Part shown: piece after piece, positions 1 through 64,000 of the stretch
Layout of the letters: each line of letters opens with the position of its first letter
How positions within the stretch are numbered: the stretch's first letter is position 1
Assembly: GCA_964505155.1 (NCBI GenBank)
Contig: CAZDGL010000001.1
Coordinates: forward strand, 1,286 to 65,285
From: an uncultured Candidatus Saccharibacteria bacterium
GTDB lineage: Bacteria > Patescibacteriota > Minisyncoccia > Phycocordibacterales > UBA9973
Direction of reading: 5' to 3'
DNA: 64,000 nt
Translations under genes and position numbers: made by a program
Notes under the pieces: generated by a model
Database searches by the model: none
What the model was told of the DNA's origin: nothing
What the model saw: only the letters and a program-made list of their open reading frames with translations

Positions 1-368
1 TTAAATCAAAAATAGGTAGATCAGGTACCTCATTGTTCATTACCTGAATCATATAGGCCATGTCCTGCTCATCGAGCACACCTGCAACAGTTTGCCAAAA
101 TCCAGACATGTGTGGACTATTCAGAGTTGCAAAAGTATCTACACCATAACGTGTGTGCATTCCGTCCTTGAATACACCGAACTTCACTTTCCAAGCTGAT
201 CGATCTTTCCAGATAACCTGATATGCTTTACCCGGAACCATCACTGGAGTACCATCAGAATTTCGCTGATGATTCCAGTATTCGATTTCATAAGATGAGA
301 CCAGATAATACGGAGCATTTTTCTGGTGTTTCTTCAACCACTTATCTGTGAACTCGGCTTCACTCATC
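1..368 (-). CDS. hypothetical protein, partial (runs off window start)
   Basis: ATG at 366..368 (minus) opens a frame that stays open to base 1 (MSEAEFTDKWLKKHQ...); it is absent from the ORF track only because no stop lies inside the window. Confidence 0.4.
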
Positions 369-516
369 AATAATCGTTCCCATTTCGCTTATCCCTCAGC
401 TTTATTATTCGTTCATGTTCTTTCATTCGTTTAACATCCAGATACGCTATCCAACCAGCGAATGTGAAAACTGCAACATAAAGAGGGTAAACAATATACC
501 ATGGTGCTAGCATTTG

Positions 517-906
517 TCAACCCCACATTTGAAACACAGGAGTAATCCATTCTGGTGCTTTGGTTCTAGCAAAAAGAACCACACCCATAATATCCTTGAA
601 TGGAACCTTCTGTTTAACCAAGTGAACCCTAGCTTCTTCCATAGAATATCCGGTAGTCAATACGTCGTCTACCAGCAAGAACTTCTTGCCTGTATAATGC
701 TTATACGGCTTTAGAGTCTCGGCTATTTTAGTTCCACCAGAAGGGACTCCATATACATCATAGAATTCCTCCATATTATTGAGAATCAACATAGCAAAAG
801 TATCGATCTCTTCGTCTGTCAGATTGTCGCATTCGATTTTGAACCCAGAAGGTTCACCTGAATGCATGACAAACTGTTTCCGTTGCAACCAATCACTCAT
901 CGTCAT
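517..906 (-). CDS. phosphoribosyltransferase-domain protein (type I PRTase fold)
   Basis: PRPP-binding-like motif FLLVDDVLTTGYSM in a 129 aa ORF. Confidence 0.55.
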   Translation of the reverse strand: MTMSDWLQRKQFVMHSGEPSGFKIECDNLTDEEIDTFAMLILNNMEEFYDVYGVPSGGTKIAETLKPYKHYTGKKFLLVDDVLTTGYSMEEARVHLVKQKVPFKDIMGVVLFARTKAPEWITPVFQMWG

Positions 907-1087
907 TGACCCACATAGTAAAAATTCTGTCTCTAGGAATGATGCATATAGTCTTCATTCCCGAGGACATCGGTCCCATACTGTTGCGAAAATGAAAACA
1001 CTTCGATGTTTCATTATACCAGTAATCATCACATAGAATCGGTAAGTTACTTTTCCAGTCATCAGCAAGAGTTACGGTAATTCTCAT
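893..1087 (-). CDS. small hypothetical protein
   Basis: 64 aa ORF whose start overlaps the gp43 stop, suggesting translational coupling. Confidence 0.3.
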   Translation of the reverse strand: MRITVTLADDWKSNLPILCDDYWYNETSKCFHFRNSMGPMSSGMKTICIIPRDRIFTMWVNDDE

Positions 1088-3636
1088 TCAAATAGATCCT
1101 CTAATGTATCCACATGTACTGTGTTCCAACCCACTGCGTTAGCAATGATTTGAACAGGTTCTCGATATCCCTTATCGAATTGCGTATGATAATCTATAAG
1201 CTTCTCGATATTCAATTCCTTCGGTAGTTCATCAATAAATCCAATAATATTGGATCGAAGTATATTAGGTTCTTTAAGCCACAGATACTTGATCTTATCG
1301 GATTCCACAATCAATGGGTAGTCTTTGTCAAATCCATTGGACTTGATATAGTTGTTATAGACTATAGCCGCACGAACATGTGCTGGACATCCTGATCTAT
1401 ACAACGTTTTAGAATCCGAATACTTCTCAATATTGTTGCATTGCTTGACGAGTGCTATTTCTTTATAGGAAACATCCTGTTTTGTGATACGAAAGGCTTC
1501 GTCCACACATGCAACAAGCTCTTCCTTCGTACCGGACACCATAATCTCGATAGCCTTCTTCATAGGAGGCTTATAGACTTCTGGTGTAGATCCCTTCTGA
1601 ATCTCCAATCCCATGATTTTCAACTTGGGAGTCTTGTATCGGACACCTTCGTCGTCATATGAATTGATGATGTAGCGCTTCTTCTTCGTCCAGATACCTA
1701 TATCCGCAAGAGATTCTCGCTTCATGTGAAGTGCGCTCTTATAGGAATTCAGATATTCTGCGAGATCGTCGCACGAATCGTCAATGACCTTCTGGAGCTT
1801 TTCCTTACATACCTTATCCATGAAATCGATAATCTTCTGGATATCGGTATCAGGCTTCATCACCTTATCGATCAGAGGCTTCAACGTGATATAGCATGAA
1901 TCGGTGTCTAGGTAAAGAACAAACTTCACGTCCTTCGTTCCGCAGACCTTGTTGAGATATTCGTTGATGACCTTCTCAACCCACAAAATTGAAAGCTTTC
2001 CAGTCACAGTAATTCCTGTTGCCTGTCGGACATCATAGTGACGGAAGTGTTCGTTTCCTGTGGCTCCGTAGGCCGAATTAAGGGATACTTTCAGAGCATT
2101 CTGCAGATTCGAATAGGTGGATGCTTCGTTCTTGAGTTGTTCAATCAACTCAATTGCTGTGGTTTCGTTCAGCTTCTTTTTAGCATCCGACATCATTCCC
2201 TTGAACTTCTTACGGTTTGCATACATTTCTTCCATGATCACCGAAAGAAAGCTCTGCTTGTCACGTCTGAATAAGTGACCGTTAGCTGCTAGAGCCAGAT
2301 TGTACTTTTTGAGAATTGAAGTATCAATCTTTTTGTTGAGAAGATTATCTACAGTGATATCATTGAAAGCCATCCACTCGCGGATCTCTTGTGGATAATC
2401 TGCTGGATCCAGAATGGTATCTGGACCAATATTTGAAAGAATGATTAGGTGTGGATATAGGGAGTCAAAGTCAAAGGACACGATATATTCGTGCTTTCCG
2501 GTAATCGGTTCTTTGACATAGGCACCTTCATACTTTTCCTTCTTCTCTCGGTCCTTCTGAGGTGGAACTACGATGTTGTCGCGCTTCAGACGATTGAAGA
2601 TGATAGCATCCCACATTGTAACCTGCTGGAAAGCGTCCTCGAAATTCACCTTTGCCTGATATGCCAGAGTGAAAACCAGCGACAGCACGTTCAGCTTGGC
2701 ATCCATCCGATCAATCAGACGAACGTCCTGAATGTTGTACTCAATGAATTTCTGGGGATTAGTTAGATGGAGCTTTCGGATACCACCTTCTTCTGTGATT
2801 GGAATCTTTCGTTCGTTTAATTCGATAAAAGCAATCGTGTCCAGCTTGTGATTTGGCTTGGATACTCCACCGGGAACGAACTTCTTATACATATCCAGAT
2901 AGTCGAGAATTGCAATTCCAATTATCTTCTTTGTGTGATAAGATTTGTCAATGGTGATGTGAACTTCTTTTTCGTAAACAATTCCCCATGGTGATAGTGA
3001 GTCAGCTTTCTCCTTACCGAAGAGCTTCTCAATTCTAGCATGTAGGTAGGGAACGTCGAAGCCTGCGATATACCAACCTGTGAGCACATCCGGGTAATCG
3101 GATGTCCATAGATTGAGGAAACGGAGGATTAGATCTGCTTCATCCCGACACTTGTAGTAGATGACATCATCGAACTTGTTTTCGTATTCAACGCACGAGA
3201 ATACATGATATTGTTCGTTCAACTGCAGCGTGATAGCTGTGATTGCTTCACGGGGATTTGCTGCCTTAGGGAATCCATAGACGGATTCTGTTTCAATATC
3301 GATCTTGGCAATCAGGAGCTTCTTGATATCGTACTCGACGTGTTCCTGTGGGAATTGCTCCGATATGAAGGCATATTCGTGCCTCGTATTGCCGAACCAA
3401 TGGAAGTTATCGATCTTCGAATATTCGTCCACGAACTGCTTACAGTCATAGATTGAATCAAAGTGGATTGGTTCGACGGAGCGACCATCAATCGTTTTGA
3501 ATCTAGTTTCTTTATCCGACAAAAGATAAAGGGTAGGAGCGAATCCTACCCTTTCTGAAATCCGTTCTCCATCTTCAATACCTCGATAGAGAATTTTGCC
3601 TTTGTGTAATTGTACGTTGGTGTAAAAATCTGTCAT
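1084..3636 (-). CDS. 43: DNA polymerase, family B (T4 gp43-like)
   Basis: 850 aa; exonuclease motif IAKIDIETE; polymerase motif LYLDTDSCY (YGDTDS-type); collinear with T4 gp43. Confidence 0.95.
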   Translation of the reverse strand: MTDFYTNVQLHKGKILYRGIEDGERISERVGFAPTLYLLSDKETRFKTIDGRSVEPIHFDSIYDCKQFVDEYSKIDNFHWFGNTRHEYAFISEQFPQEHVEYDIKKLLIAKIDIETESVYGFPKAANPREAITAITLQLNEQYHVFSCVEYENKFDDVIYYKCRDEADLILRFLNLWTSDYPDVLTGWYIAGFDVPYLHARIEKLFGKEKADSLSPWGIVYEKEVHITIDKSYHTKKIIGIAILDYLDMYKKFVPGGVSKPNHKLDTIAFIELNERKIPITEEGGIRKLHLTNPQKFIEYNIQDVRLIDRMDAKLNVLSLVFTLAYQAKVNFEDAFQQVTMWDAIIFNRLKRDNIVVPPQKDREKKEKYEGAYVKEPITGKHEYIVSFDFDSLYPHLIILSNIGPDTILDPADYPQEIREWMAFNDITVDNLLNKKIDTSILKKYNLALAANGHLFRRDKQSFLSVIMEEMYANRKKFKGMMSDAKKKLNETTAIELIEQLKNEASTYSNLQNALKVSLNSAYGATGNEHFRHYDVRQATGITVTGKLSILWVEKVINEYLNKVCGTKDVKFVLYLDTDSCYITLKPLIDKVMKPDTDIQKIIDFMDKVCKEKLQKVIDDSCDDLAEYLNSYKSALHMKRESLADIGIWTKKKRYIINSYDDEGVRYKTPKLKIMGLEIQKGSTPEVYKPPMKKAIEIMVSGTKEELVACVDEAFRITKQDVSYKEIALVKQCNNIEKYSDSKTLYRSGCPAHVRAAIVYNNYIKSNGFDKDYPLIVESDKIKYLWLKEPNILRSNIIGFIDELPKELNIEKLIDYHTQFDKGYREPVQIIANAVGWNTVHVDTLEDLFE

Positions 3637-3965
3637 TAGACCCTTAGGTTTACGATTGGTTGGGTAGGCATCAGGATGGAAGAATGCCGCTCCTTGTAGT
3701 TCTTCACCAATTCAGGAGACACTTCTTCGAACTTGAATGCAATAGAGTTGTCACTGATGTCAATGCTGACATTCTTCCCATCCTTAGCATACGGAAGGAA
3801 ATCCAGCAAGACAATTCCGAGCCCAGTCTGAGTTGGTTGAAGGATAATTCGGTCGGGATTTCGAACCGTCACTCGACCATTGTAAAGTACGGTCTTTTCA
3901 TCAACTTCACCGATGATCTCTTCACCTGTGTTCAGCTTGATCATCATAACCTTAGTTTCGCTCAT
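3636..3965 (-). CDS. hypothetical protein
   Basis: 109 aa ORF, start overlapping the upstream gene stop. Confidence 0.4.
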   Translation of the reverse strand: MSETKVMMIKLNTGEEIIGEVDEKTVLYNGRVTVRNPDRIILQPTQTGLGIVLLDFLPYAKDGKNVSIDISDNSIAFKFEEVSPELVKNYKERHSSILMPTQPIVNLRV

Positions 3966-4240
3966 TTGGACTCCTTAATGATTTTTCGTAGATCTGGACG
4001 AGTTTCCGAAACATCAATCACGATCCACCGATATGCTGGTAGCGTGACCTTCTGTTTGGTTTCGTGGTGATTGTAGTAATAGAAATTTTCGGGATCAGGA
4101 AACTTACCGATAAGCTCCCATAGACCATCATATGCTCGCTTTTTGGCAGCGAATTCCAATGCGTCAGAACGCGTCATTATCAATTCCAATGTTATTGAAG
4201 GGAAATGACAGGTGTTTAACGTGCTGATCCTGTCAAGCAT
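3962..4240 (-). CDS. hypothetical protein
   Basis: 92 aa ORF. Confidence 0.35.
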   Translation of the reverse strand: MLDRISTLNTCHFPSITLELIMTRSDALEFAAKKRAYDGLWELIGKFPDPENFYYYNHHETKQKVTLPAYRWIVIDVSETRPDLRKIIKESK

Positions 4241-4271
4241 CGAAATGGTCTGCGTGGGAGGATTTGACTCC

Positions 4272-4772
4272 TCACACTAAAGAGTGGTCTGGACAGCAGG
4301 GATCGAACCTGCGATCTGAAGTTTCCAAAACTCCCGGATTACCCCTTTCCCATGCCCAGATATATTCATCTATAATAGGTTGAATTTCTTGTTTATATCG
4401 ACTGTGAACATATTGATGATGTGTTGGACACAATGGCACTAAGTTTTCTGGTCGATTGTCACTATGGTCTTCGTTAACGTGATGTGCGGCAACGATCTTT
4501 TCTTCACCGCATATCAAACACTTTTTTCCATGATAAAAGAAACATGTTGATTGATAACTATCTTGCTTCCAATTACCATGTTTGTCTCCTGTTCGAAAAT
4601 ATGTATTTGAACAAGAATAACTACAAGTTACTGATTCACTTGTAAATTCTTTTGAACAAACAGGACATTTTTTAATTCCTTGACATGCTAACAAATGTCT
4701 GTTTAAAGAATTATTAGCAACTAATTTTCTACATTTCTGGCATTCTATTTTTGGATATTTTCTTGGTGACAT
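4272..4772 (-). CDS. HNH endonuclease (putative homing endonuclease) with N-terminal Cys-rich region
   Basis: HNH motif CLICGEEKIVAAHHVNEDHSDNRPENLVPLCPTHH; the C-terminal 29 codons read through tRNA-Pro; a CATAAATA motif plus an SD-containing hairpin lie upstream (4775..4798). Confidence 0.7.
   Translation of the reverse strand: MSPRKYPKIECQKCRKLVANNSLNRHLLACQGIKKCPVCSKEFTSESVTCSYSCSNTYFRTGDKHGNWKQDSYQSTCFFYHGKKCLICGEEKIVAAHHVNEDHSDNRPENLVPLCPTHHQYVHSRYKQEIQPIIDEYIWAWERGNPGVLETSDRRFDPCCPDHSLV
4285..4359 (-). tRNA. tRNA-Pro (anticodon UGG)
   Basis: Manual cloverleaf: acceptor CTGGGCA/TGTCCAG (one G.U), anticodon stem GGAGT/ACTTC, loop TTTGGAA, T-arm GCAGG-TTCGATC-CCTGC, CCA encoded. Confidence 0.7.
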
Positions 4773-5140
4773 TTAGATCCTCTTCGGATCTATTTATGTT
4801 ACCAGTTTGAAATATACTCCAAATCAGGTAGGGACGGCCAGACTCCCCTACACACAGTTATTCTAAAAGCAATATGGAGGTTTTTATGATGGGATAACCT
4901 CCAACCCCAATATATCCAATTTTATTCCAATCTAATCAACAAAGCCTCTCAGTCTTAGCTGAGATTGGATAGGCTATTGTAGCCATTTACGCGCTTCGCG
5001 TTGCGATCTACATGATAGTCTCCATATCTTGATCAAAACCCCCATCCTCTAGTCCGCGTGGGGAGTCGCTTTGGATATGATTATATTTAGCTCCCTTTAG
5101 AGGAGAATGCAAGGGATTTTTTCGATCCCTTGCAGATTTT

Positions 5141-5716
5141 TTAGTCGTGCTCGAATTCCTCGACGTTGATACCTTCACGCGTGACATAAACGGCAACGTG
5201 ATTACCGAACATTGCTTGATAGACATCTTCTGGAATATCCTCAAGCGTCTTCACAAATTCCGAGACCAGATCAATCTCGTCCCGAACTTCCTGTGGAAGA
5301 GCTTCGTATAAAGAAACCTGTTCTTCATACCAAATCAGCCTGTCGCGATTTGCAAAAGCATAGTCCGATGGCTTTCGCATATTGTGTTCGATTGCATCGT
5401 CCTCAAAGATATATGGACGAGGATGGTCACCATACTCTTCGTGCTCTTCGGAATTAACATAGGAATCCCGAACCGCATAGATCCCATTGCGACTAAAATA
5501 GCATTCATCACCGTCATTAAAGTATGGAGTATACTGAGTCCATGTCAGCATATGTAGGTGGGGTGCATACTTGAAGATGTTCTGGAACATATCATGAGCA
5601 GACTTCTGGAATTCTTCCATCAAAGCCTTCTGGGCTTCCTTGAATGAATCCACAAGCTTCTTATGCTCGACACTTACCTTATTCACGATATTGCGTACTT
5701 CACTACTATCAGTCAT
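5141..5716 (-). CDS. hypothetical protein
   Basis: 191 aa ORF; a GC-hairpin with a T tract lies downstream (5100..5140). Confidence 0.4.
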   Translation of the reverse strand: MTDSSEVRNIVNKVSVEHKKLVDSFKEAQKALMEEFQKSAHDMFQNIFKYAPHLHMLTWTQYTPYFNDGDECYFSRNGIYAVRDSYVNSEEHEEYGDHPRPYIFEDDAIEHNMRKPSDYAFANRDRLIWYEEQVSLYEALPQEVRDEIDLVSEFVKTLEDIPEDVYQAMFGNHVAVYVTREGINVEEFEHD

Positions 5717-6122
5717 TTAGTTCTCCATTGAATGTCATAACTTGTTTGAGTTTTTGTTCTCGCTTCGCTTCAGAACCAAGCATCCACGGTTCTATCTGCA
5801 TGGTGCGGAACCATTTTTCCATGGAAGGGATCTCTCCCATGTCTTCCATTACGTGCTGTTCACCCACATCACGTACGGAAACCTTCTTCCCATCGGAATT
5901 GGTGATTACCGTACCGAACACTCGTTCGGCAACAAAGATGCCGAATGCCGAATGAAGGATTGCTCGATGTCGAACGTCGGCAATCACCTGTTTGGTAGAA
6001 TCGAAGAAATCATGAATAGGAAGATAATCTTCAGGGATTCCACCAAATCGTTTTGCTGAACTGCGTGCATGAATGTATGGTTTAATTGTCGTATCTCCTA
6101 TATAATAAGAAAGGGAAACCAC
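5709..6122 (-). CDS. hypothetical protein
   Basis: 137 aa ORF. Confidence 0.4.
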   Translation of the reverse strand: MVSLSYYIGDTTIKPYIHARSSAKRFGGIPEDYLPIHDFFDSTKQVIADVRHRAILHSAFGIFVAERVFGTVITNSDGKKVSVRDVGEQHVMEDMGEIPSMEKWFRTMQIEPWMLGSEAKREQKLKQVMTFNGELND

Positions 6123-6703
6123 TAATGTTTTATACAGTATATAAGATCACCAATAGAGTCAATCAAAAAACATACATAGGAATGCACAAAACTAGTATCA
6201 TCAACGATGATTACATGGGTTCTGGTGAACTTATAAAAAACGCTATTAAGAAATATGGTATAGACAATTTTATCAAAGATGTTCTTTTCATTTATGATAA
6301 TAAAGAAGACATGAAAAATAAAGAAATTGAACTGGTAAACGATGAATACTTAAATAGTGGAATGACTTACAACCTATGTTATGGTGGTCATGGTGGTTCT
6401 AGAAGAAAAGGTGTTATTTTAACTGAAGAGTTAAAAACTAAGATTTCAAAATCCGTAAAGATAGCTATGAACAACCCTACATTAAAAGCTCATCTTTCTA
6501 AAAAAAGACTGGGAAAGAAAGCCAGTATGAAAACTCGACAAAAATCATCTAAGAGTCACAAAACTCTTAGATGGATCTCTGATATTGAAAATCAAAAATC
6601 CATCTTTGTTCATTTTCACGAAGCAGAAAAATTAATCTCTACTGGAAAGTGGATTCAAGGAAGAAAATATGGATTTGATCCAAGACATGGAAAGGATTCA
6701 TGA
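6086..6703 (+). CDS. GIY-YIG homing endonuclease (Seg-like) with NUMOD3 repeats
   Basis: N-terminus MFYTVYKITNRVNQKTYIGMHKT...YMGSG (GIY-YIG); C-terminal NUMOD3-like repeats TEELKTKISKSVK / HLSKKRLGKKASMK. Confidence 0.75.
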   Translation: MSYLLYNKKGKPLMFYTVYKITNRVNQKTYIGMHKTSIINDDYMGSGELIKNAIKKYGIDNFIKDVLFIYDNKEDMKNKEIELVNDEYLNSGMTYNLCYGGHGGSRRKGVILTEELKTKISKSVKIAMNNPTLKAHLSKKRLGKKASMKTRQKSSKSHKTLRWISDIENQKSIFVHFHEAEKLISTGKWIQGRKYGFDPRHGKDS

Positions 6704-6717
6704 TCCGTACTTTCCCA

Positions 6718-6951
6718 TCACATAAAAGAAGCCAACGAAGGCAACACAGCAGCAAAAGAATTCATTTCGTTCTCATTATCAAACTGATAGAGGATCTCTC
6801 GTTGAAAGTTCTCAATACCATGTTTAGCAATAGCACGTTGAAGATGTTTTCCTGAACCCAAGTATCCGTCGTCTAGAATTTCAGTCTGGTGCTTTCCTCG
6901 ATAAACTTTCCTATCTATTAAGTTAGTGGTCTGGTATACAATGTAATGCAT
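6718..6951 (-). pseudogene. truncated GIY-YIG endonuclease (catalytic domain only, 77 aa)
   Basis: The first 60 aa match the 211 and 218 aa paralogs almost exactly (MHYIVYQTTNL...YLGSG...ENFQREILYQFDNE) and then diverge and stop; a convergent GIY-YIG gene lies immediately downstream. Confidence 0.6.
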
Positions 6952-6958
6952 TAAAAAG

Positions 6959-7003
6959 AAATCCCTAGAATCCGTTTACTATTATTTAGGATTCTAGGGA
7001 TTT
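6959..7003 (-). promoter_or_regulatory. 15-bp-stem hairpin with conserved loop CTAAATAATAGTAAAC (late-promoter-like) sequestering the SD
   Basis: aaatccctagaatcc / ggattctagggattt stems; the loop is identical to the 40081..40095 loop; the stem sequence covaries with the paralogous hairpins. Confidence 0.6.
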
Positions 7004-7008
7004 CAATG

Positions 7009-7093
7009 CGGAAGGTTAGGGAGTCGAACCCTAGCTACCTTGCGGTAGGCTTCAGCTTTCCAAGCTGGCACATTACCACTCTGTCAACCTTCC
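7009..7093 (-). tRNA. tRNA-Ser (anticodon GGA), type II
   Basis: Acceptor GGAAGGT/ACCTTCC, 3-bp D-stem, anticodon loop TTGGAAA, long variable arm CTACC-GCAA-GGTAG, T-loop TTCGACT; 27:43 C.A mismatch. Confidence 0.6.
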
Positions 7094-7098
7094 AAAAA

Positions 7099-7186
7099 TG
7101 GAGGAGCATTCGGGGATCGAACCCGCGCTACCTTTCGGTAGACCTTCGCTTAGCAAGCGAGTACATTACCACTCTGTCAATACTCC
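7099..7186 (-). tRNA. tRNA-Ser (anticodon GCU), type II
   Basis: Acceptor GGAGTAT/ATGCTCC, anticodon stem CTCGC/GCGAG, loop TTGCTAA, long variable arm, T-arm GCGGG-TTCGATC-CCCGC, CCA encoded. Confidence 0.7.
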
Positions 7187-7197
7187 AGTGAAGATAT

Positions 7198-7599
7198 TTA
7201 TGCTCCTTCAGCAACCAACAGCGAAGTTTCTGGATTCAGAATCATTCGGGAAAGCTGAACCACAGTAGTCTGACTCTCAGTTGCGAATCCATAGAGTGCA
7301 AGAACTTCCATGAGTGCGGTTGCGAAAGCCTCCGTCGTGGCATCAAAGGCATCGGTGACCAGCTTCGAATCCGGATCCGAATTGCGGATTTCGTCACCAT
7401 CGTAATCCAGCGTCGACAGCTTGTTGAAGACGATAGCATTGCGGATCTGAGTATTCAGATCGCTATCTGGATTGATAATATCCAGAAGGAAGTTGGTATA
7501 AATTCGATCCAGTAGGATGTTCGCACCCTTCTTCACAGTTTCGTGCTGCTCAACCGGAAGGTTTTCGGTCAGTGCTGCAATCAAAGTTTCACGGCTCAT
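7198..7599 (-). CDS. hypothetical protein
   Basis: 133 aa ORF. Confidence 0.4.
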   Translation of the reverse strand: MSRETLIAALTENLPVEQHETVKKGANILLDRIYTNFLLDIINPDSDLNTQIRNAIVFNKLSTLDYDGDEIRNSDPDSKLVTDAFDATTEAFATALMEVLALYGFATESQTTVVQLSRMILNPETSLLVAEGA

Positions 7600-7916
7600 A
7601 TAATCTCTCCATAAACGTTGGTTAGGTGTTTCAAGTGGTGTTTCCCCACCGAAACTGATTCGGTAGGACTTAGACGTCCCTGCAGAATAGGAGCGTCATC
7701 CCATTCCCTGTAGTAGTTGGGAGTGAACAATTCATATCCCGATTTCTCGAAGTCTGCAAATGGTTTGATAGCATCCGCAACACGCAAGAATTGCATGTGA
7801 CTTTCACGCAACATACCGACAAGCTCATAGAGGACGACCTTCTTAGTATCGTCCCCTACATCATGAATAATCGATTCCACGAAATCGGCAAACAGAGGGA
7901 GCTTATTCACATTCAT
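7596..7916 (-). CDS. hypothetical protein
   Basis: 106 aa ORF overlapping the previous stop. Confidence 0.4.
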   Translation of the reverse strand: MNVNKLPLFADFVESIIHDVGDDTKKVVLYELVGMLRESHMQFLRVADAIKPFADFEKSGYELFTPNYYREWDDAPILQGRLSPTESVSVGKHHLKHLTNVYGEII

Positions 7917-8058
7917 GCATCGACGTCCTTGATTGAGGGATTAAACGGAACTTCCATAAGCTCGTTTAGAATCTCTCTATCAAGCTTTCTCAATTAATAG
8001 TCGATCTGTCTGCGAAGATCAAGCAGGAAATCAATAAGCTCGGATCTTTCTTTGTCGT

Positions 8059-8457
8059 TCACTCGTCACTCTCCAAAAAGTATATGAAGTTCTTGTCTGC
8101 GGTGAAATTCGTAATGACGATGTTATAATACCCTTCGTCGGGTACGTCAAACGAAATCTCCTGCACACATCCCTTTTCTAAGGCACCTGCAATAGGTTCA
8201 CTCTCGTCTTCCTCGGTGGACGGATCGTCCATAGGAGCAACAAAAATTCCGAAATTTACTTCATCTTTTGCTTCACAATCTGGTGAAACTAGCGTAAGTG
8301 TGCTATGACTGGAAGGATCGAACTTGTTCAGGAATACAAGAGAAGAATTGGCAAACAACTTCCCACTGACGAACATCGGATATCCCTGCGGTGCAGCGAA
8401 TGCACCGACAGTCAACATACCAACGATAGCTGAACTTAGAACCAGATTTTTAAGCAT
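8059..8457 (-). CDS. secreted or periplasmic protein with signal peptide
   Basis: An internal Met gives MLKNLVLSSAIVGMLTVGAFA (signal-peptide-like) then an acidic mature region; the track ORF extends to 8511. Confidence 0.45.
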   Translation of the reverse strand: MLKNLVLSSAIVGMLTVGAFAAPQGYPMFVSGKLFANSSLVFLNKFDPSSHSTLTLVSPDCEAKDEVNFGIFVAPMDDPSTEEDESEPIAGALEKGCVQEISFDVPDEGYYNIVITNFTADKNFIYFLESDE

Positions 8458-8462
8458 TGTAG

Positions 8463-8657
8463 TCACTCCTTTTTGTTGTAGAACAATTCCGCTCCTGCGA
8501 CAAGCATACATCCGCTTGCTGAGCCAACGATAATAACTGCGAGAATGAATTGGAGGATAGTTTCCATATTTTCCATTACTCCTGATGCGAACGAGGCAAG
8601 ACCAAGCGAAGCAGTAGCAAAGATGAAAGCACGCATAACAAAAAACCTCTCGTTCAT
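8463..8657 (-). CDS. small hydrophobic membrane protein
   Basis: 64 aa ORF with two hydrophobic segments. Confidence 0.3.
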   Translation of the reverse strand: MNERFFVMRAFIFATASLGLASFASGVMENMETILQFILAVIIVGSASGCMLVAGAELFYNKKE

Positions 8658-8791
8658 TTCTGAAGAGAGGTTAGCTCATTTCTACAAAAGAGTCAAGTGG
8701 TTTTTAAAAGAAAAGTGGTGCTTCTAGAAGAAATCGAATCTTCGACTATCCCTTACCAAAGGATTATTTTACCATTAGAACTATAGAAGCA

Positions 8792-8867
8792 TGGTGCTTT
8801 CAATCAGGTTCGAACTGATGGCCTTTGCCGTGTCGAGGCAACGCTCTCCCAACTGAGCTATGAAAGC
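8792..8867 (-). tRNA. tRNA-Val (anticodon GAC)
   Basis: Acceptor GCTTTCA/TGAAAGC, D-arm GCTC-AGTTGGGA-GAGC, anticodon stem TTGCC/GGCAA, loop TCGACAC (C33), T-arm ATCAG-TTCGAAC-CTGAT, CCA encoded. Confidence 0.55.
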
Positions 8868-9214
8868 AAATTTAAGTGATCGGTAACCCCAATAAATTCA
8901 TCCCGATAATCTGGACCGATTGCTGCGCAGGTTAGAGTCGGTACACCATCGAATACGGTTCGACCTTCGTCCACAATAATAGCGGTAATCAATCCACGGT
9001 ACTTTGCTACATCAACAACCTGAAGCAACTCTTCCTCAGATTTGACTTCCAACACTACCTTAGTGAAGGAATCATTATAAAGCCACTCTAAAACGCGAGT
9101 ATCATCCATATTTTCGACGGTTGCCTTCAGTGAAGCATGTGCTCCCTGAGAAACCATCTTTCCTGCTCCCATACCAATATCAGTACGCATCAGGATAATC
9201 TGCTTTAGGTCCAT
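8858..9214 (-). CDS. peptidyl-tRNA hydrolase, PTH2 family
   Basis: IILMRTDIGMGAGKMVSQGAHASLKA matches the PTH2 signature (R.DL.MGKGK..AQ..HA); ATG at 9212..9214 with a GGAAGG SD; the track uses an upstream TTG. Confidence 0.75.
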   Translation of the reverse strand: MDLKQIILMRTDIGMGAGKMVSQGAHASLKATVENMDDTRVLEWLYNDSFTKVVLEVKSEEELLQVVDVAKYRGLITAIIVDEGRTVFDGVPTLTCAAIGPDYRDEFIGVTDHLNLLS

Positions 9215-9231
9215 GACCAACCTTCCAAAAA

Positions 9232-9305
9232 TGGTACCCAGTGAGGGAATCGAACCCCCGATGTCGCGGTGTAAACGCGATGCTTTCCCATTTAGCTAAC
9301 CGGGC
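9232..9305 (-). tRNA. tRNA-Val (anticodon UAC)
   Basis: Acceptor GCCCGGT/ACTGGGT (two G.U), anticodon stem TCGCG/CGCGA, loop TTTACAC, T-arm GGGGG-TTCGATT-CCCTC, CCA encoded. Confidence 0.65.
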
Positions 9306-9444
9306 ATAATAAAATCCGCTGCAGTGAAATAAGGCCGGTGCTTATTCCATACTATAACGAGTATGTCTGTTTAGCGACCGTGTCAAGGCATCGTTATATA
9401 CCAAGGATCCAAACGGCACAGAACTACAACTATCTGGTGGAGCT

Positions 9445-10080
9445 TCATCCCTTTCGGAACGAAACCCCTAACTTTCGACCTTTATACCATCCTTCTGGTA
9501 TCTGGTCAAGCTTTTTTATCTTACGATTCTCTGTTCCATTAGTGATCCACATAGATCCGAACTGAGAATTTTTCTCACCTTGTTGGTGAAGGGAATTAGC
9601 TTCACCTATTTTACGCTTATGATCATCTGAAAGATGTGACCCTGTAGAATCATATCCTAAATTTTTTTTAGCCCTATCAGCTAAAGCTTGTCTATGTGCA
9701 GAATTTGATTGTACTTTTAGTTTTGTGGCAATAATACTCTTGGCACGTTCTTCTTCAGTAAATCCAAATCTACGAGGTGTTAAATTATTTTGGTTGATAT
9801 ACCCAAATCCACCTTTACCACCGGGACAAATATTATAAGTGTTTGATAAATTACAAAAATCTTCAGTTACCAATTCAGCTTCCTTAGAGATCATATCGGC
9901 TTCATTATCGAATTGGTAGAGAATCTCTCGCTGGAAGTTCTCAATACCATATTTTTTAATAGCACGTCTGATCTGATTCCCAGACCCTAAGTACCTATCA
10001 TTCAGATCAGAAGTCTGATGCTTACCACGATAGATTTTACCATTAATCAGGTTTGTAGTCTGGTAGACGATATAATGCAT
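9445..10080 (-). CDS. GIY-YIG homing endonuclease (Seg-like), paralog family member
   Basis: MHYIVYQTTNLINGKIYRGKHQT...YLGSG motif; 211 aa; about 70% identical at the N-terminus to 39404..40060 and 6718..6951. Confidence 0.8.
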   Translation of the reverse strand: MHYIVYQTTNLINGKIYRGKHQTSDLNDRYLGSGNQIRRAIKKYGIENFQREILYQFDNEADMISKEAELVTEDFCNLSNTYNICPGGKGGFGYINQNNLTPRRFGFTEEERAKSIIATKLKVQSNSAHRQALADRAKKNLGYDSTGSHLSDDHKRKIGEANSLHQQGEKNSQFGSMWITNGTENRKIKKLDQIPEGWYKGRKLGVSFRKG

Positions 10081-10085
10081 AAAAG

Positions 10086-10132
10086 GGAAACTCCAGAACG
10101 CTTTTGCTATTATTTAGCGTTCTGGAGTTTCC
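10086..10132 (-). promoter_or_regulatory. 16-bp-stem hairpin with CTAAATAATAGCAAAA loop upstream of the GIY-YIG gene
   Basis: ggaaactccagaacgc / gcgttctggagtttcc; loop TTTTGCTATTATTTA; the SD lies in the 3' stem half. Confidence 0.6.
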
Positions 10133-10136
10133 GAAG

Positions 10137-10208
10137 TGGACTGATGGGGGATCGAACCCCAACTACCGCATTGCAAGTGCAGTGTGCTCCCATTATCACT
10201 ATCAGCCC
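10137..10208 (-). tRNA. tRNA-Ala (anticodon UGC)
   Basis: Acceptor GGGCTGA/TCAGTCC (G3.U70), anticodon stem CTGCA/TGCGG, loop CTTGCAA, T-arm TGGGG-TTCGATC-CCCCA; CCA not encoded. Confidence 0.7.
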
Positions 10209-10223
10209 AATAACTAACGAATT

Positions 10224-10297
10224 TGGTACCTGAGCCGCGAATCGAACGCGAGTGGACGGTTCCACAGACCGTCGCTTTACCACTAAGCTACTCAGGC
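10224..10297 (-). tRNA. tRNA-His (anticodon GUG), alphaproteobacterial type (no G-1, G1:U72, A73)
   Basis: Acceptor GCCTGAG/CTCAGGT with G1.U72, discriminator A, position -1 is U; anticodon stem ACGGT/ACCGT, loop CTGTGGA; T-arm TCGCG-TTCGATT-CGCGG; CCA encoded. Confidence 0.7.
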
Positions 10298-10327
10298 ATA
10301 ATCTCTATTACTTATATATGACACTTT

Positions 10328-10582
10328 TCACTCAGTGTCAACGGAAATCTTTTCGAGTGTGGATTTTCTTTTCACTTTGAAGAGTGGGGTAAGTTTGTAG
10401 ACGTAAACCTCATCCTCTTCAAGAAAATCGTCAAGATCGATATTGACGGGATCCTTCACGTCAAAAACGTACATATCCATATTTGATCCATCAGATCCAT
10501 CCAGATCAACCAGAGGATCGATGCCGGTCATTACCACATAGAAATCCTTGATTGAAGGACTTGGTTTCTTCTTAGCTGCCAT
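10328..10582 (-). CDS. hypothetical acidic protein
   Basis: Internal start MAAKKKPSPS with an AAGGA SD; the track's upstream start would lie inside the terminator hairpin. Confidence 0.4.
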   Translation of the reverse strand: MAAKKKPSPSIKDFYVVMTGIDPLVDLDGSDGSNMDMYVFDVKDPVNIDLDDFLEEDEVYVYKLTPLFKVKRKSTLEKISVDTE

Positions 10583-10593
10583 TTCTTTTTCCT

Positions 10594-10625
10594 TTGAAAA
10601 ATGGAGGAGCATTGTCTGCTCCTCC
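10594..10625 (-). terminator. rho-independent terminator (minus strand)
   Basis: GGAGGAGCA-gacaa-TGCTCCTCC followed by ATTTTTC, directly after the SPFH gene stop. Confidence 0.6.
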
Positions 10626-10642
10626 ATGTTTATAGTTTTATC

Positions 10643-11533
10643 TCACTGAGGAGTAGGTGTCAGATTCAGAAATGGTACTGCTGAACCCGGAATCATTTGT
10701 GCAGGAAGCTTTCCGTCCCACCGCTCAGCTTGCGTGAGTCGGATTAGATCCGGACTCTGCTTGAGAGCATCACCCTTGGCACGAATAGCATCAGCGTCTG
10801 CTTCACCTCGGATCCGAACAGCTTCTGCTGAGGCTTTGGCTTCAGCTAGTTGTGAGTCAGCACGTGCGTTTGCTTGCGTCACGGCAATCTCAGCATTGAT
10901 CTTTTCACGTTCGGCATTCTGACGGATCTTCTGAACTTCAACCTCGGCCATCATTCGGGCTTCGATAGACTGCTCATACTCGTCAGAAAAGTCGATATTC
11001 TCAATCTGAACCGAGATAATACTAACTGGACCTTCAACTGCAGCAATGATTGCTTGTTCAATATCAGTATTCAACTTAGCTCGATCCTGAACAATCGTTA
11101 CCGCATTATATCGACCGAACACGTTCTTGGTCTCTTCGTAAACCTTTGGATCAACCAAACGAAGGATCATATTGGATTCAGACCCATACTGTCGATAAAC
11201 CTCGTCTACAAAATCCGGTGCGATAACATAGTTCAATGAAAGTCGGACAGTTGCAGTCTGCTGGTCCTTAGAATATGCTGCAAGTCCACCAGTATACGTT
11301 CCGTCAGAATTCTGTGTTGCGTATGTTCGCACATTATCCCGAACCGAGATATCAACCACGTCATCTAGGAATGGAAGCTTGAATCCCAACCCCGGATTTG
11401 CTACACCCTGAAAAGCACCATTTCGAAGAATAACACCTCGATCACCCTCGTTTACTGTATAGAAACTTCCAAAAAACGTTGAAAGTCCTACGAGAGCAAC
11501 AATAAGAGCTAGTACACCTATTACATATTTCAC
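10643..11533 (-). CDS. SPFH / band-7 (HflK/C, prohibitin-like) membrane protein
   Basis: N-terminal TM then YTVNEGDRGVILRNGAFQGVANPGLGFKLPF...VRDNVRTYATQ (SPFH core) and an Ala/Glu-rich coiled-coil C-terminus; GTG start overlaps the upstream micro-ORF stop. Confidence 0.75.
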   Translation of the reverse strand: MKYVIGVLALIVALVGLSTFFGSFYTVNEGDRGVILRNGAFQGVANPGLGFKLPFLDDVVDISVRDNVRTYATQNSDGTYTGGLAAYSKDQQTATVRLSLNYVIAPDFVDEVYRQYGSESNMILRLVDPKVYEETKNVFGRYNAVTIVQDRAKLNTDIEQAIIAAVEGPVSIISVQIENIDFSDEYEQSIEARMMAEVEVQKIRQNAEREKINAEIAVTQANARADSQLAEAKASAEAVRIRGEADADAIRAKGDALKQSPDLIRLTQAERWDGKLPAQMIPGSAVPFLNLTPTPQ

Positions 11534-11646
11534 TTAGTTTCTCCTTTAGAAGTCTTGAAACGAATATTATCAATACACCACCATATTCCCATCCACAAGA
11601 CGAATGCGATTACGATGATGCCTACTGCTAGAAATAGCTTAGTCAT
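11530..11646 (-). CDS. small membrane protein (38 aa), translationally coupled
   Basis: MTKLFLAVGIIVIAFVLWMGIWWCIDNIRFKTSKGETK; ATGA and GTGA overlaps with the neighbouring genes. Confidence 0.3.
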   Translation of the reverse strand: MTKLFLAVGIIVIAFVLWMGIWWCIDNIRFKTSKGETK

Positions 11647-11725
11647 CTTTTGCGTCCCTTCCACACTGAAGAATAATCCAAATCATTGTTCCAATCAAAG
11701 CCACTGAGGCAAGAAAATAAAGCAT
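11639..11725 (-). CDS. small membrane protein (28 aa), translationally coupled
   Basis: MLYFLASVALIGTMIWIILQCGRDAKDD; its start overlaps the phosphatase stop (TAATG). Confidence 0.3.
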   Translation of the reverse strand: MLYFLASVALIGTMIWIILQCGRDAKDD

Positions 11726-12444
11726 TATGCCATCCACTCCGCATTTGTTTTAAATTTATCCATGAAGTTAAACTTCGAATCAATCTGTACAGTATTGTAC
11801 ATCATCAACTCAAACTCTTCATCTATCACAAGTGCGGACAATAGTCCACCGAAAACGCATGACGTATCGAGATTGATACGATTCTTTCTCCATGTGATAT
11901 CATCCTGTGGAGTATGTCCATGAACAACCTTTTTATCAAATGGATGAGTGTAGTCTAAAAACTTATCGCGGATCCAAAGTGAATCATTCCAGTTCTGGTC
12001 ATTCAGGGAATACGAAGGATTGACTCCAGCATGAACGAAGAAGTGCTTTCTGGTTTCATAATACTGACGAGTATTAGTCAGAAACTTCCAATGTCCTGCA
12101 GGAAGATAATCATACCCTATTGTGGTATAATCAAACCCATAAGACTTGTAGCACTCGGGATAATACTGATAATGACCAATAGATCCTTCGCGCATGGCTT
12201 CCATAAACATATCTTCGTGATTACCACGTAGGAAAACGCATTCTTGACGCATACCATACGCAATAAGTTTATCGATCACTCCCTTGGAATCAGGACCACG
12301 ATCAATGTAATCACCCAAAAAGATGCGGACGTGTTCTGGAAATTGCTTATCCAGAGCATCCAGCATTTCGTTCAGTTCGTTCAGACATCCGTGAATGTCT
12401 CCGATAGCGATATATTTACTCACTAGATTTCTCCGCACATGCAA
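11725..12444 (-). CDS. Ser/Thr protein phosphatase, PPP / metallophosphoesterase family (lambda-PPase-like)
   Basis: GDIHGC, GDYIDRGPDS and GNHE motifs in order. Confidence 0.85.
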   Translation of the reverse strand: MHVRRNLVSKYIAIGDIHGCLNELNEMLDALDKQFPEHVRIFLGDYIDRGPDSKGVIDKLIAYGMRQECVFLRGNHEDMFMEAMREGSIGHYQYYPECYKSYGFDYTTIGYDYLPAGHWKFLTNTRQYYETRKHFFVHAGVNPSYSLNDQNWNDSLWIRDKFLDYTHPFDKKVVHGHTPQDDITWRKNRINLDTSCVFGGLLSALVIDEEFELMMYNTVQIDSKFNFMDKFKTNAEWMA

Positions 12445-12486
12445 AAATATTAAAAAGATAAATAGCTCTATAAGGAGCTATCAAAA

Positions 12487-13131
12487 ATGTACTGTACATA
12501 TCTTACCATTTATTCAGGAAACTTATTGCCACCATTTTATATCGGGTATACTTCTATTTCAAGAATAGAATCTGGGTATAACGGAACAGTAACTTCACAA
12601 CGTTACGGAACAATATGGAAATCAGAACGAAAAGTCAATAAACATCTGTTCAAAACCATCATATTAAAACAATTCCATAACAGAAAAGAAGCATTATTAG
12701 CAGAATGTCAATTACATGAAAAATTAAAAGTTGATAAAAATCCTTTATATATCAACCAATCTTGTCAAAAATCAGACGGATTTACTTGTATAGGACACTC
12801 AAAGGAATCACGTAAAAGAATGTCAGAAACCAGAAAAGGTCGTAAAGGTCCAAATCTCGGTCGAGTATTAACTGAAGAATGGAAAGAAAATATCTCCAAA
12901 GGAAATAAAGGAAAACCAAAATCTGAAACTACAAAGAAAAAAATGTCGGAATCATTTAAAACTAGAAGATGGTGGACTAACGGTATTATTGATAAATTTA
13001 CGTCAGAATACCTCGGTGAAGGATGGAGACGTGGCATGAGAAAAAATCCTAATAGAAAAGGATTTCTTCCCGGTAATCAATATCGATTCAATCCAAAAAA
13101 CCATGATATTCCTGCCAAGCATGATAACTGA
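12487..13131 (+). CDS. GIY-YIG homing endonuclease (Seg-like) with NUMOD3 repeats
   Basis: YCTYLTIYSGNLLPPFYIGYT...; repeats SKESRKRMSETRKGRKG / TEEWKENISKGNKGK; preceded by GATAAATAG plus an SD-containing hairpin. Confidence 0.7.
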   Translation: MYCTYLTIYSGNLLPPFYIGYTSISRIESGYNGTVTSQRYGTIWKSERKVNKHLFKTIILKQFHNRKEALLAECQLHEKLKVDKNPLYINQSCQKSDGFTCIGHSKESRKRMSETRKGRKGPNLGRVLTEEWKENISKGNKGKPKSETTKKKMSESFKTRRWWTNGIIDKFTSEYLGEGWRRGMRKNPNRKGFLPGNQYRFNPKNHDIPAKHDN

Positions 13132-13936
13132 TGTATTCAACAACTCTATGTTTGTCCATTGCGTATAATCCTGCGCAGGCCAGTGAGTTAAGTTCTACGA
13201 TTTTTGGACCGTTCTCCGTCAATGCGACATCGCAGATATAGACAGAATCCGGTTGCCAGATATGGTTAGCCATCTTCCATGCCATATCCATACAGTCCTT
13301 ATCCCAATCATGTCGGATGTCAAGGACATTATCCCATCGGTATTCGGATCCATCGACCACTTCACGATTGACAATCAAAAACCGAAATTCGGCTTTGATG
13401 TTCTTTGCTGAGGAAATCAGGCATAGAGTCTCATCCTGAACACTGGTCAATTGCATGGAGGACGATAGCTCGTCTGCCACATTATCAATAGTGATAACAA
13501 ATCCAGTGAAAGTCTTGAACCCGGATACCGGACGAATGAACACGCAATCTGATTTGAAAATATCAAATACTCGAAGTGGATTATCTCTCACTTCTTTGAA
13601 AGGAAGAATGATGTAGTCCGCATTGAGTAGAGAATTCTTAGGAAGATTTGGGTAATAGAAATTGCAATTCATGTTCTGACCGATGCCGTAGGCACCCGGT
13701 GTGAAACCCATCTTGCATTTGGATACGTATCCATGTGTGCCATAAAGCACAACAATGTCTGCAGAAGTATATGGACCGTAATCCTGAACCTCTGCAAACG
13801 GAATGTATTTAGTTTCATGAAGGGAGCATCCGTGAGCTTTGATAGCTCCTAGAAGATCTCCTACCGTGGATCTAGAATCCAGAATATGAGTGTCAACTGC
13901 CCACGCTACTTGGTTTGGTGTATACCGCATTTTCAT
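13088..13936 (-). CDS. ATP-grasp-fold protein (putative peptide or amine ligase)
   Basis: C-terminal VYICDVALTENGPKIVELNSLACAG resembles the ATP-grasp E.N..PG signature; 282 aa. Confidence 0.45.
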   Translation of the reverse strand: MKMRYTPNQVAWAVDTHILDSRSTVGDLLGAIKAHGCSLHETKYIPFAEVQDYGPYTSADIVVLYGTHGYVSKCKMGFTPGAYGIGQNMNCNFYYPNLPKNSLLNADYIILPFKEVRDNPLRVFDIFKSDCVFIRPVSGFKTFTGFVITIDNVADELSSSMQLTSVQDETLCLISSAKNIKAEFRFLIVNREVVDGSEYRWDNVLDIRHDWDKDCMDMAWKMANHIWQPDSVYICDVALTENGPKIVELNSLACAGLYAMDKHRVVEYISYHAWQEYHGFLD

Positions 13937-14192
13937 ATTCTTCCATAGCTAATCTGGCTTCGTATGCACTAACGTGTACGTCAATTTCCATTTCTAGATC
14001 GAGTCCACATCGGTATCCTGTTTCATAATGGTTCCATACCAACCACGATCCTACGAATTTTCGGACTTGTTCTTTTCTCAAAACAAATCCGAAAATCTTC
14101 CACTCAGGAATCCGAAAGGTGACCAGTTTATCTCGATAAGCTCTGGTTCTATCTGCATCGAGATCTAGATAATGAACATCGATTAGTTCCAT
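13893..14192 (-). CDS. hypothetical protein
   Basis: 99 aa ORF. Confidence 0.35.
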   Translation of the reverse strand: MELIDVHYLDLDADRTRAYRDKLVTFRIPEWKIFGFVLRKEQVRKFVGSWLVWNHYETGYRCGLDLEMEIDVHVSAYEARLAMEEYENAVYTKPSSVGS

Positions 14193-14686
14193 TAGAAATC
14201 ACCATGATAGATGAGAGTATCTACCCGAACCGACTCAAGTGAGTCAAAGTATCCTACCCATGCACCACAGTAGATGGTCTGACCATCGAAATCGAAAGAC
14301 CACTTATCGATGTCCTGCTTCATGGAACGATAGCGAGTCTCGATCTCCGTCTTGAGACGATAGGCATTTTCAAGATTATCAAAGACCATGATAAACTCAG
14401 GGTTCCCGGTAGAATGACCGAAAGAGTCACCCGTCGAATAAGTCAACCACACAAGAATGTATGGCTTCCCAACTTCGAGATCGATATTCTTGTGGGTAGC
14501 TACCAGAGTACCACCTCTTCCAGAAGTGATGTATTCGAGATCCACCGTTCCGTGGTCGGATCTCCATTCACCCCACTCTTCACCAGAGTGCCAATATGAA
14601 CCACCATGAAGGTGATACTTCACATAATAGAGCTTCTCGTCTGGCTTCTGAATCTTCTTCTTGCCCATCAGATTCTCACTTCTCAA
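14192..14686 (-). CDS. hypothetical protein
   Basis: 164 aa ORF. Confidence 0.35.
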   Translation of the reverse strand: MRSENLMGKKKIQKPDEKLYYVKYHLHGGSYWHSGEEWGEWRSDHGTVDLEYITSGRGGTLVATHKNIDLEVGKPYILVWLTYSTGDSFGHSTGNPEFIMVFDNLENAYRLKTEIETRYRSMKQDIDKWSFDFDGQTIYCGAWVGYFDSLESVRVDTLIYHGDF

Positions 14687-15050
14687 ACTTGGATTTCAGC
14701 TTCAGATACGTTGCATACTCTTCCTGCTTCTGTTTGTCAAGACGAGCCTTATCTTCTTTCTTCTTTTGTTTTCGAGCCTCAGCATCCCGGTTCGATTCAA
14801 TAGCTATCCGAAGCTCATACTCATAATCGTTCTCTAAACGATATCCTTCCAGATAGCATTTAAGCTCTGCTGGATCATCATAATATCCAGTTTCAACATC
14901 AGCAGCAAAAATCATATCTTCAGTATGAATGTCCCATTCTGTAGATTTTGATTGAATGAGATCGATTAGCTCGGACGCATTGAGATAGACACATCCTGTC
15001 TTACCAAGGTCGTGCCTAAAATGCTTGTTTTCTCTTTTTTGATTTACCAT
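14676..15050 (-). CDS. hypothetical protein with basic, charged C-terminal tail
   Basis: 124 aa ORF. Confidence 0.35.
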   Translation of the reverse strand: MVNQKRENKHFRHDLGKTGCVYLNASELIDLIQSKSTEWDIHTEDMIFAADVETGYYDDPAELKCYLEGYRLENDYEYELRIAIESNRDAEARKQKKKEDKARLDKQKQEEYATYLKLKSKFEK

Positions 15051-15075
15051 TTGAGATCATCATAAATGAGGAGAA

Positions 15076-15151
15076 TGGTGCCCCTAGCAGGCTTCGAACC
15101 CACGACCTTCTACTTACAAGGTAGCTGCTCTACCAACTGAGCTATAGAGGC
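15076..15151 (-). tRNA. tRNA-Thr (anticodon UGU)
   Basis: Acceptor GCCTCTA/TAGGGGC, D-arm GCTC-AGTTGGTA-GAGC, anticodon loop CTTGTAA (27:43 G.A mismatch), T-loop TTCGAAG, CCA encoded. Confidence 0.7.
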
Positions 15152-15161
15152 ATTATTTGGT

Positions 15162-15425
15162 TTAAACGTATACCGTGATTGTCTTTGAAACAGGAAAGAC
15201 TTCCTTGACTTCAATTTCATCCGGTTCATGTTCGAAAGGTTGTTCGTCTTGATATTCCGTAGCACCCACCGAATAGGTAGTCTTATAGAATTTGCCTTCA
15301 TGTTCGAAAACAACTTCATGCTTGACAGACCACCGATCAGTATCGATAATCTCGTCTGAGATCAACTCAAGATCCACGTCACCCCAACAGACTAATTCCT
15401 GTAGATCATTCTTTTTGAATAACAT
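15162..15425 (-). CDS. hypothetical protein
   Basis: 87 aa ORF. Confidence 0.35.
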   Translation of the reverse strand: MLFKKNDLQELVCWGDVDLELISDEIIDTDRWSVKHEVVFEHEGKFYKTTYSVGATEYQDEQPFEHEPDEIEVKEVFPVSKTITVYV

Positions 15426-15450
15426 TCAATTACCTTTCATAATATGAAAA

Positions 15451-15526
15451 TGGAGGAAGCGGTGGGAATCGAACCCACTTAGCGACTGTTTTGCAGACAG
15501 CGACGTATCCAACCCGTCCCGCAACC
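15451..15526 (-). tRNA. tRNA-Cys (anticodon GCA), acceptor stem with two U.U mismatches
   Basis: Anticodon stem GCTGT/ACAGT, loop CTGCAAA, T-arm GTGGG-TTCGATT-CCCAC, discriminator U plus CCA; acceptor GGTTGCG/CGCTTCC pairs 5 of 7. Confidence 0.55.
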
Positions 15527-15658
15527 TTAAAACTTTATGCAAATGCCGGTGCACATCCTGCTAGGATGAGAAAAGCAATCACGACAGCAAGAACAGCGAT
15601 AATCCGGTCCTTGTTATCGAAGCTAGACCAAGTCGTCTTGGCCCAATTAATTAGTCCA

Positions 15659-15889
15659 TCAAACATCAGAATATCCTTTTTCAAATTCCATTATGTGGTC
15701 TATGATATTTTCATAGGGAGTCTCGGACATCTTGCGAGCAAGTTTAACCAGAGGTTCCCTAGAATGCATTTTCACTCGAATAAAATCTGGTGGTGTATAA
15801 AGGATTTCTCCAGTCTCCAGATATTGAATAACGAGACGCTTATTGTATTTCTTCACAATCGCTGTGACATACAGTCTCGGCCATTCCAT
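15659..15889 (-). CDS. hypothetical protein
   Basis: 76 aa ORF. Confidence 0.35.
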   Translation of the reverse strand: MEWPRLYVTAIVKKYNKRLVIQYLETGEILYTPPDFIRVKMHSREPLVKLARKMSETPYENIIDHIMEFEKGYSDV

Positions 15890-15908
15890 AACAAACGTCC
15901 TTTAAAAA

Positions 15909-15991
15909 TGGAGAGTGCAGAGGGATTCGAACCCACCTTTTCAATTCCGACTACGGATAACTGCTTAGAAGGCAGAACCGATTATGCACCC
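15909..15991 (-). ncRNA. aberrant tRNA-like RNA (canonical acceptor and T-arm plus CCA, non-canonical middle); anticodon-like loop CTTCTAA (UCU)
   Basis: Acceptor GGGTGCA/TGCACTC and T-arm GTGGG-TTCGAAT-CCCTC plus CCA are canonical, but the 46 nt between them cannot form both a D-arm and an anticodon arm of standard size. Confidence 0.4.
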
Positions 15992-16026
15992 ATATGATCT
16001 ATTTATAACCCATTCCATTCCACAAG

Positions 16027-16470
16027 TCAATTATTTTTTTCGGGAACTTCGTATTCAGGAATTTCCAGATCGACCGTAGCGGATTCACCTTCTTGCATTT
16101 GAATCATCAGATCAGGTTCCTGACCTTCGCTTGATTCTTCCAACTGCTTATGTCTGGACAGAATAAGCTTTTCAGCTAGATCGTCCGTATACGGAGTGTG
16201 GCAATAGATTGGCTTTACAGAATTCAACCAAAGATAAATGACTGGTTCATCAAGCTTGAATTCCAAAATCTCACGTCTGATTGATAGATCACATTCCACA
16301 CTCTGACCAGCAGTCATTTTGGACAAATGTAGAATTAATGGTGCTGCGGCAATCATGAAGAACACCGCAAAGACCTTTACCAAGCTTCTGGCATCAGACC
16401 ACAGAATGATGCCAGCAAGCGCGCAGACAACCAGAGTCAGTACAATCCATCCGATATAAAATTCGATCAT
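16027..16470 (-). CDS. membrane protein (2 TM) with acidic C-terminus
   Basis: Hydrophobic segments IGWIVLTLVVCALAGIILW and VFAVFFMIAAAPLILHL. Confidence 0.45.
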   Translation of the reverse strand: MIEFYIGWIVLTLVVCALAGIILWSDARSLVKVFAVFFMIAAAPLILHLSKMTAGQSVECDLSIRREILEFKLDEPVIYLWLNSVKPIYCHTPYTDDLAEKLILSRHKQLEESSEGQEPDLMIQMQEGESATVDLEIPEYEVPEKNN

Positions 16471-16471
16471 T

Positions 16472-17026
16472 TCACTGACCCTTCTTGATTAGAATGTCAA
16501 CCGGAATATCGAGAAACTCACCGAGTTTTCCGTTCTCATCAATACTGAAATTCCACAATGTCACCTGATCCATTGGATTAAGGATGACTTCTTTTTCACC
16601 AACCGATACGACACCACCATTCACCCGCATTTCCAGCTTGGCAGTTACTGGAACCGGATCCAAGCACCTGTAGCAATGCAGATTGATGGCATAATCACCC
16701 TCAGGCTTACCGCGCGAGAATGCATTTTCGTAATTTAAAGGAAGGACATCACCATAGACACCAGTATCGTCTCGGAGCAAATTCCAAACGCTACCAGATT
16801 TTCTGGAAAATCCGATTGCCATATCTCTGGGAGACTTGAGCCACAGATCGACGTCATTGTTTCCTTCTGGCCACATGACAGTAACGATCAAGTCACCGTT
16901 CATGGTATTGCGGTTTTCTTCTGCTATCGGCACAATAGCTGCCACAGCATACATGAAAAACGCAAAAATAACAGCAATTGTACAATATAGAACGTCTCTA
17001 AAAAGAGTCTGTACTGCGTCCTTCAT
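16472..17026 (-). CDS. single-pass membrane protein, possible ExbD/TolR-like partner
   Basis: N-terminal TM (LYCTIAVIFAFFMYAVAAIV) with a preceding Asp, then a soluble domain; adjacent to a MotA/TolQ-like gene. Confidence 0.3.
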   Translation of the reverse strand: MKDAVQTLFRDVLYCTIAVIFAFFMYAVAAIVPIAEENRNTMNGDLIVTVMWPEGNNDVDLWLKSPRDMAIGFSRKSGSVWNLLRDDTGVYGDVLPLNYENAFSRGKPEGDYAINLHCYRCLDPVPVTAKLEMRVNGGVVSVGEKEVILNPMDQVTLWNFSIDENGKLGEFLDIPVDILIKKGQ

Positions 17027-17027
17027 G

Positions 17028-17495
17028 TCATTCTGCCAATTCGATTTGAGTCAATACTATACGATAGTTTACGACGTGCCAAAGCAGGGACGATGCACCC
17101 AGAATTGTACAATAGGAAAGCGTCTTTAGACCACCAGACATTGCTTCACCCATGGCACCCATTTTCTCAGGATCACCGAGTGCCGATAGATCCACACCCT
17201 GAACCATATGCAGGATACCGATGGAGGTACCGATTAGGCCAAGCGTCACCAAATATGAACCGATATCTCCCACATATTGGAACTTAATCTTTATATCGTC
17301 CATTGTAAGATTCCACGCGAAGTAGAAAATGGAAGCCAAACCGAAGAGGAATGTGCTAGCAATGAGATATGATACGTGCGAAGAATCGTCTAGAAATGCA
17401 GGGAGAAGAACCCCAACCTTATAAAGAAAGAATGTGAGACATGCCAAGGCAAAATTCCACACAGTGAGCTTGGCAATCAAAAAATTATGCTGCAT
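17028..17495 (-). CDS. MotA/TolQ/ExbB-family-like 3-TM proton-channel protein
   Basis: TM2 LVTLGLIGTSIGILHMV and TM3 ...ILGASSLLWHVVNYR resemble the conserved G(L/I)xGTxxG and ...YN segments of TolQ/ExbB. Confidence 0.45.
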   Translation of the reverse strand: MQHNFLIAKLTVWNFALACLTFFLYKVGVLLPAFLDDSSHVSYLIASTFLFGLASIFYFAWNLTMDDIKIKFQYVGDIGSYLVTLGLIGTSIGILHMVQGVDLSALGDPEKMGAMGEAMSGGLKTLSYCTILGASSLLWHVVNYRIVLTQIELAE

Positions 17496-17505
17496 AATCT
17501 GTCCT

Positions 17506-17973
17506 TTAAGTTTCGTTGGTCTGATGGTGGGTATACTTGAATGAACGATCCCATTTTGTATATGCTTGGGATAGAATGTAGTTCTCGTCCAGATCGTATT
17601 CGAAATACATCTTGTTGAGAATTCCTAGAACGTCTCCCAACTCAATTTCTAGGAGACGTCGATTTGTGGTCTGTCTTGGATCATCAGGATGATAGGATTC
17701 GTATCCGTGTCGCTTGATCTTCTGAGCAATCATAATTACTTCAGACAATTCTTCCACAAGCATATCGAGCCGCTCTGTTTCAGCAGGAGTCAATCCGTTG
17801 AAGTGGACTTGTGATTCAGCTTCCAAGGCTCGTTCTTTCCAATATTCTGCATCCGTGTTTTCTTTGAACGGATAAAATCTTCCAGCACCATCGGCAATCT
17901 TCACGCTAGCTACTGAAGCCGTGTTCCTAGAAGCCACTTCAGCAGCACCTCTCAATCCAGCATTATCCAACAT
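17506..17973 (-). CDS. MazG-like all-alpha NTP pyrophosphohydrolase (T4 dCTPase gp56-like?)
   Basis: EExxE-type helix LVEELSEVIMIAQKIKRHG and E...LGDVL motifs. Confidence 0.5.
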   Translation of the reverse strand: MLDNAGLRGAAEVASRNTASVASVKIADGAGRFYPFKENTDAEYWKERALEAESQVHFNGLTPAETERLDMLVEELSEVIMIAQKIKRHGYESYHPDDPRQTTNRRLLEIELGDVLGILNKMYFEYDLDENYILSQAYTKWDRSFKYTHHQTNET

Positions 17974-18947
17974 TATAATATTTCCAAACAGTGGTTGATT
18001 GAATCGTTCAAATTATACTTAGGTCTCCATCGCAGGATGGATTCAGCACATCGGGTATCCGGTATTCGAGTCTTCACGTCGTTCGGATATTCCTTGACGG
18101 TTTCAAACTCCAGATCCACACCACGGAAATCAATCAGACCCTTCAGGTATGCCAGATCCGCAATCGTCTGCGCGAGCCTGCGCATGGTGACTGCCTCGGT
18201 GGATCCAAGATTGTAAACCGTGTTGTAGGTCTCCACATCAAACGATAGATTAGCAATCGCTAATGAGGTATCTCGAATATCTGTGAAGCATCTAATCTGG
18301 AACCCATTTCCAATGATAGGAAGCTTCTTGTTCTTCAGGACTACGATCTGGTGGATATAATCAGCAAAGACGTGTGAACTACCGATTTCATACTCGGCAG
18401 TCTCATACGGTGTGATGATATTGAACGGTCTCCAGATTGTATACGGAAGCTGGTATTGCTCCCAGTATGCTTTGGATAGACGTTCACCCACATACTTCGA
18501 AAGACCATAATCCGTCTTGTGGACACGTGAGGTTTCGGTCATCCACTCTTCAGCAGTCTCCAGATTCTCATAGACCATGGAAGAAGAAATGTAAACTACT
18601 CTTTTGACGGTTTCGATGTTATAAGCAGACCGCAGGATGTTGCTGTGCAGCGTGATATCATTTCCGAGAATATCTGCAGGATGAGACGAAAATCCACCGA
18701 CTCCGAAAATCGTGGCAGCACCCTGAATCACATAATCAGGTTGGACTTCACGAAACAAAATGTCTACCACATTCGGATGGATCAAATCCAACTTATGAAA
18801 ATCATACTTGACATTTGCGATATTTCGACGTTGCTTATATCTGGAAAGATTGTCTACACCAACCACATCATGTCCATTGTTTACAAGATGTGGGATAACG
18901 GATTGCATGAGAGATCCTTCGGATCCCGTTACTAAAACTCTGCTCAT
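17973..18947 (-). CDS. NAD-dependent sugar epimerase/dehydratase (extended SDR)
   Basis: N-terminal VLVTGSEGSLM Rossmann motif and catalytic YGLSK (YxxxK). Confidence 0.7.
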   Translation of the reverse strand: MSRVLVTGSEGSLMQSVIPHLVNNGHDVVGVDNLSRYKQRRNIANVKYDFHKLDLIHPNVVDILFREVQPDYVIQGAATIFGVGGFSSHPADILGNDITLHSNILRSAYNIETVKRVVYISSSMVYENLETAEEWMTETSRVHKTDYGLSKYVGERLSKAYWEQYQLPYTIWRPFNIITPYETAEYEIGSSHVFADYIHQIVVLKNKKLPIIGNGFQIRCFTDIRDTSLAIANLSFDVETYNTVYNLGSTEAVTMRRLAQTIADLAYLKGLIDFRGVDLEFETVKEYPNDVKTRIPDTRCAESILRWRPKYNLNDSINHCLEIL

Positions 18948-19100
18948 GTGATTACTTCTTCCGAATAAAAGTGCTAATAATGCCTACTGCTAATATGAAT
19001 AGAAAAATCCAAAGAAATGGAAAGACCAACGGATAATGATGAGCCAACTGTTCACCAAATCTAGCACCCAAACATACTGTTGATAGGTTGCAGGGATCCA

Positions 19101-20492
19101 TCAAAGTATCTCAATTCCATTTAGACTGTTTGGTGTGAATTTTGAAGTGATATCCACTAGGATAACACCCTTCTTGAAGAATCGCTTCCACAACGATTTC
19201 TTATCAGCAAAAACCTTATGTGGAGTCATGACAATAATCATATCGTATTCACCGAAGTTCGGTAGCTTGGAATATTTAGCCACGTAAGGATCGTAGATAT
19301 CGTAGACGATTCCATTGCGCTTCAGAATCTTTGCCATTCTAAATGACAAGGAATTTCGGGTATCATCCGACTCTGGTTTAAATGCGGCACCAAGGATTAG
19401 AACCTTCTGTGGTCGAGGATAAACCTGAAGCTCATTCCACAGATAGTCCACGATGTTTTCATTAATCGTGAAGCTACCACGGATCAGTTCCGAATACGGA
19501 ATCTTACTCAGCAAGAAGTGGCCATCCTTATAGAGGCACGGACCAGCAGCAAATCCCGGCTTATCCATATTCATTCGAGGATAATCGAAATTTGCCAGAT
19601 TGATGATCTTGGTCGCATCGACACCATGCTCGCGACAAATGATATAGAATTCATTCGCAAGTGCGAAGTTCACATACCGATACATGTTGGTGATCAGCTT
19701 CGCTAGTTCGGCTTCTTCCCATGACACGAATCCATAACTGAATTCATCCTGAATAGATTGTTTGGGGAAAAGTCTTTGAACTTTAGCCAAAACATCAGAC
19801 TGGAATTGTCGTGAATAATCGATGGTCATGTCGTATCTCTTATTCGGTGCATCCGAATTCCACTCGTATCCGATGATTTGTGGAAGCTCCTTGAATTCAG
19901 TCAATCCATGTCCCTGTGATACTCGTTCAGGAGCAAAAAACATGAAGTAGTCGATACCATGGACATAACCATAATTAGCTAGCTTCTGGGAAATAGCTCT
20001 GGTGGTACCCGGAATAACCGTAGACCGAAGGACGAAGATGTGTCCCTTGATTTCTCCAATTGAATGGAGATATTCAAAGTAGTTGAAAATATCGTCCACT
20101 GACGGATTGCCGTTCTCATCAATTGGTGTACCGATCATAATGCAGATCATTCTAGCTCTGCGTACGGCTTCTGGATCCGTGGTGAATTCAACCATCCGAT
20201 GATAAAGCTTGGAGCTTAGAAGTGACTCGGCATCGTCCTCTAGATATGGAACGATGCCCATATTGAGCTTATCGACTACTTCCTGATTTTTATCGATGCC
20301 GATTACCTTACGGTAAGACTGAGCAATGGACAAACTGAACGGAAGTCCCACGTGGCCAGCGGCACCAATCACTGCCACGTAATCGTCTCTATCATCTTTT
20401 GTTTGAAGTGATACTCCACCAACATATCGTGAAGAGGTTTGTACTGCCATTTCCATTAATATCTTTCTTCGGTGTTCAGGAAGGTTTCCCAC
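19101..20492 (-). CDS. nucleotide-sugar dehydrogenase (UDP-glucose/GDP-mannose dehydrogenase family)
   Basis: VIGAAGHVGLP (GxGxxG) and catalytic-Cys motif GFAAGPCLYKD; 463 aa. Confidence 0.75.
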   Translation of the reverse strand: MGNLPEHRRKILMEMAVQTSSRYVGGVSLQTKDDRDDYVAVIGAAGHVGLPFSLSIAQSYRKVIGIDKNQEVVDKLNMGIVPYLEDDAESLLSSKLYHRMVEFTTDPEAVRRARMICIMIGTPIDENGNPSVDDIFNYFEYLHSIGEIKGHIFVLRSTVIPGTTRAISQKLANYGYVHGIDYFMFFAPERVSQGHGLTEFKELPQIIGYEWNSDAPNKRYDMTIDYSRQFQSDVLAKVQRLFPKQSIQDEFSYGFVSWEEAELAKLITNMYRYVNFALANEFYIICREHGVDATKIINLANFDYPRMNMDKPGFAAGPCLYKDGHFLLSKIPYSELIRGSFTINENIVDYLWNELQVYPRPQKVLILGAAFKPESDDTRNSLSFRMAKILKRNGIVYDIYDPYVAKYSKLPNFGEYDMIIVMTPHKVFADKKSLWKRFFKKGVILVDITSKFTPNSLNGIEIL

Positions 20493-20683
20493 GTCTGGAT
20501 ATCAGCTATAACATAGGCTTCTGGTGTTTGTTCTGCTTTGTCTTTATAATCTTCCAGATAATCCTGATAGAATTCAGGAGCCATCCCAACAGCATAATCA
20601 CGCTCGTTCTCACCCATGCGATCAGTCATTTCATTAATAAACCGACTTTTGAATTCCATCAGAGTCAACTTTTTGCGTTTCAT
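20456..20683 (-). CDS. hypothetical protein
   Basis: 75 aa ORF. Confidence 0.3.
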   Translation of the reverse strand: MKRKKLTLMEFKSRFINEMTDRMGENERDYAVGMAPEFYQDYLEDYKDKAEQTPEAYVIADIQTWETFLNTEERY

Positions 20684-21217
20684 TTAATTCACAAACTTTC
20701 TAACTTGCCAAGCCCAATCGGTGCAAATACCGTAGCAATCCAATTCTTTGGTTGCGTTGAGGTTGGCTTCCAAACTAATATCTGGATTCCAGTTTTCTGG
20801 AAGCACAGCAATCGAATTCTTATAGACTGGTTGACCGGGATAAGTCCAGATCTTTCCATCGGTCGTCATCACACCAGCGTCCTTATCATGAAAGAACAGA
20901 TATGGAACACATCGAAGATGGAGTAGGTGATTCAGGACCGTGAGATCCTTGCAATGGAAGTAAGTATACGGAGCAATATCGATCACATAGTCAAGAGTTA
21001 CTGGATAATAACATCCACCTTCATGTCCTATAACGAAATCGTGCTTTTCTCCTGCTGCCGAAGATTCAGTATCAATCGTCCATCCAGTAAATGCTAGAGT
21101 GTTGATATCTACCTCAACCATAAATCCAGCATTGATAGCTTGTTCGATAGCTTCCGGTGAGTTTTCGGTTTGGTCGTTTGGACCTTGCATAAGGCCACGG
21201 TGGGCAATGACGATCAT
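20684..21217 (-). CDS. glycerophosphodiester phosphodiesterase (GDPD)-like
   Basis: Internal start MIVIAHRG...ENSPEAIEQAINAGFMVEVDI (HRG...EN...E.D); AGGA SD upstream; the track ORF extends to 21328. Confidence 0.55.
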   Translation of the reverse strand: MIVIAHRGLMQGPNDQTENSPEAIEQAINAGFMVEVDINTLAFTGWTIDTESSAAGEKHDFVIGHEGGCYYPVTLDYVIDIAPYTYFHCKDLTVLNHLLHLRCVPYLFFHDKDAGVMTTDGKIWTYPGQPVYKNSIAVLPENWNPDISLEANLNATKELDCYGICTDWAWQVRKFVN

Positions 21218-21296
21218 TATAGGAGTCCTAGATACATTGATAGAAAGAATACGAACACCAAAAATGCTGAATAGATGGAAATAGCAATAACATACT

Positions 21297-22040
21297 TCAT
21301 TCAGACTTCCAGTCTTTGTACTGCCCATTTGGTGTGTGCTGAAGCTGTTTAGGAATGTTTACTTCCACATGCTCAGACCTAGATTCGATCAAATCCTTCA
21401 CGAAGATGTGAGGACAGAACCTATTATATTTAAGCGTCAATCGTGTCAATTCCTTGATATTAGACATGCTCCACGTCAAATCTTCGATCTTTCTTCGAGT
21501 TGACATGAAAAACATATCCCCGGTTCCCTGACCAGTATGATTGCGGTGAAAGAGAGTATAGAATTTCGTAGGATCCGCGTTTGCAATCACATCAACGATT
21601 TCTGGTCCGACTACCAGATCAGGACGCATTCGGATGACTAGATCATAATCTCGGGATATTCCACCATTTCGGTAAAAGTTGTTCATCCCTTCGTTCATGA
21701 GCCAGAATTGGGATAGTGTATTAACTGGACGGATTTCCTGACAATAAGGCTCGAAGATTTTGGCTTCAGCTATAAAACTCGGTTCATAGAGCTTGAAGCT
21801 CTGAACATCAATATGTTCTGCACCGTAAGTATTTTTAACAGCGTGCCAGTTTATCTTTGGACTTTCTGGATTGATACCCTTCTTTGTAGTATCAGCTTCA
21901 GGAGAAATCCAATATCCCTCATCATCCCATGTAGTTATATAGACCGAAGGTTGAAATGGTTCTAGGATATACTGGTAGGTGTTGATGAAAACCTGTTGCC
22001 AGCACCGCATATGACCAGTCAATACTAGAGCTATTTTCAT
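21297..22040 (-). CDS. putative glycosyltransferase-like protein (paralog of 24767..25492)
   Basis: MKIALVLTGHMR... versus ...KIALCLSGQPR...; family not assigned. Confidence 0.3.
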   Translation of the reverse strand: MKIALVLTGHMRCWQQVFINTYQYILEPFQPSVYITTWDDEGYWISPEADTTKKGINPESPKINWHAVKNTYGAEHIDVQSFKLYEPSFIAEAKIFEPYCQEIRPVNTLSQFWLMNEGMNNFYRNGGISRDYDLVIRMRPDLVVGPEIVDVIANADPTKFYTLFHRNHTGQGTGDMFFMSTRRKIEDLTWSMSNIKELTRLTLKYNRFCPHIFVKDLIESRSEHVEVNIPKQLQHTPNGQYKDWKSE

Positions 22041-22270
22041 TAGATTACTAAGCTCGTTTCACCTTGATGTTTAACCAAGTGCCATGATTTCAAACACTTG
22101 TGACAATACAACGTAGTTCTATAGTAATTCGGATCTTCTATATGATATTCACCTTGCTTATCATAATAATGAAACGAACCCATACACGTACTTGAAGTAC
22201 CTTGATCTTCAATAGTGCAATCATCCCGTTCACACTCAGAAGTTATTTTTATAACATGATGACTTCTCAT
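22040..22270 (-). CDS. Cys-rich small protein
   Basis: 76 aa, multiple CxxC-like spacings. Confidence 0.3.
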   Translation of the reverse strand: MRSHHVIKITSECERDDCTIEDQGTSSTCMGSFHYYDKQGEYHIEDPNYYRTTLYCHKCLKSWHLVKHQGETSLVI

Positions 22271-22442
22271 TCTTCCAAATCCTTCAATCGATATAGTTCT
22301 TCAGCGATTTGATCAGGAATACACGAATATCGGATCCACCGAAGCGGTCCAGTTTCCAGTTTACATTCTGGTCGATCACACATTCCATTGCCAGTCCGCT
22401 TCATGCAAAACTGGTCAAGCCAATCAATCATTTGATCAAAAT

Positions 22443-22883
22443 TTACCACCACCAATGGATCCAGATTTGTTCGTCGTCACCGATACCCTGCTCGCGCAGA
22501 TATTGCACGATAGCATCCACCATCAATGGACCTTCTTCCCACTTATGGGTTTCATCATTCCATCGATCAACTGTGGTACCTTCTTCTACAGTGTCTAGAA
22601 GATTGTTGATTGACGTCTTGAAAATATAGTTGTCGTTTCCAAGCTCACATAATCTCCAAATATCCTGAACTTGAGTTTCTACCTCAACCGGACAATCGGA
22701 CCACTGGGCATCCAGAATATACTGCTTTCGGACAGCTTTGCGATGATTAGGTTCTAGTGGCTTTGACTGCCAATCATCAAACTTGTGATTATATGAGGAT
22801 GTTCTTCCAGACCATTCAACCATTATGATTCTCCAAAAAGTACTTGAGATCTTCTGGGGTTCCAGTTCCCCACATACCCTCAA
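22443..22883 (-). CDS. hypothetical protein
   Basis: 146 aa ORF. Confidence 0.35.
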   Translation of the reverse strand: MRVCGELEPQKISSTFWRIIMVEWSGRTSSYNHKFDDWQSKPLEPNHRKAVRKQYILDAQWSDCPVEVETQVQDIWRLCELGNDNYIFKTSINNLLDTVEEGTTVDRWNDETHKWEEGPLMVDAIVQYLREQGIGDDEQIWIHWWW

Positions 22884-24186
22884 TCTGCTTCACTCTAAAT
22901 TTCTTGCCTTCGGCAATCAGGTAATTGATTGTCGGTGCCACATAGAATTCACCATTGGTGCGATCATCCGCAGTGATCATTTGTTCTACGGAACGACAAT
23001 AATCAGAGCCGCGAGACCAAAAGTAAACACCAACAGTAGCGTTATCAGATATCGGGTTCTTCTCGGCAATGCGCTCCACAAACCCATCGTCTGATAGCTT
23101 TGCAAAGCTCCATTTAGGATGAGTAGATTTGAAGGTGACAATTCCACCGTCGATGCCGTCTGCGGCAAACGCGTACATGACTTCATTTGAATTCCAATCC
23201 AGATACTGATCTGAATTAGCTATCACAAGAGGCTCGTCATTGTCAATGTATTTCCGAGCCAACATTGTGGTACATGCAGCACCTTCGGTTAGACCGTCAA
23301 CCTGAACTACCGTGCATCCCGGTTTGATGAGAGAAAGCATTTGACCGAGATTGTACTTCTCGTAATGCTCCTTCTGGACAATGAAAATATAATTTGCATC
23401 AATATTGAGGTTCTCGACCACCATTTGAATCATAGGCTTTCCCCGAACCTCGATCAGAGGTTTAGGAAAGGTGTAACCTGCAGCAGCAAAGCGCGAACCT
23501 GCACCTGCCATCGGAATGAGTACGTTCATCTTTTTATTAATCCATGGAATCTTAGGAGTGAATTGAGGTAGATCCGAAAAATTCTGTCGGACGAAATCTA
23601 GAGTGAATCCATCCACATTCTCAACCGGAACCAGTCTGGCACCAGAGGCTATTGCACCCTGACGACCGATATGTGAATCTTCTACGATAATGGTAGTCGA
23701 CGGAACCGCGTCCATTGCCATCATACACTGGAAATACATATCCACAGCAGGCTTAGGACGCTTGACATCCTCGTTGGAAATATAGTAATCGATCCACGGC
23801 ATAATTCCCATGAATAGAAGTGCCTGCTTCAACGTCGACCGAACAGAATTCGATGCCACGGCAATATGATAGCCTAACTGCTTAAGCTCCAGAATGATGT
23901 CGATGTTCTTCTGGTTCACATCAATCATGGCATACTCTAGAAGAGTATATTCCTGCTTTGCCTTCCAAATAGCATCATGCAATCCAGCAGGTAATCCCTT
24001 TTTATTAGAAAGCATTTGGAGCTTCTTAGTAGTCGGAAGTCCATCGTAAATAGACAAATGCTCCTCACGAGAAATTACCGCTGATGGGTAATAGTCATGA
24101 AGAGCATTATTGAGAGAATTGTAGTGTATCTCTCTGGAATCTAAAAGAACACCATCGAGATCTAGAATCACTAGTTTATTTGTCAT
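22816..24186 (-). CDS. bifunctional HAD-like hydrolase / sugar-phosphate nucleotidyltransferase
   Basis: N-terminal LVILDLDGVLLDS (HAD motif I) and IVEDSHIGRQGA (motif IV); C-terminal VLIPMAGAGSRF...PKPLIEV nucleotidyltransferase signature. Confidence 0.65.
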   Translation of the reverse strand: MTNKLVILDLDGVLLDSREIHYNSLNNALHDYYPSAVISREEHLSIYDGLPTTKKLQMLSNKKGLPAGLHDAIWKAKQEYTLLEYAMIDVNQKNIDIILELKQLGYHIAVASNSVRSTLKQALLFMGIMPWIDYYISNEDVKRPKPAVDMYFQCMMAMDAVPSTTIIVEDSHIGRQGAIASGARLVPVENVDGFTLDFVRQNFSDLPQFTPKIPWINKKMNVLIPMAGAGSRFAAAGYTFPKPLIEVRGKPMIQMVVENLNIDANYIFIVQKEHYEKYNLGQMLSLIKPGCTVVQVDGLTEGAACTTMLARKYIDNDEPLVIANSDQYLDWNSNEVMYAFAADGIDGGIVTFKSTHPKWSFAKLSDDGFVERIAEKNPISDNATVGVYFWSRGSDYCRSVEQMITADDRTNGEFYVAPTINYLIAEGKKFRVKQIEGMWGTGTPEDLKYFLENHNG

Positions 24187-24371
24187 TTCTTATAGTCTTT
24201 TCTACCCTGTATCTTGTGTGCTTCATCTTTTGTAGGGACTCGATCCCACACGGATCGTTTTAGATACCCTGCTCCATCACACTCGTCACATTCCTTGTCC
24301 CCATAGAAATCCATTCCAAAGGGACCATAGTCTGCAACCTTACCATATCCATCACAATTCGGGCATCTCAT
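24183..24371 (-). CDS. small DnaJ-type zinc-finger protein
   Basis: CPNCDGYGKV and CDECDGAGYL (CxxCxGxG repeats), 62 aa. Confidence 0.4.
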   Translation of the reverse strand: MRCPNCDGYGKVADYGPFGMDFYGDKECDECDGAGYLKRSVWDRVPTKDEAHKIQGRKDYKK

Positions 24372-24498
24372 TTATCATTCCACCACCAATAGGTTTTATA
24401 GATACTCATTATCAACCCAAAGGCAAATAATGCACCGATAGTACCACCTACAATAACACCTAAAAATATTTGAAAATATATGAATATCTCGGCAAGCA

Positions 24499-24801
24499 TT
24501 ATTTGCCGTAATTTCTCACGTATTCCTTGGCTTTCTCCTTGGAAACGTATTCACCATCCCAATCGAGATAGATCGTCACGGCATCGATCACATCAATCAG
24601 TTCACAAATTGCTTCTTTCTGCTCAGGAGTATCATGCTGAGCCATTGCGCTCATTGACACTGGAGCACTAAAATACTTCTCCAGAGCAGCTTTGCTAGCT
24701 TCAGTCGTGATATTCCACGACTTCAGAGTACCCCATTTCAGACCCAGACTTTCAGTTCCCATTTTCTCACCTATAGCTGTTCCATGTTGAAAAATCATCA
24801 C
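24499..24801 (-). CDS. hypothetical protein
   Basis: 100 aa ORF. Confidence 0.3.
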   Translation of the reverse strand: MMIFQHGTAIGEKMGTESLGLKWGTLKSWNITTEASKAALEKYFSAPVSMSAMAQHDTPEQKEAICELIDVIDAVTIYLDWDGEYVSKEKAKEYVRNYGK

Positions 24802-25492
24802 GAAGGATTGCGTGCCAGTTTCCGTTGTACTTACCCGGTGGAAATGGATTGCACATGTCCACGTACACCATATTCACACCTACCAGATTGGACATGTATA
24901 GCTGATTACTCAGCATGTCCTCACCGTTCATTGTCATTCCGAAGGAATAGAAATAGTCGATATTCGTAAACGTATTAGAGTAGCAATCCATGACATTCGG
25001 ACGACCGTACGCGAACATATCCGAACAAAAGTCGTGTGCTGGTGTCATGCGATCCTGAGGCACGTATAGCGTATGGTTCTCTATGGAGTCAAGTTCTAAT
25101 TCTCGATTCAAAGCATAATCAAACCGGGAACGAACGACTACATCATACTCCACACCCTTGCGCAGAGTATGCAGTTTTCGTAGCTGGTTGGCTTCAAATA
25201 CCGAATACCACATGGAATAGGTATTGAATGCCGGGAATTGGGGATTAGCTACCTTGGTATACTTTGAATTGATGTAGGTAGCATTGAGAGACGTATCTAG
25301 TTTAAGACCAGTTGGCTTATATAGAGTCTCAATATCATATAGGAAAGAATCTTTCCAAGTATGAATAAAGACGTCTACGTCATGTTTATCAAGCAAGTTC
25401 TTCTTGTGATATTCATAACCCGCAACATAGCTTCTAGGTTGTCCTGATAGACAGAGAGCTATCTTAAGTTCTTTTTTTGGTGAATCTGTCAA
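24767..25492 (-). CDS. putative glycosyltransferase-like protein (paralog of 21297..22040)
   Basis: Shared N-terminal KIALxLxGxxR block and similar length. Confidence 0.3.
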   Translation of the reverse strand: MTDSPKKELKIALCLSGQPRSYVAGYEYHKKNLLDKHDVDVFIHTWKDSFLYDIETLYKPTGLKLDTSLNATYINSKYTKVANPQFPAFNTYSMWYSVFEANQLRKLHTLRKGVEYDVVVRSRFDYALNRELELDSIENHTLYVPQDRMTPAHDFCSDMFAYGRPNVMDCYSNTFTNIDYFYSFGMTMNGEDMLSNQLYMSNLVGVNMVYVDMCNPFPPGKYNGNWHAILRDDFSTWNSYR

Positions 25493-25688
25493 GGTTTACC
25501 GTCCTATGTGATTTTCGTTCATACACTACTTCATCCTCAAGAATATCTAAATGCTCTTCTAGTATCCGCATCACTTCATCTATAGGATAGACGTCCTGAC
25601 ATCTATTTATAGCGTGTTCCAGAAAGATTAATGCTTGAGTCTGTTCGTAGTATTCTTTGGAATCTCGTTCAATCTGCTTTAGCGACAT
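25464..25688 (-). CDS. hypothetical protein
   Basis: 74 aa ORF. Confidence 0.3.
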   Translation of the reverse strand: MSLKQIERDSKEYYEQTQALIFLEHAINRCQDVYPIDEVMRILEEHLDILEDEVVYERKSHRTVNLDRFTKKRT

Positions 25689-26563
25689 TGTGGAATTACA
25701 CTTCTTTCAAACCAGTTTAGGAATCTCTTTCGAGTCGTCTCCACAATATTCTCATCATCTAGTAGACTTGTACCGCGTATCTTATCGTATAGATCGTCGC
25801 GAGTATCCAGATACTTGATAAATTCTACCACCTCATCGAATGAATCGTAATCATGGCAATTGATGAAGGCATCCGTATTGAAGTCAACCGCAACGGTAGG
25901 GGATCCCCAATAGATAGGTACCGACAATCCGATATAGGCATCCAGAATTTTTTCGGAAACATAACCCGGATAGCTTGAGTTTTCAAAACATATGGTGTAC
26001 TTGTAATTGGATAGGAACCGAATCTTCTGACGGACACCGTCCTCACCGCGAGGGAGAACCCAACCATTCATGTTGTTTAAGTGTGGTCCAGCAGAGTCTA
26101 CCGGACGATACGCGTTCAACTTATGAAAGATCTCGTTGCGTTCTTTGCAGTGTGGATTAGCTACCACGAACGCTGCAAAACGATCATTGTTTCCCCAGAT
26201 ATCTGGCTTACGGTAATCTACGGCATCGTCGTATGAATCGTCTACCAGAATTCCCATCTTATGATAGTGCCATATATTGAGAATATAGAGTGGCAGACGG
26301 AACATGTTCGGATGGATGTTGTGCTCAAACGACAACGCGAAATTACACTTGTAATCCCATGGACGCTGGTTCTCACCTGTATAAAATACCTTCACGCATT
26401 TATCATATTTTGCGTGCTGGTTCTTGTACCCGAAATTGGTATCACCAAAGAACAGGATGTCTGGTTCGATATCATCACGAACGACATCAAAGCGTCCACT
26501 CAACCATTCCATGAAGAATGTGGGAACCGGATCAAAGGTGTCTACGAATCCAATCTTAATCAT
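25679..26563 (-). CDS. GT10-family alpha-1,3-fucosyltransferase-like glycosyltransferase
   Basis: YKYTICFENSSYPGYVSEKILDAY matches the FucT signature (Y/F)x(L/I)xFENSxxxxYxTEK. Confidence 0.75.
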   Translation of the reverse strand: MIKIGFVDTFDPVPTFFMEWLSGRFDVVRDDIEPDILFFGDTNFGYKNQHAKYDKCVKVFYTGENQRPWDYKCNFALSFEHNIHPNMFRLPLYILNIWHYHKMGILVDDSYDDAVDYRKPDIWGNNDRFAAFVVANPHCKERNEIFHKLNAYRPVDSAGPHLNNMNGWVLPRGEDGVRQKIRFLSNYKYTICFENSSYPGYVSEKILDAYIGLSVPIYWGSPTVAVDFNTDAFINCHDYDSFDEVVEFIKYLDTRDDLYDKIRGTSLLDDENIVETTRKRFLNWFERSVIPQCR

Positions 26564-26814
26564 CCGTCAAAATCCATTTCTATCTTCAAACCATCACCAA
26601 TCTTGACAGTTCTTCTGCTCATTCCGACATTCAAAGCTCTAGAGATTTCACGTCCATTGAAACCCATCTCTTCCATAACCTTACGAACGGTTGAAGGACA
26701 AACAGGTTGCTTCATAAAATCTACAAACTGATAGAGTCTAGTGTGAGCTAATTCCTCACGTTCAGATATAGGCACAGATAATATCTCCCGGCACCTGACC
26801 GTCCAAAAACTCAA
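26560..26814 (-). CDS. small HTH DNA-binding protein
   Basis: GFNGREISRALNVGMSRRTV resembles sigma-70 region 4 / LuxR-type HTH. Confidence 0.4.
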   Translation of the reverse strand: MSFWTVRCREILSVPISEREELAHTRLYQFVDFMKQPVCPSTVRKVMEEMGFNGREISRALNVGMSRRTVKIGDGLKIEMDFDG

Positions 26815-27916
26815 ACTTATACTCTGGATTGATTTCGGTCAGAAGGCTCATCGCATCAGAATACTGGACATACGACCATTCAGCAGATCCGAATAGACGC
26901 TTGTCATCAATAATGATGGTATGATCGTTTCGCTTGGAAGCCTTGATTGCTTTCAGTTCGTCAAGCAACGGAGAACCACCGGAACGTCCACCTTTCAGAG
27001 GACCAGACGCATGAGCGTCCAACCAAAAAGTAGCACGGAGATTGTCGTTGTCAAGAGTATCAACGACTTCAGGGAACCAGTCTGCGGAATCGCGTTCTGT
27101 GATGATAATTCGCTTATCGTCTGAAAACTTCTGCTTCGCATTGGTCACCATTCCCTCATTGATATCACAGGACCATATCTCTCGGAACGGAAGTGGCTGC
27201 ATCAATTCAATGGTTTCACCGAGATAGGTTCCGGTCTCCACAAAGACATCATGCAATCCGTACTTTCGTACATCATCAGGATTTAGATGCGATCCATTCT
27301 TCTTAGGCTTCATTATGAAAGGAGTCAACGCTGGACCAGACTTTTCTACCGAATTGCTCTTCTTCCACCAGAATCCACCTGCACCAGTCACCACCATCGG
27401 ATCCGTGAACCGCATCTCACGACGAAACTGCTTTACCTCATCAATCCTACGATGATATGACTGTCCGGCAAAGATGCCTCCCACGCGACAAATCTCGAAG
27501 GCTTCGGAGATTGGTGTGTCCCCAGAAAATATAACAACATCAAATTTAATGTTTCCCAGATTCTCCACAGAATATGGGCAAATCACATGTTCCATGGACT
27601 TGACGTTATTGTGATACTGTGAATACCACTCGGACTTTGGATTATTATAATAGAATGAAACCCTCTCACCCAAGGCATCATGCAGATTTCGGAGCATTTC
27701 ACCCTTGTGATCCTCGATATAGATCGTGAGCTTATCACCCAGACGTCGAATTTCTGGAATCAAATCGACGGTAAGCAGCGTGAGATTGTTGACAAACTTG
27801 CGCTCCTTCAATTCGTCGTAGGATAGATCCATATTCATATAATTGACTGGACCTTCCACTACTGGAATATCCACCACAACTTCTTCCTCGTCATCATTCT
27901 TCAAATCAATGCTCAT
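26762..27916 (-). CDS. putative SAM-dependent methyltransferase (two Rossmann-like halves)
   Basis: VFVETGTYLGETIE...SCDIN (motif I/II-like) and ...FDVVIFSGD...ICRVGGIFAGQ. Confidence 0.4.
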   Translation of the reverse strand: MSIDLKNDDEEEVVVDIPVVEGPVNYMNMDLSYDELKERKFVNNLTLLTVDLIPEIRRLGDKLTIYIEDHKGEMLRNLHDALGERVSFYYNNPKSEWYSQYHNNVKSMEHVICPYSVENLGNIKFDVVIFSGDTPISEAFEICRVGGIFAGQSYHRRIDEVKQFRREMRFTDPMVVTGAGGFWWKKSNSVEKSGPALTPFIMKPKKNGSHLNPDDVRKYGLHDVFVETGTYLGETIELMQPLPFREIWSCDINEGMVTNAKQKFSDDKRIIITERDSADWFPEVVDTLDNDNLRATFWLDAHASGPLKGGRSGGSPLLDELKAIKASKRNDHTIIIDDKRLFGSAEWSYVQYSDAMSLLTEINPEYKFEFLDGQVPGDIICAYI

Positions 27917-28782
27917 CCGATTGCGTACCTTTCGTCAACTAATGCTTTCAATTCTGGATTTCTATCATACTGGTGGACAATATAGAATGGCTCACCGTAG
28001 ACGTTTCTAATTGTTCCATCGGAATCCATCTCAATTCCGTTATCGGTTCGAACCTTGGAGAAATCCTTGGACGGATCCATCATGGTTCCAATCTGTGCTG
28101 CCCACGAATGATCATGGTCAAATATCATGGCATTATGTGGATTCAGGGTACGAACCAGCACATTCAAAGCAGACTGATCCGGACCACCTCCACCGGGAAC
28201 AAACGCTGGACGACCCACGCACATTTGGTAGATCGCTAGACTCAAAGCCTTTATGCTCTTATGTGTTCCAGCTAGAACACCAGCATTGAGGATAGGATGA
28301 TCTAGCATATAATGCAATGTGTCATTTCCGAACGACAGCTTCATGTTATTATAAGACCACGGCTCATCCTTATAGGCTATTCCTTCTGAAGAAAAGATTA
28401 GGATATTTGATCCGTTATCATAAAAATGATCCAGATCAATTTCATTGATGAAAAAATCAGACGGATTTCTCTGAAAAATCACATCCCGAACATCGGTTGT
28501 GATAACGTAACGATATTCCAATTCATCGGAAGCTTTAAGAATTAGATGAAGATCTCTGAATCGATCGACGCAGATATTTTGGGAAGGAGAAAATGGAGCA
28601 GGATTTGGATAGTAGTATCGATCACCATTCTGAGTGCAGAAGTTCCACATCTCATCGGATGGTGTATAATCAAACAGTACGATAGAACCCTTATATCCAG
28701 TTGATTTTAGAGAGAACACCCAATTGTGAACGTGGTGTGGTTGATAGTTTTTGATAAACCCAATTACGAGGTCTTCTTCCAT
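27913..28782 (-). CDS. hypothetical protein (island member)
   Basis: 289 aa ORF, start overlapping the upstream stop. Confidence 0.3.
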   Translation of the reverse strand: MEEDLVIGFIKNYQPHHVHNWVFSLKSTGYKGSIVLFDYTPSDEMWNFCTQNGDRYYYPNPAPFSPSQNICVDRFRDLHLILKASDELEYRYVITTDVRDVIFQRNPSDFFINEIDLDHFYDNGSNILIFSSEGIAYKDEPWSYNNMKLSFGNDTLHYMLDHPILNAGVLAGTHKSIKALSLAIYQMCVGRPAFVPGGGGPDQSALNVLVRTLNPHNAMIFDHDHSWAAQIGTMMDPSKDFSKVRTDNGIEMDSDGTIRNVYGEPFYIVHQYDRNPELKALVDERYAIG

Positions 28783-29513
28783 GGCAATTCTCCATTATAA
28801 AAGTCAAGAGTTTTTTGATTGCCGTCCTCAAAAAACTTCTGGTTAACCGAACCCGGATTTCCGTCCAGACGATACCGAACAGTATACCCACACATAGTTA
28901 TCGGACTTAGTCCAGACCATTTTTGAACTAGCTGAAGAAATCTTCGATCTCCACCCCATCCTGAATTCCATAGATGTCCATATCGTTTAAGGAATTCATT
29001 CTTGAAAATAAAGCATGAGGTATCGACTAGATATCCGTTAAGCTCATTGAACATAATAGGCCAATTGCCTAGAGACTCGCAATCGTCGTCCAGAAGGTAT
29101 TCGTTTTTGGGAGATACGATTTTACGGAAAGAATGACCGAAATGGTCGTCTTGTTCTGTGATAGCTTCGACCATTGACCGAACATGATCTGGTTCGTAGA
29201 GATTGTCCTCATCCAGAAATAGAATGTAATCTTCTGGGACAATCTGGGACATTGCGGCATAGATCCGATGTCCATAATAACCGTTGGCACCTGTATTGAA
29301 TGGTAATTCAATAATGCTTACGTTGCGATAATCCGAACAGGTATCCCGAACGTTGACGTCTCGCTGGATACCATCAATCACCACATAATGAGTTAGCTTC
29401 CCCTTGTAATCCTGATTGAATACAGATTCAACAGCATCACAAAGTTTATCGGTGCCGATTGTAGGAGTGACGACACCGACTGTAGGAGGTTCTTTAACTA
29501 TAGAGTATTTCAT
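28764..29513 (-). CDS. GT2-family glycosyltransferase
   Basis: VVTPTIGTDKLCDAVESVFNQDY...YVVIDG and DxD-like ILFLDEDN. Confidence 0.7.
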   Translation of the reverse strand: MKYSIVKEPPTVGVVTPTIGTDKLCDAVESVFNQDYKGKLTHYVVIDGIQRDVNVRDTCSDYRNVSIIELPFNTGANGYYGHRIYAAMSQIVPEDYILFLDEDNLYEPDHVRSMVEAITEQDDHFGHSFRKIVSPKNEYLLDDDCESLGNWPIMFNELNGYLVDTSCFIFKNEFLKRYGHLWNSGWGGDRRFLQLVQKWSGLSPITMCGYTVRYRLDGNPGSVNQKFFEDGNQKTLDFYNGELPWKKTS

Positions 29514-29644
29514 ACACTCTCGCGCGCAACTCTATAGATATCACATCGGGTAATTCCGATGTCAGCTAATTCTCTATCGTTCAAGCTATGAAGCTCTCGG
29601 ATAGTCTGCTTGATCTTACGTCTCTTTTCTAGGTACTTGAACAT
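29510..29644 (-). CDS. DUF1127-family small protein (44 aa)
   Basis: MFKYLEKRRKIKQTIRELHSLNDRELADIGITRCDIYRVARESV carries the L..LSDRELADIG..R.DI core; AAAGAGGA SD; its stop overlaps the GT2 start (ATGA). Confidence 0.6.
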   Translation of the reverse strand: MFKYLEKRRKIKQTIRELHSLNDRELADIGITRCDIYRVARESV

Positions 29645-29654
29645 TTATTCCTCT

Positions 29655-30035
29655 TTAATCTGGATCTCCATACGACAACGGAATGTGATCTTTTTCTGTG
29701 ATGTAAGCTTCCTGAACACCCTTGGACATTAGATGTCGAGCGAAGCTCTGAAGTGTGAGTGCTTTCTTTTTCAGATCGCTATACTTATAACCCGGATTCC
29801 AATAATCAAAAAAGTCATAGCCTGAAAAACTTCCACCATTTGCACGGATCCAACTTTCAGCTTCTTCTCTGGTTTTGATTTCTGGCTTATAAGTGAAAAT
29901 CCACCAAAACGTGGTACGTGGACCAATCAAACTATCAAGAACAGCGATACGCTTTTTTTCTGCCTGATCATCGAACCATTCAATTGCTTTGGTGGCACGA
30001 TTCAGAATGTCTCTGGTTTTTTGCAGTCCCTTCAT
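29655..30035 (-). CDS. hypothetical protein
   Basis: 126 aa ORF. Confidence 0.35.
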   Translation of the reverse strand: MKGLQKTRDILNRATKAIEWFDDQAEKKRIAVLDSLIGPRTTFWWIFTYKPEIKTREEAESWIRANGGSFSGYDFFDYWNPGYKYSDLKKKALTLQSFARHLMSKGVQEAYITEKDHIPLSYGDPD

Positions 30036-30478
30036 TCACACTCCCATATTGCACTGCACAATAGTATTTAGCACATCGTGCAGTCAAAAAGGTATGCTAA
30101 ATCAGCATACCACCTATTAGTTAAAACCAGTTATTGTTGAGGATGGTGACAGCGAGCTTCTCGATACCGGAAGCAATGAGAACCGCAGAGACAAAAAGTA
30201 CGGTTAGTGTAGCAGGTAAGAATGCATACCAGTTTCCATTAAACTGAGTCTTATTCGGCATCCACAGGTTCCTTCTTGTTGTTCTTCAGACGACGCTGAA
30301 TTTCATACTCAGCTGCAGCAGAAGAAAGGGATCCGGACTTGGAAATTTCCACCAACTCGTCGGTGGACTTGGACTTCATAGATTCAGTACGCTTTTTATT
30401 GATAGCCAATTCACTTCTCCATATTGAAAGGTAAACCGTAGGATTAGCCTACGTGGTTTCTGGTGTCAAGCTCTTTTT

Positions 30479-30745
30479 TCAGTTGATTTTTCCAAACAGA
30501 TCGTCACGATCAATGATAACAAAATGCTCGTCTCCGATAGACATCGGGATTTCTTTCTGAGCATTATAAAACACCAGATCTCCTTCATCAAATCCGGCTT
30601 CCTTCACATTCTGTCCGGATGAATAAATCACTCCACGACCTACATGTTGAGGCTTGTCCTGATTGATACGAAGAATACCGTTCTTAACGTAGGTATCCTC
30701 CACCTTCTCCTTGGCAATTACCAAATAATTATCATTCATCTTCAT
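30479..30745 (-). CDS. GroES-like co-chaperonin (T4 gp31-like?)
   Basis: 88 aa from an internal ATG that overlaps the dUTPase stop (ATGA); GroES-like layout ...VKNGILRIN...GVIYSSGQNV...GDLVFY. Confidence 0.4.
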   Translation of the reverse strand: MKMNDNYLVIAKEKVEDTYVKNGILRINQDKPQHVGRGVIYSSGQNVKEAGFDEGDLVFYNAQKEIPMSIGDEHFVIIDRDDLFGKIN

Positions 30746-31263
30746 TTGCCTGTACTCCCTAGACCACCAGTACGATTTCCCTTTTTGGACATTGGCTTCT
30801 TCAGTGGATTCCATTGAATTTCGTCGTTCTTGACGATTTCAATCTGACCGATGCGTTCACCCAACTCGATCTTCTGAGTCAACCCTGTGGCATTATAGAG
30901 GAGCATGTATAGCTCGTCCACATAATCCGAGTCAATGATACCAACCGAATTCGCTACGAGGAATCCACGCTTGAATGCCATGGACGATCTGCTATAAGCA
31001 CGGATGGAATATCCAAACGGAATATCAAAGAACAATCCAGTAGGCACAAGAATTCTGTCGTATGCCGAGAAGATGACGGAGCCATCTTTACCCGGAGCAC
31101 GTTCAAACTTTGAATTCTTATCGGAGTATCCGGTTACTGGTTTGTAACCCTCTAGAGAATTATCCTTCTCAGGAGTATAATATACGTCATAGCAAGCAGA
31201 TCCATCGGTTGCCTGATTCGGAAAAATTCCGAGTCTACTGTAAATTCCCACTTGTTCCGTCAT
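30742..31263 (-). CDS. dUTPase (trimeric dUTP pyrophosphatase)
   Basis: AYSRSS (motif 2), GIIDSDYVDE (motif 3), NRTGGLGSTGK (motif 5). Confidence 0.8.
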   Translation of the reverse strand: MTEQVGIYSRLGIFPNQATDGSACYDVYYTPEKDNSLEGYKPVTGYSDKNSKFERAPGKDGSVIFSAYDRILVPTGLFFDIPFGYSIRAYSRSSMAFKRGFLVANSVGIIDSDYVDELYMLLYNATGLTQKIELGERIGQIEIVKNDEIQWNPLKKPMSKKGNRTGGLGSTGK

Positions 31264-31342
31264 TTTGTGATTTCTTTCCCACTGTGTACTTGCTGATTAA
31301 AATCTGCATTCTTATAAATAAAAAAGAAAGGGATATAAGGAT

Positions 31343-32074
31343 ATGCAGCAATATACACCATACACTTATTTATTAGGATGGTCAACTCCTAAAATATATT
31401 ATTATGGTGTTCGATACTCAAAAAAGAGTAAATGTTTATATTTATCAGGATGTCATCCTGATGATTTATGGAATACTTATTTTACTTCTTCTGAATATGT
31501 AAAAAATACGTATTTATTATACGGAAATCCTGATATAATTCAGATTAGAAAAACTTTCAATACTGCAAAAGAAGCTTTAAATTGGGAAAAGAAAGTTTTA
31601 ACTAGAATGAAATTACATCAGCGACCCGATTTTTTGAATAAATGTGCTGGTGGTAGTATTTTTAATGATGAAGATGTTAGAAGAAAAGTGTCGTTAGCTC
31701 TTAAAGGAAAACCATTTTCTCAAGAACATAAAGATAACATTCGAAAATCAAAACAAAACATTTCTCCTGAAATTCGTGCTAATATGAGCCGAGGACAAAG
31801 ATCCAAATCACCTCCAACAATAGAAACAAGAATAAAAAGATCTAAAAGTATGAAAAAACTTCATTGGTATAATAATGGCAATGAAAGTAAGAGATTACTC
31901 GTATGTCCTGAAGGATGGACCCAAGGTCGACTTACTTTCACTAAAACCACTACTTATATCAAATGTTCAAACTGTGAAAGAAATATATCTAAGTCAAATT
32001 TTCGGAAACATTCGACTTTTTGCCTACGGTATACTTTGACACCAGAAGATAGTCCTTCTTCTCGGAAGCCTTGA
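31343..32074 (+). CDS. GIY-YIG homing endonuclease (Seg-like) with NUMOD3 repeats
   Basis: ...KIYYYGVRYSKKS...; repeats SQEHKDNIRKSKQ / SPEIRANMSRGQRSKS; an exact TATAAATA lies 23 nt upstream (31313..31320). Confidence 0.65.
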   Translation: MQQYTPYTYLLGWSTPKIYYYGVRYSKKSKCLYLSGCHPDDLWNTYFTSSEYVKNTYLLYGNPDIIQIRKTFNTAKEALNWEKKVLTRMKLHQRPDFLNKCAGGSIFNDEDVRRKVSLALKGKPFSQEHKDNIRKSKQNISPEIRANMSRGQRSKSPPTIETRIKRSKSMKKLHWYNNGNESKRLLVCPEGWTQGRLTFTKTTTYIKCSNCERNISKSNFRKHSTFCLRYTLTPEDSPSSRKP

Positions 32075-32402
32075 TTACGGCCAACCCTGAAGCTGGTAGC
32101 TTATCTGCAATCTTCTTCTGATCAATCACCTGTAGCAATCCATAATTTTGGAGATTGTAGGCAATAGTATTTCTGCGCTTACGGTCTTCGTCCGTGAAAT
32201 CCGCGTTCTTTCCATCAAGAAGGAATAGCTCCTTGAAATGAACAATCGCATACTTTCCGCGCTTGTGTAGAATATGACAGGACTGATAAAGCGTCTTCTC
32301 CTTGGTCGACGCGATTCCCATTCTGGTCAATGTCTCTCGTATAATATGGAAGTTTTCTGGCTTATCTAATTCAACCCAAACCAAAGACTCTAAATCAATC
32401 AT
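31989..32402 (-). CDS. regA: translational repressor RegA
   Basis: ETLTRMGIA...LYQSCHIL...IVHFKE collinear with T4 RegA; the ATG overlaps the gp62 stop (TGATG). Confidence 0.85.
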   Translation of the reverse strand: MIDLESLVWVELDKPENFHIIRETLTRMGIASTKEKTLYQSCHILHKRGKYAIVHFKELFLLDGKNADFTDEDRKRRNTIAYNLQNYGLLQVIDQKKIADKLPASGLAVIKASEKKDYLLVSKYTVGKKSNVSENLT

Positions 32403-32806
32403 CACTTACCCTTTTTCTTTTTCTTATCTAATCCACCTGTATCCAATCCCTTTTTCAACTCATCGATCTGATCTTTGGTAAGTATCGTTTGATAATACTT
32501 GGCTTCCGATGCACTGCAATTATAGGCTTTAGAAATGACCGCTAGATCATCATCTTTTTCCTTTTTCATCCACGGTACAAATGGTCGCTTGTACCTTCGA
32601 AGAGAATTATAGAGAAAGTCATAATGAGATTTCTTAGTCACGTTTGGCAATCTATTCATTTCGTTTGCATAGAGAATGCAATCCATATGAAAGGATAATG
32701 CCTTATTGACTACGTACGGAACGTATTCTTTTACGTCCTGTTCGTTATTTAGAATATACTCCTTCTTTACCGTGAGTGACGGTATTACTTCTTTGAATAG
32801 ATCCAT
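32402..32806 (-). CDS. 62: clamp-loader small subunit gp62
   Basis: MDLFKEV..., VNKALSFHMDCILYANEMN and YYQTILTKDQIDELKKGL align with T4 gp62 blocks; located immediately upstream of regA as in T4. Confidence 0.65.
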   Translation of the reverse strand: MDLFKEVIPSLTVKKEYILNNEQDVKEYVPYVVNKALSFHMDCILYANEMNRLPNVTKKSHYDFLYNSLRRYKRPFVPWMKKEKDDDLAVISKAYNCSASEAKYYQTILTKDQIDELKKGLDTGGLDKKKKKGK

Positions 32807-33081
32807 TCATCATCTCTTTAAAAAACCATAGTTTATTAGTTAATCTCTGCTCTGGAGGAATATCCTCCAACTTGATTTTACTAAAGTCTACTCCAGCAAA
32901 GCAATCATCACACATTAGTAATCTGAGCTTTCTACCCACCAATCATGACCACATTGACACTTGTAGTGATAATCTTCGTAGGCTCCATCAGAACTTTCAT
33001 CCAGATAGTATAATATCTCATTCGAGCCACATTTGCGACACTTGAAATTAGGGTTCTCGTCCTTCGTTGACTTCCACGTTA

Positions 33082-33564
33082 TCATACCATACTCCACTCT
33101 GAAGGAGAATGCTCCTTCATCACCATAGCTGCTTCTTTAGGGATATTGCAGAGAAATTTCATGTTTGGTTGGAAGATCGGTACGAGATACATGATCCGAC
33201 CGTCCAACGTTCGCTTCTTCCGGTAGTCCAGAAGAAGCTGTTTCCCTTCAATGATGTAGATCTTATTTTCGGATTTATGTGGCTTCATCCCATTTGGGAT
33301 CGAACAAAACACTACAAGGTCTGCAGCGATGCATTTCGGCCAGTCATTGGACATTCTACCCATTTTGTCGGAATGACGCAAGGTAAAAGCATCCTCAGTC
33401 ACCCATGGTGTCTGGGACTTGACTTCGACGTTTTTGCCACCGATAGTCAAGTCTTTTTCCATATCGAACCAGTCATGAGTAATAACTTTTCTGTCTAGAG
33501 TCTTGAAATACTCAGCTACGAGCTTCTCACCCTCTAGACCTACGACACCACGATCTACGCTCAT
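33082..33564 (-). CDS. hypothetical protein
   Basis: 160 aa ORF between gp44 and gp62. Confidence 0.4.
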   Translation of the reverse strand: MSVDRGVVGLEGEKLVAEYFKTLDRKVITHDWFDMEKDLTIGGKNVEVKSQTPWVTEDAFTLRHSDKMGRMSNDWPKCIAADLVVFCSIPNGMKPHKSENKIYIIEGKQLLLDYRKKRTLDGRIMYLVPIFQPNMKFLCNIPKEAAMVMKEHSPSEWSMV

Positions 33565-33567
33565 TAC

Positions 33568-33780
33568 TCAATCAACAATTTCCCAATCGTCTGAAAGTAT
33601 ATCAGCTTGATTAGCTAACCAACCCGGTTGATATTTACCTTGAGCAGTAAACATTACTATATAAGGTTCGTACTTTTCGTACTCAGTTTCTAAATATAGA
33701 TACATGTTTTTGCCGTTCCATCCAGAACGTCTAACAAAATTTCCATTTTTTAGTTCTTCAATTGCTTGTCCAAAATTCAT
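33568..33780 (-). CDS. hypothetical protein
   Basis: 70 aa; its ATG overlaps the HNH stop (ATGA). Confidence 0.35.
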   Translation of the reverse strand: MNFGQAIEELKNGNFVRRSGWNGKNMYLYLETEYEKYEPYIVMFTAQGKYQPGWLANQADILSDDWEIVD

Positions 33781-34349
33781 TTAAACTCCAACTCTGCCAT
33801 CAATTCGGTTAGACATGCAGCATCAACATGTCCATATTTAATTCTGTTTTCTTTCCACTCTAACATTTGTAAATTATCCTTACTAGCAAGTATTTCAGGT
33901 TGAATAGAATTATTCCATCCATATATAATAGAGATTTTATGATCTAATTGATATCCACCTTCTACACCAGATAATGTTCTAGGATAATTATTAGGATTAA
34001 TTTCATTCATATGTTTAATATATGTTCGTTCTGTCAACACTCTTACTTTTGATAGATAGCTTTTAAATTTACGATTTCTTCTATCTGGATTATAAGATGG
34101 ATGGTTTGAGCCACTTCTATTTTTACCATACCAAGGATTATTTTCACCTTTCCATCTATCTGAAGATATATAATTACCTTGTCGTTTTTGTCCAGTTTGA
34201 GATTTCTGGTATTTTGCTATACTATCATGAGAATCTGCAGTTAATCCTTTATTCCAAGGAGATTTTCCAGTATTATCTGGAAGTATACCTCTAGCAACTC
34301 TTTTTTTAGCAGATTCCGACATTTTGCGTCGGGTTTCGTCTGAAATCAT
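33777..34349 (-). CDS. HNH-family homing endonuclease with N-terminal NUMOD3 repeat; the last 14 codons duplicate the gp44 C-terminus
   Basis: SDETRRKMSESAKKR (NUMOD3); C-terminal LDHKISIIYGWNN...NLQML (HNH-like); ends ...AACLTELMAELEFK, as does gp44. Confidence 0.7.
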   Translation of the reverse strand: MISDETRRKMSESAKKRVARGILPDNTGKSPWNKGLTADSHDSIAKYQKSQTGQKRQGNYISSDRWKGENNPWYGKNRSGSNHPSYNPDRRNRKFKSYLSKVRVLTERTYIKHMNEINPNNYPRTLSGVEGGYQLDHKISIIYGWNNSIQPEILASKDNLQMLEWKENRIKYGHVDAACLTELMAELEFK

Positions 34350-34356
34350 TTAATTT

Positions 34357-34409
34357 CCCTATTCGTCGCAGATTATTGCAGTTATTTATGTTATCTGCGA
34401 CGAATAGGG
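34357..34409 (-). promoter_or_regulatory. 17-bp perfect hairpin with a CATAAATAA-containing loop, sequestering the HNH gene SD
   Basis: ccctattcgtcgcagat / atctgcgacgaataggg; the loop contains (minus strand) CATAAATAACTG; the 3' stem ends in AGGGA 7 nt before the ATG. Confidence 0.6.
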
Positions 34410-34416
34410 AAATATT

Positions 34417-35352
34417 TTATTTAAATTCTAACTCTGCCATTAATTCCGTGAGGCAAGCTGCTAGGCAAAGTTCTTGATCAGCTACAAAAGCTGCCTTATA
34501 CTGATATTCGTTCAGGGTTATGATTGCCTGTGGTTGTGATTCAGGAACAACAAAATCACCAAGTGCATCAGTCAATCCACGGATGATATGAACTGAATCC
34601 CCATCAGAATTATCAGTCACCCACTTACGCATCACCTTGAAATCCTTGGCCTTCAAAGCAGCTAGAAGTTCAGGAAACTGTCGGATGTTCGGAATTGCCG
34701 CAATAGCGCGAGCATCAATAGGTCCAAACTTGGAGATCTTTTCAAGTTCACCAAGGATCCGTCGATAGTCCGGAAAGAACTTCATGATGAACTGGACGAC
34801 GGCTTTTTGTTCGTACTGAACGTCATTGTCCTCAAGAATGACTTTGATGCGTTCCATGAACGCTGCTGCCATAGCAGGCTTTTCCTCCTTGCGCAGATTG
34901 AAATCCACGTTCGGACATCTGGAATGGATAGCCTCAATCAACTTGGCTTTGTAGTTGCAAGTCAGAATGAAGGATACGTTCGATGAAAATTCTTCAATCG
35001 AACCACGAAGTGCTCCTTGAGCATCCGCTGTCAGACCATCAGCTTCATCGATTATCAGAACCTTCTTGCCACCGTCAAGAGAAATCGTGGAGGCATAGTT
35101 TCGCATCTTGGTTCGGATCGTATCAATGCCTCTTTCTTCTGAAGAATTGATCTTCATATAGGAAGCACCAATTTCCTTACATAGAGCCTCAGCTACGGTT
35201 GTCTTTCCAATGCCCGGTCCACCGAAGAATAGCAGATTAGGAAGGTTGCCTTCTTTGACGTAACCCTCGAATACTTTCTTGAGTCTATCAGGAATGATGC
35301 AATCATTGATAGTTTGAGGTCTGTATGCCTCTACCCATAAATTTTCTGCCAT
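34417..35352 (-). CDS. 44: clamp-loader large subunit gp44 (AAA+ ATPase)
   Basis: Walker A GGPGIGKTT, Walker B LIIDEAD, RFC-like layout, 311 aa. Confidence 0.9.
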   Translation of the reverse strand: MAENLWVEAYRPQTINDCIIPDRLKKVFEGYVKEGNLPNLLFFGGPGIGKTTVAEALCKEIGASYMKINSSEERGIDTIRTKMRNYASTISLDGGKKVLIIDEADGLTADAQGALRGSIEEFSSNVSFILTCNYKAKLIEAIHSRCPNVDFNLRKEEKPAMAAAFMERIKVILEDNDVQYEQKAVVQFIMKFFPDYRRILGELEKISKFGPIDARAIAAIPNIRQFPELLAALKAKDFKVMRKWVTDNSDGDSVHIIRGLTDALGDFVVPESQPQAIITLNEYQYKAAFVADQELCLAACLTELMAELEFK

Positions 35353-35639
35353 TAAGAAACCCTATTTGCGAACAACTCGGAGAATACAAACTCGACGTAT
35401 TCTTCCTCTTCTTTCACTTCTGCAAAATTGTCCTTGTGATAGGTACGAGCTAACTTGCGAGCTACCTTTTTCTTGATACCAATCTCATCCTCAATCCGCT
35501 GAAGAATGGACTTGATTAGATCTCGCTCACCACCAATGCGAACTAGAGAATTATCGATCTCTATAATCGCATCGTGGAGCTTCTTCTTGTCTTCGGGATT
35601 TAGGTGAGAAGGTTGCACATCATCATTTTCAATAGTCAT
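35352..35639 (-). CDS. hypothetical protein between gene 45 and gene 44
   Basis: 95 aa ORF with overlapping start and stop. Confidence 0.4.
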   Translation of the reverse strand: MTIENDDVQPSHLNPEDKKKLHDAIIEIDNSLVRIGGERDLIKSILQRIEDEIGIKKKVARKLARTYHKDNFAEVKEEEEYVEFVFSELFANRVS

Positions 35640-35644
35640 AACAA

Positions 35645-36307
35645 TTAATCCTTAGCTTTGGACCGAGCAATAACATAGGAGAGACGTCCATCGGACGATA
35701 CGAACTTTCCGGTTCTCTCATGGATTGACACCGTATAGGCATCTGGGATAAAGCGCATCAGATCGAGCTTGAACGATGCATTGAAATCCTCACCCTCGAA
35801 CTTCTCAGGGAGCGTGAATTCCATTTGATTGGAAGTCTCGTCCTTCGGATCTACACCACGAATGGAGAGTACTTCATCAGATCCTGATATTACCACATCC
35901 TTGAGATTAGTCAAAGCGCAAAGTGATAGGATCTTATTGAAATCGTCCTTCTTTAGAACAAATTCCGTGATGGGTTCAGTGATCTTGATATTCTTATCCT
36001 TAGGAATAGATACCACCAGATCCGGTGCCGCAGCACGATAGACCACCTTGAAGCCACCAGAAGAAATGGTAGCAGCATCCTCATCAAATTCCACATTCAC
36101 GTCCTTGAATTCGGATACGCAACTCAAGAATGTTCCCAGATCATAGATAGCAAAATCTAGAGGGAAATCTTCGTCTAGTTCAACCATGGCAAACGATGAC
36201 TTTTGCTCATCACAGGTTCGCTGGTTCTTTCCCGGTTGAAGCACGATACCCGGATTCAACTGAGTAAAGTTCTTCAGAATTTTAATAGTACGTTCAGATA
36301 GCTTCAT
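35645..36307 (-). CDS. 45: sliding clamp gp45
   Basis: MKLSERTIKILKNF...FAIYDLGTFL collinear with T4 gp45 (MKLSKDTTALLKNF...AIYDLNGFL). Confidence 0.9.
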   Translation of the reverse strand: MKLSERTIKILKNFTQLNPGIVLQPGKNQRTCDEQKSSFAMVELDEDFPLDFAIYDLGTFLSCVSEFKDVNVEFDEDAATISSGGFKVVYRAAAPDLVVSIPKDKNIKITEPITEFVLKKDDFNKILSLCALTNLKDVVISGSDEVLSIRGVDPKDETSNQMEFTLPEKFEGEDFNASFKLDLMRFIPDAYTVSIHERTGKFVSSDGRLSYVIARSKAKD

Positions 36308-36492
36308 TCAAAAATTTTCCTGTTCATTAATAATAAGTTGTCTACCAGTCCAAACATACGTCACAAATGTAGTATCTTTTGGAATTACATTGATTTCTTT
36401 TGTTTGGAATTCATCAAGTTCATCATTATAATCTTGGTGAAGAATAGTGGCAACATGATTTGGTGTAGTTTGTATTGTCACTGTAGTTGTCA

Positions 36493-36747
36493 TCACGCAA
36501 TTTCCTGAATAATGAAACGAGTGTTCTTGTTAGCCACACCACTCCAATCATATTCCGATGGTAGATCACTCACTGCTACATCAAACCATGTATCAATCTT
36601 TGGATCACGTCTCTGTTCAATCAATCTTGCTCTGGTACCCGATGGGACATAAGCATTAATAGTCACTGGCATTGTCTTACCCTTTCTTGTTAATAAATGC
36701 TGGAACAGGGTTAGGATACTTTTCAATAATTTCCTTAGCCTTGGCAT
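36493..36747 (-). CDS. hypothetical protein
   Basis: 84 aa ORF. Confidence 0.3.
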   Translation of the reverse strand: MPRLRKLLKSILTLFQHLLTRKGKTMPVTINAYVPSGTRARLIEQRRDPKIDTWFDVAVSDLPSEYDWSGVANKNTRFIIQEIA

Positions 36748-37507
36748 TCAATTCTTCCATCCATCCATCCCGAACTGCTGGTGGTCTGTCGTCTACCCAA
36801 TTTTCACGAATCATGGAATCCCTAAGCACCGTCAGGGACGCAATAGCTTTTGTGATATGGGAAAGTCCTGAAGCAGGATCGATATCCTGTCCTTCATACC
36901 AATCAGTCAAATGACGCAAGGTTGCATCGTAGTAAACGGAGCCGAGGACACCTACTTCACGGTAATTGTGCCGACCGTACTTGCGAGCACCTTCCATCAT
37001 AGCTAGGCCAACCTCGGCCCACACTACCGCTGACACGGTCGAGAACGGAACCTTGGCAATACCTACCGAATCTTTTGGATTAGACGGTTTGGTATTATGC
37101 GTGATTACCACATCGTTTGGAAAGGTGTCAAGGATAAAATCCTCATCACGTGGCATAATTACGTCACCAGATTTTACCCACGGAGACGGACCACATAACT
37201 GAGCAGAATCAACCGATGCCCATGGTGAACGTAGTAGAGAAGAATCTACTGATGGATAGAAATACTCTTGAGAAGGTAATGGACCAACTGCATCAACAAT
37301 AGGTTCTATATACTTAAGATCACCTTCCCAGATCACTGGTTTATCTGGATCCCACGCATCAATAAATTCATCAACGTCAGTCTTGTCTTCCCATCCGAAC
37401 TTGGATCCCACTTGAGTTTTTGGAATCTGGGTAGTCGGATGAATTTCAGGAAGTACTAATTCACTATGCTTTGTAGTCCAAGGATCATAAGCTTCATCAT
37501 TTCTCAT
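36677..37507 (-). CDS. hypothetical protein
   Basis: 276 aa ORF. Confidence 0.4.
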   Translation of the reverse strand: MRNDEAYDPWTTKHSELVLPEIHPTTQIPKTQVGSKFGWEDKTDVDEFIDAWDPDKPVIWEGDLKYIEPIVDAVGPLPSQEYFYPSVDSSLLRSPWASVDSAQLCGPSPWVKSGDVIMPRDEDFILDTFPNDVVITHNTKPSNPKDSVGIAKVPFSTVSAVVWAEVGLAMMEGARKYGRHNYREVGVLGSVYYDATLRHLTDWYEGQDIDPASGLSHITKAIASLTVLRDSMIRENWVDDRPPAVRDGWMEELNAKAKEIIEKYPNPVPAFINKKG

Positions 37508-37511
37508 TCAA

Positions 37512-38324
37512 TTACAATTCTCCAGTAAGTTGTGCTATCTTAGGTAGGTCACCATTGAATTCATAGGTTCCAATATGTCCTGTACGCATCCACGGACAGA
37601 GCCAAACCTGACCACCTATATTTCTCCAATATTGACAGAACATATAATCTTCCGATAGATACCGATGAGTATCTGGATCGATCACCGTGTCAAAAAAGGC
37701 ATGGATATATCGAGATCCATCAAAATGCGTCTGGCCGACATGGTCTGGCTTATAACGAAGGTGTGGATACTCTTCACGGAACTTATCAAAAACTTCGCGC
37801 TTGATCAACATAAATCCGGTGCCGATCTCAAGAACTTCTAGAGGCTCAAGAATTGAGAAATTAGAAGTACCCGGAACCGGATTGAATACATACTCACCAA
37901 TCATCTTCGATAGTTCACCAGCATCGACTTCTGGATTCTTGGTGATTGCTCGCTTGATGTTATTCCAGTTGATGGACTTCTTTGGATACGGACCACCAAT
38001 GATATCCTTATCCAAAGCAATCAATGCAATCACGTCCATTGGATCAAATCGGATATCCGAGTCGATGAACATTAGATGGGTGCATTCCGAACGTAGGAAT
38101 TCATCCGTCAGGTAATTTCGAGCACGCGTGATTAGGGATTCGTTGAATAGGAAGGAATATCTCACCTCGATTCCATATTGAATGCATAATGCCTGTAGAT
38201 CCAAACATGATTTCAGGAAGAGTCCGTGGTTCATGCCACCATACATCGGTGTGCCGATGAAAAGCTTTTTCTTGCGAAGTTCGTCTAGGTTGATTTGAAG
38301 TTCCATTAAAGGATGCGTCTCCAT
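37512..38324 (-). CDS. putative GT-A-fold glycosyltransferase
   Basis: ...HLMFIDSDIRFDP (DxD-type motif) in a 270 aa ORF. Confidence 0.4.
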   Translation of the reverse strand: METHPLMELQINLDELRKKKLFIGTPMYGGMNHGLFLKSCLDLQALCIQYGIEVRYSFLFNESLITRARNYLTDEFLRSECTHLMFIDSDIRFDPMDVIALIALDKDIIGGPYPKKSINWNNIKRAITKNPEVDAGELSKMIGEYVFNPVPGTSNFSILEPLEVLEIGTGFMLIKREVFDKFREEYPHLRYKPDHVGQTHFDGSRYIHAFFDTVIDPDTHRYLSEDYMFCQYWRNIGGQVWLCPWMRTGHIGTYEFNGDLPKIAQLTGEL

Positions 38325-38395
38325 GCAATAAAGGGAAGGAACATTGATTACCCTTTATTTATCACACCTTTTGGGACTTTTCGAAATTTTCTCCG

Positions 38396-38424
38396 TTGAC
38401 AATTTTTCAAAACTAAGGTAGATT
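38396..38424 (+). promoter_or_regulatory. sigma70-type early promoter TTGACA-N17-TAGATT
   Basis: -35 at 38396..38401, -10 at 38419..38424; the ATG lies 25 nt downstream with a GGAG SD. Confidence 0.65.
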
Positions 38425-38448
38425 GGTTTCAACAAATGGAGAACGAAT

Positions 38449-38652
38449 ATGAACACCTACCGGATTGTGAAGCGAGCCTTCAGCGAATACACCGAGATCG
38501 AAACGGTCGAAGGTTGGGTAAACGCAATGGAGCGTGCCAGCATTCTTGAATTCACTCACAACGACGGTGAATATTTGGTTCTCTCGATGGATGAGCCGAA
38601 TAAGACTGAATCTACGGATCCCTATTTCCAGAGTGGTCTGGATTACCTTTAA
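38449..38652 (+). CDS. small GC-rich early protein (MN... family leader)
   Basis: 67 aa; leader and first codons (caaatggagaacgaatATGAACACC) are paralogous to the 62674 gene leader; GC3 far above the genome background. Confidence 0.5.
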   Translation: MNTYRIVKRAFSEYTEIETVEGWVNAMERASILEFTHNDGEYLVLSMDEPNKTESTDPYFQSGLDYL

Positions 38653-38664
38653 GGAGACCCTTCA

Positions 38665-38871
38665 ATGAACATCCGCTATTGGTTCGAAACCCTCAACGAC
38701 GCTCTGGAGTCTGAAGGACTGGTCGAATACTGGCCACTCGGTCTCAACATCGAATACGACCGAACCGTAGCCTTCGCTGCTAATGGAAAGTGGATCTCGG
38801 TCTATCGCGACAGCAATGGACGCTACGAACGTCCGATCCATTATTCGACAAAAATGCAAAACACCTATTGA
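38665..38871 (+). CDS. small GC-rich protein
   Basis: 68 aa, AAGGAG SD, starts MN. Confidence 0.5.
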   Translation: MNIRYWFETLNDALESEGLVEYWPLGLNIEYDRTVAFAANGKWISVYRDSNGRYERPIHYSTKMQNTY

Positions 38872-38896
38872 CACTTTTCAAAAGTTGAGATAGATT
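38868..38896 (+). promoter_or_regulatory. sigma70-type early promoter TTGACA-N17-TAGATT
   Basis: -35 at 38868..38873, -10 at 38891..38896. Confidence 0.65.
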
Positions 38897-38932
38897 GTTT
38901 TCATCAAATCGAAACCGGGAAAGGACATCCCC

Positions 38933-39127
38933 ATGAACGATTTTTCGAAGAAGACCCTGAAGACCCTCGCGAAGCGCGGGATCACCATCTACGGGATCAC
39001 CTTGATCCCTGACTTCAGCAATCCGATGCCTTTCGCGAATGGGACTCGCGGGTACAAGATCAACGACAACGACTGCGGTCGGATCTGGACCTTTCAGGAA
39101 GTCCTCAACGCAGCGAAGGGAGCCTAA
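38933..39127 (+). CDS. small GC-rich protein
   Basis: 64 aa, starts MN. Confidence 0.5.
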   Translation: MNDFSKKTLKTLAKRGITIYGITLIPDFSNPMPFANGTRGYKINDNDCGRIWTFQEVLNAAKGA

Positions 39128-39128
39128 A

Positions 39129-39326
39129 ATGACCGAAATGGCAACCGCACGGTTTATGCGACACTACCTCGAAATCGGTGATAAACTGAAGAGGATTCAG
39201 GAATTCCATGACAATCACTTCGAGGTGGATCCTGATAATATCAACTGGGGAGATTGTGGTTCGGTAGCTCATATCAATATGATGCTGAGTGAGGTTCTCG
39301 ACTTTATCGAACCTGAGCAGAGATAA
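39129..39326 (+). CDS. small GC-rich protein
   Basis: ATG at 39129 with a GGAG SD; 65 aa; the track's longer 39039 start overlaps the previous gene. Confidence 0.45.
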   Translation: MTEMATARFMRHYLEIGDKLKRIQEFHDNHFEVDPDNINWGDCGSVAHINMMLSEVLDFIEPEQR

Positions 39327-39330
39327 GAAA

Positions 39331-39356
39331 AGGAGCCGAAAGGCTCCTTAATTCTT
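39331..39356 (+). terminator. rho-independent terminator (GNRA tetraloop hairpin)
   Basis: AGGAGCC-GAAA-GGCTCCT then TAATTCTT; near-identical to the hairpin at 40726. Confidence 0.6.
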
Positions 39357-39403
39357 GGTGCGGACTAGCGGTAACGATCCGCTTTCTACTCGTTGGCAAC
39401 GAG

Positions 39404-40060
39404 TCATAATTCCTTTATACGAAGCCCGCTAAATTTTCGACCTTTATACCAACCTTCTGGTATCTGGTCAAGTTTATTTATCTTTCGGTTCCTAGTTCCA
39501 TCAGTTATCCACATAGTTCCGAAAGCAGGATTTTTCTGACCGTTTCTATCAACTTTTTGTTGAGCCTCAGATATTTTTCGTTTAATCTCGTCAGATTGAG
39601 TTTTACCTAGTTGAGAATAAACAAAATTTGATGACGGTATATGTTTGATACCTTTTTCTTTTTTTGCTAAGGCACCTTTAATTCCAAGTTCTCTTAGTTT
39701 TTCTTTTGAAAATTTACCTATAGAACTGTCATATCCTTTACGAACATATTCGTTTTTCAAATTTGACGAATTGATGTATTTAAACCCTCCACCGAACCCA
39801 CCTACACAAATATTGTAGGTGTTTGATAGTCCACACCAATCTTCATCTACTAATTCAGCTTCTTTGAGAAGCATATCTTGTTCGGTATCAAAACGATATA
39901 AGATCTCTTTATTAAAATTTTCACGTCCGTATTTCTTTACGGCATGCTTCAAATGAGTACCAGATCCAAGATATCCATCGTCTAAATTCTTAGTTTGATG
40001 GATGCCTCGATATACTTTATCGTTTAAGAGATTGGTAGTTTGGTAGACGATGTAGTGCAT
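39404..40060 (-). CDS. GIY-YIG homing endonuclease (Seg-like), paralog family member
   Basis: MHYIVYQTTNLLNDKVYRGIHQT...YLGSG; 218 aa. Confidence 0.8.
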   Translation of the reverse strand: MHYIVYQTTNLLNDKVYRGIHQTKNLDDGYLGSGTHLKHAVKKYGRENFNKEILYRFDTEQDMLLKEAELVDEDWCGLSNTYNICVGGFGGGFKYINSSNLKNEYVRKGYDSSIGKFSKEKLRELGIKGALAKKEKGIKHIPSSNFVYSQLGKTQSDEIKRKISEAQQKVDRNGQKNPAFGTMWITDGTRNRKINKLDQIPEGWYKGRKFSGLRIKEL

Positions 40061-40065
40061 TTAAG

Positions 40066-40110
40066 GGAGTCCTGATTACCGTTTACTATTATTTAGGTAA
40101 TCAGGACTCC
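40066..40110 (-). promoter_or_regulatory. 15-bp-stem hairpin with conserved CTAAATAATAGTAAAC loop upstream of the GIY-YIG gene
   Basis: ggagtcctgattacc / ggtaatcaggactcc; the SD AGGA lies in the 3' stem 10 nt from the ATG. Confidence 0.6.
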
Positions 40111-40115
40111 AAGGG

Positions 40116-40190
40116 AGCGTCCAGTCGGATTCGAACCGACACTTACTGGTTGGAAGCCAGTCGTGCTTAGCCGTTAAACACTATAGAAGC
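40116..40190 (-). tRNA. tRNA-Gly (anticodon UCC)
   Basis: Anticodon stem ACTGG/CCAGT, loop CTTCCAA, T-arm GTCGG-TTCGAAT-CCGAC, discriminator U; acceptor with one U.C mismatch; CCA not encoded. Confidence 0.65.
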
Positions 40191-40277
40191 ATATGGCCGC
40201 TGTGCTGCATTACACCATAGGGCATCAGGAAAATTGGCTGCCCCACCCAGAATTGAACTAGATCCTGCGACAAGGAT

Positions 40278-40307
40278 ATTTATATGCATTTTATCACGTG
40301 GTGTCAA
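40278..40307 (-). promoter_or_regulatory. sigma70-type promoter TTGACA-N17-TATAAAT (minus strand) upstream of tRNA-Gly
   Basis: Minus-strand TTGACAccacgtgataaaatgcaTATAAAT; transcription would run through a roughly 90 nt structured leader into tRNA-Gly. Confidence 0.55.
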
Positions 40308-40353
40308 CAAAAAAGAATCTTTCAAAGATTTTTCTTTAAGCCGAAGAATCCCG

Positions 40354-40382
40354 TTGACAAATTCAGAGAAATACGCGATATT
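40354..40382 (+). promoter_or_regulatory. sigma70-type promoter TTGACA-N17-GATATT
   Basis: -35 at 40354..40359; weaker -10. Confidence 0.45.
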
Positions 40383-40428
40383 CAGATTATAGAAATTGAG
40401 CCGAAACAAACAACCGAAGGAGACTAAC

Positions 40429-40716
40429 ATGACTGCTACCGCTACGAAGCTTGGTCGCAAGGACGCTCTCACCAGCAAGGTGAAGGCCCACTACCTCACC
40501 AACCTCGACACCCTGACCAACCGCTACTACGCTGGTCGCTTGATGGACGAGGGTTTCATTTCGCAGGAGAATGTCCCTACCGGAAAGCAGGGACGTCCCC
40601 CGGTTCGCTACATCCTGACGGGTAAGGGTAAGGGTTTCCTGAGCCTTGCCTCGAAGTGGAACAAGCAGAAGGACGAGACGGTCATCGAGATTAACCCTTT
40701 CGAGATCAAGCTCTAG
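40429..40716 (+). CDS. GC-rich small basic protein with a GKQGRPP AT-hook-like motif
   Basis: ATG at 40429 with an AAGGAG SD; 95 aa; GC about 57% versus a genome around 40%; TGKQGRPPVRYILTGKGKG resembles the H-NS/Lsr2-type Q/RGR DNA-binding loop. Confidence 0.5.
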   Translation: MTATATKLGRKDALTSKVKAHYLTNLDTLTNRYYAGRLMDEGFISQENVPTGKQGRPPVRYILTGKGKGFLSLASKWNKQKDETVIEINPFEIKL

Positions 40717-40725
40717 AACGGAAGA

Positions 40726-40750
40726 GGGAGCCGAAAGGCTCCCTTTTTAC
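40726..40750 (+). terminator. rho-independent terminator
   Basis: GGGAGCC-GAAA-GGCTCCC followed by TTTTTAC. Confidence 0.7.
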
Positions 40751-40935
40751 TTTGCATACTCAATCAAGAACTGAGTAGGATTGAGTCCTGCATTTCTGAG
40801 ATAGGATTCCGCATCCTGAGGGTTTCGGAATTCCAGAAGCTTGGTTGCTCCAGACTCAGTATACTCCGACATGCTCTGGAGATATTGTCTTCCTTCAATA
40901 CTGAAAATTACGTACATTAGCGTTTCCTTATTCAA
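40747..40935 (-). CDS. hypothetical protein
   Basis: 62 aa ORF. Confidence 0.3.
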   Translation of the reverse strand: MNKETLMYVIFSIEGRQYLQSMSEYTESGATKLLEFRNPQDAESYLRNAGLNPTQFLIEYAK

Positions 40936-41701
40936 AGTCTAGCTGCTCAACGAGTCGCTCGTTAGCCTTGGTGAAGTATTCAGGATCTGCCTCGATACAA
41001 ACCCATTTGCGGTTCGTCTGTCGGGCAGCTACTGCCGTTGTTCCGGCTCCTGCAGTATTATCTAGGATAACTTCACCTTCGTTGCTGTAGGTTCGAATGA
41101 GATACGCGAACAAATCTACTGGCTTCTGAGTAGGATGAAACCCACTCGAATTAGAATCGAAGCGCAGGATTGAATCGGGATAGCCTTCGTATTCTGGTGT
41201 ATAATCCCTATGCGATGGTCTGGTGCCGATATGGCCACCATACTTGCGGGTTCCGTCCTGAACCTTAGGTCGCAATATTTTCTTCAACCCTTGAGGATTA
41301 TATGTCATTCTGGACGATGTCAAGTGCTCATGATTGGTCGTTGCCTTGGAAAATATGAGCACATTCTCATGTTTCTTCAGAGGCTTATTCTTTGCATGAA
41401 CAAATCCTGTGGGCTTGGTCTTCTCCCAGATCAATTCGTATTTGAAGTATTCAATCTGGGAAACGATGCACGCTGTGGTGAATGGTTGAGACGCAGTCAT
41501 AACCACCGTTCCCGTAGGCTTCAGGAGCCTCCAGTATTCATCCCATAGCTGATTAAATGGAAGAACCGAATCCCATCCACATTCCGTGGTTCCGTATGGC
41601 AAATCGACCAGCACCATATCAATCGAACCGGATGCTAGCTGTGGCATCACGTCGAAGCAATCACCCTGATAGAAAGTGCCATCGGGATATTCCTGTTTCA
41701 T
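40928..41701 (-). CDS. DNA methyltransferase, beta-class amino-MTase (CcrM/HinfI-like N6-adenine type)
   Basis: Motif IV VDLPYGTT precedes motif I DNTAGAGTTAVAA; paralog of 43946..44692; ATGA overlap with the gene 46 stop. Confidence 0.75.
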   Translation of the reverse strand: MKQEYPDGTFYQGDCFDVMPQLASGSIDMVLVDLPYGTTECGWDSVLPFNQLWDEYWRLLKPTGTVVMTASQPFTTACIVSQIEYFKYELIWEKTKPTGFVHAKNKPLKKHENVLIFSKATTNHEHLTSSRMTYNPQGLKKILRPKVQDGTRKYGGHIGTRPSHRDYTPEYEGYPDSILRFDSNSSGFHPTQKPVDLFAYLIRTYSNEGEVILDNTAGAGTTAVAARQTNRKWVCIEADPEYFTKANERLVEQLDFE

Positions 41702-43410
41702 TCGGATCCTTTGATAAACGAATAGTTCTTCTCTTTGATAAATTCAATCACTCTATCAAACTTGGACTGAAGCTGTGGTTTGTGGGAAATAATGATCGTG
41801 TTGGTCTCAGGCAGAAGTTTCTGGATTTGTTCAAACTCGTCCATTCCTTCCTCGTCCATGGAGGAATCCATAACCTCGTCCAAGATCAGGAGATTGGTAT
41901 TGATCGAATTCTTCTGCTTGGCAATATCCCTGAAAGCCCACAGAATGGCAAAATCAATTCGCATGGTCTCACCTGCGGACAGGGAGCCATAGCTGATTTC
42001 ATTGTATCCGAACTTGATGGATTCCTTGAAGGTCTCGTCCAGTTTGAATTCGATATCCATTCCCATTTGAGTGATGTATTTGTTGATTTTTTTGTTCAGG
42101 ATTGGAATGTACTTCTTGATGATTTTGGCCTTGATCCCGGTATCCTTGAGAAGCTCAATTGAGGTCTCTAGATCTTCCTTAGTAATAGAAAGAAGATTCT
42201 TTTTCTGCTTGACAAGAACCAGAGCATCCTTAGAATCTTGGAGACGCTCCTCAGTATCACGCTGTAGATCATCAGTTTTAGAAAGCTTGAGAATGTCATT
42301 GGATAGACGCTTTCGTTCGGACTTCTTTGAATCAATGGTGATCTTCAGCTTGGATATCTCGGCATTATAGCGTGCGACATCCTTCGTTAGTCTTTCAAGC
42401 TCCTCGATATCCTGATCGAGCTTCTTTAGCTCTTGCTCCACTTTGGTGATATTGTCAATCTGATTTTCAATAATTCCATCCAGATTGGATATGATGCTCT
42501 GAGAATGGTCGTGCGATATTCCCTGCAGACACGTTGGACACTTGACATTTTCCGTAAAGAAGCTTCTATCTTCTTTGTTTGTGGTAAGCTTCGTATTCAG
42601 CTTAACTCGAACGTCTTTCAATGCTGACCGTCTGGATGGTGCCTTCGTGTATTTCTCAATTTCCTCGGATAGAACCTCAACAAATCCCTTCAGTTCGATT
42701 TCTCGATCCACGGACGCGATGATAGTCGTATCGATTACCTCGATCTGCTTCTTCAGATCCTCGATCTTATCCTCGTTGTTGGATTGAATAGAGTCAATAG
42801 TCTTTTCCAGATACGAAATACGTTCTACCAGATTATCGTATTCATTGGAATTCTTGACAATATCTTCCTTCAGATCCACAAGTCTCTTCTTAGCAATCAC
42901 ATTCATGATTGAAAAGATACGGATATCCAGCAGATCTTCTACTACAATACGACGTTCTGCTGGTGTTAATTCTAGTAGAGGCTTATGAAGTTTGGCAGAT
43001 ACAATATTGATCTGCTTGAATCCCTTATACGAAGACTTCAGAATCGTCTTTTCTAGAATCTCCTGATAGTCTAGAGTAGAAGCTTCCTTGTTTAAAATCT
43101 CTCCATCGCATATGATATCAAATACTGCAGGCTTAAGTCCGCGTCTAATCATGTAGGACTTGCCTAGAGTATCAAATTCTACTTCAACTAGACAATCCTT
43201 CTTGTTGGTCCAGCTAACCAAATCCGGTTTGTTGATATTTCTATACGGCTTTCCATACAACGCAAAAGTCACGGCATCCATCACTGTGGATTTGCCGTGA
43301 CCGTTTTTACCAATGAACAAAGTATTCCGGTGAGAATCGAGTCTCACTTCGGTCATGACGTTGCCAGTACTTAAAAAGTTCTTCCAGCGAATTACTTTAA
43401 TCTTCAGCAT
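41698..43410 (-). CDS. 46: recombination endonuclease subunit gp46 (Rad50/SbcC-like ATPase)
   Basis: Walker A GKNGHGKST, coiled-coil middle, CPTC zinc hook, C-terminal LILDEVMDS (Walker B); 570 aa. Confidence 0.85.
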   Translation of the reverse strand: MLKIKVIRWKNFLSTGNVMTEVRLDSHRNTLFIGKNGHGKSTVMDAVTFALYGKPYRNINKPDLVSWTNKKDCLVEVEFDTLGKSYMIRRGLKPAVFDIICDGEILNKEASTLDYQEILEKTILKSSYKGFKQINIVSAKLHKPLLELTPAERRIVVEDLLDIRIFSIMNVIAKKRLVDLKEDIVKNSNEYDNLVERISYLEKTIDSIQSNNEDKIEDLKKQIEVIDTTIIASVDREIELKGFVEVLSEEIEKYTKAPSRRSALKDVRVKLNTKLTTNKEDRSFFTENVKCPTCLQGISHDHSQSIISNLDGIIENQIDNITKVEQELKKLDQDIEELERLTKDVARYNAEISKLKITIDSKKSERKRLSNDILKLSKTDDLQRDTEERLQDSKDALVLVKQKKNLLSITKEDLETSIELLKDTGIKAKIIKKYIPILNKKINKYITQMGMDIEFKLDETFKESIKFGYNEISYGSLSAGETMRIDFAILWAFRDIAKQKNSINTNLLILDEVMDSSMDEEGMDEFEQIQKLLPETNTIIISHKPQLQSKFDRVIEFIKEKNYSFIKGSE

Positions 43411-43867
43411 GTGATTTTATATACTCTATAGTTCTTTCCAATATTGTCACATCCTCTTTAGAATGTCCAATCATTGTATTGCAATTCACACACAATAATT
43501 TTCTAATTTTTCCAGTATTGTGATTATGATCTACACCTAATGATAATCCATTTTGCGGTGGATTAGAACAAATGAAGCACAAATTGTTTTGCTTTTCTAC
43601 CATTTCTTCGTATTCATCTATTGAAATACCAAATAAATGACGAAGTTTATAGTTCTTTCTTCCTCGAAAACCAAGTTTATCATGTCTTACTTTTCGAGTA
43701 TTCTGTCTTTCTTCTATGGAAAGAGAATGATATTCATTTTTACTCTTTTGAATTTCACACGCTTTACATTTAGGCTTATAAATGAATTCTACCTTTTTAC
43801 CTTTTCGCTGAACATAAAACTCCGAAACTGGTTTAGTAAGCTTACATTTAGTACAGGTTTTTTCCAT
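43397..43867 (-). CDS. HNH endonuclease
   Basis: VDHNHNTGKIRKLLCVNCNTMIGH; CTAAATA plus a hairpin upstream. Confidence 0.75.
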   Translation of the reverse strand: MEKTCTKCKLTKPVSEFYVQRKGKKVEFIYKPKCKACEIQKSKNEYHSLSIEERQNTRKVRHDKLGFRGRKNYKLRHLFGISIDEYEEMVEKQNNLCFICSNPPQNGLSLGVDHNHNTGKIRKLLCVNCNTMIGHSKEDVTILERTIEYIKSHAED

Positions 43868-43945
43868 TCAATACTCCTAGTGGAAATGTTTCTAAGAGTA
43901 TTTAGTTTTTCCATTCTTCCAGCGTACAGTCTTTATTTTCAACAA

Positions 43946-44692
43946 TTAATCAAATTCCAGATAGAGATCAAGCTTGTCGACTGCCTGATTATAATACTTC
44001 GGATCCATTTCCATACAGATCCACTTCCGATTTGTCTGCCGAGCAGCAAATGCCGTTGTACCAGATCCTGCGGTATTGTCCAGCACCAATTCACCCTCAT
44101 TCGTGTAGGTTCGAATGAGATATGCAAACAAATCGATAGGCTTCTGGGTAGGATGCTCCGTATCCGTCACTGATGTAAATTCCAGAACCGAATGCGGATA
44201 GTTGGTGTATTCCTGAATGAATTCTTCACCCGGTTTGATACCCATCTTTCCGTAGTTTGGAGTCTGGTTCTTTCCACCAATGCAGACCTTATTGATCTTC
44301 TTCACACCCTGAGGATTGTAAGTGGGCAGATTTTTGTAGAAAATCAGGACGTTTTCGTGTGATTTCATCGGCATCTTCTTAGCATTCAAGAAGCCGGTCT
44401 TTCGGGATTTGTACCAGATCCATTCATACTTCAGATATTGGATCTGGGACATACCGAGAGTCTTGTCAAATGGTGTCTGTGCGGTAAGCACAATCACACC
44501 ATTTGGCTTCAGGACTCTCCAATACGCTGGCCACAATTCCTCGTATGGAATGATGTTATCCCATGGGTTCTCGGTCGTGCCGTATGGAAGATCCGCTAGA
44601 ATCATATCCACCGATCCCTCAGGAAGCAGTGGGAATACTTTCAAGCAATCATCATTATAGAATGTGCCGTCAGGGAATTCCTTCTTAATCAT
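43946..44692 (-). CDS. DNA methyltransferase, beta-class (CcrM-like), paralog of 40928..41701
   Basis: ADLPYGTT ... DNTAGSGTTAFAA; about 55-60% identical to the other copy over conserved blocks. Confidence 0.75.
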   Translation of the reverse strand: MIKKEFPDGTFYNDDCLKVFPLLPEGSVDMILADLPYGTTENPWDNIIPYEELWPAYWRVLKPNGVIVLTAQTPFDKTLGMSQIQYLKYEWIWYKSRKTGFLNAKKMPMKSHENVLIFYKNLPTYNPQGVKKINKVCIGGKNQTPNYGKMGIKPGEEFIQEYTNYPHSVLEFTSVTDTEHPTQKPIDLFAYLIRTYTNEGELVLDNTAGSGTTAFAARQTNRKWICMEMDPKYYNQAVDKLDLYLEFD

Positions 44693-45047
44693 TATGTTGT
44701 GGAACTTCTCTATATACAGTCACAGGAATTTCATTGAAAGTGACCACAGGTTCCAATATGTAAGGAACACCATTCTTGAACCTATATCCCCAAATTTCTC
44801 CTCTATTATCACCTTCTGCAGACATGAATACGACATCACCATTGACGGAAGGATCATTCAAGGCATCAAGTGCCCAATCTTCCCACAAAAAGTCCTTATG
44901 CTCCATAGCATCGTAGTCGAATTCAAGTCCATACGTTTCGGAATAGCTGATGCTCTGATAGTTTTCTTGAGCAGCTTCAACAAGCTTATCAGCTACGTCC
45001 ATGGACATCTTAAGTGTATTTGTTTTAATTCCAATATTCCAACCCAT
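44685..45047 (-). CDS. hypothetical protein
   Basis: 120 aa ORF. Confidence 0.35.
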   Translation of the reverse strand: MGWNIGIKTNTLKMSMDVADKLVEAAQENYQSISYSETYGLEFDYDAMEHKDFLWEDWALDALNDPSVNGDVVFMSAEGDNRGEIWGYRFKNGVPYILEPVVTFNEIPVTVYREVPQHND

Positions 45048-46140
45048 TCACTCTCCTATTTTTTCAAGTTCTAATGCTTCTCTGTAAATAGAATCCATGA
45101 CACGAATTACCGCGTCCGATCTATTTCCTAAATTCATTCCTTTGATATGTGTAGTTATGTGCTTCGAAGTAGTATCGTTTTCAACAGCTACTACCTCTTC
45201 ATCACCTTCTACTACCACATCTTCCGTCAAATCATCGAATGTCAGCTTCAGAGGCTTAGATGCTTTGATTGCGTCTACCAATGAATTGTAGAGATACGGA
45301 TTTTGCTTGTTCTTTATTATCAATTGGACATAGACATCATTGTAGGATATCCGTCCATCCCGAATTCCCTTGACATCATCGAAGATCCGTTCTTCGGACT
45401 CCTGATTCAAATCATCGTAGACGTATCTACGGAAAACATTAAACGGATTTTCAACAAATTGTAGATCACTAGGATAATCCGTGTCCATGATATGAAAACC
45501 GCGTGGAGTGCCAAAATCTGCCCACGTATAGGCTCCTGTGGCTCCCAGATAGGTTATCGAACCGGACGACGATGGTGTGTGAAAATGGCCAGAAAGCGTC
45601 AAATCAAACTTCTTGAATTTCGCTGGATCCAGACCGTGCTCACACGACAATCCTGAATCCATTTTGAATCCATTGATTTCAAGATGGCCGAAACACATAG
45701 TAGAATGAGTCTCGGCCATCTTCTGCATGGACGCATGATAATTCTCTTCGTTAATCCAAGGCAACAAGAAAGTCTGTATACCACCGACCAAAATATCCTG
45801 TGCTTCGGTGTATATCTTTGCTTCCTTGTGCAGGAGTAACTCTAGAGCATTTAGAGCATTCGTATCCTTGTAGTATACGTCGTGATTCCCGGTTATGATT
45901 GAAAAATCAAATTCCTCAATCGGCTCCAGAAAGTGTGAGTATAGCACCTGCAAAGTCCGAAAGTCAATGTATTTTCGTGAGTCGACCAGATCACCCAAAT
46001 GCCAAACAGAAGAGATACCTTCTTCCTTTAGCTTTGGGAAGAAGGTTCTTCTGAAGAATTTTTCGGATGCTAGGTGAAAAGCTGTGTTATCGTTTCGGAT
46101 CCCAAAAGTGAGTGTCAGTTAGAATAGCAATTTTAGCCAT
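45048..46140 (-). CDS. 47: recombination nuclease subunit gp47 (Mre11/SbcD-like), interrupted by a +1 frameshift at the T4 run 46104..46107
   Basis: Main frame carries motifs II-V (WHLGDLVD, GNHD, GHLE, GHFH). A 17-codon frame from an ATG at 46138 with an AAGGAG SD encodes motif I (LTDTHF) in the +1 frame. Confidence 0.7.
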
Positions 46141-46333
46141 TTACCGACTCTCCTTTCATATTTTGTGTTGATTTATACAAAAGTGTATGTCCCTTGTGTT
46201 GTTTGTTTTTTCCTCTAGAAACTTGAATCACGTTCTAGTATATGCAGTTCTTTCATTCACTGATTCCTTCTTAGGTAGTGCTCTATCAATATAGTCTCTA
46301 ACATCCCGCAATCGCTTTACTAGGACTCCGTAC

Positions 46334-46969
46334 TCATTCGAATTCTTGCTCAAAGAATTCAGCTTCGTTACCAAATCCTGAATCATCACTGGGATCAACA
46401 TCTCTTGGTTCTTCATTACTTACTCCAACTTCTTCCATCTTCAGTTTTTTCTTGGCCTTACGCTCAGTGCGTCTACGCTCCATTTTCTTCTCAAACTTGT
46501 GGATGAATTCATTCAGGTTATCATAAGTCCCATCTTGATTCAAGGAAATGTTTTCCTCTTTTAGATGTTCTTCCAGATCCCAATTATCCACCACGTGATT
46601 GTGATAAGATTTGTACTTGATATAGGAAGTCTTTTCCTCCTCTTCAATTCTTCTCAGGAATGCGTACCACGAAATCGTGGTGAAGTATGCATGAGGGTTC
46701 TTATACTTTTCGATATCGAAATTATCGAAGTAGAGAATGCAGTTCTCGACCGCATCCGACTCCATTTCTTCCTTGAAAGAATAACCTATAAACTTACGAT
46801 TGTAGGTTAGACCCTTGGCAATCTTCAGGATGCATAGGCCACAGAAATCCGGTATTCGTGGTTTAGGATCGTCCTGATCCTCGGCTTCCCGAACCTTGGC
46901 CTTGTATTTCTTGATACTCTCTAGGAACTTTTCGTTATCAACGTAGTAGTTCTTTGGCAATTTTGACAT
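46334..46969 (-). CDS. 55: late-transcription sigma factor gp55
   Basis: KYKNPHAYFTTISWYAF collinear with T4 gp55 KYKNPHAYITQACFNAF. Confidence 0.8.
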   Translation of the reverse strand: MSKLPKNYYVDNEKFLESIKKYKAKVREAEDQDDPKPRIPDFCGLCILKIAKGLTYNRKFIGYSFKEEMESDAVENCILYFDNFDIEKYKNPHAYFTTISWYAFLRRIEEEEKTSYIKYKSYHNHVVDNWDLEEHLKEENISLNQDGTYDNLNEFIHKFEKKMERRRTERKAKKKLKMEEVGVSNEEPRDVDPSDDSGFGNEAEFFEQEFE

Positions 46970-47415
46970 TAATGAAGGTGTTTCTGTTTCGATGCTTCTA
47001 TCTGTGCTTCTTCACGTTCTTCATTTTCAATCATTCCACTGACATACGTCAAATAGGTATACTTCATATGGTCAGGTATAGTTGCATGGGTTAAAATTTT
47101 GTCATCCTTGATAGGGATAATCTGGGTTCCTAGAATATCCGCAGCAATCCATGGTTCAAATATCAAAGCATTCTCACCGTCTACTACAAGATGACCAAGC
47201 TTTAGTGGAAACTGAACCATATAGGTAGCATGAGGATTAGCAATGTCCTTGTTGACAATCGAGGATATTACCATTCCGAAGATCTCGTCTCCGGTTACTA
47301 GCTTCATGTACCGAGCAGTTCCCTTGATGGTTTTTGTATTCTTGACGTCCTTCTGGATTTGCTGCTCTTCTACGGATTCTTCTTCAGGTTCAGGTTTTGC
47401 TTTTCGTGGCATCAT
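46969..47415 (-). CDS. hypothetical protein
   Basis: 148 aa ORF. Confidence 0.4.
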   Translation of the reverse strand: MMPRKAKPEPEEESVEEQQIQKDVKNTKTIKGTARYMKLVTGDEIFGMVISSIVNKDIANPHATYMVQFPLKLGHLVVDGENALIFEPWIAADILGTQIIPIKDDKILTHATIPDHMKYTYLTYVSGMIENEEREEAQIEASKQKHLH

Positions 47416-48952
47416 TTGGTCCTTTTAATTGAATGCTATATGTGCGGACCTTAAATTTCTCCTCTGCATAGATTTCCCGTCGAGCCTCATAATGCTTGAC
47501 CGAATAATTAGGATCCGAACCTAGTTGTAGATCATCGGCAATATCGAACAAAGTTGCCTTGTCCTTAGATTTATGTGGTCTAAGGACTCGACCGATAGAC
47601 TGGAGATTTCTTATACGCTTTTTAGAAAATGAAGCGAAGATAGCATTGTGAAGATTGCGAATGTTTGTACCCATTCGGAGTACACCAAAAGAAGCGATAA
47701 CGATTGAGTTGTCTTCCATCTCAAGTCGTTTTCGAACATACTCACGGTATTCTGTAGATGCGTTGCCGTCGATGTAGTATACATTTCTTCCCTCTGGAGC
47801 ATTGGATTTGATGAGATCAAATAATCCCTTTCCATGTTTCTCAACTAGATGGAATAATATAAGGGTATTACCTTCTAGAGACAAGGCCAAGTTCTTAATG
47901 AAATTATTCCTATTCTGGTTCCCTACTAGAAAGTCTACTTCATCATTATAGTTGAAGGTCTTCTCATTTTTCTTTTTACCATCGTTTCGAAGCTTACGAA
48001 GCCTCTTGCAGGTTTCGGCATCATACTTCAGGATTAGAAACTTGATTTCCAGATCCGCTAGAACACCTCTTTCCATCAATTCGTGAGTCCGAACCAGTTG
48101 TGAGACCGGACCAAATAATCCCACAATCGTGCTGGTAGATGAATCCAGACCATCGAGCGTACCCGTGGCAGATATACGGACGCGAGCATTCACCAGATTT
48201 GACATGATACCGATGAGTGACTTTGCTTGGAATGTGTGAGCCTCGTCACCGATCACGAAATCGAATTGCTTCAGGAATTCCTCGTCCATGTTCTGTAGGG
48301 TTTGCCACGTCGTGATCATCAACTTCTTAGGTGATCGCTTCTCTTTTCCAGAATAAACCTTGTAGCAATAGTCCTCGGAATTCCATGAATCCTCTACGGC
48401 ATAATCATCGAAATCTCCAAACATCTGCTCGACCAGTGCCGTGGTTGGCACGATGAGGACTCCCTTCTTGTATCCATTTGCAAGAAGCCATCGGATAATG
48501 AGATAAATGATAAACGATTTGCCGGATCCAGTGGGAGACAGGAAAGTAAGCCGGTGTTTCCGAATTGCCTTGGTGAAATACTTAATCTGGTAATCTCTTG
48601 CATCAGGACCAAAATCCCACATATGTTGAGGAATATTCAGAGACTTGACAAATTCGAAAGCCTCTTTATAAGAGAATTCGGTGTCGGCATCTCCAGTGAG
48701 ATCCTCGACCGAATATGCGTTATTGCGAGCGAATGCAAGGACTTCGTCCTTCAGACCTCGATAGATCTCACCGTTATATGCCTTGAAATTTCGGATCTTA
48801 CCGTCCCACACTCGTTGCTTGAAAAGCGGAGCAAACTGATAGTTGGGAGCGAAGAAGGTGAAATGCTCACTTAGTTCATTTGATACTGATGGTGATGCGA
48901 TGAGCCGTAGATACGATTCATTGATAGGAAGAATTACGATGTCTGCAGTCAT
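47390..48952 (-). CDS. uvsW: UvsW-like SF2 DNA helicase
   Basis: Motif I SPTGSGKSF and motif II VIGDEAHTF with the helicase C-terminal block. Confidence 0.8.
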   Translation of the reverse strand: MTADIVILPINESYLRLIASPSVSNELSEHFTFFAPNYQFAPLFKQRVWDGKIRNFKAYNGEIYRGLKDEVLAFARNNAYSVEDLTGDADTEFSYKEAFEFVKSLNIPQHMWDFGPDARDYQIKYFTKAIRKHRLTFLSPTGSGKSFIIYLIIRWLLANGYKKGVLIVPTTALVEQMFGDFDDYAVEDSWNSEDYCYKVYSGKEKRSPKKLMITTWQTLQNMDEEFLKQFDFVIGDEAHTFQAKSLIGIMSNLVNARVRISATGTLDGLDSSTSTIVGLFGPVSQLVRTHELMERGVLADLEIKFLILKYDAETCKRLRKLRNDGKKKNEKTFNYNDEVDFLVGNQNRNNFIKNLALSLEGNTLILFHLVEKHGKGLFDLIKSNAPEGRNVYYIDGNASTEYREYVRKRLEMEDNSIVIASFGVLRMGTNIRNLHNAIFASFSKKRIRNLQSIGRVLRPHKSKDKATLFDIADDLQLGSDPNYSVKHYEARREIYAEEKFKVRTYSIQLKGPNDATKSKT

Positions 48953-49398
48953 TAACCTCCGCTTTGGAATTTATTCCAGTCGATCATGGACTTGATTTGC
49001 CACGTTCGATTATTCAATTCCTTAAGCACGAATTTACAAAATTCAACGATCTCATCATGAAAAACCTTCTTCAGTAGGATCTTGATCAAATCCTCATCCG
49101 TCTCCAGATACAAGGCAATATCGGTTTTTAGAATCTTCTTGCGCAGTGGTGGTAGGCCATGTTTTTCCAATTCATCACGGCTCACGATATCCCCACAATA
49201 GTATTCATATTTGACGCGCTTCTTGCGCTTCCATTCTGCTTCGATTGCCTTGGCAATTTTTGAATGGTTGGTCAGAATGCCAGTATATTTGGAATGTAGT
49301 TTCCCGGTCTTGGCATTCGAGGAATTCAGATCAAATTGATCAATTTCCGAATCCTCAGTCCACATACGGACAAGCTCGTCCGAATCCTTTATAATCAT
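48952..49398 (-). CDS. uvsY: UvsY-like recombination mediator
   Basis: LHSKYTGILTNHSKIAKAIEAEWKRKKRVKYEYYCG parallels T4 UvsY LYSKWLNKHSSIKKEMLRIEAQKKVALKARLDYYSG. Confidence 0.55.
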   Translation of the reverse strand: MIIKDSDELVRMWTEDSEIDQFDLNSSNAKTGKLHSKYTGILTNHSKIAKAIEAEWKRKKRVKYEYYCGDIVSRDELEKHGLPPLRKKILKTDIALYLETDEDLIKILLKKVFHDEIVEFCKFVLKELNNRTWQIKSMIDWNKFQSGG

Positions 49399-49447
49399 TA
49401 GCTACTCCACGACGAGTTATCATTATAGCAAGCTAGATATATGCGAG

Positions 49448-49957
49448 TCAAGCACCATTTTCAATAATTTCAAAATAATCATACTGTAGAGTGAGACTGG
49501 ATTTCAGAATTGTATTATCGGGAGTTGACGTATCCATTTCAATCCGGGATAGAGCTATCGGATGACAATTGATGAATTTGATTGCCAGAGAGTCGGTCCA
49601 CGAATTGCTGTAAAGATTCATGAACCCTTCGAAGTACTTACCCTTGGCAGCTTGACGAGCATAATCGGCACGCGTCTTCGCTGGTGCCAGACCGTTCATC
49701 CACTTGAAGGTCTTTAGCCAAACTTTCAATTCTTTGTCCACCGTGAAGGTGATATTCAATTGCTCGAATTCCAACTTGTCACCATGAAAATATATGGTAG
49801 ACAACGGTGATTCTCTCTGTGCTGGTGGTAAACTTACACCGGGAATTGGAATGCCTGTTCCAAAATACTTCAGTTCTGGAATTCCTACAATACCGAACTC
49901 CCACTTGTTCCCTTGTAGCGGATTCATGTTGATATTAGAACTCAATTCTTTGTTCAT
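49448..49957 (-). CDS. hypothetical (possibly structural) protein
   Basis: 169 aa ORF adjacent to the structural region. Confidence 0.3.
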   Translation of the reverse strand: MNKELSSNINMNPLQGNKWEFGIVGIPELKYFGTGIPIPGVSLPPAQRESPLSTIYFHGDKLEFEQLNITFTVDKELKVWLKTFKWMNGLAPAKTRADYARQAAKGKYFEGFMNLYSNSWTDSLAIKFINCHPIALSRIEMDTSTPDNTILKSSLTLQYDYFEIIENGA

Positions 49958-50179
49958 TAAGATCCTTGGATTCGTGTTGCTTTCTTACATGGATCATGCA
50001 GATTTCTCTTGACATGGCCATTTTATGCTGGTAGCGCTACGCGCGTGCGCTGTAATAACTGTTTACTCTTGTTAAGAACAAGATGATTTCTAGTTATTTA
50101 TCTTGTCAACAACAGTTCCTATGCCTTCAGGCATTCGCGTCGATAGACGCGATTATAGAGTACTGTAAGGATTTTTCTA

Positions 50180-50203
50180 CGAAAAATGGCTCCTAGCGGA
50201 GCC
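50180..50203 (-). terminator. rho-independent terminator (minus strand)
   Basis: GGCTCC-gcta-GGAGCC followed by ATTTTTC, downstream of the HNH gene stop. Confidence 0.6.
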
Positions 50204-50232
50204 ACCATCTTGATAGGATTTTGTTGAGAGGT

Positions 50233-50784
50233 TTATTTACAAAGATAAGATATTGCTCTCTTCAAGTATTCTACATTATCTTTAAAATGTCCTAATCCAT
50301 GATTACAATTCTGACATAATAATCCACGAAATCTACCCGTTTCATGACAATGATCAATTGATAATTCTTGTGATGATGGTGAATTACAATCACAAATCGA
50401 ACAAGTTTGTTGAACTTCTAATAAATGAAGAATATATTCTTCATTTTCAACTAATCCTAAAGATCTAATTTTTCGTTTTCTTAAAATAATTTTCTGTTTC
50501 TCTGGGTTATCTTGTTCCCATTTTCTTCTATGATATTCACGACGTTGTTTTTGTTCTTCAGTGGCATTAGCATTACGATATCGTTGGTTTGCAGCTTCAC
50601 ATTCACGACACGTGGATCTTGGTCGTGGAATTTTTCTAGTTCTAATTCTAAAATCATCAACAGGTTTTTTTGTCAAACATTTGACGCAAGTTTTTGTAGT
50701 TTCATTGTATCCGTAGTTACATGAACGACATTTTAGGGAGCGGGAATCTTTTAGGTTCCCACACCCACACAAATCTTTTGGCAT
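50233..50784 (-). CDS. HNH endonuclease
   Basis: IDHCHETGRFRGLLCQNCNHGLGH; CTAAATA at 50816..50822 plus a hairpin upstream. Confidence 0.75.
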   Translation of the reverse strand: MPKDLCGCGNLKDSRSLKCRSCNYGYNETTKTCVKCLTKKPVDDFRIRTRKIPRPRSTCRECEAANQRYRNANATEEQKQRREYHRRKWEQDNPEKQKIILRKRKIRSLGLVENEEYILHLLEVQQTCSICDCNSPSSQELSIDHCHETGRFRGLLCQNCNHGLGHFKDNVEYLKRAISYLCK

Positions 50785-50834
50785 TAATCCTCATAAGAGT
50801 GGGTTTCTTCACTCTTATTTAGTACATTGAGGAT

Positions 50835-51257
50835 CTATACCTTTTTAGCACACTCTGGTCCAATACCACTTGCGAGAGAGGTCGGTGTGGTAAGAAGTCT
50901 GTTGCACCGACCGCATTTACCGCTGTGGGAAATGTTGAGGTTCTCGCGAATCTTACCTTCCTTCAACCCATCCATCATGTAGTTGAAAGCGCGAACCGGG
51001 ATCGACTCCGCAGTCATTTTCGACTTCTTCGTCAGGACCAGAGTCTCGTTGGCACCCATGATCCCGATGTAGGTGTAGTCCGTCTCATTCGAGGGACCAG
51101 TCAGGACCGAGACGAAGGCAATATCCTTGTCCTTCGGACGCTTCACCCGGAAGGTGAAGTGCTTGGCAGTCTTGGTCGACTCCAGCGTGATCGTGGAATT
51201 CCCTGCGAGGAGGAAGGTCTTGGCATCAATCGCGTTGTCAAACATGGGTAGCTCCAT
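50835..51257 (-). CDS. hypothetical protein with C-terminal Zn-ribbon-like CxxC...CxxC
   Basis: 140 aa ORF. Confidence 0.35.
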   Translation of the reverse strand: MELPMFDNAIDAKTFLLAGNSTITLESTKTAKHFTFRVKRPKDKDIAFVSVLTGPSNETDYTYIGIMGANETLVLTKKSKMTAESIPVRAFNYMMDGLKEGKIRENLNISHSGKCGRCNRLLTTPTSLASGIGPECAKKV

Positions 51258-51293
51258 TTGATGAACCTACCATACTTCATTTCTGAAAACTTG

Positions 51294-51959
51294 TCAATAG
51301 AGAATTTGAAAATAACCCGAAGCGAGCCAATTATCGTTCCCAGAATCGGACATGGAAACTGAATAGTTTAACGGTGGGAAAGTGCTAAAGCACCGATATT
51401 TTGCATATAGCTTGGTGTTTACAGATACCACTTCACCATCTTCCGTAATAGACATGGATCTCCCTGATACCGCATTATCAGCACCAAAGATGCCGAATGC
51501 GACAAGAGCAGTTCTGAGTGTCGATATCGATACGTTCTGAGTGGTAGGAGTAGCATTCGTTCCTTGGGACTGAAACGATTGGTTGATGCCAAGAATCTTG
51601 AAGTTTGGTCGAAAGACCATCATGAATTTGTCGTCTTCAAGTCCTGAGATATTATGAAGACCAGTGAAGGTTTGACCAGCTTCGGTTCCGGTTGCCAATA
51701 GATAAGAAAGTTTGGCACGGTGTGAATCACCACCTGTTTCATTGATGATGTTGGTGAATTCTGGAATAGCAGTATCATTGACATCAAAAACCGAACCGTT
51801 TGATTGCTCGATGAGTACCACAAGATCATTATATCGAAGATCTGTTGGTGCCGTGATTTGTTCGGCATTAACGATTGTGCTGGTCACGTACCGCATTTTG
51901 AATACAGAATCAGGATTCGCTTGCGATAAAATTCCTAGATTTTGACCGACTACTGGCAT
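51294..51959 (-). CDS. hypothetical (possibly structural) protein
   Basis: 221 aa ORF. Confidence 0.35.
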   Translation of the reverse strand: MPVVGQNLGILSQANPDSVFKMRYVTSTIVNAEQITAPTDLRYNDLVVLIEQSNGSVFDVNDTAIPEFTNIINETGGDSHRAKLSYLLATGTEAGQTFTGLHNISGLEDDKFMMVFRPNFKILGINQSFQSQGTNATPTTQNVSISTLRTALVAFGIFGADNAVSGRSMSITEDGEVVSVNTKLYAKYRCFSTFPPLNYSVSMSDSGNDNWLASGYFQILY

Positions 51960-53398
51960 ATGATCGATCCAGAAAACAGGAAGTTACCGTTGCCTTCGTC
52001 GTCCATATCAATGGAAGCGTTCGCGGTTGCGGTGTTTGCTGTATGCCATACAACGTATTCGGACGTAGATGCTCGGTGTTCACCATTTGATGTCAAATTG
52101 AATGTTCTAGGAGATACTGCACCAGAAGAACGATATGCGGCAAAAATGATACCCGGAGGAACGACGTTCGCTAGCTGGACACCCTGATCCGCATCGGTTG
52201 CAGCAACGTTATTCAGAGCACCGATATAGACGTTAGAGAACGGTACATTTCCTCGAAAAATGACAATGATGTGTCGATTAGTCGTATCGGCATCAAATCC
52301 GTTCAGGATTGTACCACCTTCGTTTCCTTCAGCAATTTTCATTGACAGTGAAAGTCTGGATGTGGTAGAGTAAGCTCTCGATACAATCGGAATGAAATTG
52401 GTCTGAGCAGCATTGTTTGGAATAGATGCTGCGTTTGCACCGAAGTCATAGAATAAGATCAGATCACCAAACTGAACGTTGGTTGGAACACCTACGGTTC
52501 CGGTTTGGGAGTTTGAAGCATTTACCTGACGGATATCAGACACAGCAACGCGGTTTGTAGGCCCATACGCGTGCCACACGTTCGCTTTCTGCATATGTAG
52601 GCCAGAAGCTACGTATTGTCCAGAAAATTCTAGAGTTGCGTGATAATTTCCGTTTAATAGAACACCATTTGCTGTCGTAATTCTGGTATTGACATTTCCC
52701 CACTTGGCCACATCGATTCGGGTTCCGTTATTGAAAGCAACCTGACCGAAGTTTGGAATCTGGACGTTCGCATTCGCACCTGATACGATGACGTTAGAAG
52801 CTACGAGCTTACCTTTGTCGGTAAGAACTAGTGTATAGTTATTGACGGTTTGTTCATTGATGGTCTGGATCGTGTTATCGATACCGGATACCGAAGCATT
52901 CGTCCAACCATTCGCTGCTGCACCGATAGATACAGCAACGGAATTAGCGATGTTTGCTGCGGAGTTTGCATATCCAAGAGCAAACGAAATCGTAGCATAT
53001 GGACCTAGAGCCGTGGTTAATTCGGAAGAAGTGATGTAGTCATCCAGATCAGTCGTCGTCACATAGTCTGCTAGTTCTGCGGATAGTTCGGCATCTGTGA
53101 CGTAGTCAGCTAGATCCGCAGTGAGGACCAGATCATTGTAGTCGATTCCGGTGGATTTGATTTTGGTGCCATCGGTGGATGCATAAACGGTAAGAACGTT
53201 TACGGTCGTGCCACCATGCGAAGTGACATTACCGGAAGCATTTCCAGAAGGTCCATTGGAAGACGCAGCAACGACGCTCAAATTTATGTATCGGTCACGG
53301 GAACCCTCAGGTTCGTCCATGAGCAACACGTAAATTCGAGCGTTATCTGCGATATCAGATAGTTCGGGGATCGTAGGATCCGAAAGCTTTTTTGACAT
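51950..53398 (-). CDS. fibrous protein with tandem ~13-aa repeats (fibritin/whisker or decoration-like)
   Basis: Repeats TADLADYVTDAEL / SAELADYVTTTDL / DDYITSSEL followed by a Gly/Asn/Thr-rich beta-rich region; 482 aa. Confidence 0.4.
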   Translation of the reverse strand: MSKKLSDPTIPELSDIADNARIYVLLMDEPEGSRDRYINLSVVAASSNGPSGNASGNVTSHGGTTVNVLTVYASTDGTKIKSTGIDYNDLVLTADLADYVTDAELSAELADYVTTTDLDDYITSSELTTALGPYATISFALGYANSAANIANSVAVSIGAAANGWTNASVSGIDNTIQTINEQTVNNYTLVLTDKGKLVASNVIVSGANANVQIPNFGQVAFNNGTRIDVAKWGNVNTRITTANGVLLNGNYHATLEFSGQYVASGLHMQKANVWHAYGPTNRVAVSDIRQVNASNSQTGTVGVPTNVQFGDLILFYDFGANAASIPNNAAQTNFIPIVSRAYSTTSRLSLSMKIAEGNEGGTILNGFDADTTNRHIIVIFRGNVPFSNVYIGALNNVAATDADQGVQLANVVPPGIIFAAYRSSGAVSPRTFNLTSNGEHRASTSEYVVWHTANTATANASIDMDDEGNGNFLFSGSIICQ

Positions 53399-53418
53399 TT
53401 AATCCCTGTGTTCAGGGA

Positions 53419-53895
53419 TTATTTATTCTTTCTGGACAGCTTTTTGTGAAAACGATCCGTGTAAGACATGTCTCCATTGTTGGAATAAGTCTTTCGAATA
53501 TCCTTGATAACGTATGATGGAATCCGAAACCACTTCAGGGTTCGGTACATCCAGTATGGAATATTCCCTCGTTCGTTATTGCATTGCGAACACATCATCA
53601 CGCAATTCTTGAGACCATTCGCTCGCGTCTGAGACGCTGGAATGACATGGTCGAATGTAGCGCGATTGTGTGCTCGCGCATCGTTCTTGAGCTTGCTGTT
53701 GTGCTCTGGGATAAAGCAGAATTTCTTGCAAACAATACAAAATCCCTTCTGTTCGGCATATCGAACCAAAAGGGATCTCGCTCGTTGTCGTCCAAACCTG
53801 CTCTTGCTTTGGTTAAAGGTACCAGCAGAATTGTTGAGCGATTGGATATAGATCTGGACTTCTGACAGTCCAGACCAGTTTGGCTTTTTAAACAT
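53419..53895 (-). CDS. HNH endonuclease
   Basis: FDHVIPASQTRANGLKNCVMMCSQCNNERGN. Confidence 0.7.
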   Translation of the reverse strand: MFKKPNWSGLSEVQIYIQSLNNSAGTFNQSKSRFGRQRARSLLVRYAEQKGFCIVCKKFCFIPEHNSKLKNDARAHNRATFDHVIPASQTRANGLKNCVMMCSQCNNERGNIPYWMYRTLKWFRIPSYVIKDIRKTYSNNGDMSYTDRFHKKLSRKNK

Positions 53896-54677
53896 CGCTT
53901 ACCACGACCCTGTCGTTTACGAAATCATAATGAGTCTTAGCTTGGTTCGCGAAAGACGTGATGTCGAAGACTATCTCATTGGGGTTCAGTTCGACCACTC
54001 GAAAAGCGAAAGAATGCTCGTCATCGAACCCTTCGTCCTGCAGACGATGGACGAAATCCTGAACATCCTGCTCCGTCTCAAACAGAGCCAGATTTTCCGT
54101 ATGACGCTTCTTCATGTGAACCACGAACATGTTTAGATTTCCTTCTCTACCGGAGTCAGGGAGACTCGCTCACCAGTCATGTCTTCCATCATTTCGATGA
54201 TGTGGGTGCAGGAATTGAATTCACCCTGACCCTCACCATAAGGATAGTTCCAAATCCATTTCCCGGTCATTTCGCAGTAGTAGAAAGAACCCCGGTCGAA
54301 TTTGGTGGAGGTTGTCTGGGCTTTGAAGATTTTCATGTCCAACTCCAATTTTCTAAAACCAATCTATCATAGAGATTCTGACAAGTCAACGGTTGACTTC
54401 TGAATTTCGGTACGATATGGTGGTCGAAATCAATGGAGATTGTTATGATCCGGTTGAACAAAGAAGAGCTTGCCACCATCAAAAAGTATGGTGAGAAAGA
54501 AGCTCGTAGGTGGGTTTCCGCTAAGAGCTACATCTTCAAGATCGGTGAACGATATAATATCGATAATGGTCTCGAAAAAACCTCGATCAATAATGTAGAC
54601 AAAAAAAATGGGGATCCGAAGACCCCCATTAGTTGACTTGGTTGGTTCCAAGTTCTTTTTTGCTTAGGTAAGATTTC

Positions 54678-55298
54678 TTAAACTTGATTTAAGATGTAAC
54701 CTTTATGATGTTTGATTCTCTTTTTTGTTAATTCACAAGTATTGTAAAGGTTTTTTCTAGTAACACCTAATTGACGACAGGTTTCGGGAAGATTTGAAGT
54801 GAAAATAACTTCATTCGTATGAATATTCGTTATCTTCCAATTTTTACGATTAGCTTTAGCTGCTTGTTCTTTTTGATAATCAGTTTGTTTTCTACCAAGA
54901 TTTGATTGACGCATACGTTCAATATGTTCATTTATATGAGATTGTTTTTCTTCTTCAGTCTTTTTATTCCATTGAAGTTTCTTAGTTTGACTTATCTTTT
55001 CTTTGATTTCATCTGTCATAGCATTATGAAAAGCTAATTGATTATATCCATTAGGCCAAACACTGTTGTATTGTTCGATATAGAATGATTCTCTATTGGA
55101 TAGGTCATTAGTTTCTTCTAAAACCTCATAATCGAACGCGTCCCAACCATGTTTTCGAATTGAACGATGAAAATAATAGTCTGAATTTCGCACTTCTGCT
55201 TCATGTTTGTGATTACGTTTACGTTGTTCAGGATGAATTGTTTGTCCGATATAGTGTTTACCAGTATTTCGATTAGTGTATTTGTAAATAATACCCAT
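54678..55298 (-). CDS. GIY-YIG homing endonuclease
   Basis: MGIIYKYTNRNTGKHYIGQT...R..HK canonical GIY-YIG; inserted directly downstream of gene 23. Confidence 0.8.
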   Translation of the reverse strand: MGIIYKYTNRNTGKHYIGQTIHPEQRKRNHKHEAEVRNSDYYFHRSIRKHGWDAFDYEVLEETNDLSNRESFYIEQYNSVWPNGYNQLAFHNAMTDEIKEKISQTKKLQWNKKTEEEKQSHINEHIERMRQSNLGRKQTDYQKEQAAKANRKNWKITNIHTNEVIFTSNLPETCRQLGVTRKNLYNTCELTKKRIKHHKGYILNQV

Positions 55299-55404
55299 TA
55301 TTAAGGATCCTTGTTAGTAATTATACCTGATATATAGGTAAAAGAAAGGGGAACCTTTCGATCCCCCTTTAAATTGCTTAGGTATACCTAAGTCATTGTT
55401 TTTA

Positions 55405-56724
55405 CTATGTTAAGTTGCGAACTCTGAAGATACGGTAGTAGATGTTTGCTTGGTTTGCCGTATTACGGTCACCAACAACACCGTCACCTGCTGCGGTTGC
55501 GAATGGGTTAGCGACCATACCGTATCTGGTCATAAACCCGATACGTGGCTGGAAGCTATCTTCTGCAATCGCACGAACCATCTGGAGAGGTACGTATGGG
55601 CAGTAGAATAGTCCTGCGTCATAAGGAGATGAACCCTTATAACCGACAGTTGCTAGTTCGTCACCGTTAGAGGTACCACCGAAGTATGGATCGATGTAAA
55701 CCTTGACAAGTCCACCGTGCATGGTACCAGCAAAGGTATTGCCAGTGTCGTCAACGGTTAGGTCGACCTTCAGCGCAGGAGTGTAGTCAAGGACGGATGC
55801 CATTGAAAGTGCAGAAGCAATGTCTGCAGAAACAATGATGATATTACCCTTACCACGTCTGGTTGACTTCGCAATCTGGTTAGCTTCACGTTCGATCTGG
55901 AAGATTAGACCCTTGAACTTTTCAACTGACCAACGACCACCGGAGTCGGTGTCAAGGTCGTAGGTACCAGCGGTTGTTACACCATTCTGTGCACCAATAG
56001 TTGCAGTCTTATAGATCGTACGAACTGCTTCACGATTGATTTCTGCCAGAATTTCGGTAGAAAGAATGTTAGCTAGTTCGGTTTCCGCGTCGAGATTGTG
56101 GATAGCCTTCAGATCCTGCGCAATTTCCATTGAGTAGGATGCCTTCAACTTACGGCTTCGTGCAGTGACGGTAACCTTATCGATGCTGAATGCCATTTCC
56201 GCAAATGCGTTGTTACCCGCATCACCAAGTGCTTCACCGGATGCAGTTGACATACCATTTGCGGTAGTATATGCACCAGAGTTTAGAAGGTTAGCGACTG
56301 GGTTCGTACCTACGTGCGTGCCGACACCAGCGGTGTTCTGACCAGCGTTAGTAGATGAGAACAAAGTGTCTGCTTCGTTGAAGAGTGCTTCGGTACCAGA
56401 CATGTTCACATAGCGAGACTTCATTGCGAAAATGAGTCCTGCTGGTCCGGTCATTGGCTGAACACCCATGATATCGAAGGACATCAGGTTTGGAACTGCA
56501 CGACGGAGCAAGGAGATCATAATCGGATCGTAGTTCTGAACACCACCAGCAGATACCGAGTTGGTAGGTGCCGCTTCGTTCAACTGACGATTCTGTTCAC
56601 GCTGGTCTCTTTCCTGATTTTCAAGAAGAGCAGCAGTGACTGCCTTACGATATGGATCGCGAATCTTTGGGAGGTCTGGATGATCGAGAACCGGAGCCCA
56701 CTTTTCTAGTAGATTATAAGACAT
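55405..56724 (-). CDS. 23: major capsid protein gp23
   Basis: LLRRAVPNLMSFDIMGVQPMTGPAGLIFAM, KASYSMEIAQDLKAIHNLDAE and GFMTRYGMVANPF collinear with T4 gp23. Confidence 0.92.
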   Translation of the reverse strand: MSYNLLEKWAPVLDHPDLPKIRDPYRKAVTAALLENQERDQREQNRQLNEAAPTNSVSAGGVQNYDPIMISLLRRAVPNLMSFDIMGVQPMTGPAGLIFAMKSRYVNMSGTEALFNEADTLFSSTNAGQNTAGVGTHVGTNPVANLLNSGAYTTANGMSTASGEALGDAGNNAFAEMAFSIDKVTVTARSRKLKASYSMEIAQDLKAIHNLDAETELANILSTEILAEINREAVRTIYKTATIGAQNGVTTAGTYDLDTDSGGRWSVEKFKGLIFQIEREANQIAKSTRRGKGNIIIVSADIASALSMASVLDYTPALKVDLTVDDTGNTFAGTMHGGLVKVYIDPYFGGTSNGDELATVGYKGSSPYDAGLFYCPYVPLQMVRAIAEDSFQPRIGFMTRYGMVANPFATAAGDGVVGDRNTANQANIYYRIFRVRNLT

Positions 56725-56753
56725 TATTGTTTTCCCTTATTTTGTCTTTTTGT

Positions 56754-58037
56754 TTACTTACGAATGCCGCGCGAAATAGCGCTAACATAGTTATTCATTG
56801 GTCCGGTAGTCTCTACAACTCCGCTTTGCTCATTATCTGAAAGTGAATCTTCATTCAAATTGGTAGTCTTTACTGGTGTCTTCTTGAAATAGGTTTCGAA
56901 GACTGTCTCTAGCTTAGCATCGAAATCGTCGTCGTTCTTGTATTCAAGTTCTTCCACCAGCTTGATATATTCTGAAGCCGCTACATCAGTCATTCTAGAT
57001 TCAAGAATCTTGGAAGTGACTAGGGACTTCTTTCGCTCTTCCTTGAGAGCGTTAGTAAGCTGAATATTGGTGTCAGCAACTGCGTTGTACTGATCAACAA
57101 CTTCTTCATACTTACTATATAGATCTTCGTAGATTTCTAGACGCTCTTCTGGAACTTCGATATAGTGCTCGATGAAGAGATTACGTAGACCGACAATAAA
57201 GTCCTCGGTCAATTCGTTACGGATAGAACGTTCCACAACTTCTACATTCTCAGAGAGCCATTCCTCAGCAACGTGGTTCATGTAGGACTCAACCTGTTCG
57301 TTTAGGTTGGTCTGCATTTCTTCCACTGCTTCGTTAAATGCCTTATCGAATGCTTCGGTTAGGGTTTCCGCAAGTGTATTATACTTCGCTTCAACTGCTG
57401 CTTCGAAGATTGTTGCTACGTTGGTCTTGAACTCTTCGGATAGATCCGTGCCTTCAAATAGATTGCCAAGTTCAACTGAGAAATCGACTAGATCTTCGTT
57501 AGTAACTTCGGTCTCTACTTCTTCCTTAGCTAGCTTGTCTGATGCCTTAGAAATTCCCTTGACTCTCTTATCGTCTCTTTTCTTCAATGAAGAAGGTAGA
57601 TCATTTCTATCTGTTATACTAGAAGATGCCTTCTTTACATATGAAGAAAGAGTCTTCTTTGACAATTCCTCAAGGTTCTCTTCCTTGACGTCGACTTCGT
57701 CCTTATCCTTGGACGGCTTCTTCTTGTCACCATCGTCATCACCACCAGAAGAATCGTCGTCATCGTCCTTCTTGTCGTCTTCTTCCTCGGCTTCGGAAAC
57801 TGACTTTAGACCCTTACGTGGATCCTGTGGAGAATCCTTGTCTGCAGGACGCTTGGCAATCTTTGAAATCTTCTTAGCAGGATCGAGATCAGGATACTGA
57901 TTAGCCTTAGATCCGTCCTCACCACCAAGATCGTCAAAAGACGCTCCATCTAGCTTCTGCATTGGATCAGCGTGAGCATTTGCCTTAGACTTGTTAAGGA
58001 TATCTGCTGCTGACTCTTGTAATGACTTGATACCCAT
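56754..58037 (-). CDS. 22: prohead scaffold protein gp22-like (acidic)
   Basis: ATG at 58035..58037 with a GGAG SD; CTAAATAA sits 30 nt upstream; highly acidic coiled-coil; contains LEELSKKTLSSYVKKAS module. Confidence 0.6.
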   Translation of the reverse strand: MGIKSLQESAADILNKSKANAHADPMQKLDGASFDDLGGEDGSKANQYPDLDPAKKISKIAKRPADKDSPQDPRKGLKSVSEAEEEDDKKDDDDDSSGGDDDGDKKKPSKDKDEVDVKEENLEELSKKTLSSYVKKASSSITDRNDLPSSLKKRDDKRVKGISKASDKLAKEEVETEVTNEDLVDFSVELGNLFEGTDLSEEFKTNVATIFEAAVEAKYNTLAETLTEAFDKAFNEAVEEMQTNLNEQVESYMNHVAEEWLSENVEVVERSIRNELTEDFIVGLRNLFIEHYIEVPEERLEIYEDLYSKYEEVVDQYNAVADTNIQLTNALKEERKKSLVTSKILESRMTDVAASEYIKLVEELEYKNDDDFDAKLETVFETYFKKTPVKTTNLNEDSLSDNEQSGVVETTGPMNNYVSAISRGIRK

Positions 58038-58088
58038 TATAGGTTTCTCCAATTTTTTAATTTCGTAGTTATTTAGTAATTTGTAGTT

Positions 58089-58745
58089 TTAGACTAGTTT
58101 AGAAAGATATCGCTTGAACAATGCGATGCCATGAGATTCGATTTCTGTTCTTCGAGCCTCGGTTAGTATCTTCTTTGCTCTATCGTATTCACCCTCGGTC
58201 CACATACCATCAGAAAATACCCATTCCTTGCCTTCCATGATACCCTGAACAAAAGCATCAGGAGCAGACGGATCCGCTACGATATCAATCGTCTTCAGAC
58301 TGAAATCATTGTTGACAAAATCTTCGTTGTTCTGCTTCCGTACGGTTCCTACACCACGCGTCGAGACACCTAACTGAGCACCACCATCCATCAGGTTCTT
58401 TGCAATCTTACCAAATGGAGTATCGAGAATTTCTGCCCGACCAATGAAATCGTTATTGGCCTGAGTCATTTCTCGAATGATGTGGGATACGCGATCCAGA
58501 TTGATTGCTGGACCAGCAGGATGTCCTAGCTCACCTAGAGCACGGTTTGGCTTGATATAGTTTTCATTAAAGCTGTTAGCTTCACGTTCCAGAAGTGAAC
58601 GAGGATAGACGCGTCCGTTGCGGTTCTTCACCTCGGACTGCATAAATTTCCCTTGAATGAAGTATCTCTTTGGTTTAGAATTTGATGCTTCTACGATGAG
58701 GTTTTCGACGTCGTGTACTTCGTCTTCTACGATAAGGATACCCAT
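58089..58745 (-). CDS. 21: prohead protease gp21
   Basis: YFIQGKFMQSEVKNRNGRVYPRSLLE...LGELGHPAG collinear with T4 gp21. Confidence 0.85.
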   Translation of the reverse strand: MGILIVEDEVHDVENLIVEASNSKPKRYFIQGKFMQSEVKNRNGRVYPRSLLEREANSFNENYIKPNRALGELGHPAGPAINLDRVSHIIREMTQANNDFIGRAEILDTPFGKIAKNLMDGGAQLGVSTRGVGTVRKQNNEDFVNNDFSLKTIDIVADPSAPDAFVQGIMEGKEWVFSDGMWTEGEYDRAKKILTEARRTEIESHGIALFKRYLSKLV

Positions 58746-59398
58746 TATAGTCCTATTGCTTTTCTCTTGCGATCAGATCGCTTACGCTTCAGACGTGCTG
58801 AAGTCATTTTTGCCTTGCGCTTGATTTTTCCGAGCTTCTGACCACGCTTACGGTTTCGACGCTCAGTTGGAGACATCCGAACCAATTCGTGGTTCTTGAG
58901 TGAATTTCTGAAAGTATATCCAGCGGTATTAGTCACTCTACGATTACGCTGGACGTTTCCTTTACGGACGCGTGCTCGCACAATCTTCCATCGCTTACCA
59001 GACTTTGATAGCTTGGTTCCGGTTACTCTAGCTTCGTCTAGATCTTCATCTTCCTTAGCAAGTCTTTTTGCTGCTAAGGATATGCCTTGACCACGATTGC
59101 TCAACTTTTTAAACGCTTTGGATTTATCACTTGAATTTCTTGCTACTCTACCTTTAAAAAGCAAATCTGTAGTATCTCCAGAAGCTTTATTTACATATCT
59201 ACCGAGAGTATCTTTAGAAAGTTCGTTGACGTCTTCGTCTTCTTCTACAAGCTCGTATTCCTCGTCCAATCCATATAGATTGAATGCTACCTGTTGCTTG
59301 ATTTCCACTAGCTTTCGTGCTAGAAGTTCTTGAATTCTAGTATTAGCTTCTTCATTGAAGCCTAGAACATCGTTGTTCAAAATCTTACTGACTAGCAT
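58745..59398 (-). CDS. prohead core protein (gp67/68/IP-like), basic C-terminus
   Basis: Contains VNELSKDTLGRYVNKASGD module shared with gp22 and 59603..60265. Confidence 0.45.
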   Translation of the reverse strand: MLVSKILNNDVLGFNEEANTRIQELLARKLVEIKQQVAFNLYGLDEEYELVEEDEDVNELSKDTLGRYVNKASGDTTDLLFKGRVARNSSDKSKAFKKLSNRGQGISLAAKRLAKEDEDLDEARVTGTKLSKSGKRWKIVRARVRKGNVQRNRRVTNTAGYTFRNSLKNHELVRMSPTERRNRKRGQKLGKIKRKAKMTSARLKRKRSDRKRKAIGL

Positions 59399-59606
59399 TC
59401 TCTGCCGAACCTGTCTCTGTTATAGTAACCGTGAAATACTTCTTTAGTGAATCTGAATAGTAGAGTCCCACCGTGATGTTATCCGGGTATTGACGCACCG
59501 ATTTACGCTTTAAAGCTAGTAAAGCAGGTAGTCCGTTTACCGTATCGTTGGTCTTAGTAGAGGTAGCTTCCTTAAGCTCTTCTACTTTTTGTAGGAAACG
59601 ACTCAT
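59385..59606 (-). CDS. small prohead core protein (gp67-like?)
   Basis: 73 aa, position between portal and protease. Confidence 0.35.
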   Translation of the reverse strand: MSRFLQKVEELKEATSTKTNDTVNGLPALLALKRKSVRQYPDNITVGLYYSDSLKKYFTVTITETGSAENASQ

Positions 59607-60265
59607 TTAGTCAGCTTATCGGTTGCCTTGGAAATACCCTTAACTCTCGAACGAGCCTTGCCTGCAGCTTTCACAGACATTTCTACACCCTTTAGTGGTT
59701 CACCACGGGACAATCTAGCTGAATTGCCACCATCTATTCTTCCAGCTTTATAGTCATGCTCCTTTGCATCAGCAGAAGCTTTCTTAATGTAGGAGCCGAG
59801 TGTTTTCTTAGAAAGCTCGTTGACTTCTAAATCTTCTTCCTCGTTAGTTTCATTTCCGTGACGATCTAGATCACTTCTCTTCTTACCATCACGCTTTTCT
59901 AGTTCAGAACCAGCTTTGGTAATTCCAACAAGTCTATTCTTTACTTTCCGCTCACCAGAAGCAGTAGCTACATCCTTGCTTGCCTTACCCAAATAAGAAG
60001 TCAATTTTTTATCAGAAAGCTCGTTGACGTCTTCTTCGTCCACGGTCTCTTCCTTCTTGATCTTCTGTGTTTTTAATTCTTTAGCAACACGAAAAGGTCC
60101 AGTTTGATGCCACTTTCTTTCGTTAACTACTTCTTCCGAGAAAAGCTTTGATCCGATAAGCTTACGCATCTCTCCGACAATGCCGTCGATACGAGCCGTG
60201 ATTATCTTGTTAGATTCTTCAGTGAATGCCTTGACGTCTCTTCTGACAGCGCTATCGACGAACAT
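59603..60265 (-). CDS. prohead core protein with two copies of the NELS(K/D)K(K/T)L.SY..KAS module
   Basis: VNELSDKKLTSYLGKASKD and VNELSKKTLGSYIKKASAD. Confidence 0.45.
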   Translation of the reverse strand: MFVDSAVRRDVKAFTEESNKIITARIDGIVGEMRKLIGSKLFSEEVVNERKWHQTGPFRVAKELKTQKIKKEETVDEEDVNELSDKKLTSYLGKASKDVATASGERKVKNRLVGITKAGSELEKRDGKKRSDLDRHGNETNEEEDLEVNELSKKTLGSYIKKASADAKEHDYKAGRIDGGNSARLSRGEPLKGVEMSVKAAGKARSRVKGISKATDKLTK

Positions 60266-60297
60266 TATTGTTTCCCTTTTTAGATCTTTGGTATTAT

Positions 60298-61953
60298 TTA
60301 TTTTTTTGAAGATTTCTTGTCTTTAGCTGCTGGTGCTGCAGGAGGTTCTGGTGGAGCCGCAGCTACCTGAGCCGATGCCGTTCCATATGCTAGCTTGGAC
60401 TGTTGGTCGATTGAACTATCAGTTGGAACCGCACCCATAATCTTCATATTGGTATCGATATCGTCGTCCATTTCACCTGACGTCTTTTCCTTATCAATCT
60501 GCTTGTCCATTTCCTCGATCTCCTCATCGGTGAATCGTAGGATCTTCTTTCGAATCCATTCCTTCGGTACAAGCTGACCACGAAACTGCATGAATGCACC
60601 CGCTAGAGTCACTCGTTCGTTCCACATTTCCATTTCTTTCAATTCGTCGTAGTAGTTGTCGACGCGGAATTCGTAGGCCACGTCGTGACGCATTTCTTCC
60701 CAGTCTTCTTCGGAACAAACACCCTTGAGGACTAGTTGGATTTTTAGAGCAGCATCAAAGATATCCGAGAATCTCTTCTGGAGACGCTTAATCATCTTTG
60801 AGAACTTGATTTCGTCGCGGTTGATTTCATTGGCACGACCCAGTGAAAATCCCTGCGAAGCTTCCAAACGAGTTAGAGGTACACCAAGAGATTTGAATAG
60901 TTTGCGCTCGAAATAGATGACGTCTTCGATATTACCTAGATTTTCTGCACCCGGTAGAGTATCGATTTCTGTGGAATTACTACCTTCACGACGTGGCAAC
61001 CAGAAATCTTCCGTCATTGCCATAAATTTACGGTCGTTTCGGATTTCACCTGTTTCGGCATCTAAGACAATCTTATCCCGATACATATCCTTGACTGCCT
61101 GAAGATGCTTCATCGCGGTCTTGGTAGGAAGATTTCCTACGTCGATATAGAAGGCACGACGTTCTGGTGCTCTGGCCAAACGATAGATGACCAGAGAATC
61201 TTCTACCATTCGTAGAGAATTTAGAGGCTTGATTGATCTATGGAGATTTGATAGAAGGACTCTTCGGTCTACGTCCATCAAACCAGAAGTTGAACTAATA
61301 ATGGAATCGACTGAGATACGGACACCCAGATTGGAGTATGCCGCACCAATCATTCCCATTTCGTTGTAGAGATAGTACTCGTTGATCTTCTTGATGATAT
61401 CGATACCGGAAATTCTATCCTTCTCGCGGATGATTTCACGGATCTTGCGAAGCTTGCGTGGATCGATGTATCGAAGCTCCTTTATACCATCCTTAGGCTT
61501 TTCCTTATCAATGACAGCATGGAAGAAAATTCGACCATCCACATACCAGCGCTTGAACAACTCGTATCCCTGATTAGAGAAGTTGAGCATTCTGAGGATG
61601 TACTTGAATTCTTCATCAATCTTCTTCTTGACTGAATCTGCCCACTCAAGATTGTCTAGATTAACGGAAACGCAGAGACCAGTTTCGTCTGGAACCACGG
61701 CATCATTGATGATTTCATCAATTGCCGTTTCCATTTCTGGTTGGATTGACATCTTACGATATTTGTTGATAAGATCAATTTCATTCTTGTATGTCGCTTC
61801 CATATTCAAGTGAGTGCCATAGTAGGCACCACGCTGAATTACTAGCGCACCATCATCATTATCTGGTGGGGTAAATGTTTTTTGACGTTCTTGCTCTGCG
61901 TCTTCGGATTTGCGTTTGATTTCAAATCCGAAGAGGTTCCAACCTTCAGCCAT
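60298..61953 (-). CDS. 20: portal vertex protein gp20
   Basis: 551 aa; position between gp19 and the core/protease genes; Ala/Pro-rich basic tail. Confidence 0.8.
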   Translation of the reverse strand: MAEGWNLFGFEIKRKSEDAEQERQKTFTPPDNDDGALVIQRGAYYGTHLNMEATYKNEIDLINKYRKMSIQPEMETAIDEIINDAVVPDETGLCVSVNLDNLEWADSVKKKIDEEFKYILRMLNFSNQGYELFKRWYVDGRIFFHAVIDKEKPKDGIKELRYIDPRKLRKIREIIREKDRISGIDIIKKINEYYLYNEMGMIGAAYSNLGVRISVDSIISSTSGLMDVDRRVLLSNLHRSIKPLNSLRMVEDSLVIYRLARAPERRAFYIDVGNLPTKTAMKHLQAVKDMYRDKIVLDAETGEIRNDRKFMAMTEDFWLPRREGSNSTEIDTLPGAENLGNIEDVIYFERKLFKSLGVPLTRLEASQGFSLGRANEINRDEIKFSKMIKRLQKRFSDIFDAALKIQLVLKGVCSEEDWEEMRHDVAYEFRVDNYYDELKEMEMWNERVTLAGAFMQFRGQLVPKEWIRKKILRFTDEEIEEMDKQIDKEKTSGEMDDDIDTNMKIMGAVPTDSSIDQQSKLAYGTASAQVAAAPPEPPAAPAAKDKKSSKK

Positions 61954-61975
61954 AATTAGTGTCCTTTATGGATTC

Positions 61976-62542
61976 TTAGGATACGAGATCTGCAGTTTCC
62001 CAGAGGTCCATTTCAAAGGTAACAGTAAAGTCCATGACTCTATCGTTATCACCCCAATCGAGAGGAATCTGTTCAACTAGTGCTGGCCATGCAGCTAACA
62101 TACGGTAGGATCTATTAGGTGAACCATCAAACTTTGAAAGCTGATGGACTATTGCGTCTGAAGTATAGTCATATGATGGTGAACCACCTGAGCCACCAAT
62201 ACCCTGAAGTCTAAGATTAGATCGGTGGGTATTAATGGAATTATTCCATGCTTCAAAAGCCTTACGCATTGAGAAGTCTTCGTCGTTGTAAACCGTGACG
62301 GTCCATGTTTCGAAGGTTCTGTTTCCTGCTAGCTTGACGTCTCGACCCTGATATGCTACAGGAGTCGTTCCTAGAGCCTGACCGGGAATCGCTGCTGCAC
62401 GACACATGGTAATGAATTTACGGTTGAAGCCCGGTGACAAATTCTGGACGGAAGTAGGGATATTCAATTCCACTTCGAACAGGTTTGGTCTTGCACCGTC
62501 TTGTGCCATCATGGAACGAAAGTCTGTGATATCTAGTGGCAT
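61976..62542 (-). CDS. 19: tail tube protein gp19
   Basis: ARPNLFEVELN...GNRTFETWTVTVYNDE collinear with T4 gp19; CATAAATAA at 62591..62599 lies about 50 nt upstream. Confidence 0.85.
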   Translation of the reverse strand: MPLDITDFRSMMAQDGARPNLFEVELNIPTSVQNLSPGFNRKFITMCRAAAIPGQALGTTPVAYQGRDVKLAGNRTFETWTVTVYNDEDFSMRKAFEAWNNSINTHRSNLRLQGIGGSGGSPSYDYTSDAIVHQLSKFDGSPNRSYRMLAAWPALVEQIPLDWGDNDRVMDFTVTFEMDLWETADLVS

Positions 62543-62617
62543 ATTGGATCTCCCTACGGATTCTTTCTTGTTGTTTTTAAGGAATTCGGTTTATTTATGT
62601 TTCTGTGAAAAATCCCA

Positions 62618-62646
62618 TTGACAAAATTTGAAAAATGAAGTAGATT
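62618..62646 (+). promoter_or_regulatory. sigma70-type early promoter TTGACA-N17-TAGATT
   Basis: -35 at 62618..62623, -10 at 62641..62646; divergent from the gp19 late motif. Confidence 0.65.
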
Positions 62647-62673
62647 GTGAAAATCAAATCAATGGAGACGGAC

Positions 62674-62910
62674 ATGAACACCGAGACCCTTCATCAGCCT
62701 TCTACCTTCTTCTCGATTGACACTTGCCGCAGCTATTCGACCGAAGCGAACTTGATCAAGGGACTGAACAAGCTTTTCAACAAGGAAGAGATTTATCGCG
62801 CAATGGTGGTCAAGAACCGCGAAGGTCGCTTCACCGCAATCTTCCCAGTGAGTGCCGCTGACGGATACCTTGGTCGCTTCGCTCAGCATGGTTTCATGAC
62901 GATAGGTTGA
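62674..62910 (+). CDS. small GC-rich early protein (MN... family leader)
   Basis: ATG at 62674 (caatggagacggacATGAACACC) paralogous to the 38449 leader; the track starts at a GTG at 62647. Confidence 0.5.
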   Translation: MNTETLHQPSTFFSIDTCRSYSTEANLIKGLNKLFNKEEIYRAMVVKNREGRFTAIFPVSAADGYLGRFAQHGFMTIG

Positions 62911-62922
62911 AGGAGAAAGAAA

Positions 62923-63135
62923 ATGAATCATGACGATTTCTTCAAGCAAGCGGATAACGAAATGAAGTGGTTTGGACGAATCTTCTGGTTCGTGTTCGCT
63001 GTCGCTGCTATAATAATTGTGGGGACTTGGTCCTTCTATGGATTTGTAGCATACAAGGTGATTAGTGATCCTGCGGTAATTGGTCGGACTGCTGGTCAGA
63101 TTATGCAGGGTTTCATAGACGAAACGGAGAAGTGA
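62923..63135 (+). CDS. small membrane protein
   Basis: 70 aa with one long hydrophobic segment FGRIFWFVFAVAAIIIVGTWSFYGFVAY. Confidence 0.45.
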   Translation: MNHDDFFKQADNEMKWFGRIFWFVFAVAAIIIVGTWSFYGFVAYKVISDPAVIGRTAGQIMQGFIDETEK

Positions 63136-63136
63136 A

Positions 63137-63328
63137 ATGTACTTATTGTTTGCTGGATATTCTTACTATCCGAGAGGTGGTATGCATGATATGGTAGGTA
63201 AGTACCCCTCATTAGAGGAAGCAGTTAAAGCATGGGAAGATGATACTGATAGATATGAGAGGTGGGATTGGGGACATGTTTATTGCATAGAAAGTGATTG
63301 CACTATTCGTATGGAAAAGTCTAAGTGA
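63137..63328 (+). CDS. small hypothetical protein
   Basis: 63 aa ORF. Confidence 0.35.
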   Translation: MYLLFAGYSYYPRGGMHDMVGKYPSLEEAVKAWEDDTDRYERWDWGHVYCIESDCTIRMEKSK

Positions 63329-63519
63329 CTTGGTTCGATCTCTGCATACCCTGTAAGATAGGGACTGTGCCTGCATTGGTTAGAGTTGACAAACGTCAAC
63401 CAATCAAGATGTGAAGATTCCTTCGAATTCAGGAGCAGGAGAACGGAAAGTGGGAAAACGTTCTTGTCACTTATGTGGATGACTCTGGATACTTCAGAGC
63501 CGATAGAATGTAATAAAAA

Positions 63520-63537
63520 GGGAGGCATTTGCCTCCC
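63520..63537. terminator. bidirectional hairpin terminator
   Basis: GGGAGGC-attt-GCCTCCC flanked by AATAAAAA upstream and TTTATTGG downstream; serves gp18 (minus) and the cassette (plus). Confidence 0.6.
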
Positions 63538-63552
63538 TTTATTGGTTGTTGA

Positions 63553-64000
63553 TTAGAAGTTGTTTCGAGATCCCACCGCTTCATCGAAGGTGACACCGAG
63601 GTTCACCGCAATGAAGTTCAACTTGATATAGTTGATTGAGTATGCAGGCTTAATGTAAATATCTGCCACAAACTCGTTACGCTGGATGACTGCAGGAGTA
63701 TTGTTGCTTTCATCGCAGACGATTCGGTAGTCGGTTAGACCGCGACGACCCTTGACATCTCTCAAGAATGGTTCTACCAATGCCACGAACTGGCTTCTGG
63801 TGAATCTATCGTTGATCTCGAATAGAGAGTAACGTGCTGCCTTGGAGATAGACTTTCTGAGAACAATGAACAGTCTTCGAACATTGATTCTGTCGAAAGC
63901 AGAAGGCTTAACCAACATGGTCTTGTCACCATATAGGACCGTGCCTTCACCCGGAAATGTTACTACCGGATTGACACCCTTCTTATAAAGCTCGTCACGT
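63553..64000 (-). CDS. 18: tail sheath protein gp18, C-terminal part (continues beyond window end)
   Basis: TRSQFVALVEPFLRDVKGRRGLTDYRIVCDESNNTP collinear with T4 gp18 TRSQFVRLVNPVLEDIRRRRGLYDFRVVCDTSNNTP. Confidence 0.8.
   Translation of the reverse strand, partial: RDELYKKGVNPVVTFPGEGTVLYGDKTMLVKPSAFDRINVRRLFIVLRKSISKAARYSLFEINDRFTRSQFVALVEPFLRDVKGRRGLTDYRIVCDESNNTPAVIQRNEFVADIYIKPAYSINYIKLNFIAVNLGVTFDEAVGSRNNF

Follow-up and report, generated by a model that had tools for sequence, protein, structure and literature searches.

A T4-like phage genome carries a compact tRNA-His(GUG) gene that encodes no G-1 and ends in a G1·U72 wobble pair and an A73 discriminator. We consider it likely that the gene yields a functional phage tRNA-His obeying the G-1-less identity rule, and that this tRNA is charged by the divergent HisRS of a host that is itself likely alphaproteobacterial. 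The argument draws on the anatomy of the gene, on its membership of a family of compact viral tRNA-His genes and on links in gene content to phages of Alphaproteobacteria, all three of which we observe directly. Throughout, the window denotes the whole stretch of DNA that was analysed, 64,000 nt in length. It is part of an unclassified T4-like myovirus and has a GC content of 0.42; its minus strand encodes a family-B DNA polymerase (1084-3636), a Gp23 major capsid protein (55405-56724) and a Gp20 portal (60298-61953), together with a prohead scaffold and protease, clamp and clamp-loader proteins, RegA, UvsW and a gp46-like ATPase.

Published histidine identity rules

Bacterial tRNA-His falls into two groups, the usual one having an encoded G-1, a G1:C72 pair and C73, and a rare G-1-less one occurring in some Alphaproteobacteria (Yuan et al. 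2011, PMC3064791). The E. coli-type HisRS requires G-1, and the divergent HisRS of Caulobacter crescentus fully charges a G-1-less transcript. The latter enzyme reads the anticodon as its major determinant, together with U72 and, more weakly, A73; the losses in charging are 91- to 1000-fold for anticodon mutants, 91-fold for U72C and 3-fold for A73C, and the addition of G-1 to C. crescentus tRNA-His brings no gain in charging and raises the Km (PMC3064791). Two further features have been described in the G-1-less group: a C3:G70 pair (printed as C3-G71) is conserved, and a 9-nt D-loop with U20a is reported in every family member. [quoted passage not shown]

The clade with this trait comprises Rhodobacteraceae, Rhizobiales, Caulobacterales and Hyphomonadaceae, with seven of eight SAR11 genomes in addition, while Rhodospirillales, Sphingomonadales and Rickettsiales retain the canonical form (Amrine et al. 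2014, PMC3937112). The motif IIb loop of HisRS carries Gly in the divergent type and Gln in the canonical one (PMC3937112). These published descriptions confine the G-1-less form to one alphaproteobacterial clade (PMC3064791, PMC3937112, PMC3245924).

Anatomy of the phage tRNA-His gene

The gene occupies positions 10224-10297 of the minus strand, a strand that the first-pass annotation had left unnamed, and consists of 71 nt followed by an encoded CCA. ARAGORN calls a tRNA-His (gtg) at exactly these coordinates, and the Rfam tRNA model matches 10227-10297(-) with 62.0 bits and E = 4.9e-11 (gathering score 29), which places the gene among the best-scoring tRNAs of the window. Rfam flags no non-canonical stem pairs, all stem pairs being standard. 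Read 5′ to 3′ on the minus strand, the successive segments are t (position -1), GCCTGAG, TA, GCTT, AGTGGTA, AAGC, G, ACGGT, CTGTGGA, ACCGT, CCAC, TCGCG, TTCGATT, CGCGG, CTCAGGT, A and CCA.

Every identity element named in the first-pass annotation (U at -1, G1·U72, A73, GUG and an encoded CCA) is present by sequence reading, ARAGORN and Rfam. Position -1 is a T (U in the RNA) at 10298, so that no G-1 is encoded, and the cloverleaf has this T with A73 rather than G-1 with C73. G1 (10297) forms a wobble pair with U72 (10228), and the discriminator A73 (10227) precedes the encoded 3′ CCA (10226-10224). The remainder of the acceptor stem is C2:G71, C3:G70, U4:A69, G5:C68, A6:U67 and G7:C66. The anticodon GUG (10265-10263) sits in the loop CUGUGGA and is followed by G37 (10262). 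The tRNA is unusually compact, with a 7-nt D-loop (AGUGGUA) that lacks U20a, a variable loop of 4 nt and a length of 71 nt up to the CCA.

Compared with the alphaproteobacterial G-1-less tRNA-His, the phage gene has the base at -1 that 54 of the 57 genes listed below also have, the same G1·U72, C3:G70 and A73, the same GUG followed by G37, and the same encoded CCA. It departs from that group in its size, with a D-loop of 7 nt where that of the alphaproteobacterial genes measures 9 nt (or 10 nt, in three of the 57), a variable loop of 4 nt where they have 5, and a length before the CCA of 71 nt where they have 74. Of the sequence features published for the group, the one it lacks is the 9-nt D-loop with U20a. 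We regard the 7-nt D-loop as the main structural reason for caution, and the functional weight of the D-loop feature is uncertain. The window tRNA also differs in being encoded by a phage.

Canonical tRNA-His, as found in E. coli and in canonical phage copies, shares the GUG anticodon and the cloverleaf with the window gene, but in it an encoded G-1 pairs with C73, G1 pairs with C72 and RNase P cuts at -1, with G-1 as the main determinant. Eukaryotic cytosolic tRNA-His resembles the window gene in having A73 and no encoded G-1 (PMC3245924); in eukaryotes, however, Thg1 adds the G-1 that HisRS needs, and G1·U72 is not a eukaryotic feature.

The tRNA region and its neighbouring genes

The minus strand carries all 12 of the tRNA genes that ARAGORN calls in the window, and ten of these lie in a loose tRNA region at 4285-15526(-). 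There they are interspersed with GIY-YIG/NUMOD3 homing-endonuclease genes and with a PTH2 peptidyl-tRNA hydrolase gene at 8858-9220, whose presence fits a translation-support module. A tRNA-Ala(UGC) gene, called by both ARAGORN and Rfam at 10136-10208(-), lies 15 nt downstream of tRNA-His and is probably co-transcribed with it. A gene for an SPFH/Band-7 protein (10643-11533(-), Pfam) adjoins the tRNA-His gene. No sigma-70-like promoter was found near tRNA-His.

CCA is encoded in nine of the 12 tRNAs. T occupies position -1 in ten of the 12, so that U at -1 loses the standing of a tRNA-His-specific mark that it had been given; its frequency agrees with normal RNase P cleavage at +1.

A viral family of compact tRNA-His genes

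A pattern describing the compact architecture returned 56 usable genes from IMG/VR, to which the window gene adds a 57th. The IMG/VR genes (e.g. L002, L216, L239, L356 and L365) come from uncultured viral contigs and have the same architecture as the window gene, namely a D-loop of 7 nt with GGTA at its end, a variable loop of 4 nt and the T-loop TTCGATT. Their stem sequences differ from those of the window gene, with compensatory changes, although the 5′ acceptor strand of L002 (GCCTGAG) is identical to it.

The largest class in this compact family has the same acceptor end as the window gene: G1·U72 with A73 is found in 26 of the 57 genes (window gene included), and the base at -1 in these is T in 19, C in five, A in two and G in none. 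Because this acceptor-end set recurs in 25 other compact IMG/VR genes, its combination in the window gene is not a matter of chance. The other classes are G1:C72 with C73 (about eight of the 57), C1:G72 with A73 (six), G1:C72 with A73 (five, with G at -1 in four) and G1·U72 with G73 (two), and ten genes were not placed. When the loop constraints were matched, about 12 viral genes ended in U72-A73, compared with about 33 ending in C72-C73; the U72-A73 form thus makes up a considerable minority of the viral tRNA-His genes and is not rare.

The G1·U72 genes show the marks of a maintained cloverleaf. Across an alignment of 18 distinct members (window gene included), the cloverleaf fits 99.7% of the cells, and compensatory change occurs in 16 of 21 pairs, where shuffles average 11.1 and slid registers give 5 to 8. 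The invariance of pair 1:72 in this alignment follows from how the members were selected and carries no weight, whereas that of C2:G71 does not follow from the selection.

The contigs that carry these similar tRNA-His genes have little else in common with the window: their flanks share only GIY-YIG endonucleases with it, and no DUF1127 motif occurs in them. A blastn search of phages with the compact viral consensus found no cultured carrier, the same search with the window tRNA-His found no match, and with alphaproteobacterial tRNA-His it found generic tRNA matches only.

Distribution of the U72-A73 end among sequenced genomes

To survey tRNA-His-like genes that end in U72-A73, we searched a single genome of each species with the pattern CTGTGGA ... 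GTTCGANTC ... N10 TA. The scan yielded at least 120 loci, which form an arbitrary sample whose proportions are not population estimates. Among the matches listed, 87 are intact tRNA-His genes in which all seven acceptor positions pair, and these were analysed; taxon labels are those of the record titles only.

Alphaproteobacterial titles account for 57 of the 87 intact genes among the matches listed, in a sample dominated by Xanthobacteraceae. All 57 have G1·U72, A73 and an encoded CCA, and 54 have T at -1; the D-loop is 9 nt in 54. A3:U70 is the commoner third pair (50 of the 57 alphaproteobacterial genes among the matches listed), and C3:G70 is thus not universal.

Another 26 of the 87, likewise intact G1·U72/A73 genes without an encoded G-1, bear titles of other phyla. 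Among the matches listed, these are Planctomycetota (8), Acidobacteriota (3), Bacteroidota (3), WOR-3 (2), Zixibacteria (2), Stahlbacteria (1), Nitrospirota (1), Polyangia (1) and unclassified (5). Two genes labelled Bacteroidetes (L132 and L209) and one labelled Acidobacteriota (L159) lie on Mb-scale contigs or complete chromosomes, each as a lone chromosomal tRNA gene. If verified, a G-1-less form outside the Alphaproteobacteria would revise the stated distribution of the identity switch.

Consequently, the set by itself is no proof of an alphaproteobacterial host. The first-pass annotation had called it the alphaproteobacterial identity set, and that description survives in part: the acceptor end and the anticodon match the published G-1-less group (PMC3064791), but the 9-nt D-loop with U20a is absent and other phyla appear among the matches listed. 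The same G-1-independent charging might then take place in a host outside the Alphaproteobacteria, for example in Planctomycetota, Bacteroidota or Acidobacteriota. The 26 genes with other titles, some of them on Mb-scale contigs or chromosomes, speak for such a host, and so does the identity of the window tRNA to those genes (0.70-0.73), which is as high as to the alphaproteobacterial ones. Overall identity in fact spans 0.61-0.73 across alphaproteobacterial, planctomycete and Bacteroidota genes and does not separate the candidate hosts. Three observations nevertheless make this alternative unlikely. The phylum labels behind it rest on record titles only. CCA is encoded in the window gene and in all 57 alphaproteobacterial genes listed, compared with none of the Planctomycetota, Bacteroidota, WOR-3 and Zixibacteria genes among the matches listed, which favours Alphaproteobacteria. 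Lastly, the protein genes of the phage point away from it, as the next section describes.

A genome-collection scan for tRNA-His with an identical acceptor stem gave no matches, and thus no host or prophage copy of the gene.

Host evidence independent of the tRNA

One host signal in the gene content comes from a small DUF1127 protein of 44 aa at 29510-29644(-), which the first-pass annotation had noticed and Pfam corroborates (PF06568, E = 6.2e-12). A tblastn search with this protein against 50,697 phage records returned 24 matching records, and all 24 are alphaproteobacterial phages with Rhodobacterales or Rhizobiales hosts. The top match is roseophage CRP-7 (64%), and roseophages SIO1 and CRP-403 and phages of Celeribacter and Lentibacter are also matched. 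Further matches are the Sinorhizobium phages phiM7, phiM12, phiM19, phiN3 and Phosso and the Agrobacterium phage Atu_ph07. The SPFH and DUF6915 proteins, whose top matches are likewise rhizobial phages, agree with this direction. Rhizobium and Agrobacterium phages make up 13 of the best 20 phage matches of the SPFH protein, from a family that also occurs in enterobacterial jumbo phages; the DUF6915 protein, from an otherwise broad family, best matches Sinorhizobium phage phiM12/phiN3 (57%). A PF18909 protein has a mixed host distribution.

Taken together, the matches of these four proteins make an alphaproteobacterial host probable. Such a host would most likely belong to the HisRS-divergent clade, that is, to Rhizobiales, Rhodobacterales, Caulobacterales and relatives, or to most SAR11. 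The earlier suggestion that the tRNA is tuned to an alphaproteobacterial host accordingly gains support from the DUF1127, SPFH and DUF6915 proteins and from the precedent of Atu_ph07, and is weakened by the identity set not being exclusive to that class.

The precedent of Atu_ph07 (NC_042013.1) is close in its rule and distant in its ancestry. This jumbo phage of a Rhizobiales host resembles the window phage in its low GC content, its many tRNAs and its DUF1127 homologue, and its tRNA-His has the same U-1, G1·U72, C2:G71, A73, CCA and 4-nt variable loop. It belongs, however, to an unrelated phage lineage with a Thg1-like protein, and its tRNA-His is only 62% identical, with an 8-nt D-loop, a U3:A70 pair and the T-loop TTCAATT. 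Two other cultured phages with hosts in this clade depart from the rule: the tRNA-His of Sinorhizobium phage phiM12 has U-1, a reversed wobble U1·G72, A73 and CCA, and that of Brevundimonas phage Kikimora has U-1, C1:G72 and C73. None of the three encodes G-1, and Atu_ph07 is the only exact match to the rule; phage tRNAs thus do follow the rule of their host, but loosely.

Phage relatives

The phylogeny of the core genes adds no host name. A megablast search with 8 kb around the tRNA-His gene found no match in the 50,697 phage records. The best isolate identity of the major capsid protein is 63% (Methylophilales phage Melnitz, Pelagibacter phages Mosig and HTVC008M, Stenotrophomonas phage DLP_6 and some cyanophages), with a top IMG/VR match of 72%, and identity to isolates is at most 48% for the portal and at most 42% for the DNA polymerase. 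The closest isolates are scattered across phages of OM43, SAR11, cyanobacteria and Stenotrophomonas. Because these identities are low and scattered, phylogeny names no host, and few sequence features other than the tRNA-His end type narrow the host range of this phage, which has no close cultured relative.

Melnitz, a phage of OM43 with a Methylophilales host, also brings in a different account of the gene. It carries alphaproteobacterial-like tRNAs and a tmRNA, for which an origin in an earlier host or another phage has been proposed (PMC9004378). By analogy, the window tRNA-His could be a relic or hitch-hiker from an earlier host or another phage, in which case its identity set would be uninformative about the present host. 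In keeping with this account, Melnitz is among the closest matches of the major capsid protein (63%), homing endonucleases, which favour the exchange of genes, abound in the tRNA region, and on the viral contig L243 the two identity types lie next to each other. We nonetheless judge it very unlikely, since the tRNA-His is intact and scores among the best tRNAs of the window, where an unchargeable tRNA would be expected to decay, and several independent protein genes point to phages of Alphaproteobacteria.

Proposed maturation and charging

For a functional tRNA charged under the G-1-less rule, we infer the following course of transcription, RNase P cleavage and charging in the host. The tRNA-His would be transcribed together with the neighbouring minus-strand tRNAs, and host RNase P would cut the transcript at +1, its ordinary site; a G-1:C73 pair, which would displace the cut, is absent, and U-1 is the leader base of most tRNAs of this phage. 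With CCA encoded, no CCA addition is needed. The mature tRNA would begin at G1 and would be histidylated by a divergent host HisRS that reads GUG, U72 and A73, and not G-1. The charged tRNA-His may then supplement the decoding of both CAU and CAC in this 42%-GC phage during infection; these codons number 149 and 92, respectively, in the 35 large ORFs counted. A rhizobial or roseobacter-type host would be much GC-richer than the phage, as is the case for Atu_ph07. A phage tRNA that matches the rules of its host is an expected host adaptation and calls for no new mechanism.

We considered whether a U-1:A73 pair might force RNase P to keep the extra base, and rejected the idea because U-1 together with A73 is ordinary both in the window tRNAs and in the alphaproteobacterial genes.

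A different route to charging would be the addition of G-1 after transcription by a Thg1-like 3′-5′ nucleotidyltransferase, from phage or host, followed by G-1-dependent charging as in eukaryotes. tRNA-His guanylyltransferases are annotated in Atu_ph07 (gp227, PMC6102473) and in phiM12 (gp001), and both phages also carry an A73 tRNA-His without an encoded G-1. Within the 64-kb window no Thg1 homologue was found: the Pfam Thg1 family has no match among its 39 ORFs of 200 aa or more, and tblastn with the phiM12 Thg1 gives nothing better than E = 4.3. About 87 kb of this ~151-kb phage genome, however, lie outside the window. The chemistry of the reaction is a further objection to this route: Thg1-like enzymes of the bacterial and archaeal type favour templated addition, for which A73 would template U and not G (PMC3245924). 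Moreover, G-1 is no help to charging in C. crescentus (PMC3064791), and the route leaves U72 without an explanation. We therefore regard G-1 addition as very improbable, and prefer direct charging of the G-1-less tRNA.

The acceptor end as a possible module

The compact 71-nt scaffold occurs with at least four types of acceptor end: G1·U72/A73 without G-1, G-1 with G1:C72/C73, G-1 with G1:C72/A73, and C1:G72/A73. In addition, three tRNA-His genes stand next to one another on IMG/VR contig L243, one of them G-1-less and two canonical. From the four end types on one scaffold, the two types on L243 and the G-1-less chromosomal genes found elsewhere, we tentatively raise the possibility that the acceptor end of phage tRNA-His is a swappable identity module that tracks the type of the host HisRS. 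If that were so, G-1-independent histidylation would be wider in bacteria than one alphaproteobacterial clade, and the tRNA-His end type would serve as a simple host-lineage marker for uncultured phages.

The end type narrows the host through a biochemical need, compatibility with HisRS, and not through similarity, and it could join the schemes used for host prediction in uncultured phages. The phage copies are also natural G-1-less variants with a shorter D-loop and variable loop, and as such would be informative about which identity elements are required.

Base composition and DNA methyltransferases

Cassettes of 55-60% GC had been put forward as a supporting clue, but the window contains none: the maximum is 0.463 over 2-kb windows and 0.557 over 300-nt windows (at 40351-40800), and the tRNA genes range from 0.36 to 0.58. 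With no kb-scale segment above 0.46, this profile rules out high-GC cassettes as a sign of recent host transfer.

The two CcrM-like methyltransferases of the first-pass annotation do exist, as PF01555 proteins. One is a beta-class N6/N4 DNA methyltransferase of 257 aa (40928-41701(-)) and the second a paralogue of 248 aa (43946-44692(-)), each with the motif DLPYG. Orthology to CcrM is rejected for both, as their scores with the NCBIfam CcrM model are 71 and 63 bits where the cut-off demands 830, with only about 70 residues matched and DLPYG in place of DPPY. Depletion of GANTC was likewise discarded, the window having 306 sites where roughly 237 would be expected. The best solved relative of both methyltransferases is M.MboIIA.

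Acceptor ends of tRNA-His outside Alphaproteobacteria and in viruses

The tRNA-His form that combines G1·U72 with A73 is described in PMC3064791 and PMC3937112 as restricted to a single alphaproteobacterial clade. Among the matches listed from our genome scan, with taxa taken from the record titles, genes with this pair and discriminator are found in records titled Bacteroidetes, Acidobacteriota and Planctomycetota, and also under the titles WOR-3, Zixibacteria, Stahlbacteria, Nitrospirota and Polyangia. The loci L132, L159 and L209, which carry other-phylum titles, lie on Mb-scale contigs or chromosomes; the further loci are L094, L101, L119, L124, L129, L130, L136, L142, L149, L150, L158, L162, L167, L175, L178, L193, L199 and L211. 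Among these listed matches, the base at position -1 is mostly not G, and G occupies this position in three of the eight Planctomycetota genes.

Viral genes extend the range of acceptor ends. The tRNA-His of Brevundimonas phage Kikimora (locus L255, 7815-7890) has a C1:G72 first pair and C73 and lacks G-1, and several IMG/VR genes, for example those at L349, L355, L361 and L366, have the same first pair with A73, also without G-1. C1:G72 without G-1 is a further non-canonical acceptor-end type, and it apparently has no description in the tRNA-His papers cited here. Separately, one viral contig (IMGVR_UViG_3300033074_001890, locus L243, 10461-10695) holds three neighbouring tRNA-His genes, one with U-1, G1·U72, A73 and CCA, and two canonical, with G-1, G1:C72, C73 and CCA; this phage may be equipped for both HisRS types.

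Phages phiM12 and Atu_ph07 each have A73 tRNA-His genes without G-1. Their hosts are alphaproteobacterial, with a HisRS that does not need G-1, and both phages are annotated with a Thg1-like tRNA-His guanylyltransferase: gp001 of phiM12 (locus L391, 55-837) and gp227 of Atu_ph07 (PMC6102473). No Thg1-like homologue was found within the window.

Other tRNA genes and homing endonucleases of the window

In the tRNA-Val(UAC) gene at 9232-9305 (minus strand), G1 likewise forms a wobble pair with U72, the discriminator is A73 and CCA is encoded (GCCCGGT...ACTGGGT A CCA); tRNA-His is therefore not the only tRNA of this phage with G1·U72. ARAGORN additionally called, all on the minus strand and below the Rfam gathering score, tRNA-Val(GAC) (8792-8867), tRNA-Cys(GCA) (15451-15526) and tRNA-Gly(GCC) (39356-39429). 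The tRNA-Gly(GCC) call overlaps the endonuclease ORF at 39404-40060, at that ORF's 3′ end. A PTH2-type peptidyl-tRNA hydrolase (8858-9220, minus strand) is encoded inside the tRNA region.

GIY-YIG (SegE-like) and NUMOD3 homing-endonuclease genes are numerous, several of them paralogous, and lie on the plus strand (6086-6703, 12487-13131) and the minus strand (6718-6951, 9445-10080, 33777-34349, 39404-40060, 54678-55298). They mostly adjoin tRNA genes, and one is placed between head genes. Homologues of these endonucleases flank the compact, 71-nt tRNA-His genes of IMG/VR contigs.

Sugar and nucleotide metabolism genes

A minus-strand gene at 36677-37507 encodes a PF18909 protein (dATP/dGTP diphosphohydrolase N-terminal domain), whose domain we take to be MazZ-like, as in phages with aminoadenine genomes. 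No PurZ-like gene was seen within the window, and the phages with homologues of the PF18909 protein have mixed hosts. A sugar/glycan cassette (17973-29513, minus strand) encodes an NAD-dependent epimerase/dehydratase, an NDP-sugar dehydrogenase, a HAD phosphatase-nucleotidyltransferase fusion, a GT10 fucosyltransferase and a GT2 glycosyltransferase. The nearest non-identical homologues of the NDP-sugar dehydrogenase share only 44-46% identity, except for a single 83% match on a short contig.

Follow-up and report, generated by a model that had tools for sequence, protein, structure and literature searches.

An unannotated membrane micro-protein gene precedes prohibitin/HflK-C-like SPFH genes in many unrelated phages as part of a mobile two-gene cassette

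SPFH proteins are known from several described membrane systems. In the SPFH-NfeD operons (stomatin/PH1511-PH1510, QmcA-YbbJ, YqiK-YqiJ, YuaG-YuaF), the SPFH gene adjoins a gene for a small membrane protein, and NfeD proteins are known to partner the stomatin and flotillin branches and not the prohibitin/HflKC branch. For SPFH4, the prohibitin group that includes mitochondrial PHB1/2, the accessible portion of Hinderhofer et al. 2009 lists no studied bacterial member and names no operon partner. SPFH was noted in 2006 among the new accessory ORFs found in T4-like phages, and genes of this domain family are annotated in T4-like 44RR, Aeh1 and RB43, in N4 (gp20), in GAP32, Pasto, Skarpretter and others. 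Some published phage accounts call the function of SPFH unclear and mention no partner, and a 2026 phage paper tentatively proposed a part in adsorption or DNA entry, calling the reason for its presence unclear. SPFH genes are nonetheless common in phages: a search with the SPFH protein studied here found the same domain family in 389 of the 50,697 deposited phage genome records.

The locus examined here lies in a 64,000-nucleotide window (the whole stretch of DNA analyzed) and is an accessory, non-core operon of a distant T4-like phage, set in a region rich in tRNA and homing-endonuclease genes. The operon's placement outside the T4 core, as claimed in a preliminary description of this DNA, agrees with the 2006 listing of SPFH among the accessory ORFs of some T4-like phages. 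The phage is otherwise known only from NCBI contig P0001 (151 kb) and two Logan contigs, and neither the operon nor a 25-kb part of the window gave a megablast match among deposited phages. On the minus strand, four overlapping ORFs encode a phosphatase (PPase), two micro-proteins (m28 and m38) and an SPFH protein, and are followed by a hairpin terminator (Table 1). The preliminary description had the TAATG junction between PPase and m28 and the 4-nt GTGA overlap between m38 and SPFH right, whereas the ATGA it gave for m28 and m38 is in fact an 8-nt overlap (ATGACTAA; m28 TAA at 11641..11639, m38 ATG at 11646..11644). Every ORF overlaps the next, and the translational coupling proposed for the four genes is upheld. 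Their extent also stands, except for a PPase start that had been placed at 12444, a TTG; the GTG in Table 1 is the better choice and agrees with the ATG start (MSKY...) in L017, a collinear relative.

Table 1. Features of the operon (positions within the window)
Feature	Description	Coordinates	Strand	Signals and details
PPase	PPP-family (lambda-PPase/Pnkp/ApaH-like) dinuclear metallophosphatase, 232 aa	11725..12423	-	GTG start; GGAG (12434-12431) 7 nt upstream
m28	28-aa hydrophobic micro-ORF (MLYFLASVALIGTMIWIILQCGRDAKDD)	11639..11725	-	ATG on PPase stop; TAA 8 nt inside m38
m38	38-aa single-pass membrane protein (MTKLFLAVGIIVIAFVLWMGIWWCIDNIRFKTSKGETK)	11530..11646	-	Shine-Dalgarno GGAAGGGA at 11662-11655
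SPFH	SPFH/Band-7 protein, prohibitin/HflK-C type, 296 aa	10643..11533	-	GTG start; Shine-Dalgarno AAGGAG (11546-11541) 7 nt upstream
Terminator	Intrinsic terminator	10596..10627	-	11-bp GC-rich stem, 5-nt loop (10627..10601), then T-run

The intrinsic terminator described directly after the SPFH gene is a stable hairpin with a T-run (dG -19.9 kcal/mol, z = -5.2; 0 of 200 shuffles fold equally well), and L017 has a hairpin of different stem sequence at the equivalent position (dG -19.8). The stem is near-palindromic, and the scanner scored the plus strand too. The T4 late-promoter motif TATAAATA was absent near the operon and showed no enrichment in the window, while a scan for sigma-70-like promoters gave no more sites than shuffled sequence and no recognizable operon promoter. 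Compared with L017, the block from PPase to SPFH has a dS of about 0.3 (0.06 for m28), and the gene on either side has a dS above 1. The limits of the raised similarity match those of the operon, and the four genes behave as a single unit in the lineage of the window phage. In a second collinear relative, L018, PPase, a micro-ORF and SPFH occur in identical order with 56-62% protein identity.

The gene families in this operon are ordinary; the new element is the unannotated family to which m38 belongs, encoded upstream of SPFH in many unrelated phages. A micro-protein HMM built without m38 (significance at E<=1e-3) matched m38 at E=9.8e-9 (34.6 bits), and this was the sole match in the window among 14,846 small ORFs searched. 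The other 51 matches, which span T4-, N4- and T7-like phages as well as prophages, all have an SPFH gene immediately downstream on the same strand (51/51). Two glycines, G9 and G20, are invariant in the family and present in m38, and the dN/dS of m38 against L017 is 0.13, a value based on small numbers (5 synonymous, 3 nonsynonymous changes) with which the family-wide conservation agrees. No other small ORF in the window, out of 638, is as hydrophobic as m38, and lysine and arginine residues flanking the TM segment (0 on the N side, 3.5 on the C side, in 120 of 120 family members) predict an N-out/C-in topology. Although the family forms 183 clusters in a database of 5.8 billion proteins, none carries a Pfam domain or a meaningful name; it has no match in Pfam or PHROGs, m38 itself has none in NCBIfam or PADLOC, and m38-type genes are unannotated in the GenBank records of Agrobacterium phage OLIVR1 and Mesorhizobium phage Cp1R7A-A1 and in the Logan calls for L017. 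Judged on these sequence comparisons, m38 is a real gene and a member of an unannotated micro-protein family encoded just upstream of SPFH genes. The micro-peptides were also considered as holins or lysis proteins, a reading set aside on the grounds of no family match, one short TM segment, and the position of the cassette in early or replication regions elsewhere.

Among loci with enough upstream sequence, an m38-type partner was found at 42 of 87 viral or metagenomic SPFH loci and at 8 of 80 in bacterial genomes; both of the two examined among these eight are prophages. Partners also occur in the cultured phages OLIVR1 (N4-like) and Cp1R7A-A1. In dozens of unrelated phages and prophages, the micro-protein and SPFH genes adjoin on the same strand, usually abutting or overlapping, and in the window phage the pair is under purifying selection (dN/dS for SPFH 0.05 against L017) and each of the two genes has a strong Shine-Dalgarno site. 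The conserved core is a mobile two-gene cassette, a gene for a single-pass membrane protein of about 35 aa followed by a prohibitin/HflK-C-like SPFH gene. In T7-like, N4-like and other phages, homologs are located in early or replication regions. No m38-type partner is detectable at roughly half of the phage loci that carry this SPFH subfamily, so that either the partner is not obligatory or other small TM proteins take its place.

The SPFH protein was correctly identified in the preliminary description as HflK/C-prohibitin-like, as matches in Pfam, PDB sequences and Foldseek agree. The Band_7 search proposed there (PF01145) covered residues 26-210 at E=1.6e-31 (110.2 bits, cut-off 23.6), and the protein falls in phrog_200 (1.8e-55). 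Among PDB sequences it matched prohibitin (1.5e-9), HflC (6e-9) and HflK, and its AF2 model (pLDDT 82; helix 2-21, SPFH domain 23-182, helix 184-259) matched HflC (1.5e-15), HflK (7.7e-15), PHB1/2, erlin, stomatin and QmcA in Foldseek. The layout comprises an N-terminal TM anchor (about 3-22), the SPFH domain, a helix of about 75 residues and a conserved C-terminal tail, with a predicted cytoplasmic N-terminus and periplasmic body. Although the monomer model gives the last 30 residues a low pLDDT, they hold six invariant residues (W272, G274, L276, P277, P282, P287), on which account the tail resembles a segment that would fold only in an oligomer. Bacterial homologs (52-60% identity), nearly all from Rhizobiales, carry the NCBI name 'prohibitin family protein'.

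Based on these features, we propose that the cassette builds an HflK/C-like, periplasm-facing cage in the host inner membrane, a model to which we give even odds as a whole. Inserted in the manner of HflK/C, the SPFH protein would keep its N-terminus on the cytoplasmic side and expose its body to the periplasm, and would oligomerize through the long helix and the conserved tail into a ring or cage; this architecture follows from the full-length SPFH likeness to the cages of HflK/C, prohibitin, erlin, stomatin and QmcA. As an intramembrane subunit in N-out/C-in orientation, m38 would pack its glycine face (G9, G20) on the ring of SPFH anchor helices. The cage would probably form early in infection, since homologs lie in early or replication regions of other phages, an expected timing taken from gene neighborhoods, and would fence off or modulate some component of the host inner membrane. 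The first candidate target would be FtsH-type membrane-protein quality control, although FtsH is a guess drawn solely from homology to HflK/C and prohibitin. Interaction, oligomer, topology and target are all inferred, going beyond the gene adjacency. Counting against FtsH are the missed equivalog cut-offs in NCBIfam (hflC 55.6 bits against 134.4; hflK 47.5 against 159.4) and the presence of one SPFH gene in place of an HflK/HflC pair, tblastn of the SPFH protein finding only itself in the window. In a stronger and doubtful form, the m38 family would be an unrecognized obligate intramembrane subunit of phage prohibitin-like cages, a minimal functional replacement for NfeD, spread horizontally with SPFH as a cassette through prophages and phages of the T4-, T7- and N4-like types. 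It would set up an early host-inner-membrane compartment that captures or shields a specific host or phage membrane protein, with PPase and a further micro-peptide recruited into the coupled unit in the lineage studied here.

The same predicted periplasmic SPFH body, and a location that in several phage types is amid genes of the early or host-takeover kind, would also suit a pair that acts at the envelope with no control of proteolysis, whether in superinfection exclusion, in stabilizing the membrane after injection, or as a virion-borne or ejected component. The homolog in Pectobacterium phage CBB is labeled 'structural protein', which would favor a virion or entry role over the cage, and the adsorption or DNA-entry suggestion of the 2026 paper points the same way. 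However, the pair does not resemble known exclusion proteins, PADLOC returned no match for any of the four operon proteins, and the sequence features fit the cage and FtsH equally well; we regard an envelope role as rather unlikely. As PADLOC was equally negative for the 84-aa protein encoded downstream, a defense-system reading is also without support.

The status of m28 is less firm than that of m38. Its frame is intact in L017 (88% nucleotide identity, three conservative substitutions), but the dN/dS of 1.1 (1 synonymous, 4 nonsynonymous changes) gives no sign of purifying selection and there is no third-position excess, the Shine-Dalgarno sequence is weak or poorly spaced and in L017 no better, and L018 has only a 24-nt spacer with no equivalent ORF. 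Searches of Pfam, PHROGs, NCBIfam and PADLOC found no family match, and no homolog was found other than in L017. The 87 nt between PPase and m38 could accordingly be a spacer that is open by chance, with three proteins made, a reading that we hold to be a serious minority case. Against it, the frame tiles the gap exactly, from the PPase stop to inside m38; the chance that a frame opening with ATG stays open for 28 codons in that fixed register is about 0.004; all of the 5 substitutions that separate it from L017 are conservative hydrophobic changes; and it ranks 12th in hydrophobicity among the 638 small ORFs (top 2%). Tandem extra micro-TM ORFs beside the cassette also recur in four other loci (L006, L039, L045, L129), and there is no RNA structure to account for the nucleotide conservation. 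An RNA element in this region was rejected, as folding gave z=+0.3 and Rfam found only tRNAs. Eleven loci have a member of another small-TM family, fam2 (MNLGIAMIVAYIPLF.W...), next to SPFH, and m28 showed no significant likeness to it (E=5.5). With one close relative, a dN/dS of about 1 and its absence from L018, m28 is only a candidate gene, which may encode a lineage-specific second micro-membrane protein. On conservation of the micro-ORFs in relatives, raised as a check in the preliminary description, m38 is thus strongly conserved (51 other matches, dN/dS 0.13), and m28 is found in L017 only.

The phosphatase was likewise recognized from the outset as a PPP-family, lambda-PPase-like enzyme, an assignment that holds. 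The proposed metallophosphatase search (PF00149) exceeded the Pfam cut-off (E=1.2e-19, 72 bits against 21.5), PHROGs placed PPase with the NinI-like phrog_246 (3.4e-47), and all catalytic motifs (GDIHG, GDYIDRG, GNHE and HGH; H131, G169-H170) are present and invariant in the alignment. The AF2 model (pLDDT 94) matched the phosphatase of C. thermocellum Pnkp (CthPnkp; 1.4e-12, TM 0.72-0.74) and lambda PP (2.4e-11) in Foldseek, being equally close in fold to Pnkp, Ap4A hydrolase and lambda PP. With lambda phosphatase (NinI/ORF221; of similar size at 221 aa) and the CthPnkp domain, PPase shares the dinuclear PPP metallophosphatase type, the full set of signature motifs and a similar fold (TM 0.67-0.74), but it is only about 20% identical to either. 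It is conserved against L017 (dN/dS 0.15) and is taken to be cytoplasmic, as inspection by eye showed no TM segment or signal peptide. An IMG/VR scan yielded no confirmed relative of PPase; its closest cultured-phage homologs, in the Sinorhizobium T4-type phages phiM12, phiM19 and phiN3, are about 40% identical, and the next-closest homologs (47% and 43% identity) have Metallophos_2, Macro and AAA genes as neighbors and no SPFH gene in the vicinity.

Putative substrates of PPase include phospho-Ser/Thr/Tyr protein, 2',3'-cyclic phosphate RNA ends and Ap4A-type nucleotides. The CthPnkp phosphatase domain and a putative Ap4A hydrolase outrank lambda PPase in both sequence and fold, the top partial matches in NCBIfam are bacterial Pnkp and ApaH, the gene sits amid tRNA genes, and homologs adjoin Macro and NAMPT/NUDIX genes. 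Lambda phosphatase itself has 2',3'-cyclic phosphodiesterase activity, as reported in PMC2190708. On these grounds PPase might not be a protein Ser/Thr phosphatase but an enzyme of RNA-end healing (2',3'-cyclic phosphodiesterase/3'-phosphatase) or of nucleotide signaling (Ap4A-type hydrolase), and would then be unconnected with the membrane proteins. We think this less likely than not, as the Pnkp and ApaH models, which score as high as PrpA (50 bits, cut-off 326) and PrpB (31 bits, cut-off 332) or higher, are like them all far below their equivalog cut-offs, there is no attached or adjacent kinase or ligase domain, PHROGs groups the protein with NinI-like phosphatases, and substrate in this superfamily is not assignable from sequence alone.

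A tie between the phosphatase and the SPFH protein as one functional module, in which PPase would target the membrane platform or be drawn to it and remodel host membrane signaling or FtsH control, could be read from the coupling of all four genes, the low dS of the block against L017, the gene order kept in L018, and the predicted cytoplasmic tail of the micro-protein, which shares a compartment with PPase. In L042, an unrelated high-GC bacterial contig, a PPP phosphatase also lies about 130 nt upstream of the SPFH gene. This was, however, one of just three cases among 178 related loci (flanks of up to 3-6 kb per side), and the other two, L017 and L018, are not independent observations since they are collinear with the window phage; one bacterial case in about 175 loci is near chance (rough estimate about 0.1). 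Compartments also disagree, the SPFH body being predicted as periplasmic and PPase as cytoplasmic; the 47% and 43% homologs of PPase lack a nearby SPFH gene; and in L017 a TGATG overlap likewise couples the R2K ATP-grasp gene upstream, such overlaps being ordinary phage packing here. The SPFH-phosphatase module originally proposed is not general, and a functional tie in the window phage appears improbable. Action on FtsH or remodeling of membrane microdomains, also suggested in the preliminary description, is conjecture. The link has more the look of co-expression than of a conserved module: PPase would be a cytoplasmic PPP enzyme co-transcribed and translationally coupled with the cassette only in this lineage. 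We see no basis for building further on it before experiments. The micro-protein beside SPFH, by comparison, offers a concrete handle, as it predicts a two-component membrane complex and forms a simple genetic pair, and with its absence from the annotation of OLIVR1, Cp1R7A-A1 and L017, the case illustrates how real genes of 35-40 aa escape annotation.

Compared with known systems, the phage SPFH protein shares with HflK/HflC of E. coli the N-terminal TM anchor, SPFH domain, long helix and C-terminal cap segment, as well as the predicted orientation (N-in, periplasmic body); HflC is its best full-length fold match in the PDB. Unlike the heteromeric HflK/HflC, it is encoded by a single SPFH gene and scores well under both equivalog cut-offs, and it has a micro-protein partner, which HflK/C does not. 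The annotated phage SPFH proteins belong to the same domain family, and all are less than 60% identical to the protein in the window. With the SPFH-NfeD operons, the cassette shares an SPFH gene adjoining a small-membrane-protein gene, and the fold also matches QmcA of the QmcA-YbbJ complex (E=1.3e-10). NfeD, however, has a soluble C-terminal OB-fold domain, for which m28 and m38 have no room at 28 and 38 aa, and Pfam did not find NfeD in either of them or in longer family members; the micro-peptides are thus not NfeD-like. The expectation of an NfeD pairing falls as well, since the phage SPFH protein belongs to the prohibitin/HflKC branch, which is not the one known to partner NfeD. The best sequence match in the PDB is to prohibitin, and what sets the phage protein apart from SPFH4, as that group is described in the accessible portion of the 2009 account, is its conserved micro-protein partner and the phage- or prophage-borne nature of the partner-bearing copies examined.

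The phage from which the window comes is T4-like but distant: its gp43 DNA polymerase shares 42% identity with cyanomyovirus counterparts, 12 tRNA genes are present in the window, and a nucleotide-level search of deposited phages with the operon and 25 kb of the window gave no match. The array of four coupled genes and a terminator reported in the preliminary description was borne out, with two corrections. The four ORFs tile the minus strand from 12423 to 10596 without gaps (Table). The phosphatase start had been placed at 12444, an upstream TTG not backed by the gene of the relative L017, which begins with MSKY at the equivalent ATG. The two micro-ORFs of 28 and 38 aa (m28 and m38) do not meet as ATGA but overlap by 8 nt (ATGACTAA); the TAATG and GTGA overlaps described on either side of them are both present.

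Table. Features of the operon and other features of the window.
Feature	Position	Strand	Remarks
Metallophosphatase, 232 aa	12423 to 11725	-	GTG start, GGAG 7 nt upstream
m28, 28 aa	11725 to 11639	-	ATG overlaps phosphatase stop as TAATG
m38, 38 aa	11646 to 11530	-	Good SD GGAAGGGA 8 nt upstream
SPFH protein, 296 aa	11533 to 10643	-	GTG start, AAGGAG 7 nt upstream; overlaps m38 stop as GTGA
Terminator	10627..10601	-	11-bp hairpin then T-run; dG -19.9 kcal/mol, z -5.2; end of operon
84-aa protein	10328-10582	-	Strongly acidic, directly after terminator; no family match
GIY-YIG/NUMOD3 homing endonuclease	12487..13131	+	Antisense overlap of 44 nt with the 3' end of R2K
Endonuclease SD hairpin, 8 bp	12461..12482		SD (AAGGAG) half buried; dG -9.3, z -4.0
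GIY-YIG (SegE-like) homing endonuclease	9445-10080	-	Between tRNA genes just downstream of operon
tRNA genes flanking SegE-like gene	9232-9305, 10136-10208, 10224-10297		
Micro-ORF, 27 aa	21217-21300	-	Very hydrophobic; main coding strand
Micro-ORF, 43 aa	24368-24499	-	Very hydrophobic; main coding strand

We gathered 178 loci of this SPFH subfamily: 80 each from metagenomes and bacterial genomes, 16 from IMG/VR and 2 from Logan. Many have a small single-TM ORF just 5' of the SPFH gene; these ORFs are mutually alignable, and m38 belongs to the conserved micro-protein family that they form, with the consensus M..ALIG..VV......G.YWL..N[VI].[FIL]K. Its two invariant glycines are 11 residues apart, a spacing that would set them on one helix face, and longer members have an extra acidic YxYxxDxxGN tail. 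When the window sequence was left out of the profile, m38 was still matched at E=9.8e-9, the sole match in the 64-kb window in a search of 14,846 small ORFs, and all 51 of the other matches at E<=1e-3 lie on the SPFH strand, directly 5' of the SPFH gene. Among 87 viral or metagenomic loci whose upstream sequence is long enough, 42 have the partner, as do 8/80 bacterial-genome loci; the two bacterial loci inspected were both prophages, one T7-like with RNA polymerase, amidase and primase/helicase genes, the other with Sak4 and SSB. Unannotated members are present in Agrobacterium phage OLIVR1 (N4-like) and Mesorhizobium phage Cp1R7A-A1, and Rhizobium phage Pasto has a weaker TM protein at the equivalent position. 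Family members had no match in Pfam or PHROGs, nor m38 in NCBIfam or PADLOC, and none of 183 micro-protein clusters in a 5.8-billion-protein collection has a meaningful name.

The GenBank record of OLIVR1 (L187, MT234338.1; 1807-1923 and 1941-3140) omits the 38-aa partner gene (MFFKLIGVIVILVTLVVGAYWLATNIGFNKNQKTKKRK) and places the 'band 7-like protein' on the strand opposite to our tblastn match; the partner gene of Cp1R7A-A1 (L185, 1788-1943) is likewise absent from its record. A second small-TM family (consensus MNLGIAMIVAYIPLF.W...; its five seed members have 34-58 aa) accompanies the micro-protein/SPFH pair in loci L005, L007, L009, L027, L038, L045, L046, L048, L049, L050 and L064. In five of the six seed loci it closely follows SPFH; in L045 it is upstream. 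The two hydrophobic micro-ORFs elsewhere in the window (Table) are candidate unannotated small membrane proteins.

Two contigs, L017 (10 kb, from Logan; SPFH protein 97% identical) and the more distant L018 (8 kb; 62% identical), are collinear with the window across many kilobases and are therefore members of one phage lineage. Both micro-ORFs are found in L017 with lengths and overlaps unchanged, and L018 has the phosphatase, a 24-nt spacer, a 36-aa TM ORF clearly homologous to m38, and SPFH with an ATGA overlap. Between the window and L017, dN/dS of m38 (0.13) is similar to that of the phosphatase (0.15) and SPFH (0.05) genes. The proposal of two micro membrane proteins holds for m38, which is kept in both relatives and family-wide; m28 is kept in L017 only. 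There it is intact, with three conservative changes (T13V, I18V and A25V) and five substitutions, one synonymous and four nonsynonymous (dN/dS about 1.1). It has a poor Shine-Dalgarno site and no equivalent in L018, searches elsewhere found no m28-like sequence, and kinship with the second small-TM family was not detectable (E=5.5). Against dismissal count its exact filling of the phosphatase-m38 gap, a p of about 0.004 for a fixed-register ATG ORF of this length, hydrophobicity in the top 2% of small ORFs in the window, the failure to find an RNA structure accounting for its high nucleotide conservation, and the recurrence of additional micro-TM ORFs next to the cassette (m38-type gene plus SPFH gene) at other loci. 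As a gene, m28 is plausible but unproven.

The phosphatase is securely assigned at the level of the PPP family. It matched Pfam Metallophos (1.2e-19), as the preliminary description had anticipated, and PHROG 246 'NinI-like serine-threonine phosphatase' (3.4e-47), and has all PPP catalytic motifs; the closest solved folds to its confident model (pLDDT 94) are the C. thermocellum Pnkp phosphatase domain, a putative Ap4A hydrolase, lambda phosphatase and RLPH2. A lambda-PPase-like label is supported to this extent; the protein reached none of the NCBIfam equivalog cut-offs.

Within the lineage, the four genes hold together as a block: across it (10643-12423 versus L017 3480-5254), nucleotide identity is 90-94% and dS about 0.3 (0.06 for m28), versus 76% with saturated dS for the upstream R2K ATP-grasp gene, 50% for the terminator spacer, and 69% (nucleotide) with dS 1.2 for the downstream 84-aa gene. 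The block looks like a mosaic segment lately exchanged between related phages. Co-conversion is a possible cause, because the window has a homing endonuclease at the block edge; it is absent from L017 and inserted exactly at the junction at which, in L017, the stop codon of R2K and the start codon of the phosphatase gene overlap (TGATG). With this insertion, GTG took the place of the phosphatase ATG, and the hairpin at the endonuclease SD resembles the RBS-sequestering hairpins of the T4 seg and I-TevI genes. Downstream of the operon, L017 and L018 share a tRNA-His and tRNA-Ala segment with the window, and the 84-aa protein is 68% identical in L017 (dN/dS 0.23).

Overall, a PPP phosphatase is near SPFH in 3/178 loci: L017, L018 and L042. 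The phosphatase-SPFH module suggested earlier is not general: two of these three occurrences are the lineage relatives themselves. The next-closest phosphatase homologues adjoin Metallophos_2, Macro and AAA genes, not SPFH. Overlapping starts and stops are usual in this region, the L017 R2K gene being coupled likewise. Since the link vanishes outside the lineage and such overlaps are ordinary here, we read the phosphatase as co-expressed with SPFH, not as its demonstrated partner.

The sole pairing outside the phage lineage (L042, 2186-3894; a 316-kb, 71% GC bacterial contig) has a 227-aa phosphatase, 33% identical to that of the window, about 130 nt 5' of the SPFH homologue on the same strand. 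The closest non-lineage phosphatase homologues (L179 517-3557 and L180 4001-7081; 47% and 43% identity) belong to a conserved phage cluster of Metallophos, Metallophos_2, Macro, AAA ATPase, YjiS-like and glutaredoxin genes. In L180, NAMPT and NUDIX genes of NAD salvage lie a few genes upstream of the cluster, which hints at a function of this clade of phosphatases related to nucleotides or ADP-ribose. Contigs of another related group (L004 2531-3091, 195 kb; L013 2471-3070, 37 kb) encode a distinct, 186-aa DTHFGH-type metallophosphoesterase about 0.7 kb 5' of the micro-protein/SPFH pair, with two small genes between; this may be coincidence or a looser recurrent phosphoesterase association.

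The description of the 296-aa protein as HflK/C-prohibitin-like was well founded. It matched Band_7 (1.6e-31) and PHROG 200, its nearest PDB sequences are prohibitin, HflC and HflK, and its model (TM helix, SPFH domain, 75-residue helix, and a conserved tail disordered in the monomer) superposes full-length on HflC/HflK, PHB1/2, erlin, stomatin and QmcA cage subunits. Orthology to HflK or HflC was rejected on sub-cut-off scores and the presence of a single SPFH gene in the window.

Past the gene linkage, every step of the mechanism is a proposal. Positive-inside counts (K+R 0 before the helix and 3.5 after, in 120/120 members) predict an N-out/C-in micro-protein, and the basic N-flank and acidic C-flank of the SPFH helix predict an N-in protein with a periplasmic body, as Hinderhofer et al. 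(2009) report for HflK/C and suggest for prokaryotic prohibitins. Most likely, copies of the SPFH protein would assemble into a homo-oligomeric, HflK/C-like cage on the periplasmic side of the host inner membrane, with the micro-protein glycine face packing into the palisade of SPFH anchor helices. In T7-like, N4-like and other phages the cassette is located in an early or replication region, so the cage would probably be made early in infection, where it could fence off or modulate an inner-membrane target; by homology, FtsH would be the first candidate. Alternatively, the cassette may serve superinfection exclusion, membrane stabilisation, or a virion or entry role, the last in line with the annotation of a CBB homologue as 'structural protein'.

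SPFH genes of T4-like phages were already on record in 2006, 389 deposited phage genomes carry such genes, and their function was stated to be unclear as late as 2026. Operon partners of SPFH genes are also known, in the form of NfeD, and the preliminary description had named small NfeD-like proteins as the normal partners. For m28 and m38 the comparison fails: NfeD has an OB-fold domain, for which they are too small, and its known SPFH companions belong to the stomatin and flotillin branches rather than to that of prohibitin/HflKC. The other operon genes belong to ordinary families; what is new, on the strength of database misses, is the family of micro-proteins, together with how strictly it is linked to prohibitin-type SPFH genes carried by phages.

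What the first reader, a model, noticed from the sequence alone, without database searches (positions are those of the whole stretch)
16027..17495. Three consecutive membrane proteins including a MotA/TolQ/ExbB-like 3-TM channel and a single-TM partner
ORF 17028..17495 has three TM helices whose second and third helices resemble the conserved TolQ/ExbB/MotA channel segments (LGLIGTSIGILHMV and ...LGASSLLWHVVNYR). The adjacent ORF 16472..17026 is single-pass with an Asp at the start of its TM, like TolR/ExbD/MotB stator partners. A third 2-TM protein follows. A phage-encoded proton-motive-force stator-like pair would be unusual. It could energise DNA entry, lysis timing or superinfection exclusion, or mimic or poison host Tol/Ton systems.
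Basis: inference. Interest (0 to 1): 0.55.

Follow-up and report, generated by a model that had tools for sequence, protein, structure and literature searches.

The report
Phage-borne minimal stator-like membrane motor cassette
A T4-like phage carries a conserved three-gene cassette whose first protein is a stripped-down relative of the ion-driven flagellar, Ton/Tol and Zorya motor subunits, together with two partner membrane proteins of unknown family; no paper found in the library searched describes such a motor module in phages, and its role is still unknown.

Summary
The three minus-strand ORFs are real and separated by single nucleotides. dN/dS is 0.05-0.20 in homolog pairs.

- **ORF1 (155 aa):** a minimal MotA/ExbB/TolQ/ZorA-superfamily protein. 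Alone it scores just under Pfam's cut-off (21.2 vs 22.9 bits). However, 40 of 41 relatives hit PF01618, and the family profile hits solved ZorA, MotA and TolQ. T90 and T130 align with the ZorA filter residues T147 and S184. The model shows four helices, not three, and almost no cytoplasmic domain.
- **ORF2:** topologically like MotB/ExbD (N-in, single TM, Asp at the cytoplasmic end). Its beta-sandwich ectodomain matches no known family.
- **ORF3:** two TM helices plus a periplasmic domain, and always co-inherited.

All 52 related loci keep the gene order wherever sequence extends far enough. They include rhizobiophages, environmental phages up to 256 kb, prophages and Rhodospirillales chromosomes. 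In the one clade where the partner lacks the Asp, the ring subunit gains a Glu.

Most likely this is a self-contained ion-driven motor with periplasmic output. Its biological role is unresolved. No publication was found. It is a new variant of a known kind.

The parts
17028..17495 (-). ORF1, 155 aa: a minimal ring ('A') subunit of the MotA/ExbB/TolQ/ZorA superfamily. It has four helices, is N-in/C-in, and has only about 6 residues of cytoplasmic loop. Pore-lining T90 (GLIGT) and T130 are present, and an invariant acidic D37 lies in the first periplasmic loop.
   Evidence: PF01618 at 21.2 bits, E=2.5e-4. 40 of 41 relatives hit PF01618. The family profile hits PDB ZorA 8vvn at 7.9e-8, EcZorA at 5.7e-6, MotA at 2e-5 and TolQ at 2.6e-4. 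AF2 pLDDT is 95.8. About 40 of the top 50 Foldseek hits are stator A subunits, with 8vvn_D at rmsd 1.8 A over 77 columns.
16472..17026 (-). ORF2, 184 aa: an axle-like ('B') partner. It has a short cytoplasmic N-terminus and one TM helix with the F-R-D11 motif at its cytoplasmic end. An approximately 8-stranded beta-sandwich ectodomain (residues 43-162) follows, with invariant motifs WPEG..DVDLW, WNLLRDD.G, NYENAF.RG and a CYRC pair.
   Evidence: Family alignments A2 and A7. AF2 model pLDDT 78.9. No Pfam, PDB-sequence or Foldseek relative. It lies immediately downstream of the ORF1 homolog in most loci, separated only by an inserted gene in 16-3-like phages.
16027..16470 (-). ORF3, 147 aa: the third obligatory component. 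It has two N-terminal TM helices joined by a basic loop (W-S/A-R-R..R in homologs), which implies N-out/C-out. A small periplasmic domain follows (IY.LLD..PR.Y.LPW....A..LQ), and in most homologs a Pro-rich tail. The tail is short in the window copy (EIPEYEVPEKNN).
   Evidence: Alignments A3 and A6. Its HMM finds it downstream of ORF2 in every locus that extends far enough. No Pfam or PDB relative. No SHLS motif in 0 of 30 homologs.
16002..16030 (-). Sigma-70-like promoter (TTGACT, 17 nt, TATAAA) overlapping the ORF3 stop codon. It marks the downstream boundary of the cassette's transcription unit and is not part of the machine itself.
   Evidence: Read directly from the sequence. The consensus scanner did not list it, and promoter-like sites in the region are not above chance.

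Best explanation
The three ORFs form one translationally coupled, horizontally mobile cassette. It most likely encodes a self-contained ion-driven membrane motor of the MotAB/ExbBD/TolQR/ZorAB (5:2) kind, reduced to its membrane core. ORF1 would form the ring, and ions would pass between its two C-terminal helices (T90, T130). ORF2 would form the central axle, and the carboxylate on its TM helix (D11) would take up and release the ion. ORF1 has essentially no cytoplasmic domain, so the work must be delivered on the periplasmic side. The output would pass through the conserved beta-sandwich ectodomain of ORF2 and through ORF3. ORF3 is a 2-TM protein with a periplasmic domain and, in most homologs, a Pro-rich tail. 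It occupies the gene position that TolA holds after TolQR. Shown here: ORF1's superfamily membership, the conserved pore residues, the topologies, the strict three-gene synteny, purifying selection, and retention of a membrane carboxylate. Inferred: the 5:2 stoichiometry, rotation, the ion type and the periplasmic target. Biological role: an envelope-directed function that needs no other phage gene, because intact copies live alone in bacterial replicons. My leading guess (about 0.35) is gatekeeping of the envelope against competing phages or other entry (superinfection exclusion). A Tol-like role in envelope or peptidoglycan maintenance, or a lysis-related role, is about as likely (about 0.3).
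For: ORF1 homology. EcZorA T147 and S184, the filter residues that engage ZorB D26, align with ORF1 T90 and T130 in the alignment. T130 is Thr or Ser in 69 of 70 relatives, and position 90 is Thr or Asn in 70 of 70. ORF2 has the MotB/ExbD topology, with Asp at the cytoplasmic end of its TM helix in 31 of 40 loci. In the other 9 loci, which form one clade, the Asp is replaced by A, G or T, and all 9 have gained a Glu at ORF1 position 126, one helical turn from T130. The neighbouring Arg of ORF2 is kept. This mirrors the GldL Glu49 / GldM Arg9 arrangement. Synteny: all 52 related loci keep ORF1 then ORF2 then ORF3 in order on one strand wherever sequence extends far enough, whether the locus was found through ORF2 or through ORF1. 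No other gene is co-conserved across loci. The junctions are single-nucleotide. dN/dS is 0.05-0.20 for all three genes in homolog pairs. Loop charges fit N-in/C-in for ORF1 and a periplasmic C-terminus for ORF2 and ORF3. Bacterial copies lie beside envelope genes: BON, LysM and Amidase_3.
Against: The window's ORF1 alone scores below Pfam's gathering cut-off. ORF2 and ORF3 have no detectable homology to ExbD/TolR/MotB/ZorB or to TonB/TolA. The kink prolines conserved in MotA/ExbB/ZorA are absent. ORF2 has no recognisable peptidoglycan-binding domain and only a short linker, so how either part is held still is unclear. Position 90 is Asn rather than Thr in 13 of 32 locus-derived sequences and 8 of 70 in the wider alignment. 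The Asp-to-Glu swap is a single evolutionary event, not independent replication. Oligomeric state, ion flux and rotation were not testable here because only monomer structure prediction was available. The Foldseek E-values for ORF1 are individually non-significant. Nothing identifies the target or the phenotype.
Confidence: 0.6

Rival explanations
1. The module is a gated ion leak rather than a motor. The ORF1 ring with ORF2 as a plug would act as a regulated channel that collapses membrane potential on a signal sensed in the periplasm by the ORF2 and ORF3 ectodomains. This could time lysis, in a holin- or antiholin-like way, or abort a competing infection.
For: It uses the same channel-forming helices and carboxylate as the best explanation. 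There is no cytoplasmic or peptidoglycan-anchoring domain to convert flux into useful torque. The cassette lies near lysis genes in some phages: a lysozyme and endopeptidase about 3-5 kb upstream in RHph_TM3_3_14B, and a PG_binding_1 protein about 0.6 kb downstream in L042.
Against: Stand-alone copies are stably kept in bacterial replicons without holin or endolysin partners. Strong conservation of a large, structured ectodomain and of a third protein goes beyond what a simple leak needs. All characterised members of the superfamily transduce energy rather than merely dissipating it (established knowledge).
Confidence: 0.15
2. The proteins are decoy or poison subunits. They would insert into host TolQR, ExbBD, MotAB or ZorAB complexes to disable them, for example as an anti-Zorya counter-defence or to block Tol/Ton-dependent entry of rivals.
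For: ORF1's best solved relatives are ZorA proteins. Anti-defence genes lie nearby in two phage contigs: Gad2 in L004 and Tad2-like in L007. The Zorya authors speculate that T4 may encode an anti-Zorya factor.
Against: The cassette always brings its own cognate partner and a third protein. The ring and axle co-vary internally through the Asp/Glu swap, which argues for a closed, self-sufficient complex. Intact copies persist in bacterial replicons, where poisoning host motors would be harmful. Identity to any host stator is very low, and the cytoplasmic domains needed to co-assemble are missing.
Confidence: 0.1
3. The resemblance is fortuitous. These would be three unrelated small membrane proteins, for example generic phage membrane proteins, with no ion-conducting function.
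For: The single-sequence Pfam score is sub-threshold. ORF2 and ORF3 have no known homologs. The Foldseek E-values are weak.
Against: The family-level evidence is decisive for ORF1. Functional residues are conserved. The three-gene synteny is strict across very different genomes. Purifying selection is strong.
Confidence: 0.03

Closest known systems
ZorA-ZorB core of the Zorya anti-phage systems (5:2 PG-binding rotary motor; PDB 8vvn, 8qyd)
   Same: ZorA is the best sequence and local-structure match to ORF1. The two channel helices align without large gaps, including the longer periplasmic loop. ZorA T147 and S184 align with ORF1 T90 and T130. The partner has a TM Asp (ZorB D26 vs ORF2 D11). 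The partner gene lies immediately downstream.
   Different: ORF1 has no long cytoplasmic ZorA tail, since the protein ends after its last helix. It also has an extra N-terminal TM helix (4 vs 3). ORF2 has a beta-sandwich instead of the OmpA-like PG-binding domain. There are no ZorC, D, E, F or G effectors nearby, and the third gene is a membrane protein instead. PADLOC and NCBIfam Zorya models give only E=0.003-0.1.
TolQ-TolR-TolA and ExbB-ExbD-TonB (Tol and Ton energisers)
   Same: The three-gene logic and order match: ring, then single-TM Asp-bearing axle, then a membrane-anchored periplasm-spanning third protein. The output is periplasmic. ExbB Thr148 and Thr181 and TolQ equivalents correspond to T90 and T130.
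   Different: TolQ and ExbB have 3 TM helices, are N-out, and carry a large cytoplasmic domain. ORF1 has 4 helices, is N-in, and has none. ORF2 does not match PF02472 and is not an ExbD-like alpha/beta fold. ORF3 has two TM helices, no SHLS motif (0 of 30), and no TonB_C or TolA domain. The kink prolines are absent.
MotA-MotB / PomA-PomB flagellar stator units
   Same: The A subunit has the same four-helix, N-in/C-in topology. The B subunit has its Asp near the cytoplasmic end of its TM helix. The family profile hits MotA at E=2e-5 and PomA at 0.03.
   Different: ORF1 has no cytoplasmic torque-generating loop between helices 2 and 3 (about 6 residues here, against roughly 100 in MotA). ORF2 has no plug helix and no OmpA-like domain. 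The prolines corresponding to MotA P173 and P222 are missing.
GldL-GldM / PorL-PorM (type IX secretion and gliding motor)
   Same: It has a small ring subunit with little else, an axle whose large periplasmic domain is the output, and the carboxylate on the ring paired with an Arg on the axle. The Asp-less clade of this cassette has that arrangement: ring Glu126 and axle Arg10.
   Different: No sequence relationship was detected: no GldL, GldM or other Pfam family was listed for ORF2 or ORF3, and only PF01618 for ORF1 relatives. GldL has 2 TM helices. GldM's periplasmic part is a long four-domain rod, not a single beta-sandwich.

Membership tests
MotA/ExbB/TolQ superfamily (Pfam PF01618), ring subunit: ORF1 | Significant profile match across the two C-terminal channel helices | tested here: met
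   The window protein alone scores 21.2 bits against a cut-off of 22.9, E=2.5e-4, so it is sub-threshold. At family level, 40 of 41 relatives hit PF01618 with best E=7.4e-12. Most of the listed relatives carry a precomputed PF01618 hit. The family profile hits ZorA, MotA, TolQ, ExbB and PomA in the PDB.
MotA/ExbB/TolQ superfamily, ring subunit: ORF1 | Polar Thr or Ser on both pore helices facing the partner's carboxylate (ZorA T147/S184, ExbB T148/T181) | tested here: met
   T90 and T130 align with ZorA T147 and S184. Position 130 is Thr or Ser in 69 of 70 relatives, and position 90 is Thr (62) or Asn (8).
MotA/ExbB/TolQ superfamily, ring subunit: ORF1 | Conserved kink prolines in the pore helices (ExbB P141/P190, ZorA P136) | tested here: not met
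   No conserved Pro occurs within the membrane-spanning parts of helix 3 or helix 4 among the 32 locus-derived sequences. The few Pro occurrences lie near the helix ends, at most 7 of 32 at position 109.
MotA/ExbB/TolQ superfamily, ring subunit: ORF1 | Substantial cytoplasmic domain (MotA loop, ExbB/TolQ helices, ZorA tail) | tested here: not met
   The AF2 model has helices 41-61 and 68-99 joined by about 6 residues, and the protein ends at the last helix. Longer relatives have only a 20-70 residue loop.
5:2 rotary motors in general | Pentameric ring around a dimeric axle, with ion-driven rotation | not testable with these tools
   Only monomer structure prediction was available, and no experiment was possible.
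MotB/ExbD/TolR/ZorB, axle subunit: ORF2 | N-in single TM helix with an essential Asp near its cytoplasmic end, encoded directly after the ring gene | tested here: met
   The helix spans residues 2-31 with D11. Asp is present in 31 of 40 loci, and in the other 9 it is replaced by a Glu on the ring subunit. The gene lies directly downstream of the ring gene in most loci, with an inserted gene between them in 16-3-like phages.
MotB/ExbD/TolR/ZorB, axle subunit: ORF2 | Sequence match to PF02472 (ExbD), MotB plug or OmpA-like models, or to solved B subunits | tested here: not met
   No Pfam family at E<=10 for 11 members. No PDB sequence hit below E=0.04 for profiles A2 and A7. The TM-only profile A9 found nothing.
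MotB/ExbD/TolR/ZorB, axle subunit: ORF2 | Periplasmic domain with an OmpA-like or ExbD/TolR alpha/beta fold | tested here: not met
TonB/TolA, third component: ORF3 | Single N-terminal TM helix with the SHLS motif, and a TonB_C or TolA C-terminal domain | tested here: not met
   ORF3 has two TM helices. The SHLS motif occurs in 0 of 30 homologs. No relevant Pfam family or PDB sequence hit was found. Only a Pro-rich tail in most homologs is reminiscent.
Zorya defence system | ZorA with a long tail, ZorB with a PG-binding domain, and ZorC/D, ZorE or ZorF/G effectors | tested here: not met
   PADLOC ZorA models score E=0.003-0.06, and ORF2 and ORF3 hit nothing. ORF1 has no tail. No conserved neighbour exists beyond the trio.

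The most novel reading that the evidence does not exclude
The cassette is a previously unrecognised, autonomous family of ion-driven 5:2-type rotary motors reduced to a bare membrane core. Its axle ectodomain and third subunit are unrelated to any known stator accessory. It is carried as a mobile cassette by very different phages (temperate siphoviruses, T4-like myoviruses, contigs up to 256 kb) and by Rhodospirillales. Phages would use it to spend host proton-motive force on mechanical work in the periplasm of the infected cell, for example to shut the envelope to competitors or to control envelope integrity.
Probability: 0.45. Interest if true: 0.85.

Novelty: new variant of a known kind. 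Interest (0 to 1): 0.7.

Why it matters
Ion-driven 5:2 motors are known to power flagella, Ton/Tol transport, gliding and type IX secretion, and Zorya immunity. I found no report of a phage-encoded one in the searchable literature.

This cassette would be one of the smallest members found so far. Its ring subunit has about 155 aa and no cytoplasmic domain, which makes it an attractive minimal model for how ion flux is converted into motion. The natural Asp-on-axle to Glu-on-ring swap could also inform where the protonatable group must sit.

Biologically, it suggests that phages can install their own PMF-consuming machine in the host envelope. This opens a testable question about exclusion, envelope control or lysis. 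It can be tested in a genetically tractable system, Sinorhizobium phage 16-3 genes p038-p042.

It also assigns a putative molecular function to at least 800 related ring-subunit protein clusters, most of them unnamed or labelled hypothetical, and to their partner genes.

Tried and rejected
- **DNA-level relatives:** a nucleotide search of the region against GenBank phages matched only a tRNA.
- **ORF2 and ORF3 family searches:** PHROGs, NCBIfam and PADLOC gave nothing useful for the window's ORF2 and ORF3. Pfam and PDB-sequence searches with family alignments also gave nothing. The only faint signals were a subtilisin C-terminal beta-jelly-roll (E about 0.05) and gelatinase (E about 0.2).
- **TM-only test:** a profile of ORF2's TM segment alone found no stator B subunit.
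- **"Phage-restricted" inference, withdrawn:** I first inferred this from 2 hits among 185,579 species genomes. That scan used strict peptide patterns. Later searches found complete cassettes in Tistrella and Azospirillum replicons and in other alphaproteobacterial chromosomes.
- **ORF1-first locus scans:** these failed because the alignments were too diverse. I sampled ORF1-first contexts through protein look-ups instead.
- **ORF3 as TonB/TolA:** rejected, with no SHLS motif in 0 of 30 homologs and two TM helices.
- **Fourth conserved gene:** none exists across loci. The trypsin-like protease, MazG, epimerase and BON/amidase neighbours are lineage-specific.
- **Record names and source:** the exact-sequence cluster look-up returned no names, and the source record could not be retrieved.
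- **Literature:** six searches found no paper on a phage-encoded stator-like cassette. Targeted term look-ups in the 5:2-motor review and the AP-16-3 paper found nothing either.
Full report
**What is there**

The window encodes three tightly packed minus-strand ORFs: ORF1 17028-17495 (155 aa), ORF2 16472-17026 (184 aa) and ORF3 16027-16470 (147 aa). The junctions read TGA-c-ATG and TGA-a-ATG. An AGGA Shine-Dalgarno sequence precedes ORF1. A near-consensus TTGACT-17-TATAAA element overlaps the ORF3 stop codon, so the trio closes a transcription unit.

The window belongs to a T4-like myovirus from a 151-kb NCBI contig. It encodes a gp43-type polymerase, clamp loader, SbcC-like protein, gp23-like capsid and gp20-like portal, plus 12 tRNAs. 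Its capsid protein is only about 63% identical to those of Methylophilales phage Melnitz, Pelagibacter phages Mosig and HTVC008M, and cyanophages. The region has no nucleotide-level relative among GenBank phages.

Upstream on the same strand lie a MazG-like gene, an NAD-dependent epimerase and a UDP-glucose/GDP-mannose dehydrogenase-family gene.

**ORF1 is a minimal MotA/ExbB/TolQ/ZorA-superfamily protein**

- On its own, ORF1 scores just under Pfam's gathering threshold for PF01618 (21.2 vs 22.9 bits, E=2.5e-4). It also gives weak ZorA and PomA hits.
- An exhaustive profile search from four close homologs found 724 representative proteins at E<=1e-3 and 249 at E<=1e-10.
- Of 41 sampled relatives, 40 hit PF01618, with best E=7.4e-12.
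- A 70-sequence family profile hits solved stator subunits directly: Shewanella type I ZorA 8vvn (7.9e-8), E. coli ZorA (5.7e-6), MotA (2e-5), TolQ (2.6e-4), ExbB (0.02) and PomA (0.03). All hits run through the two C-terminal helices.
- In that alignment, ORF1 T90 (GLIGT) and T130 fall on EcZorA T147 and S184. The Zorya structure paper identifies these as the filter residues engaging ZorB D26. They are equivalent to ExbB Thr148 and Thr181.
- Position 130 is Thr or Ser in 69 of 70 relatives. Position 90 is Thr or Asn in all 70.
- The AlphaFold model is very confident (pLDDT 95.8). It has four long helices (2-27, 41-61, 68-99, 109-154) and essentially no cytoplasmic domain.
- Loop charges in the family give N-in/C-in, which is the MotA topology.
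- Foldseek E-values are weak. Still, about 40 of the top 50 PDB hits are MotA, PomA, ExbB, TolQ or ZorA chains, and the best local superposition is ZorA 8vvn_D (probability 0.99, rmsd 1.8 A over 77 columns).
- Two differences from the canonical families stand out: no conserved kink prolines and no cytoplasmic domain.

**ORF2 works like a stator B subunit but is not a member of any known B family**

ORF2 has a short cytoplasmic N-terminus and one TM helix (2-31) carrying F-R-D11 at its cytoplasmic end. An eight-stranded beta-sandwich spans residues 43-162. The ectodomain carries invariant motifs: WPEG..DVDLW, WNLLRDD.G, NYENAF.RG and a CYRC pair.

No Pfam family matches it, including ExbD, the MotB plug and OmpA. 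No PDB sequence and no Foldseek neighbour in the PDB or BFVD is informative. A TM-only profile found nothing. The resemblance to TolR/ExbD/MotB therefore rests on topology, the TM Asp and gene position, not on demonstrable homology.

**ORF3 is an obligatory third component**

Its homologs share two N-terminal TM helices joined by a basic W-S/A-R-R..R loop, which implies that the C-terminus is periplasmic. They also share a small conserved domain (IY.LLD..PR.Y.LPW....A..LQ) and usually a Pro-rich tail (PQPKVLPDKP). The tail is short in the window copy.

ORF3 has no Pfam or PDB relative. It lacks the TonB/TolA SHLS motif in 0 of 30 homologs.

**The trio is a conserved, mobile cassette**

HMMs for the three families were run on six-frame ORFs of every fetched locus. 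All 52 related loci keep ORF1 then ORF2 then ORF3 on one strand wherever the sequence extends far enough. The third gene, or part of the second, is missing only where a contig ends. The loci fall into these groups:

| Setting | Examples |
|---|---|
| Temperate rhizobiophages | 16-3 (p038, p040, p042), AP-16-3, NV1.1.1, RHph_TM3_3_14B, RHph_X2_25 |
| Divergent rhizobiophages | RHph_N34 (Pootjesviridae), RHph_N3_13, RHph_I1_18 |
| IMG/VR viral contigs | 30 contigs, 5.5 to 256 kb |
| Other metagenomic phage contigs | L004, L006, L007, L042 |
| Probable prophage | Denitrobaculum |
| Sites with no phage genes nearby | Tistrella (between era and recO), a 3.5-Mb alphaproteobacterial chromosome, Azospirillum chromids |

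- Loci were reached both through ORF2 and through ORF1, so the co-occurrence holds in both directions.
- Clustering of all flanking ORFs found no fourth universally conserved gene.
- In 16-3-like phages, an extra gene (p039 or a Seg-type homing endonuclease) sits between ORF1 and ORF2.
- dN/dS is 0.05-0.20 for each of the three genes in every homolog pair with unsaturated dS. The window's own ORF1 and ORF2 were compared directly with their closest relative.
- Among 50,697 GenBank phage records, only rhizobiophages carry the cassette (17 records, 9).
- My early inference that the module is phage-restricted was wrong and is withdrawn.

**A membrane carboxylate is always retained**

ORF2's TM Asp is present in 31 of 40 loci. 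The other nine form one clade and read F-R-[A/G/T]-Y. All nine, and only these, carry Glu at ORF1 position 126 (GLR[IV]EISTT against GMKVAFYTT), one helical turn from T130. The adjacent Arg of ORF2 is kept.

This is one evolutionary event, so it is not statistical proof. It does reproduce the GldL Glu49 / GldM Arg9 arrangement of the gliding and type IX secretion motor. It is also what one would expect if an ion-binding carboxylate between ring and axle is essential.

**Most likely mechanism**

I propose a self-contained ion-driven ring-and-axle complex. ORF1 forms the ring and ORF2 the axle. Ions pass via D11 between T90 and T130. The ring has no cytoplasmic domain, so the output must be periplasmic. 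It would pass through ORF2's conserved ectodomain and through ORF3, which occupies the place of TolA/TonB in gene order.

- **Shown:** superfamily membership, conserved pore residues, topologies, strict synteny, selection and carboxylate retention.
- **Inferred:** 5:2 stoichiometry, rotation, the ion type and the target.
- **Confidence in this molecular picture:** about 0.6.

**Biological role**

Complete copies persist alone in bacterial replicons, so the module needs no other phage gene. The bacterial copies lie next to envelope genes: BON plus LysM in L045, and BON plus Amidase_3 in Azospirillum. The phage copies lie in accessory regions:

- downstream of the immX superinfection-immunity genes in 16-3, roughly 4 kb away;
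- just inside attL in RHph_TM3_3_14B;
- near Gad2 and Tad2-like anti-defence genes in L004 and L007;
- near lysis genes in RHph_TM3_3_14B and L042.

I rank the roles as follows:

| Role | Estimated probability |
|---|---|
| Envelope gatekeeping or superinfection exclusion | about 0.35 |
| Tol-like envelope or peptidoglycan maintenance, or a lysis-related role | about 0.3 |
| Something else | the remainder |

Among rival mechanisms, a gated depolarising leak gets 0.15 and a decoy of host stators gets 0.1. The decoy idea is disfavoured by the self-contained, internally co-varying design. Chance resemblance gets 0.03.

**Comparison with known systems and novelty**

The module works like Ton/Tol or GldLM, with a periplasmic output. 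Its ring resembles ZorA most closely in sequence and MotA in topology. It fails the membership tests for Zorya (no tail, no PG-binding domain, no effectors), for ExbD/TolR/MotB (ORF2) and for TonB/TolA (ORF3).

Six literature searches and two targeted paper look-ups found no description of a phage-encoded stator-like cassette. Source annotations for the relatives are at most "MotA/TolQ/ExbB proton channel family protein", and most are hypothetical or unnamed.

I classify it as a new variant of a known kind.

**Limits**

- Only monomer structure prediction was available.
- No structure was predicted for ORF3.
- There are no experimental data.

Noticed in passing
window 12487-13131 (+): A GIY-YIG/NUMOD3 homing endonuclease (PF07460; phrog_10820 and phrog_314) is encoded antisense to the surrounding minus-strand genes. 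It overlaps the 3' end of the R2K ATP-grasp gene (13088-13936) by about 44 nt.
   Followed up: no
window 17973-20492 (-); L049 1088-3382; L040 7741-8724: An NAD-dependent epimerase and a UDP-glucose/GDP-mannose dehydrogenase-family gene lie just upstream of the cassette. The same pair precedes the cassette in the closest relative, where the MazG-like gene is replaced by a 55-aa ORF. An epimerase also flanks the Tistrella copy. This could be coincidence or a link to surface-glycan modification.
   Followed up: partly
window 4285-40190 (-): Twelve tRNA genes, all on the minus strand, are scattered through the early and middle region: Pro, Ser x2, Thr x2, Val x2, Ala, His, Cys, Gly x2. tRNA-Thr and tRNA-Cys lie within about 1 kb downstream of the cassette.
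   Followed up: no
L002 4234-4992; L003 4270-5007; L001 5351-5641: In 16-3-like rhizobiophages an extra gene separates the ring and axle genes. It is a Seg-like homing endonuclease in RHph_TM3_3_14B, a 245-aa ORF in NV1.1.1 and p039 in 16-3. Tight translational coupling is therefore not obligatory.
   Followed up: partly
L001 3890-4789; L002 3102-3812; L047 6037-6729: A trypsin-like (periplasmic-type) serine protease lies directly upstream of the cassette in phages 16-3 and RHph_TM3_3_14B, and about 2 kb downstream in the unrelated phage RHph_N3_13. It may be a lineage-specific accessory of the module.
   Followed up: no
L045 3843-4280; L052 3809-5494: Bacterial copies of the cassette sit near envelope and peptidoglycan genes: a BON+LysM protein in a 3.5-Mb alphaproteobacterial chromosome, and a BON protein plus an Amidase_3 (N-acetylmuramoyl-L-alanine amidase) in an Azospirillum brasilense chromid. 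The Azospirillum chromids show two matching places per record. The second place was not examined.
   Followed up: partly
L004 377-1312; L007 4054-4392: Known anti-defence gene families occur a few kb or less upstream of the cassette in two phage contigs: Gad2 (PF26128, anti-Gabija) and Tad2-like (PF11195, anti-Thoeris). This suggests the cassette sits in accessory or counter-defence regions.
   Followed up: no
window 16660-16674 (-), ORF2 residues 118-121: The periplasmic ectodomain of ORF2 has a C-Y-R-C (CxxC) pair that is conserved in most phage copies. It is absent in the Rhodospirillales chromosomal clade (HL[FY]RN) and in a few phage copies. It could be a disulfide or a metal site.
   Followed up: no
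window 16760-16816 (-), ORF2 residues 71-89: The most strongly conserved motif of ORF2 (WNLLRDD.G, residues 81-89) falls in the least confident part of the AF2 model (mean pLDDT 56-57 for residues 71-90). This would be expected for a loop that is ordered only when bound to a partner or ligand.
   Followed up: no
L042 1-2244: The 99.5-kb viral-like contig carrying a cassette also encodes a giant 7310-aa polyvalent protein just upstream, with InPase, ART-PolyVal, LPD38, helicase and intein domains.
   Followed up: no
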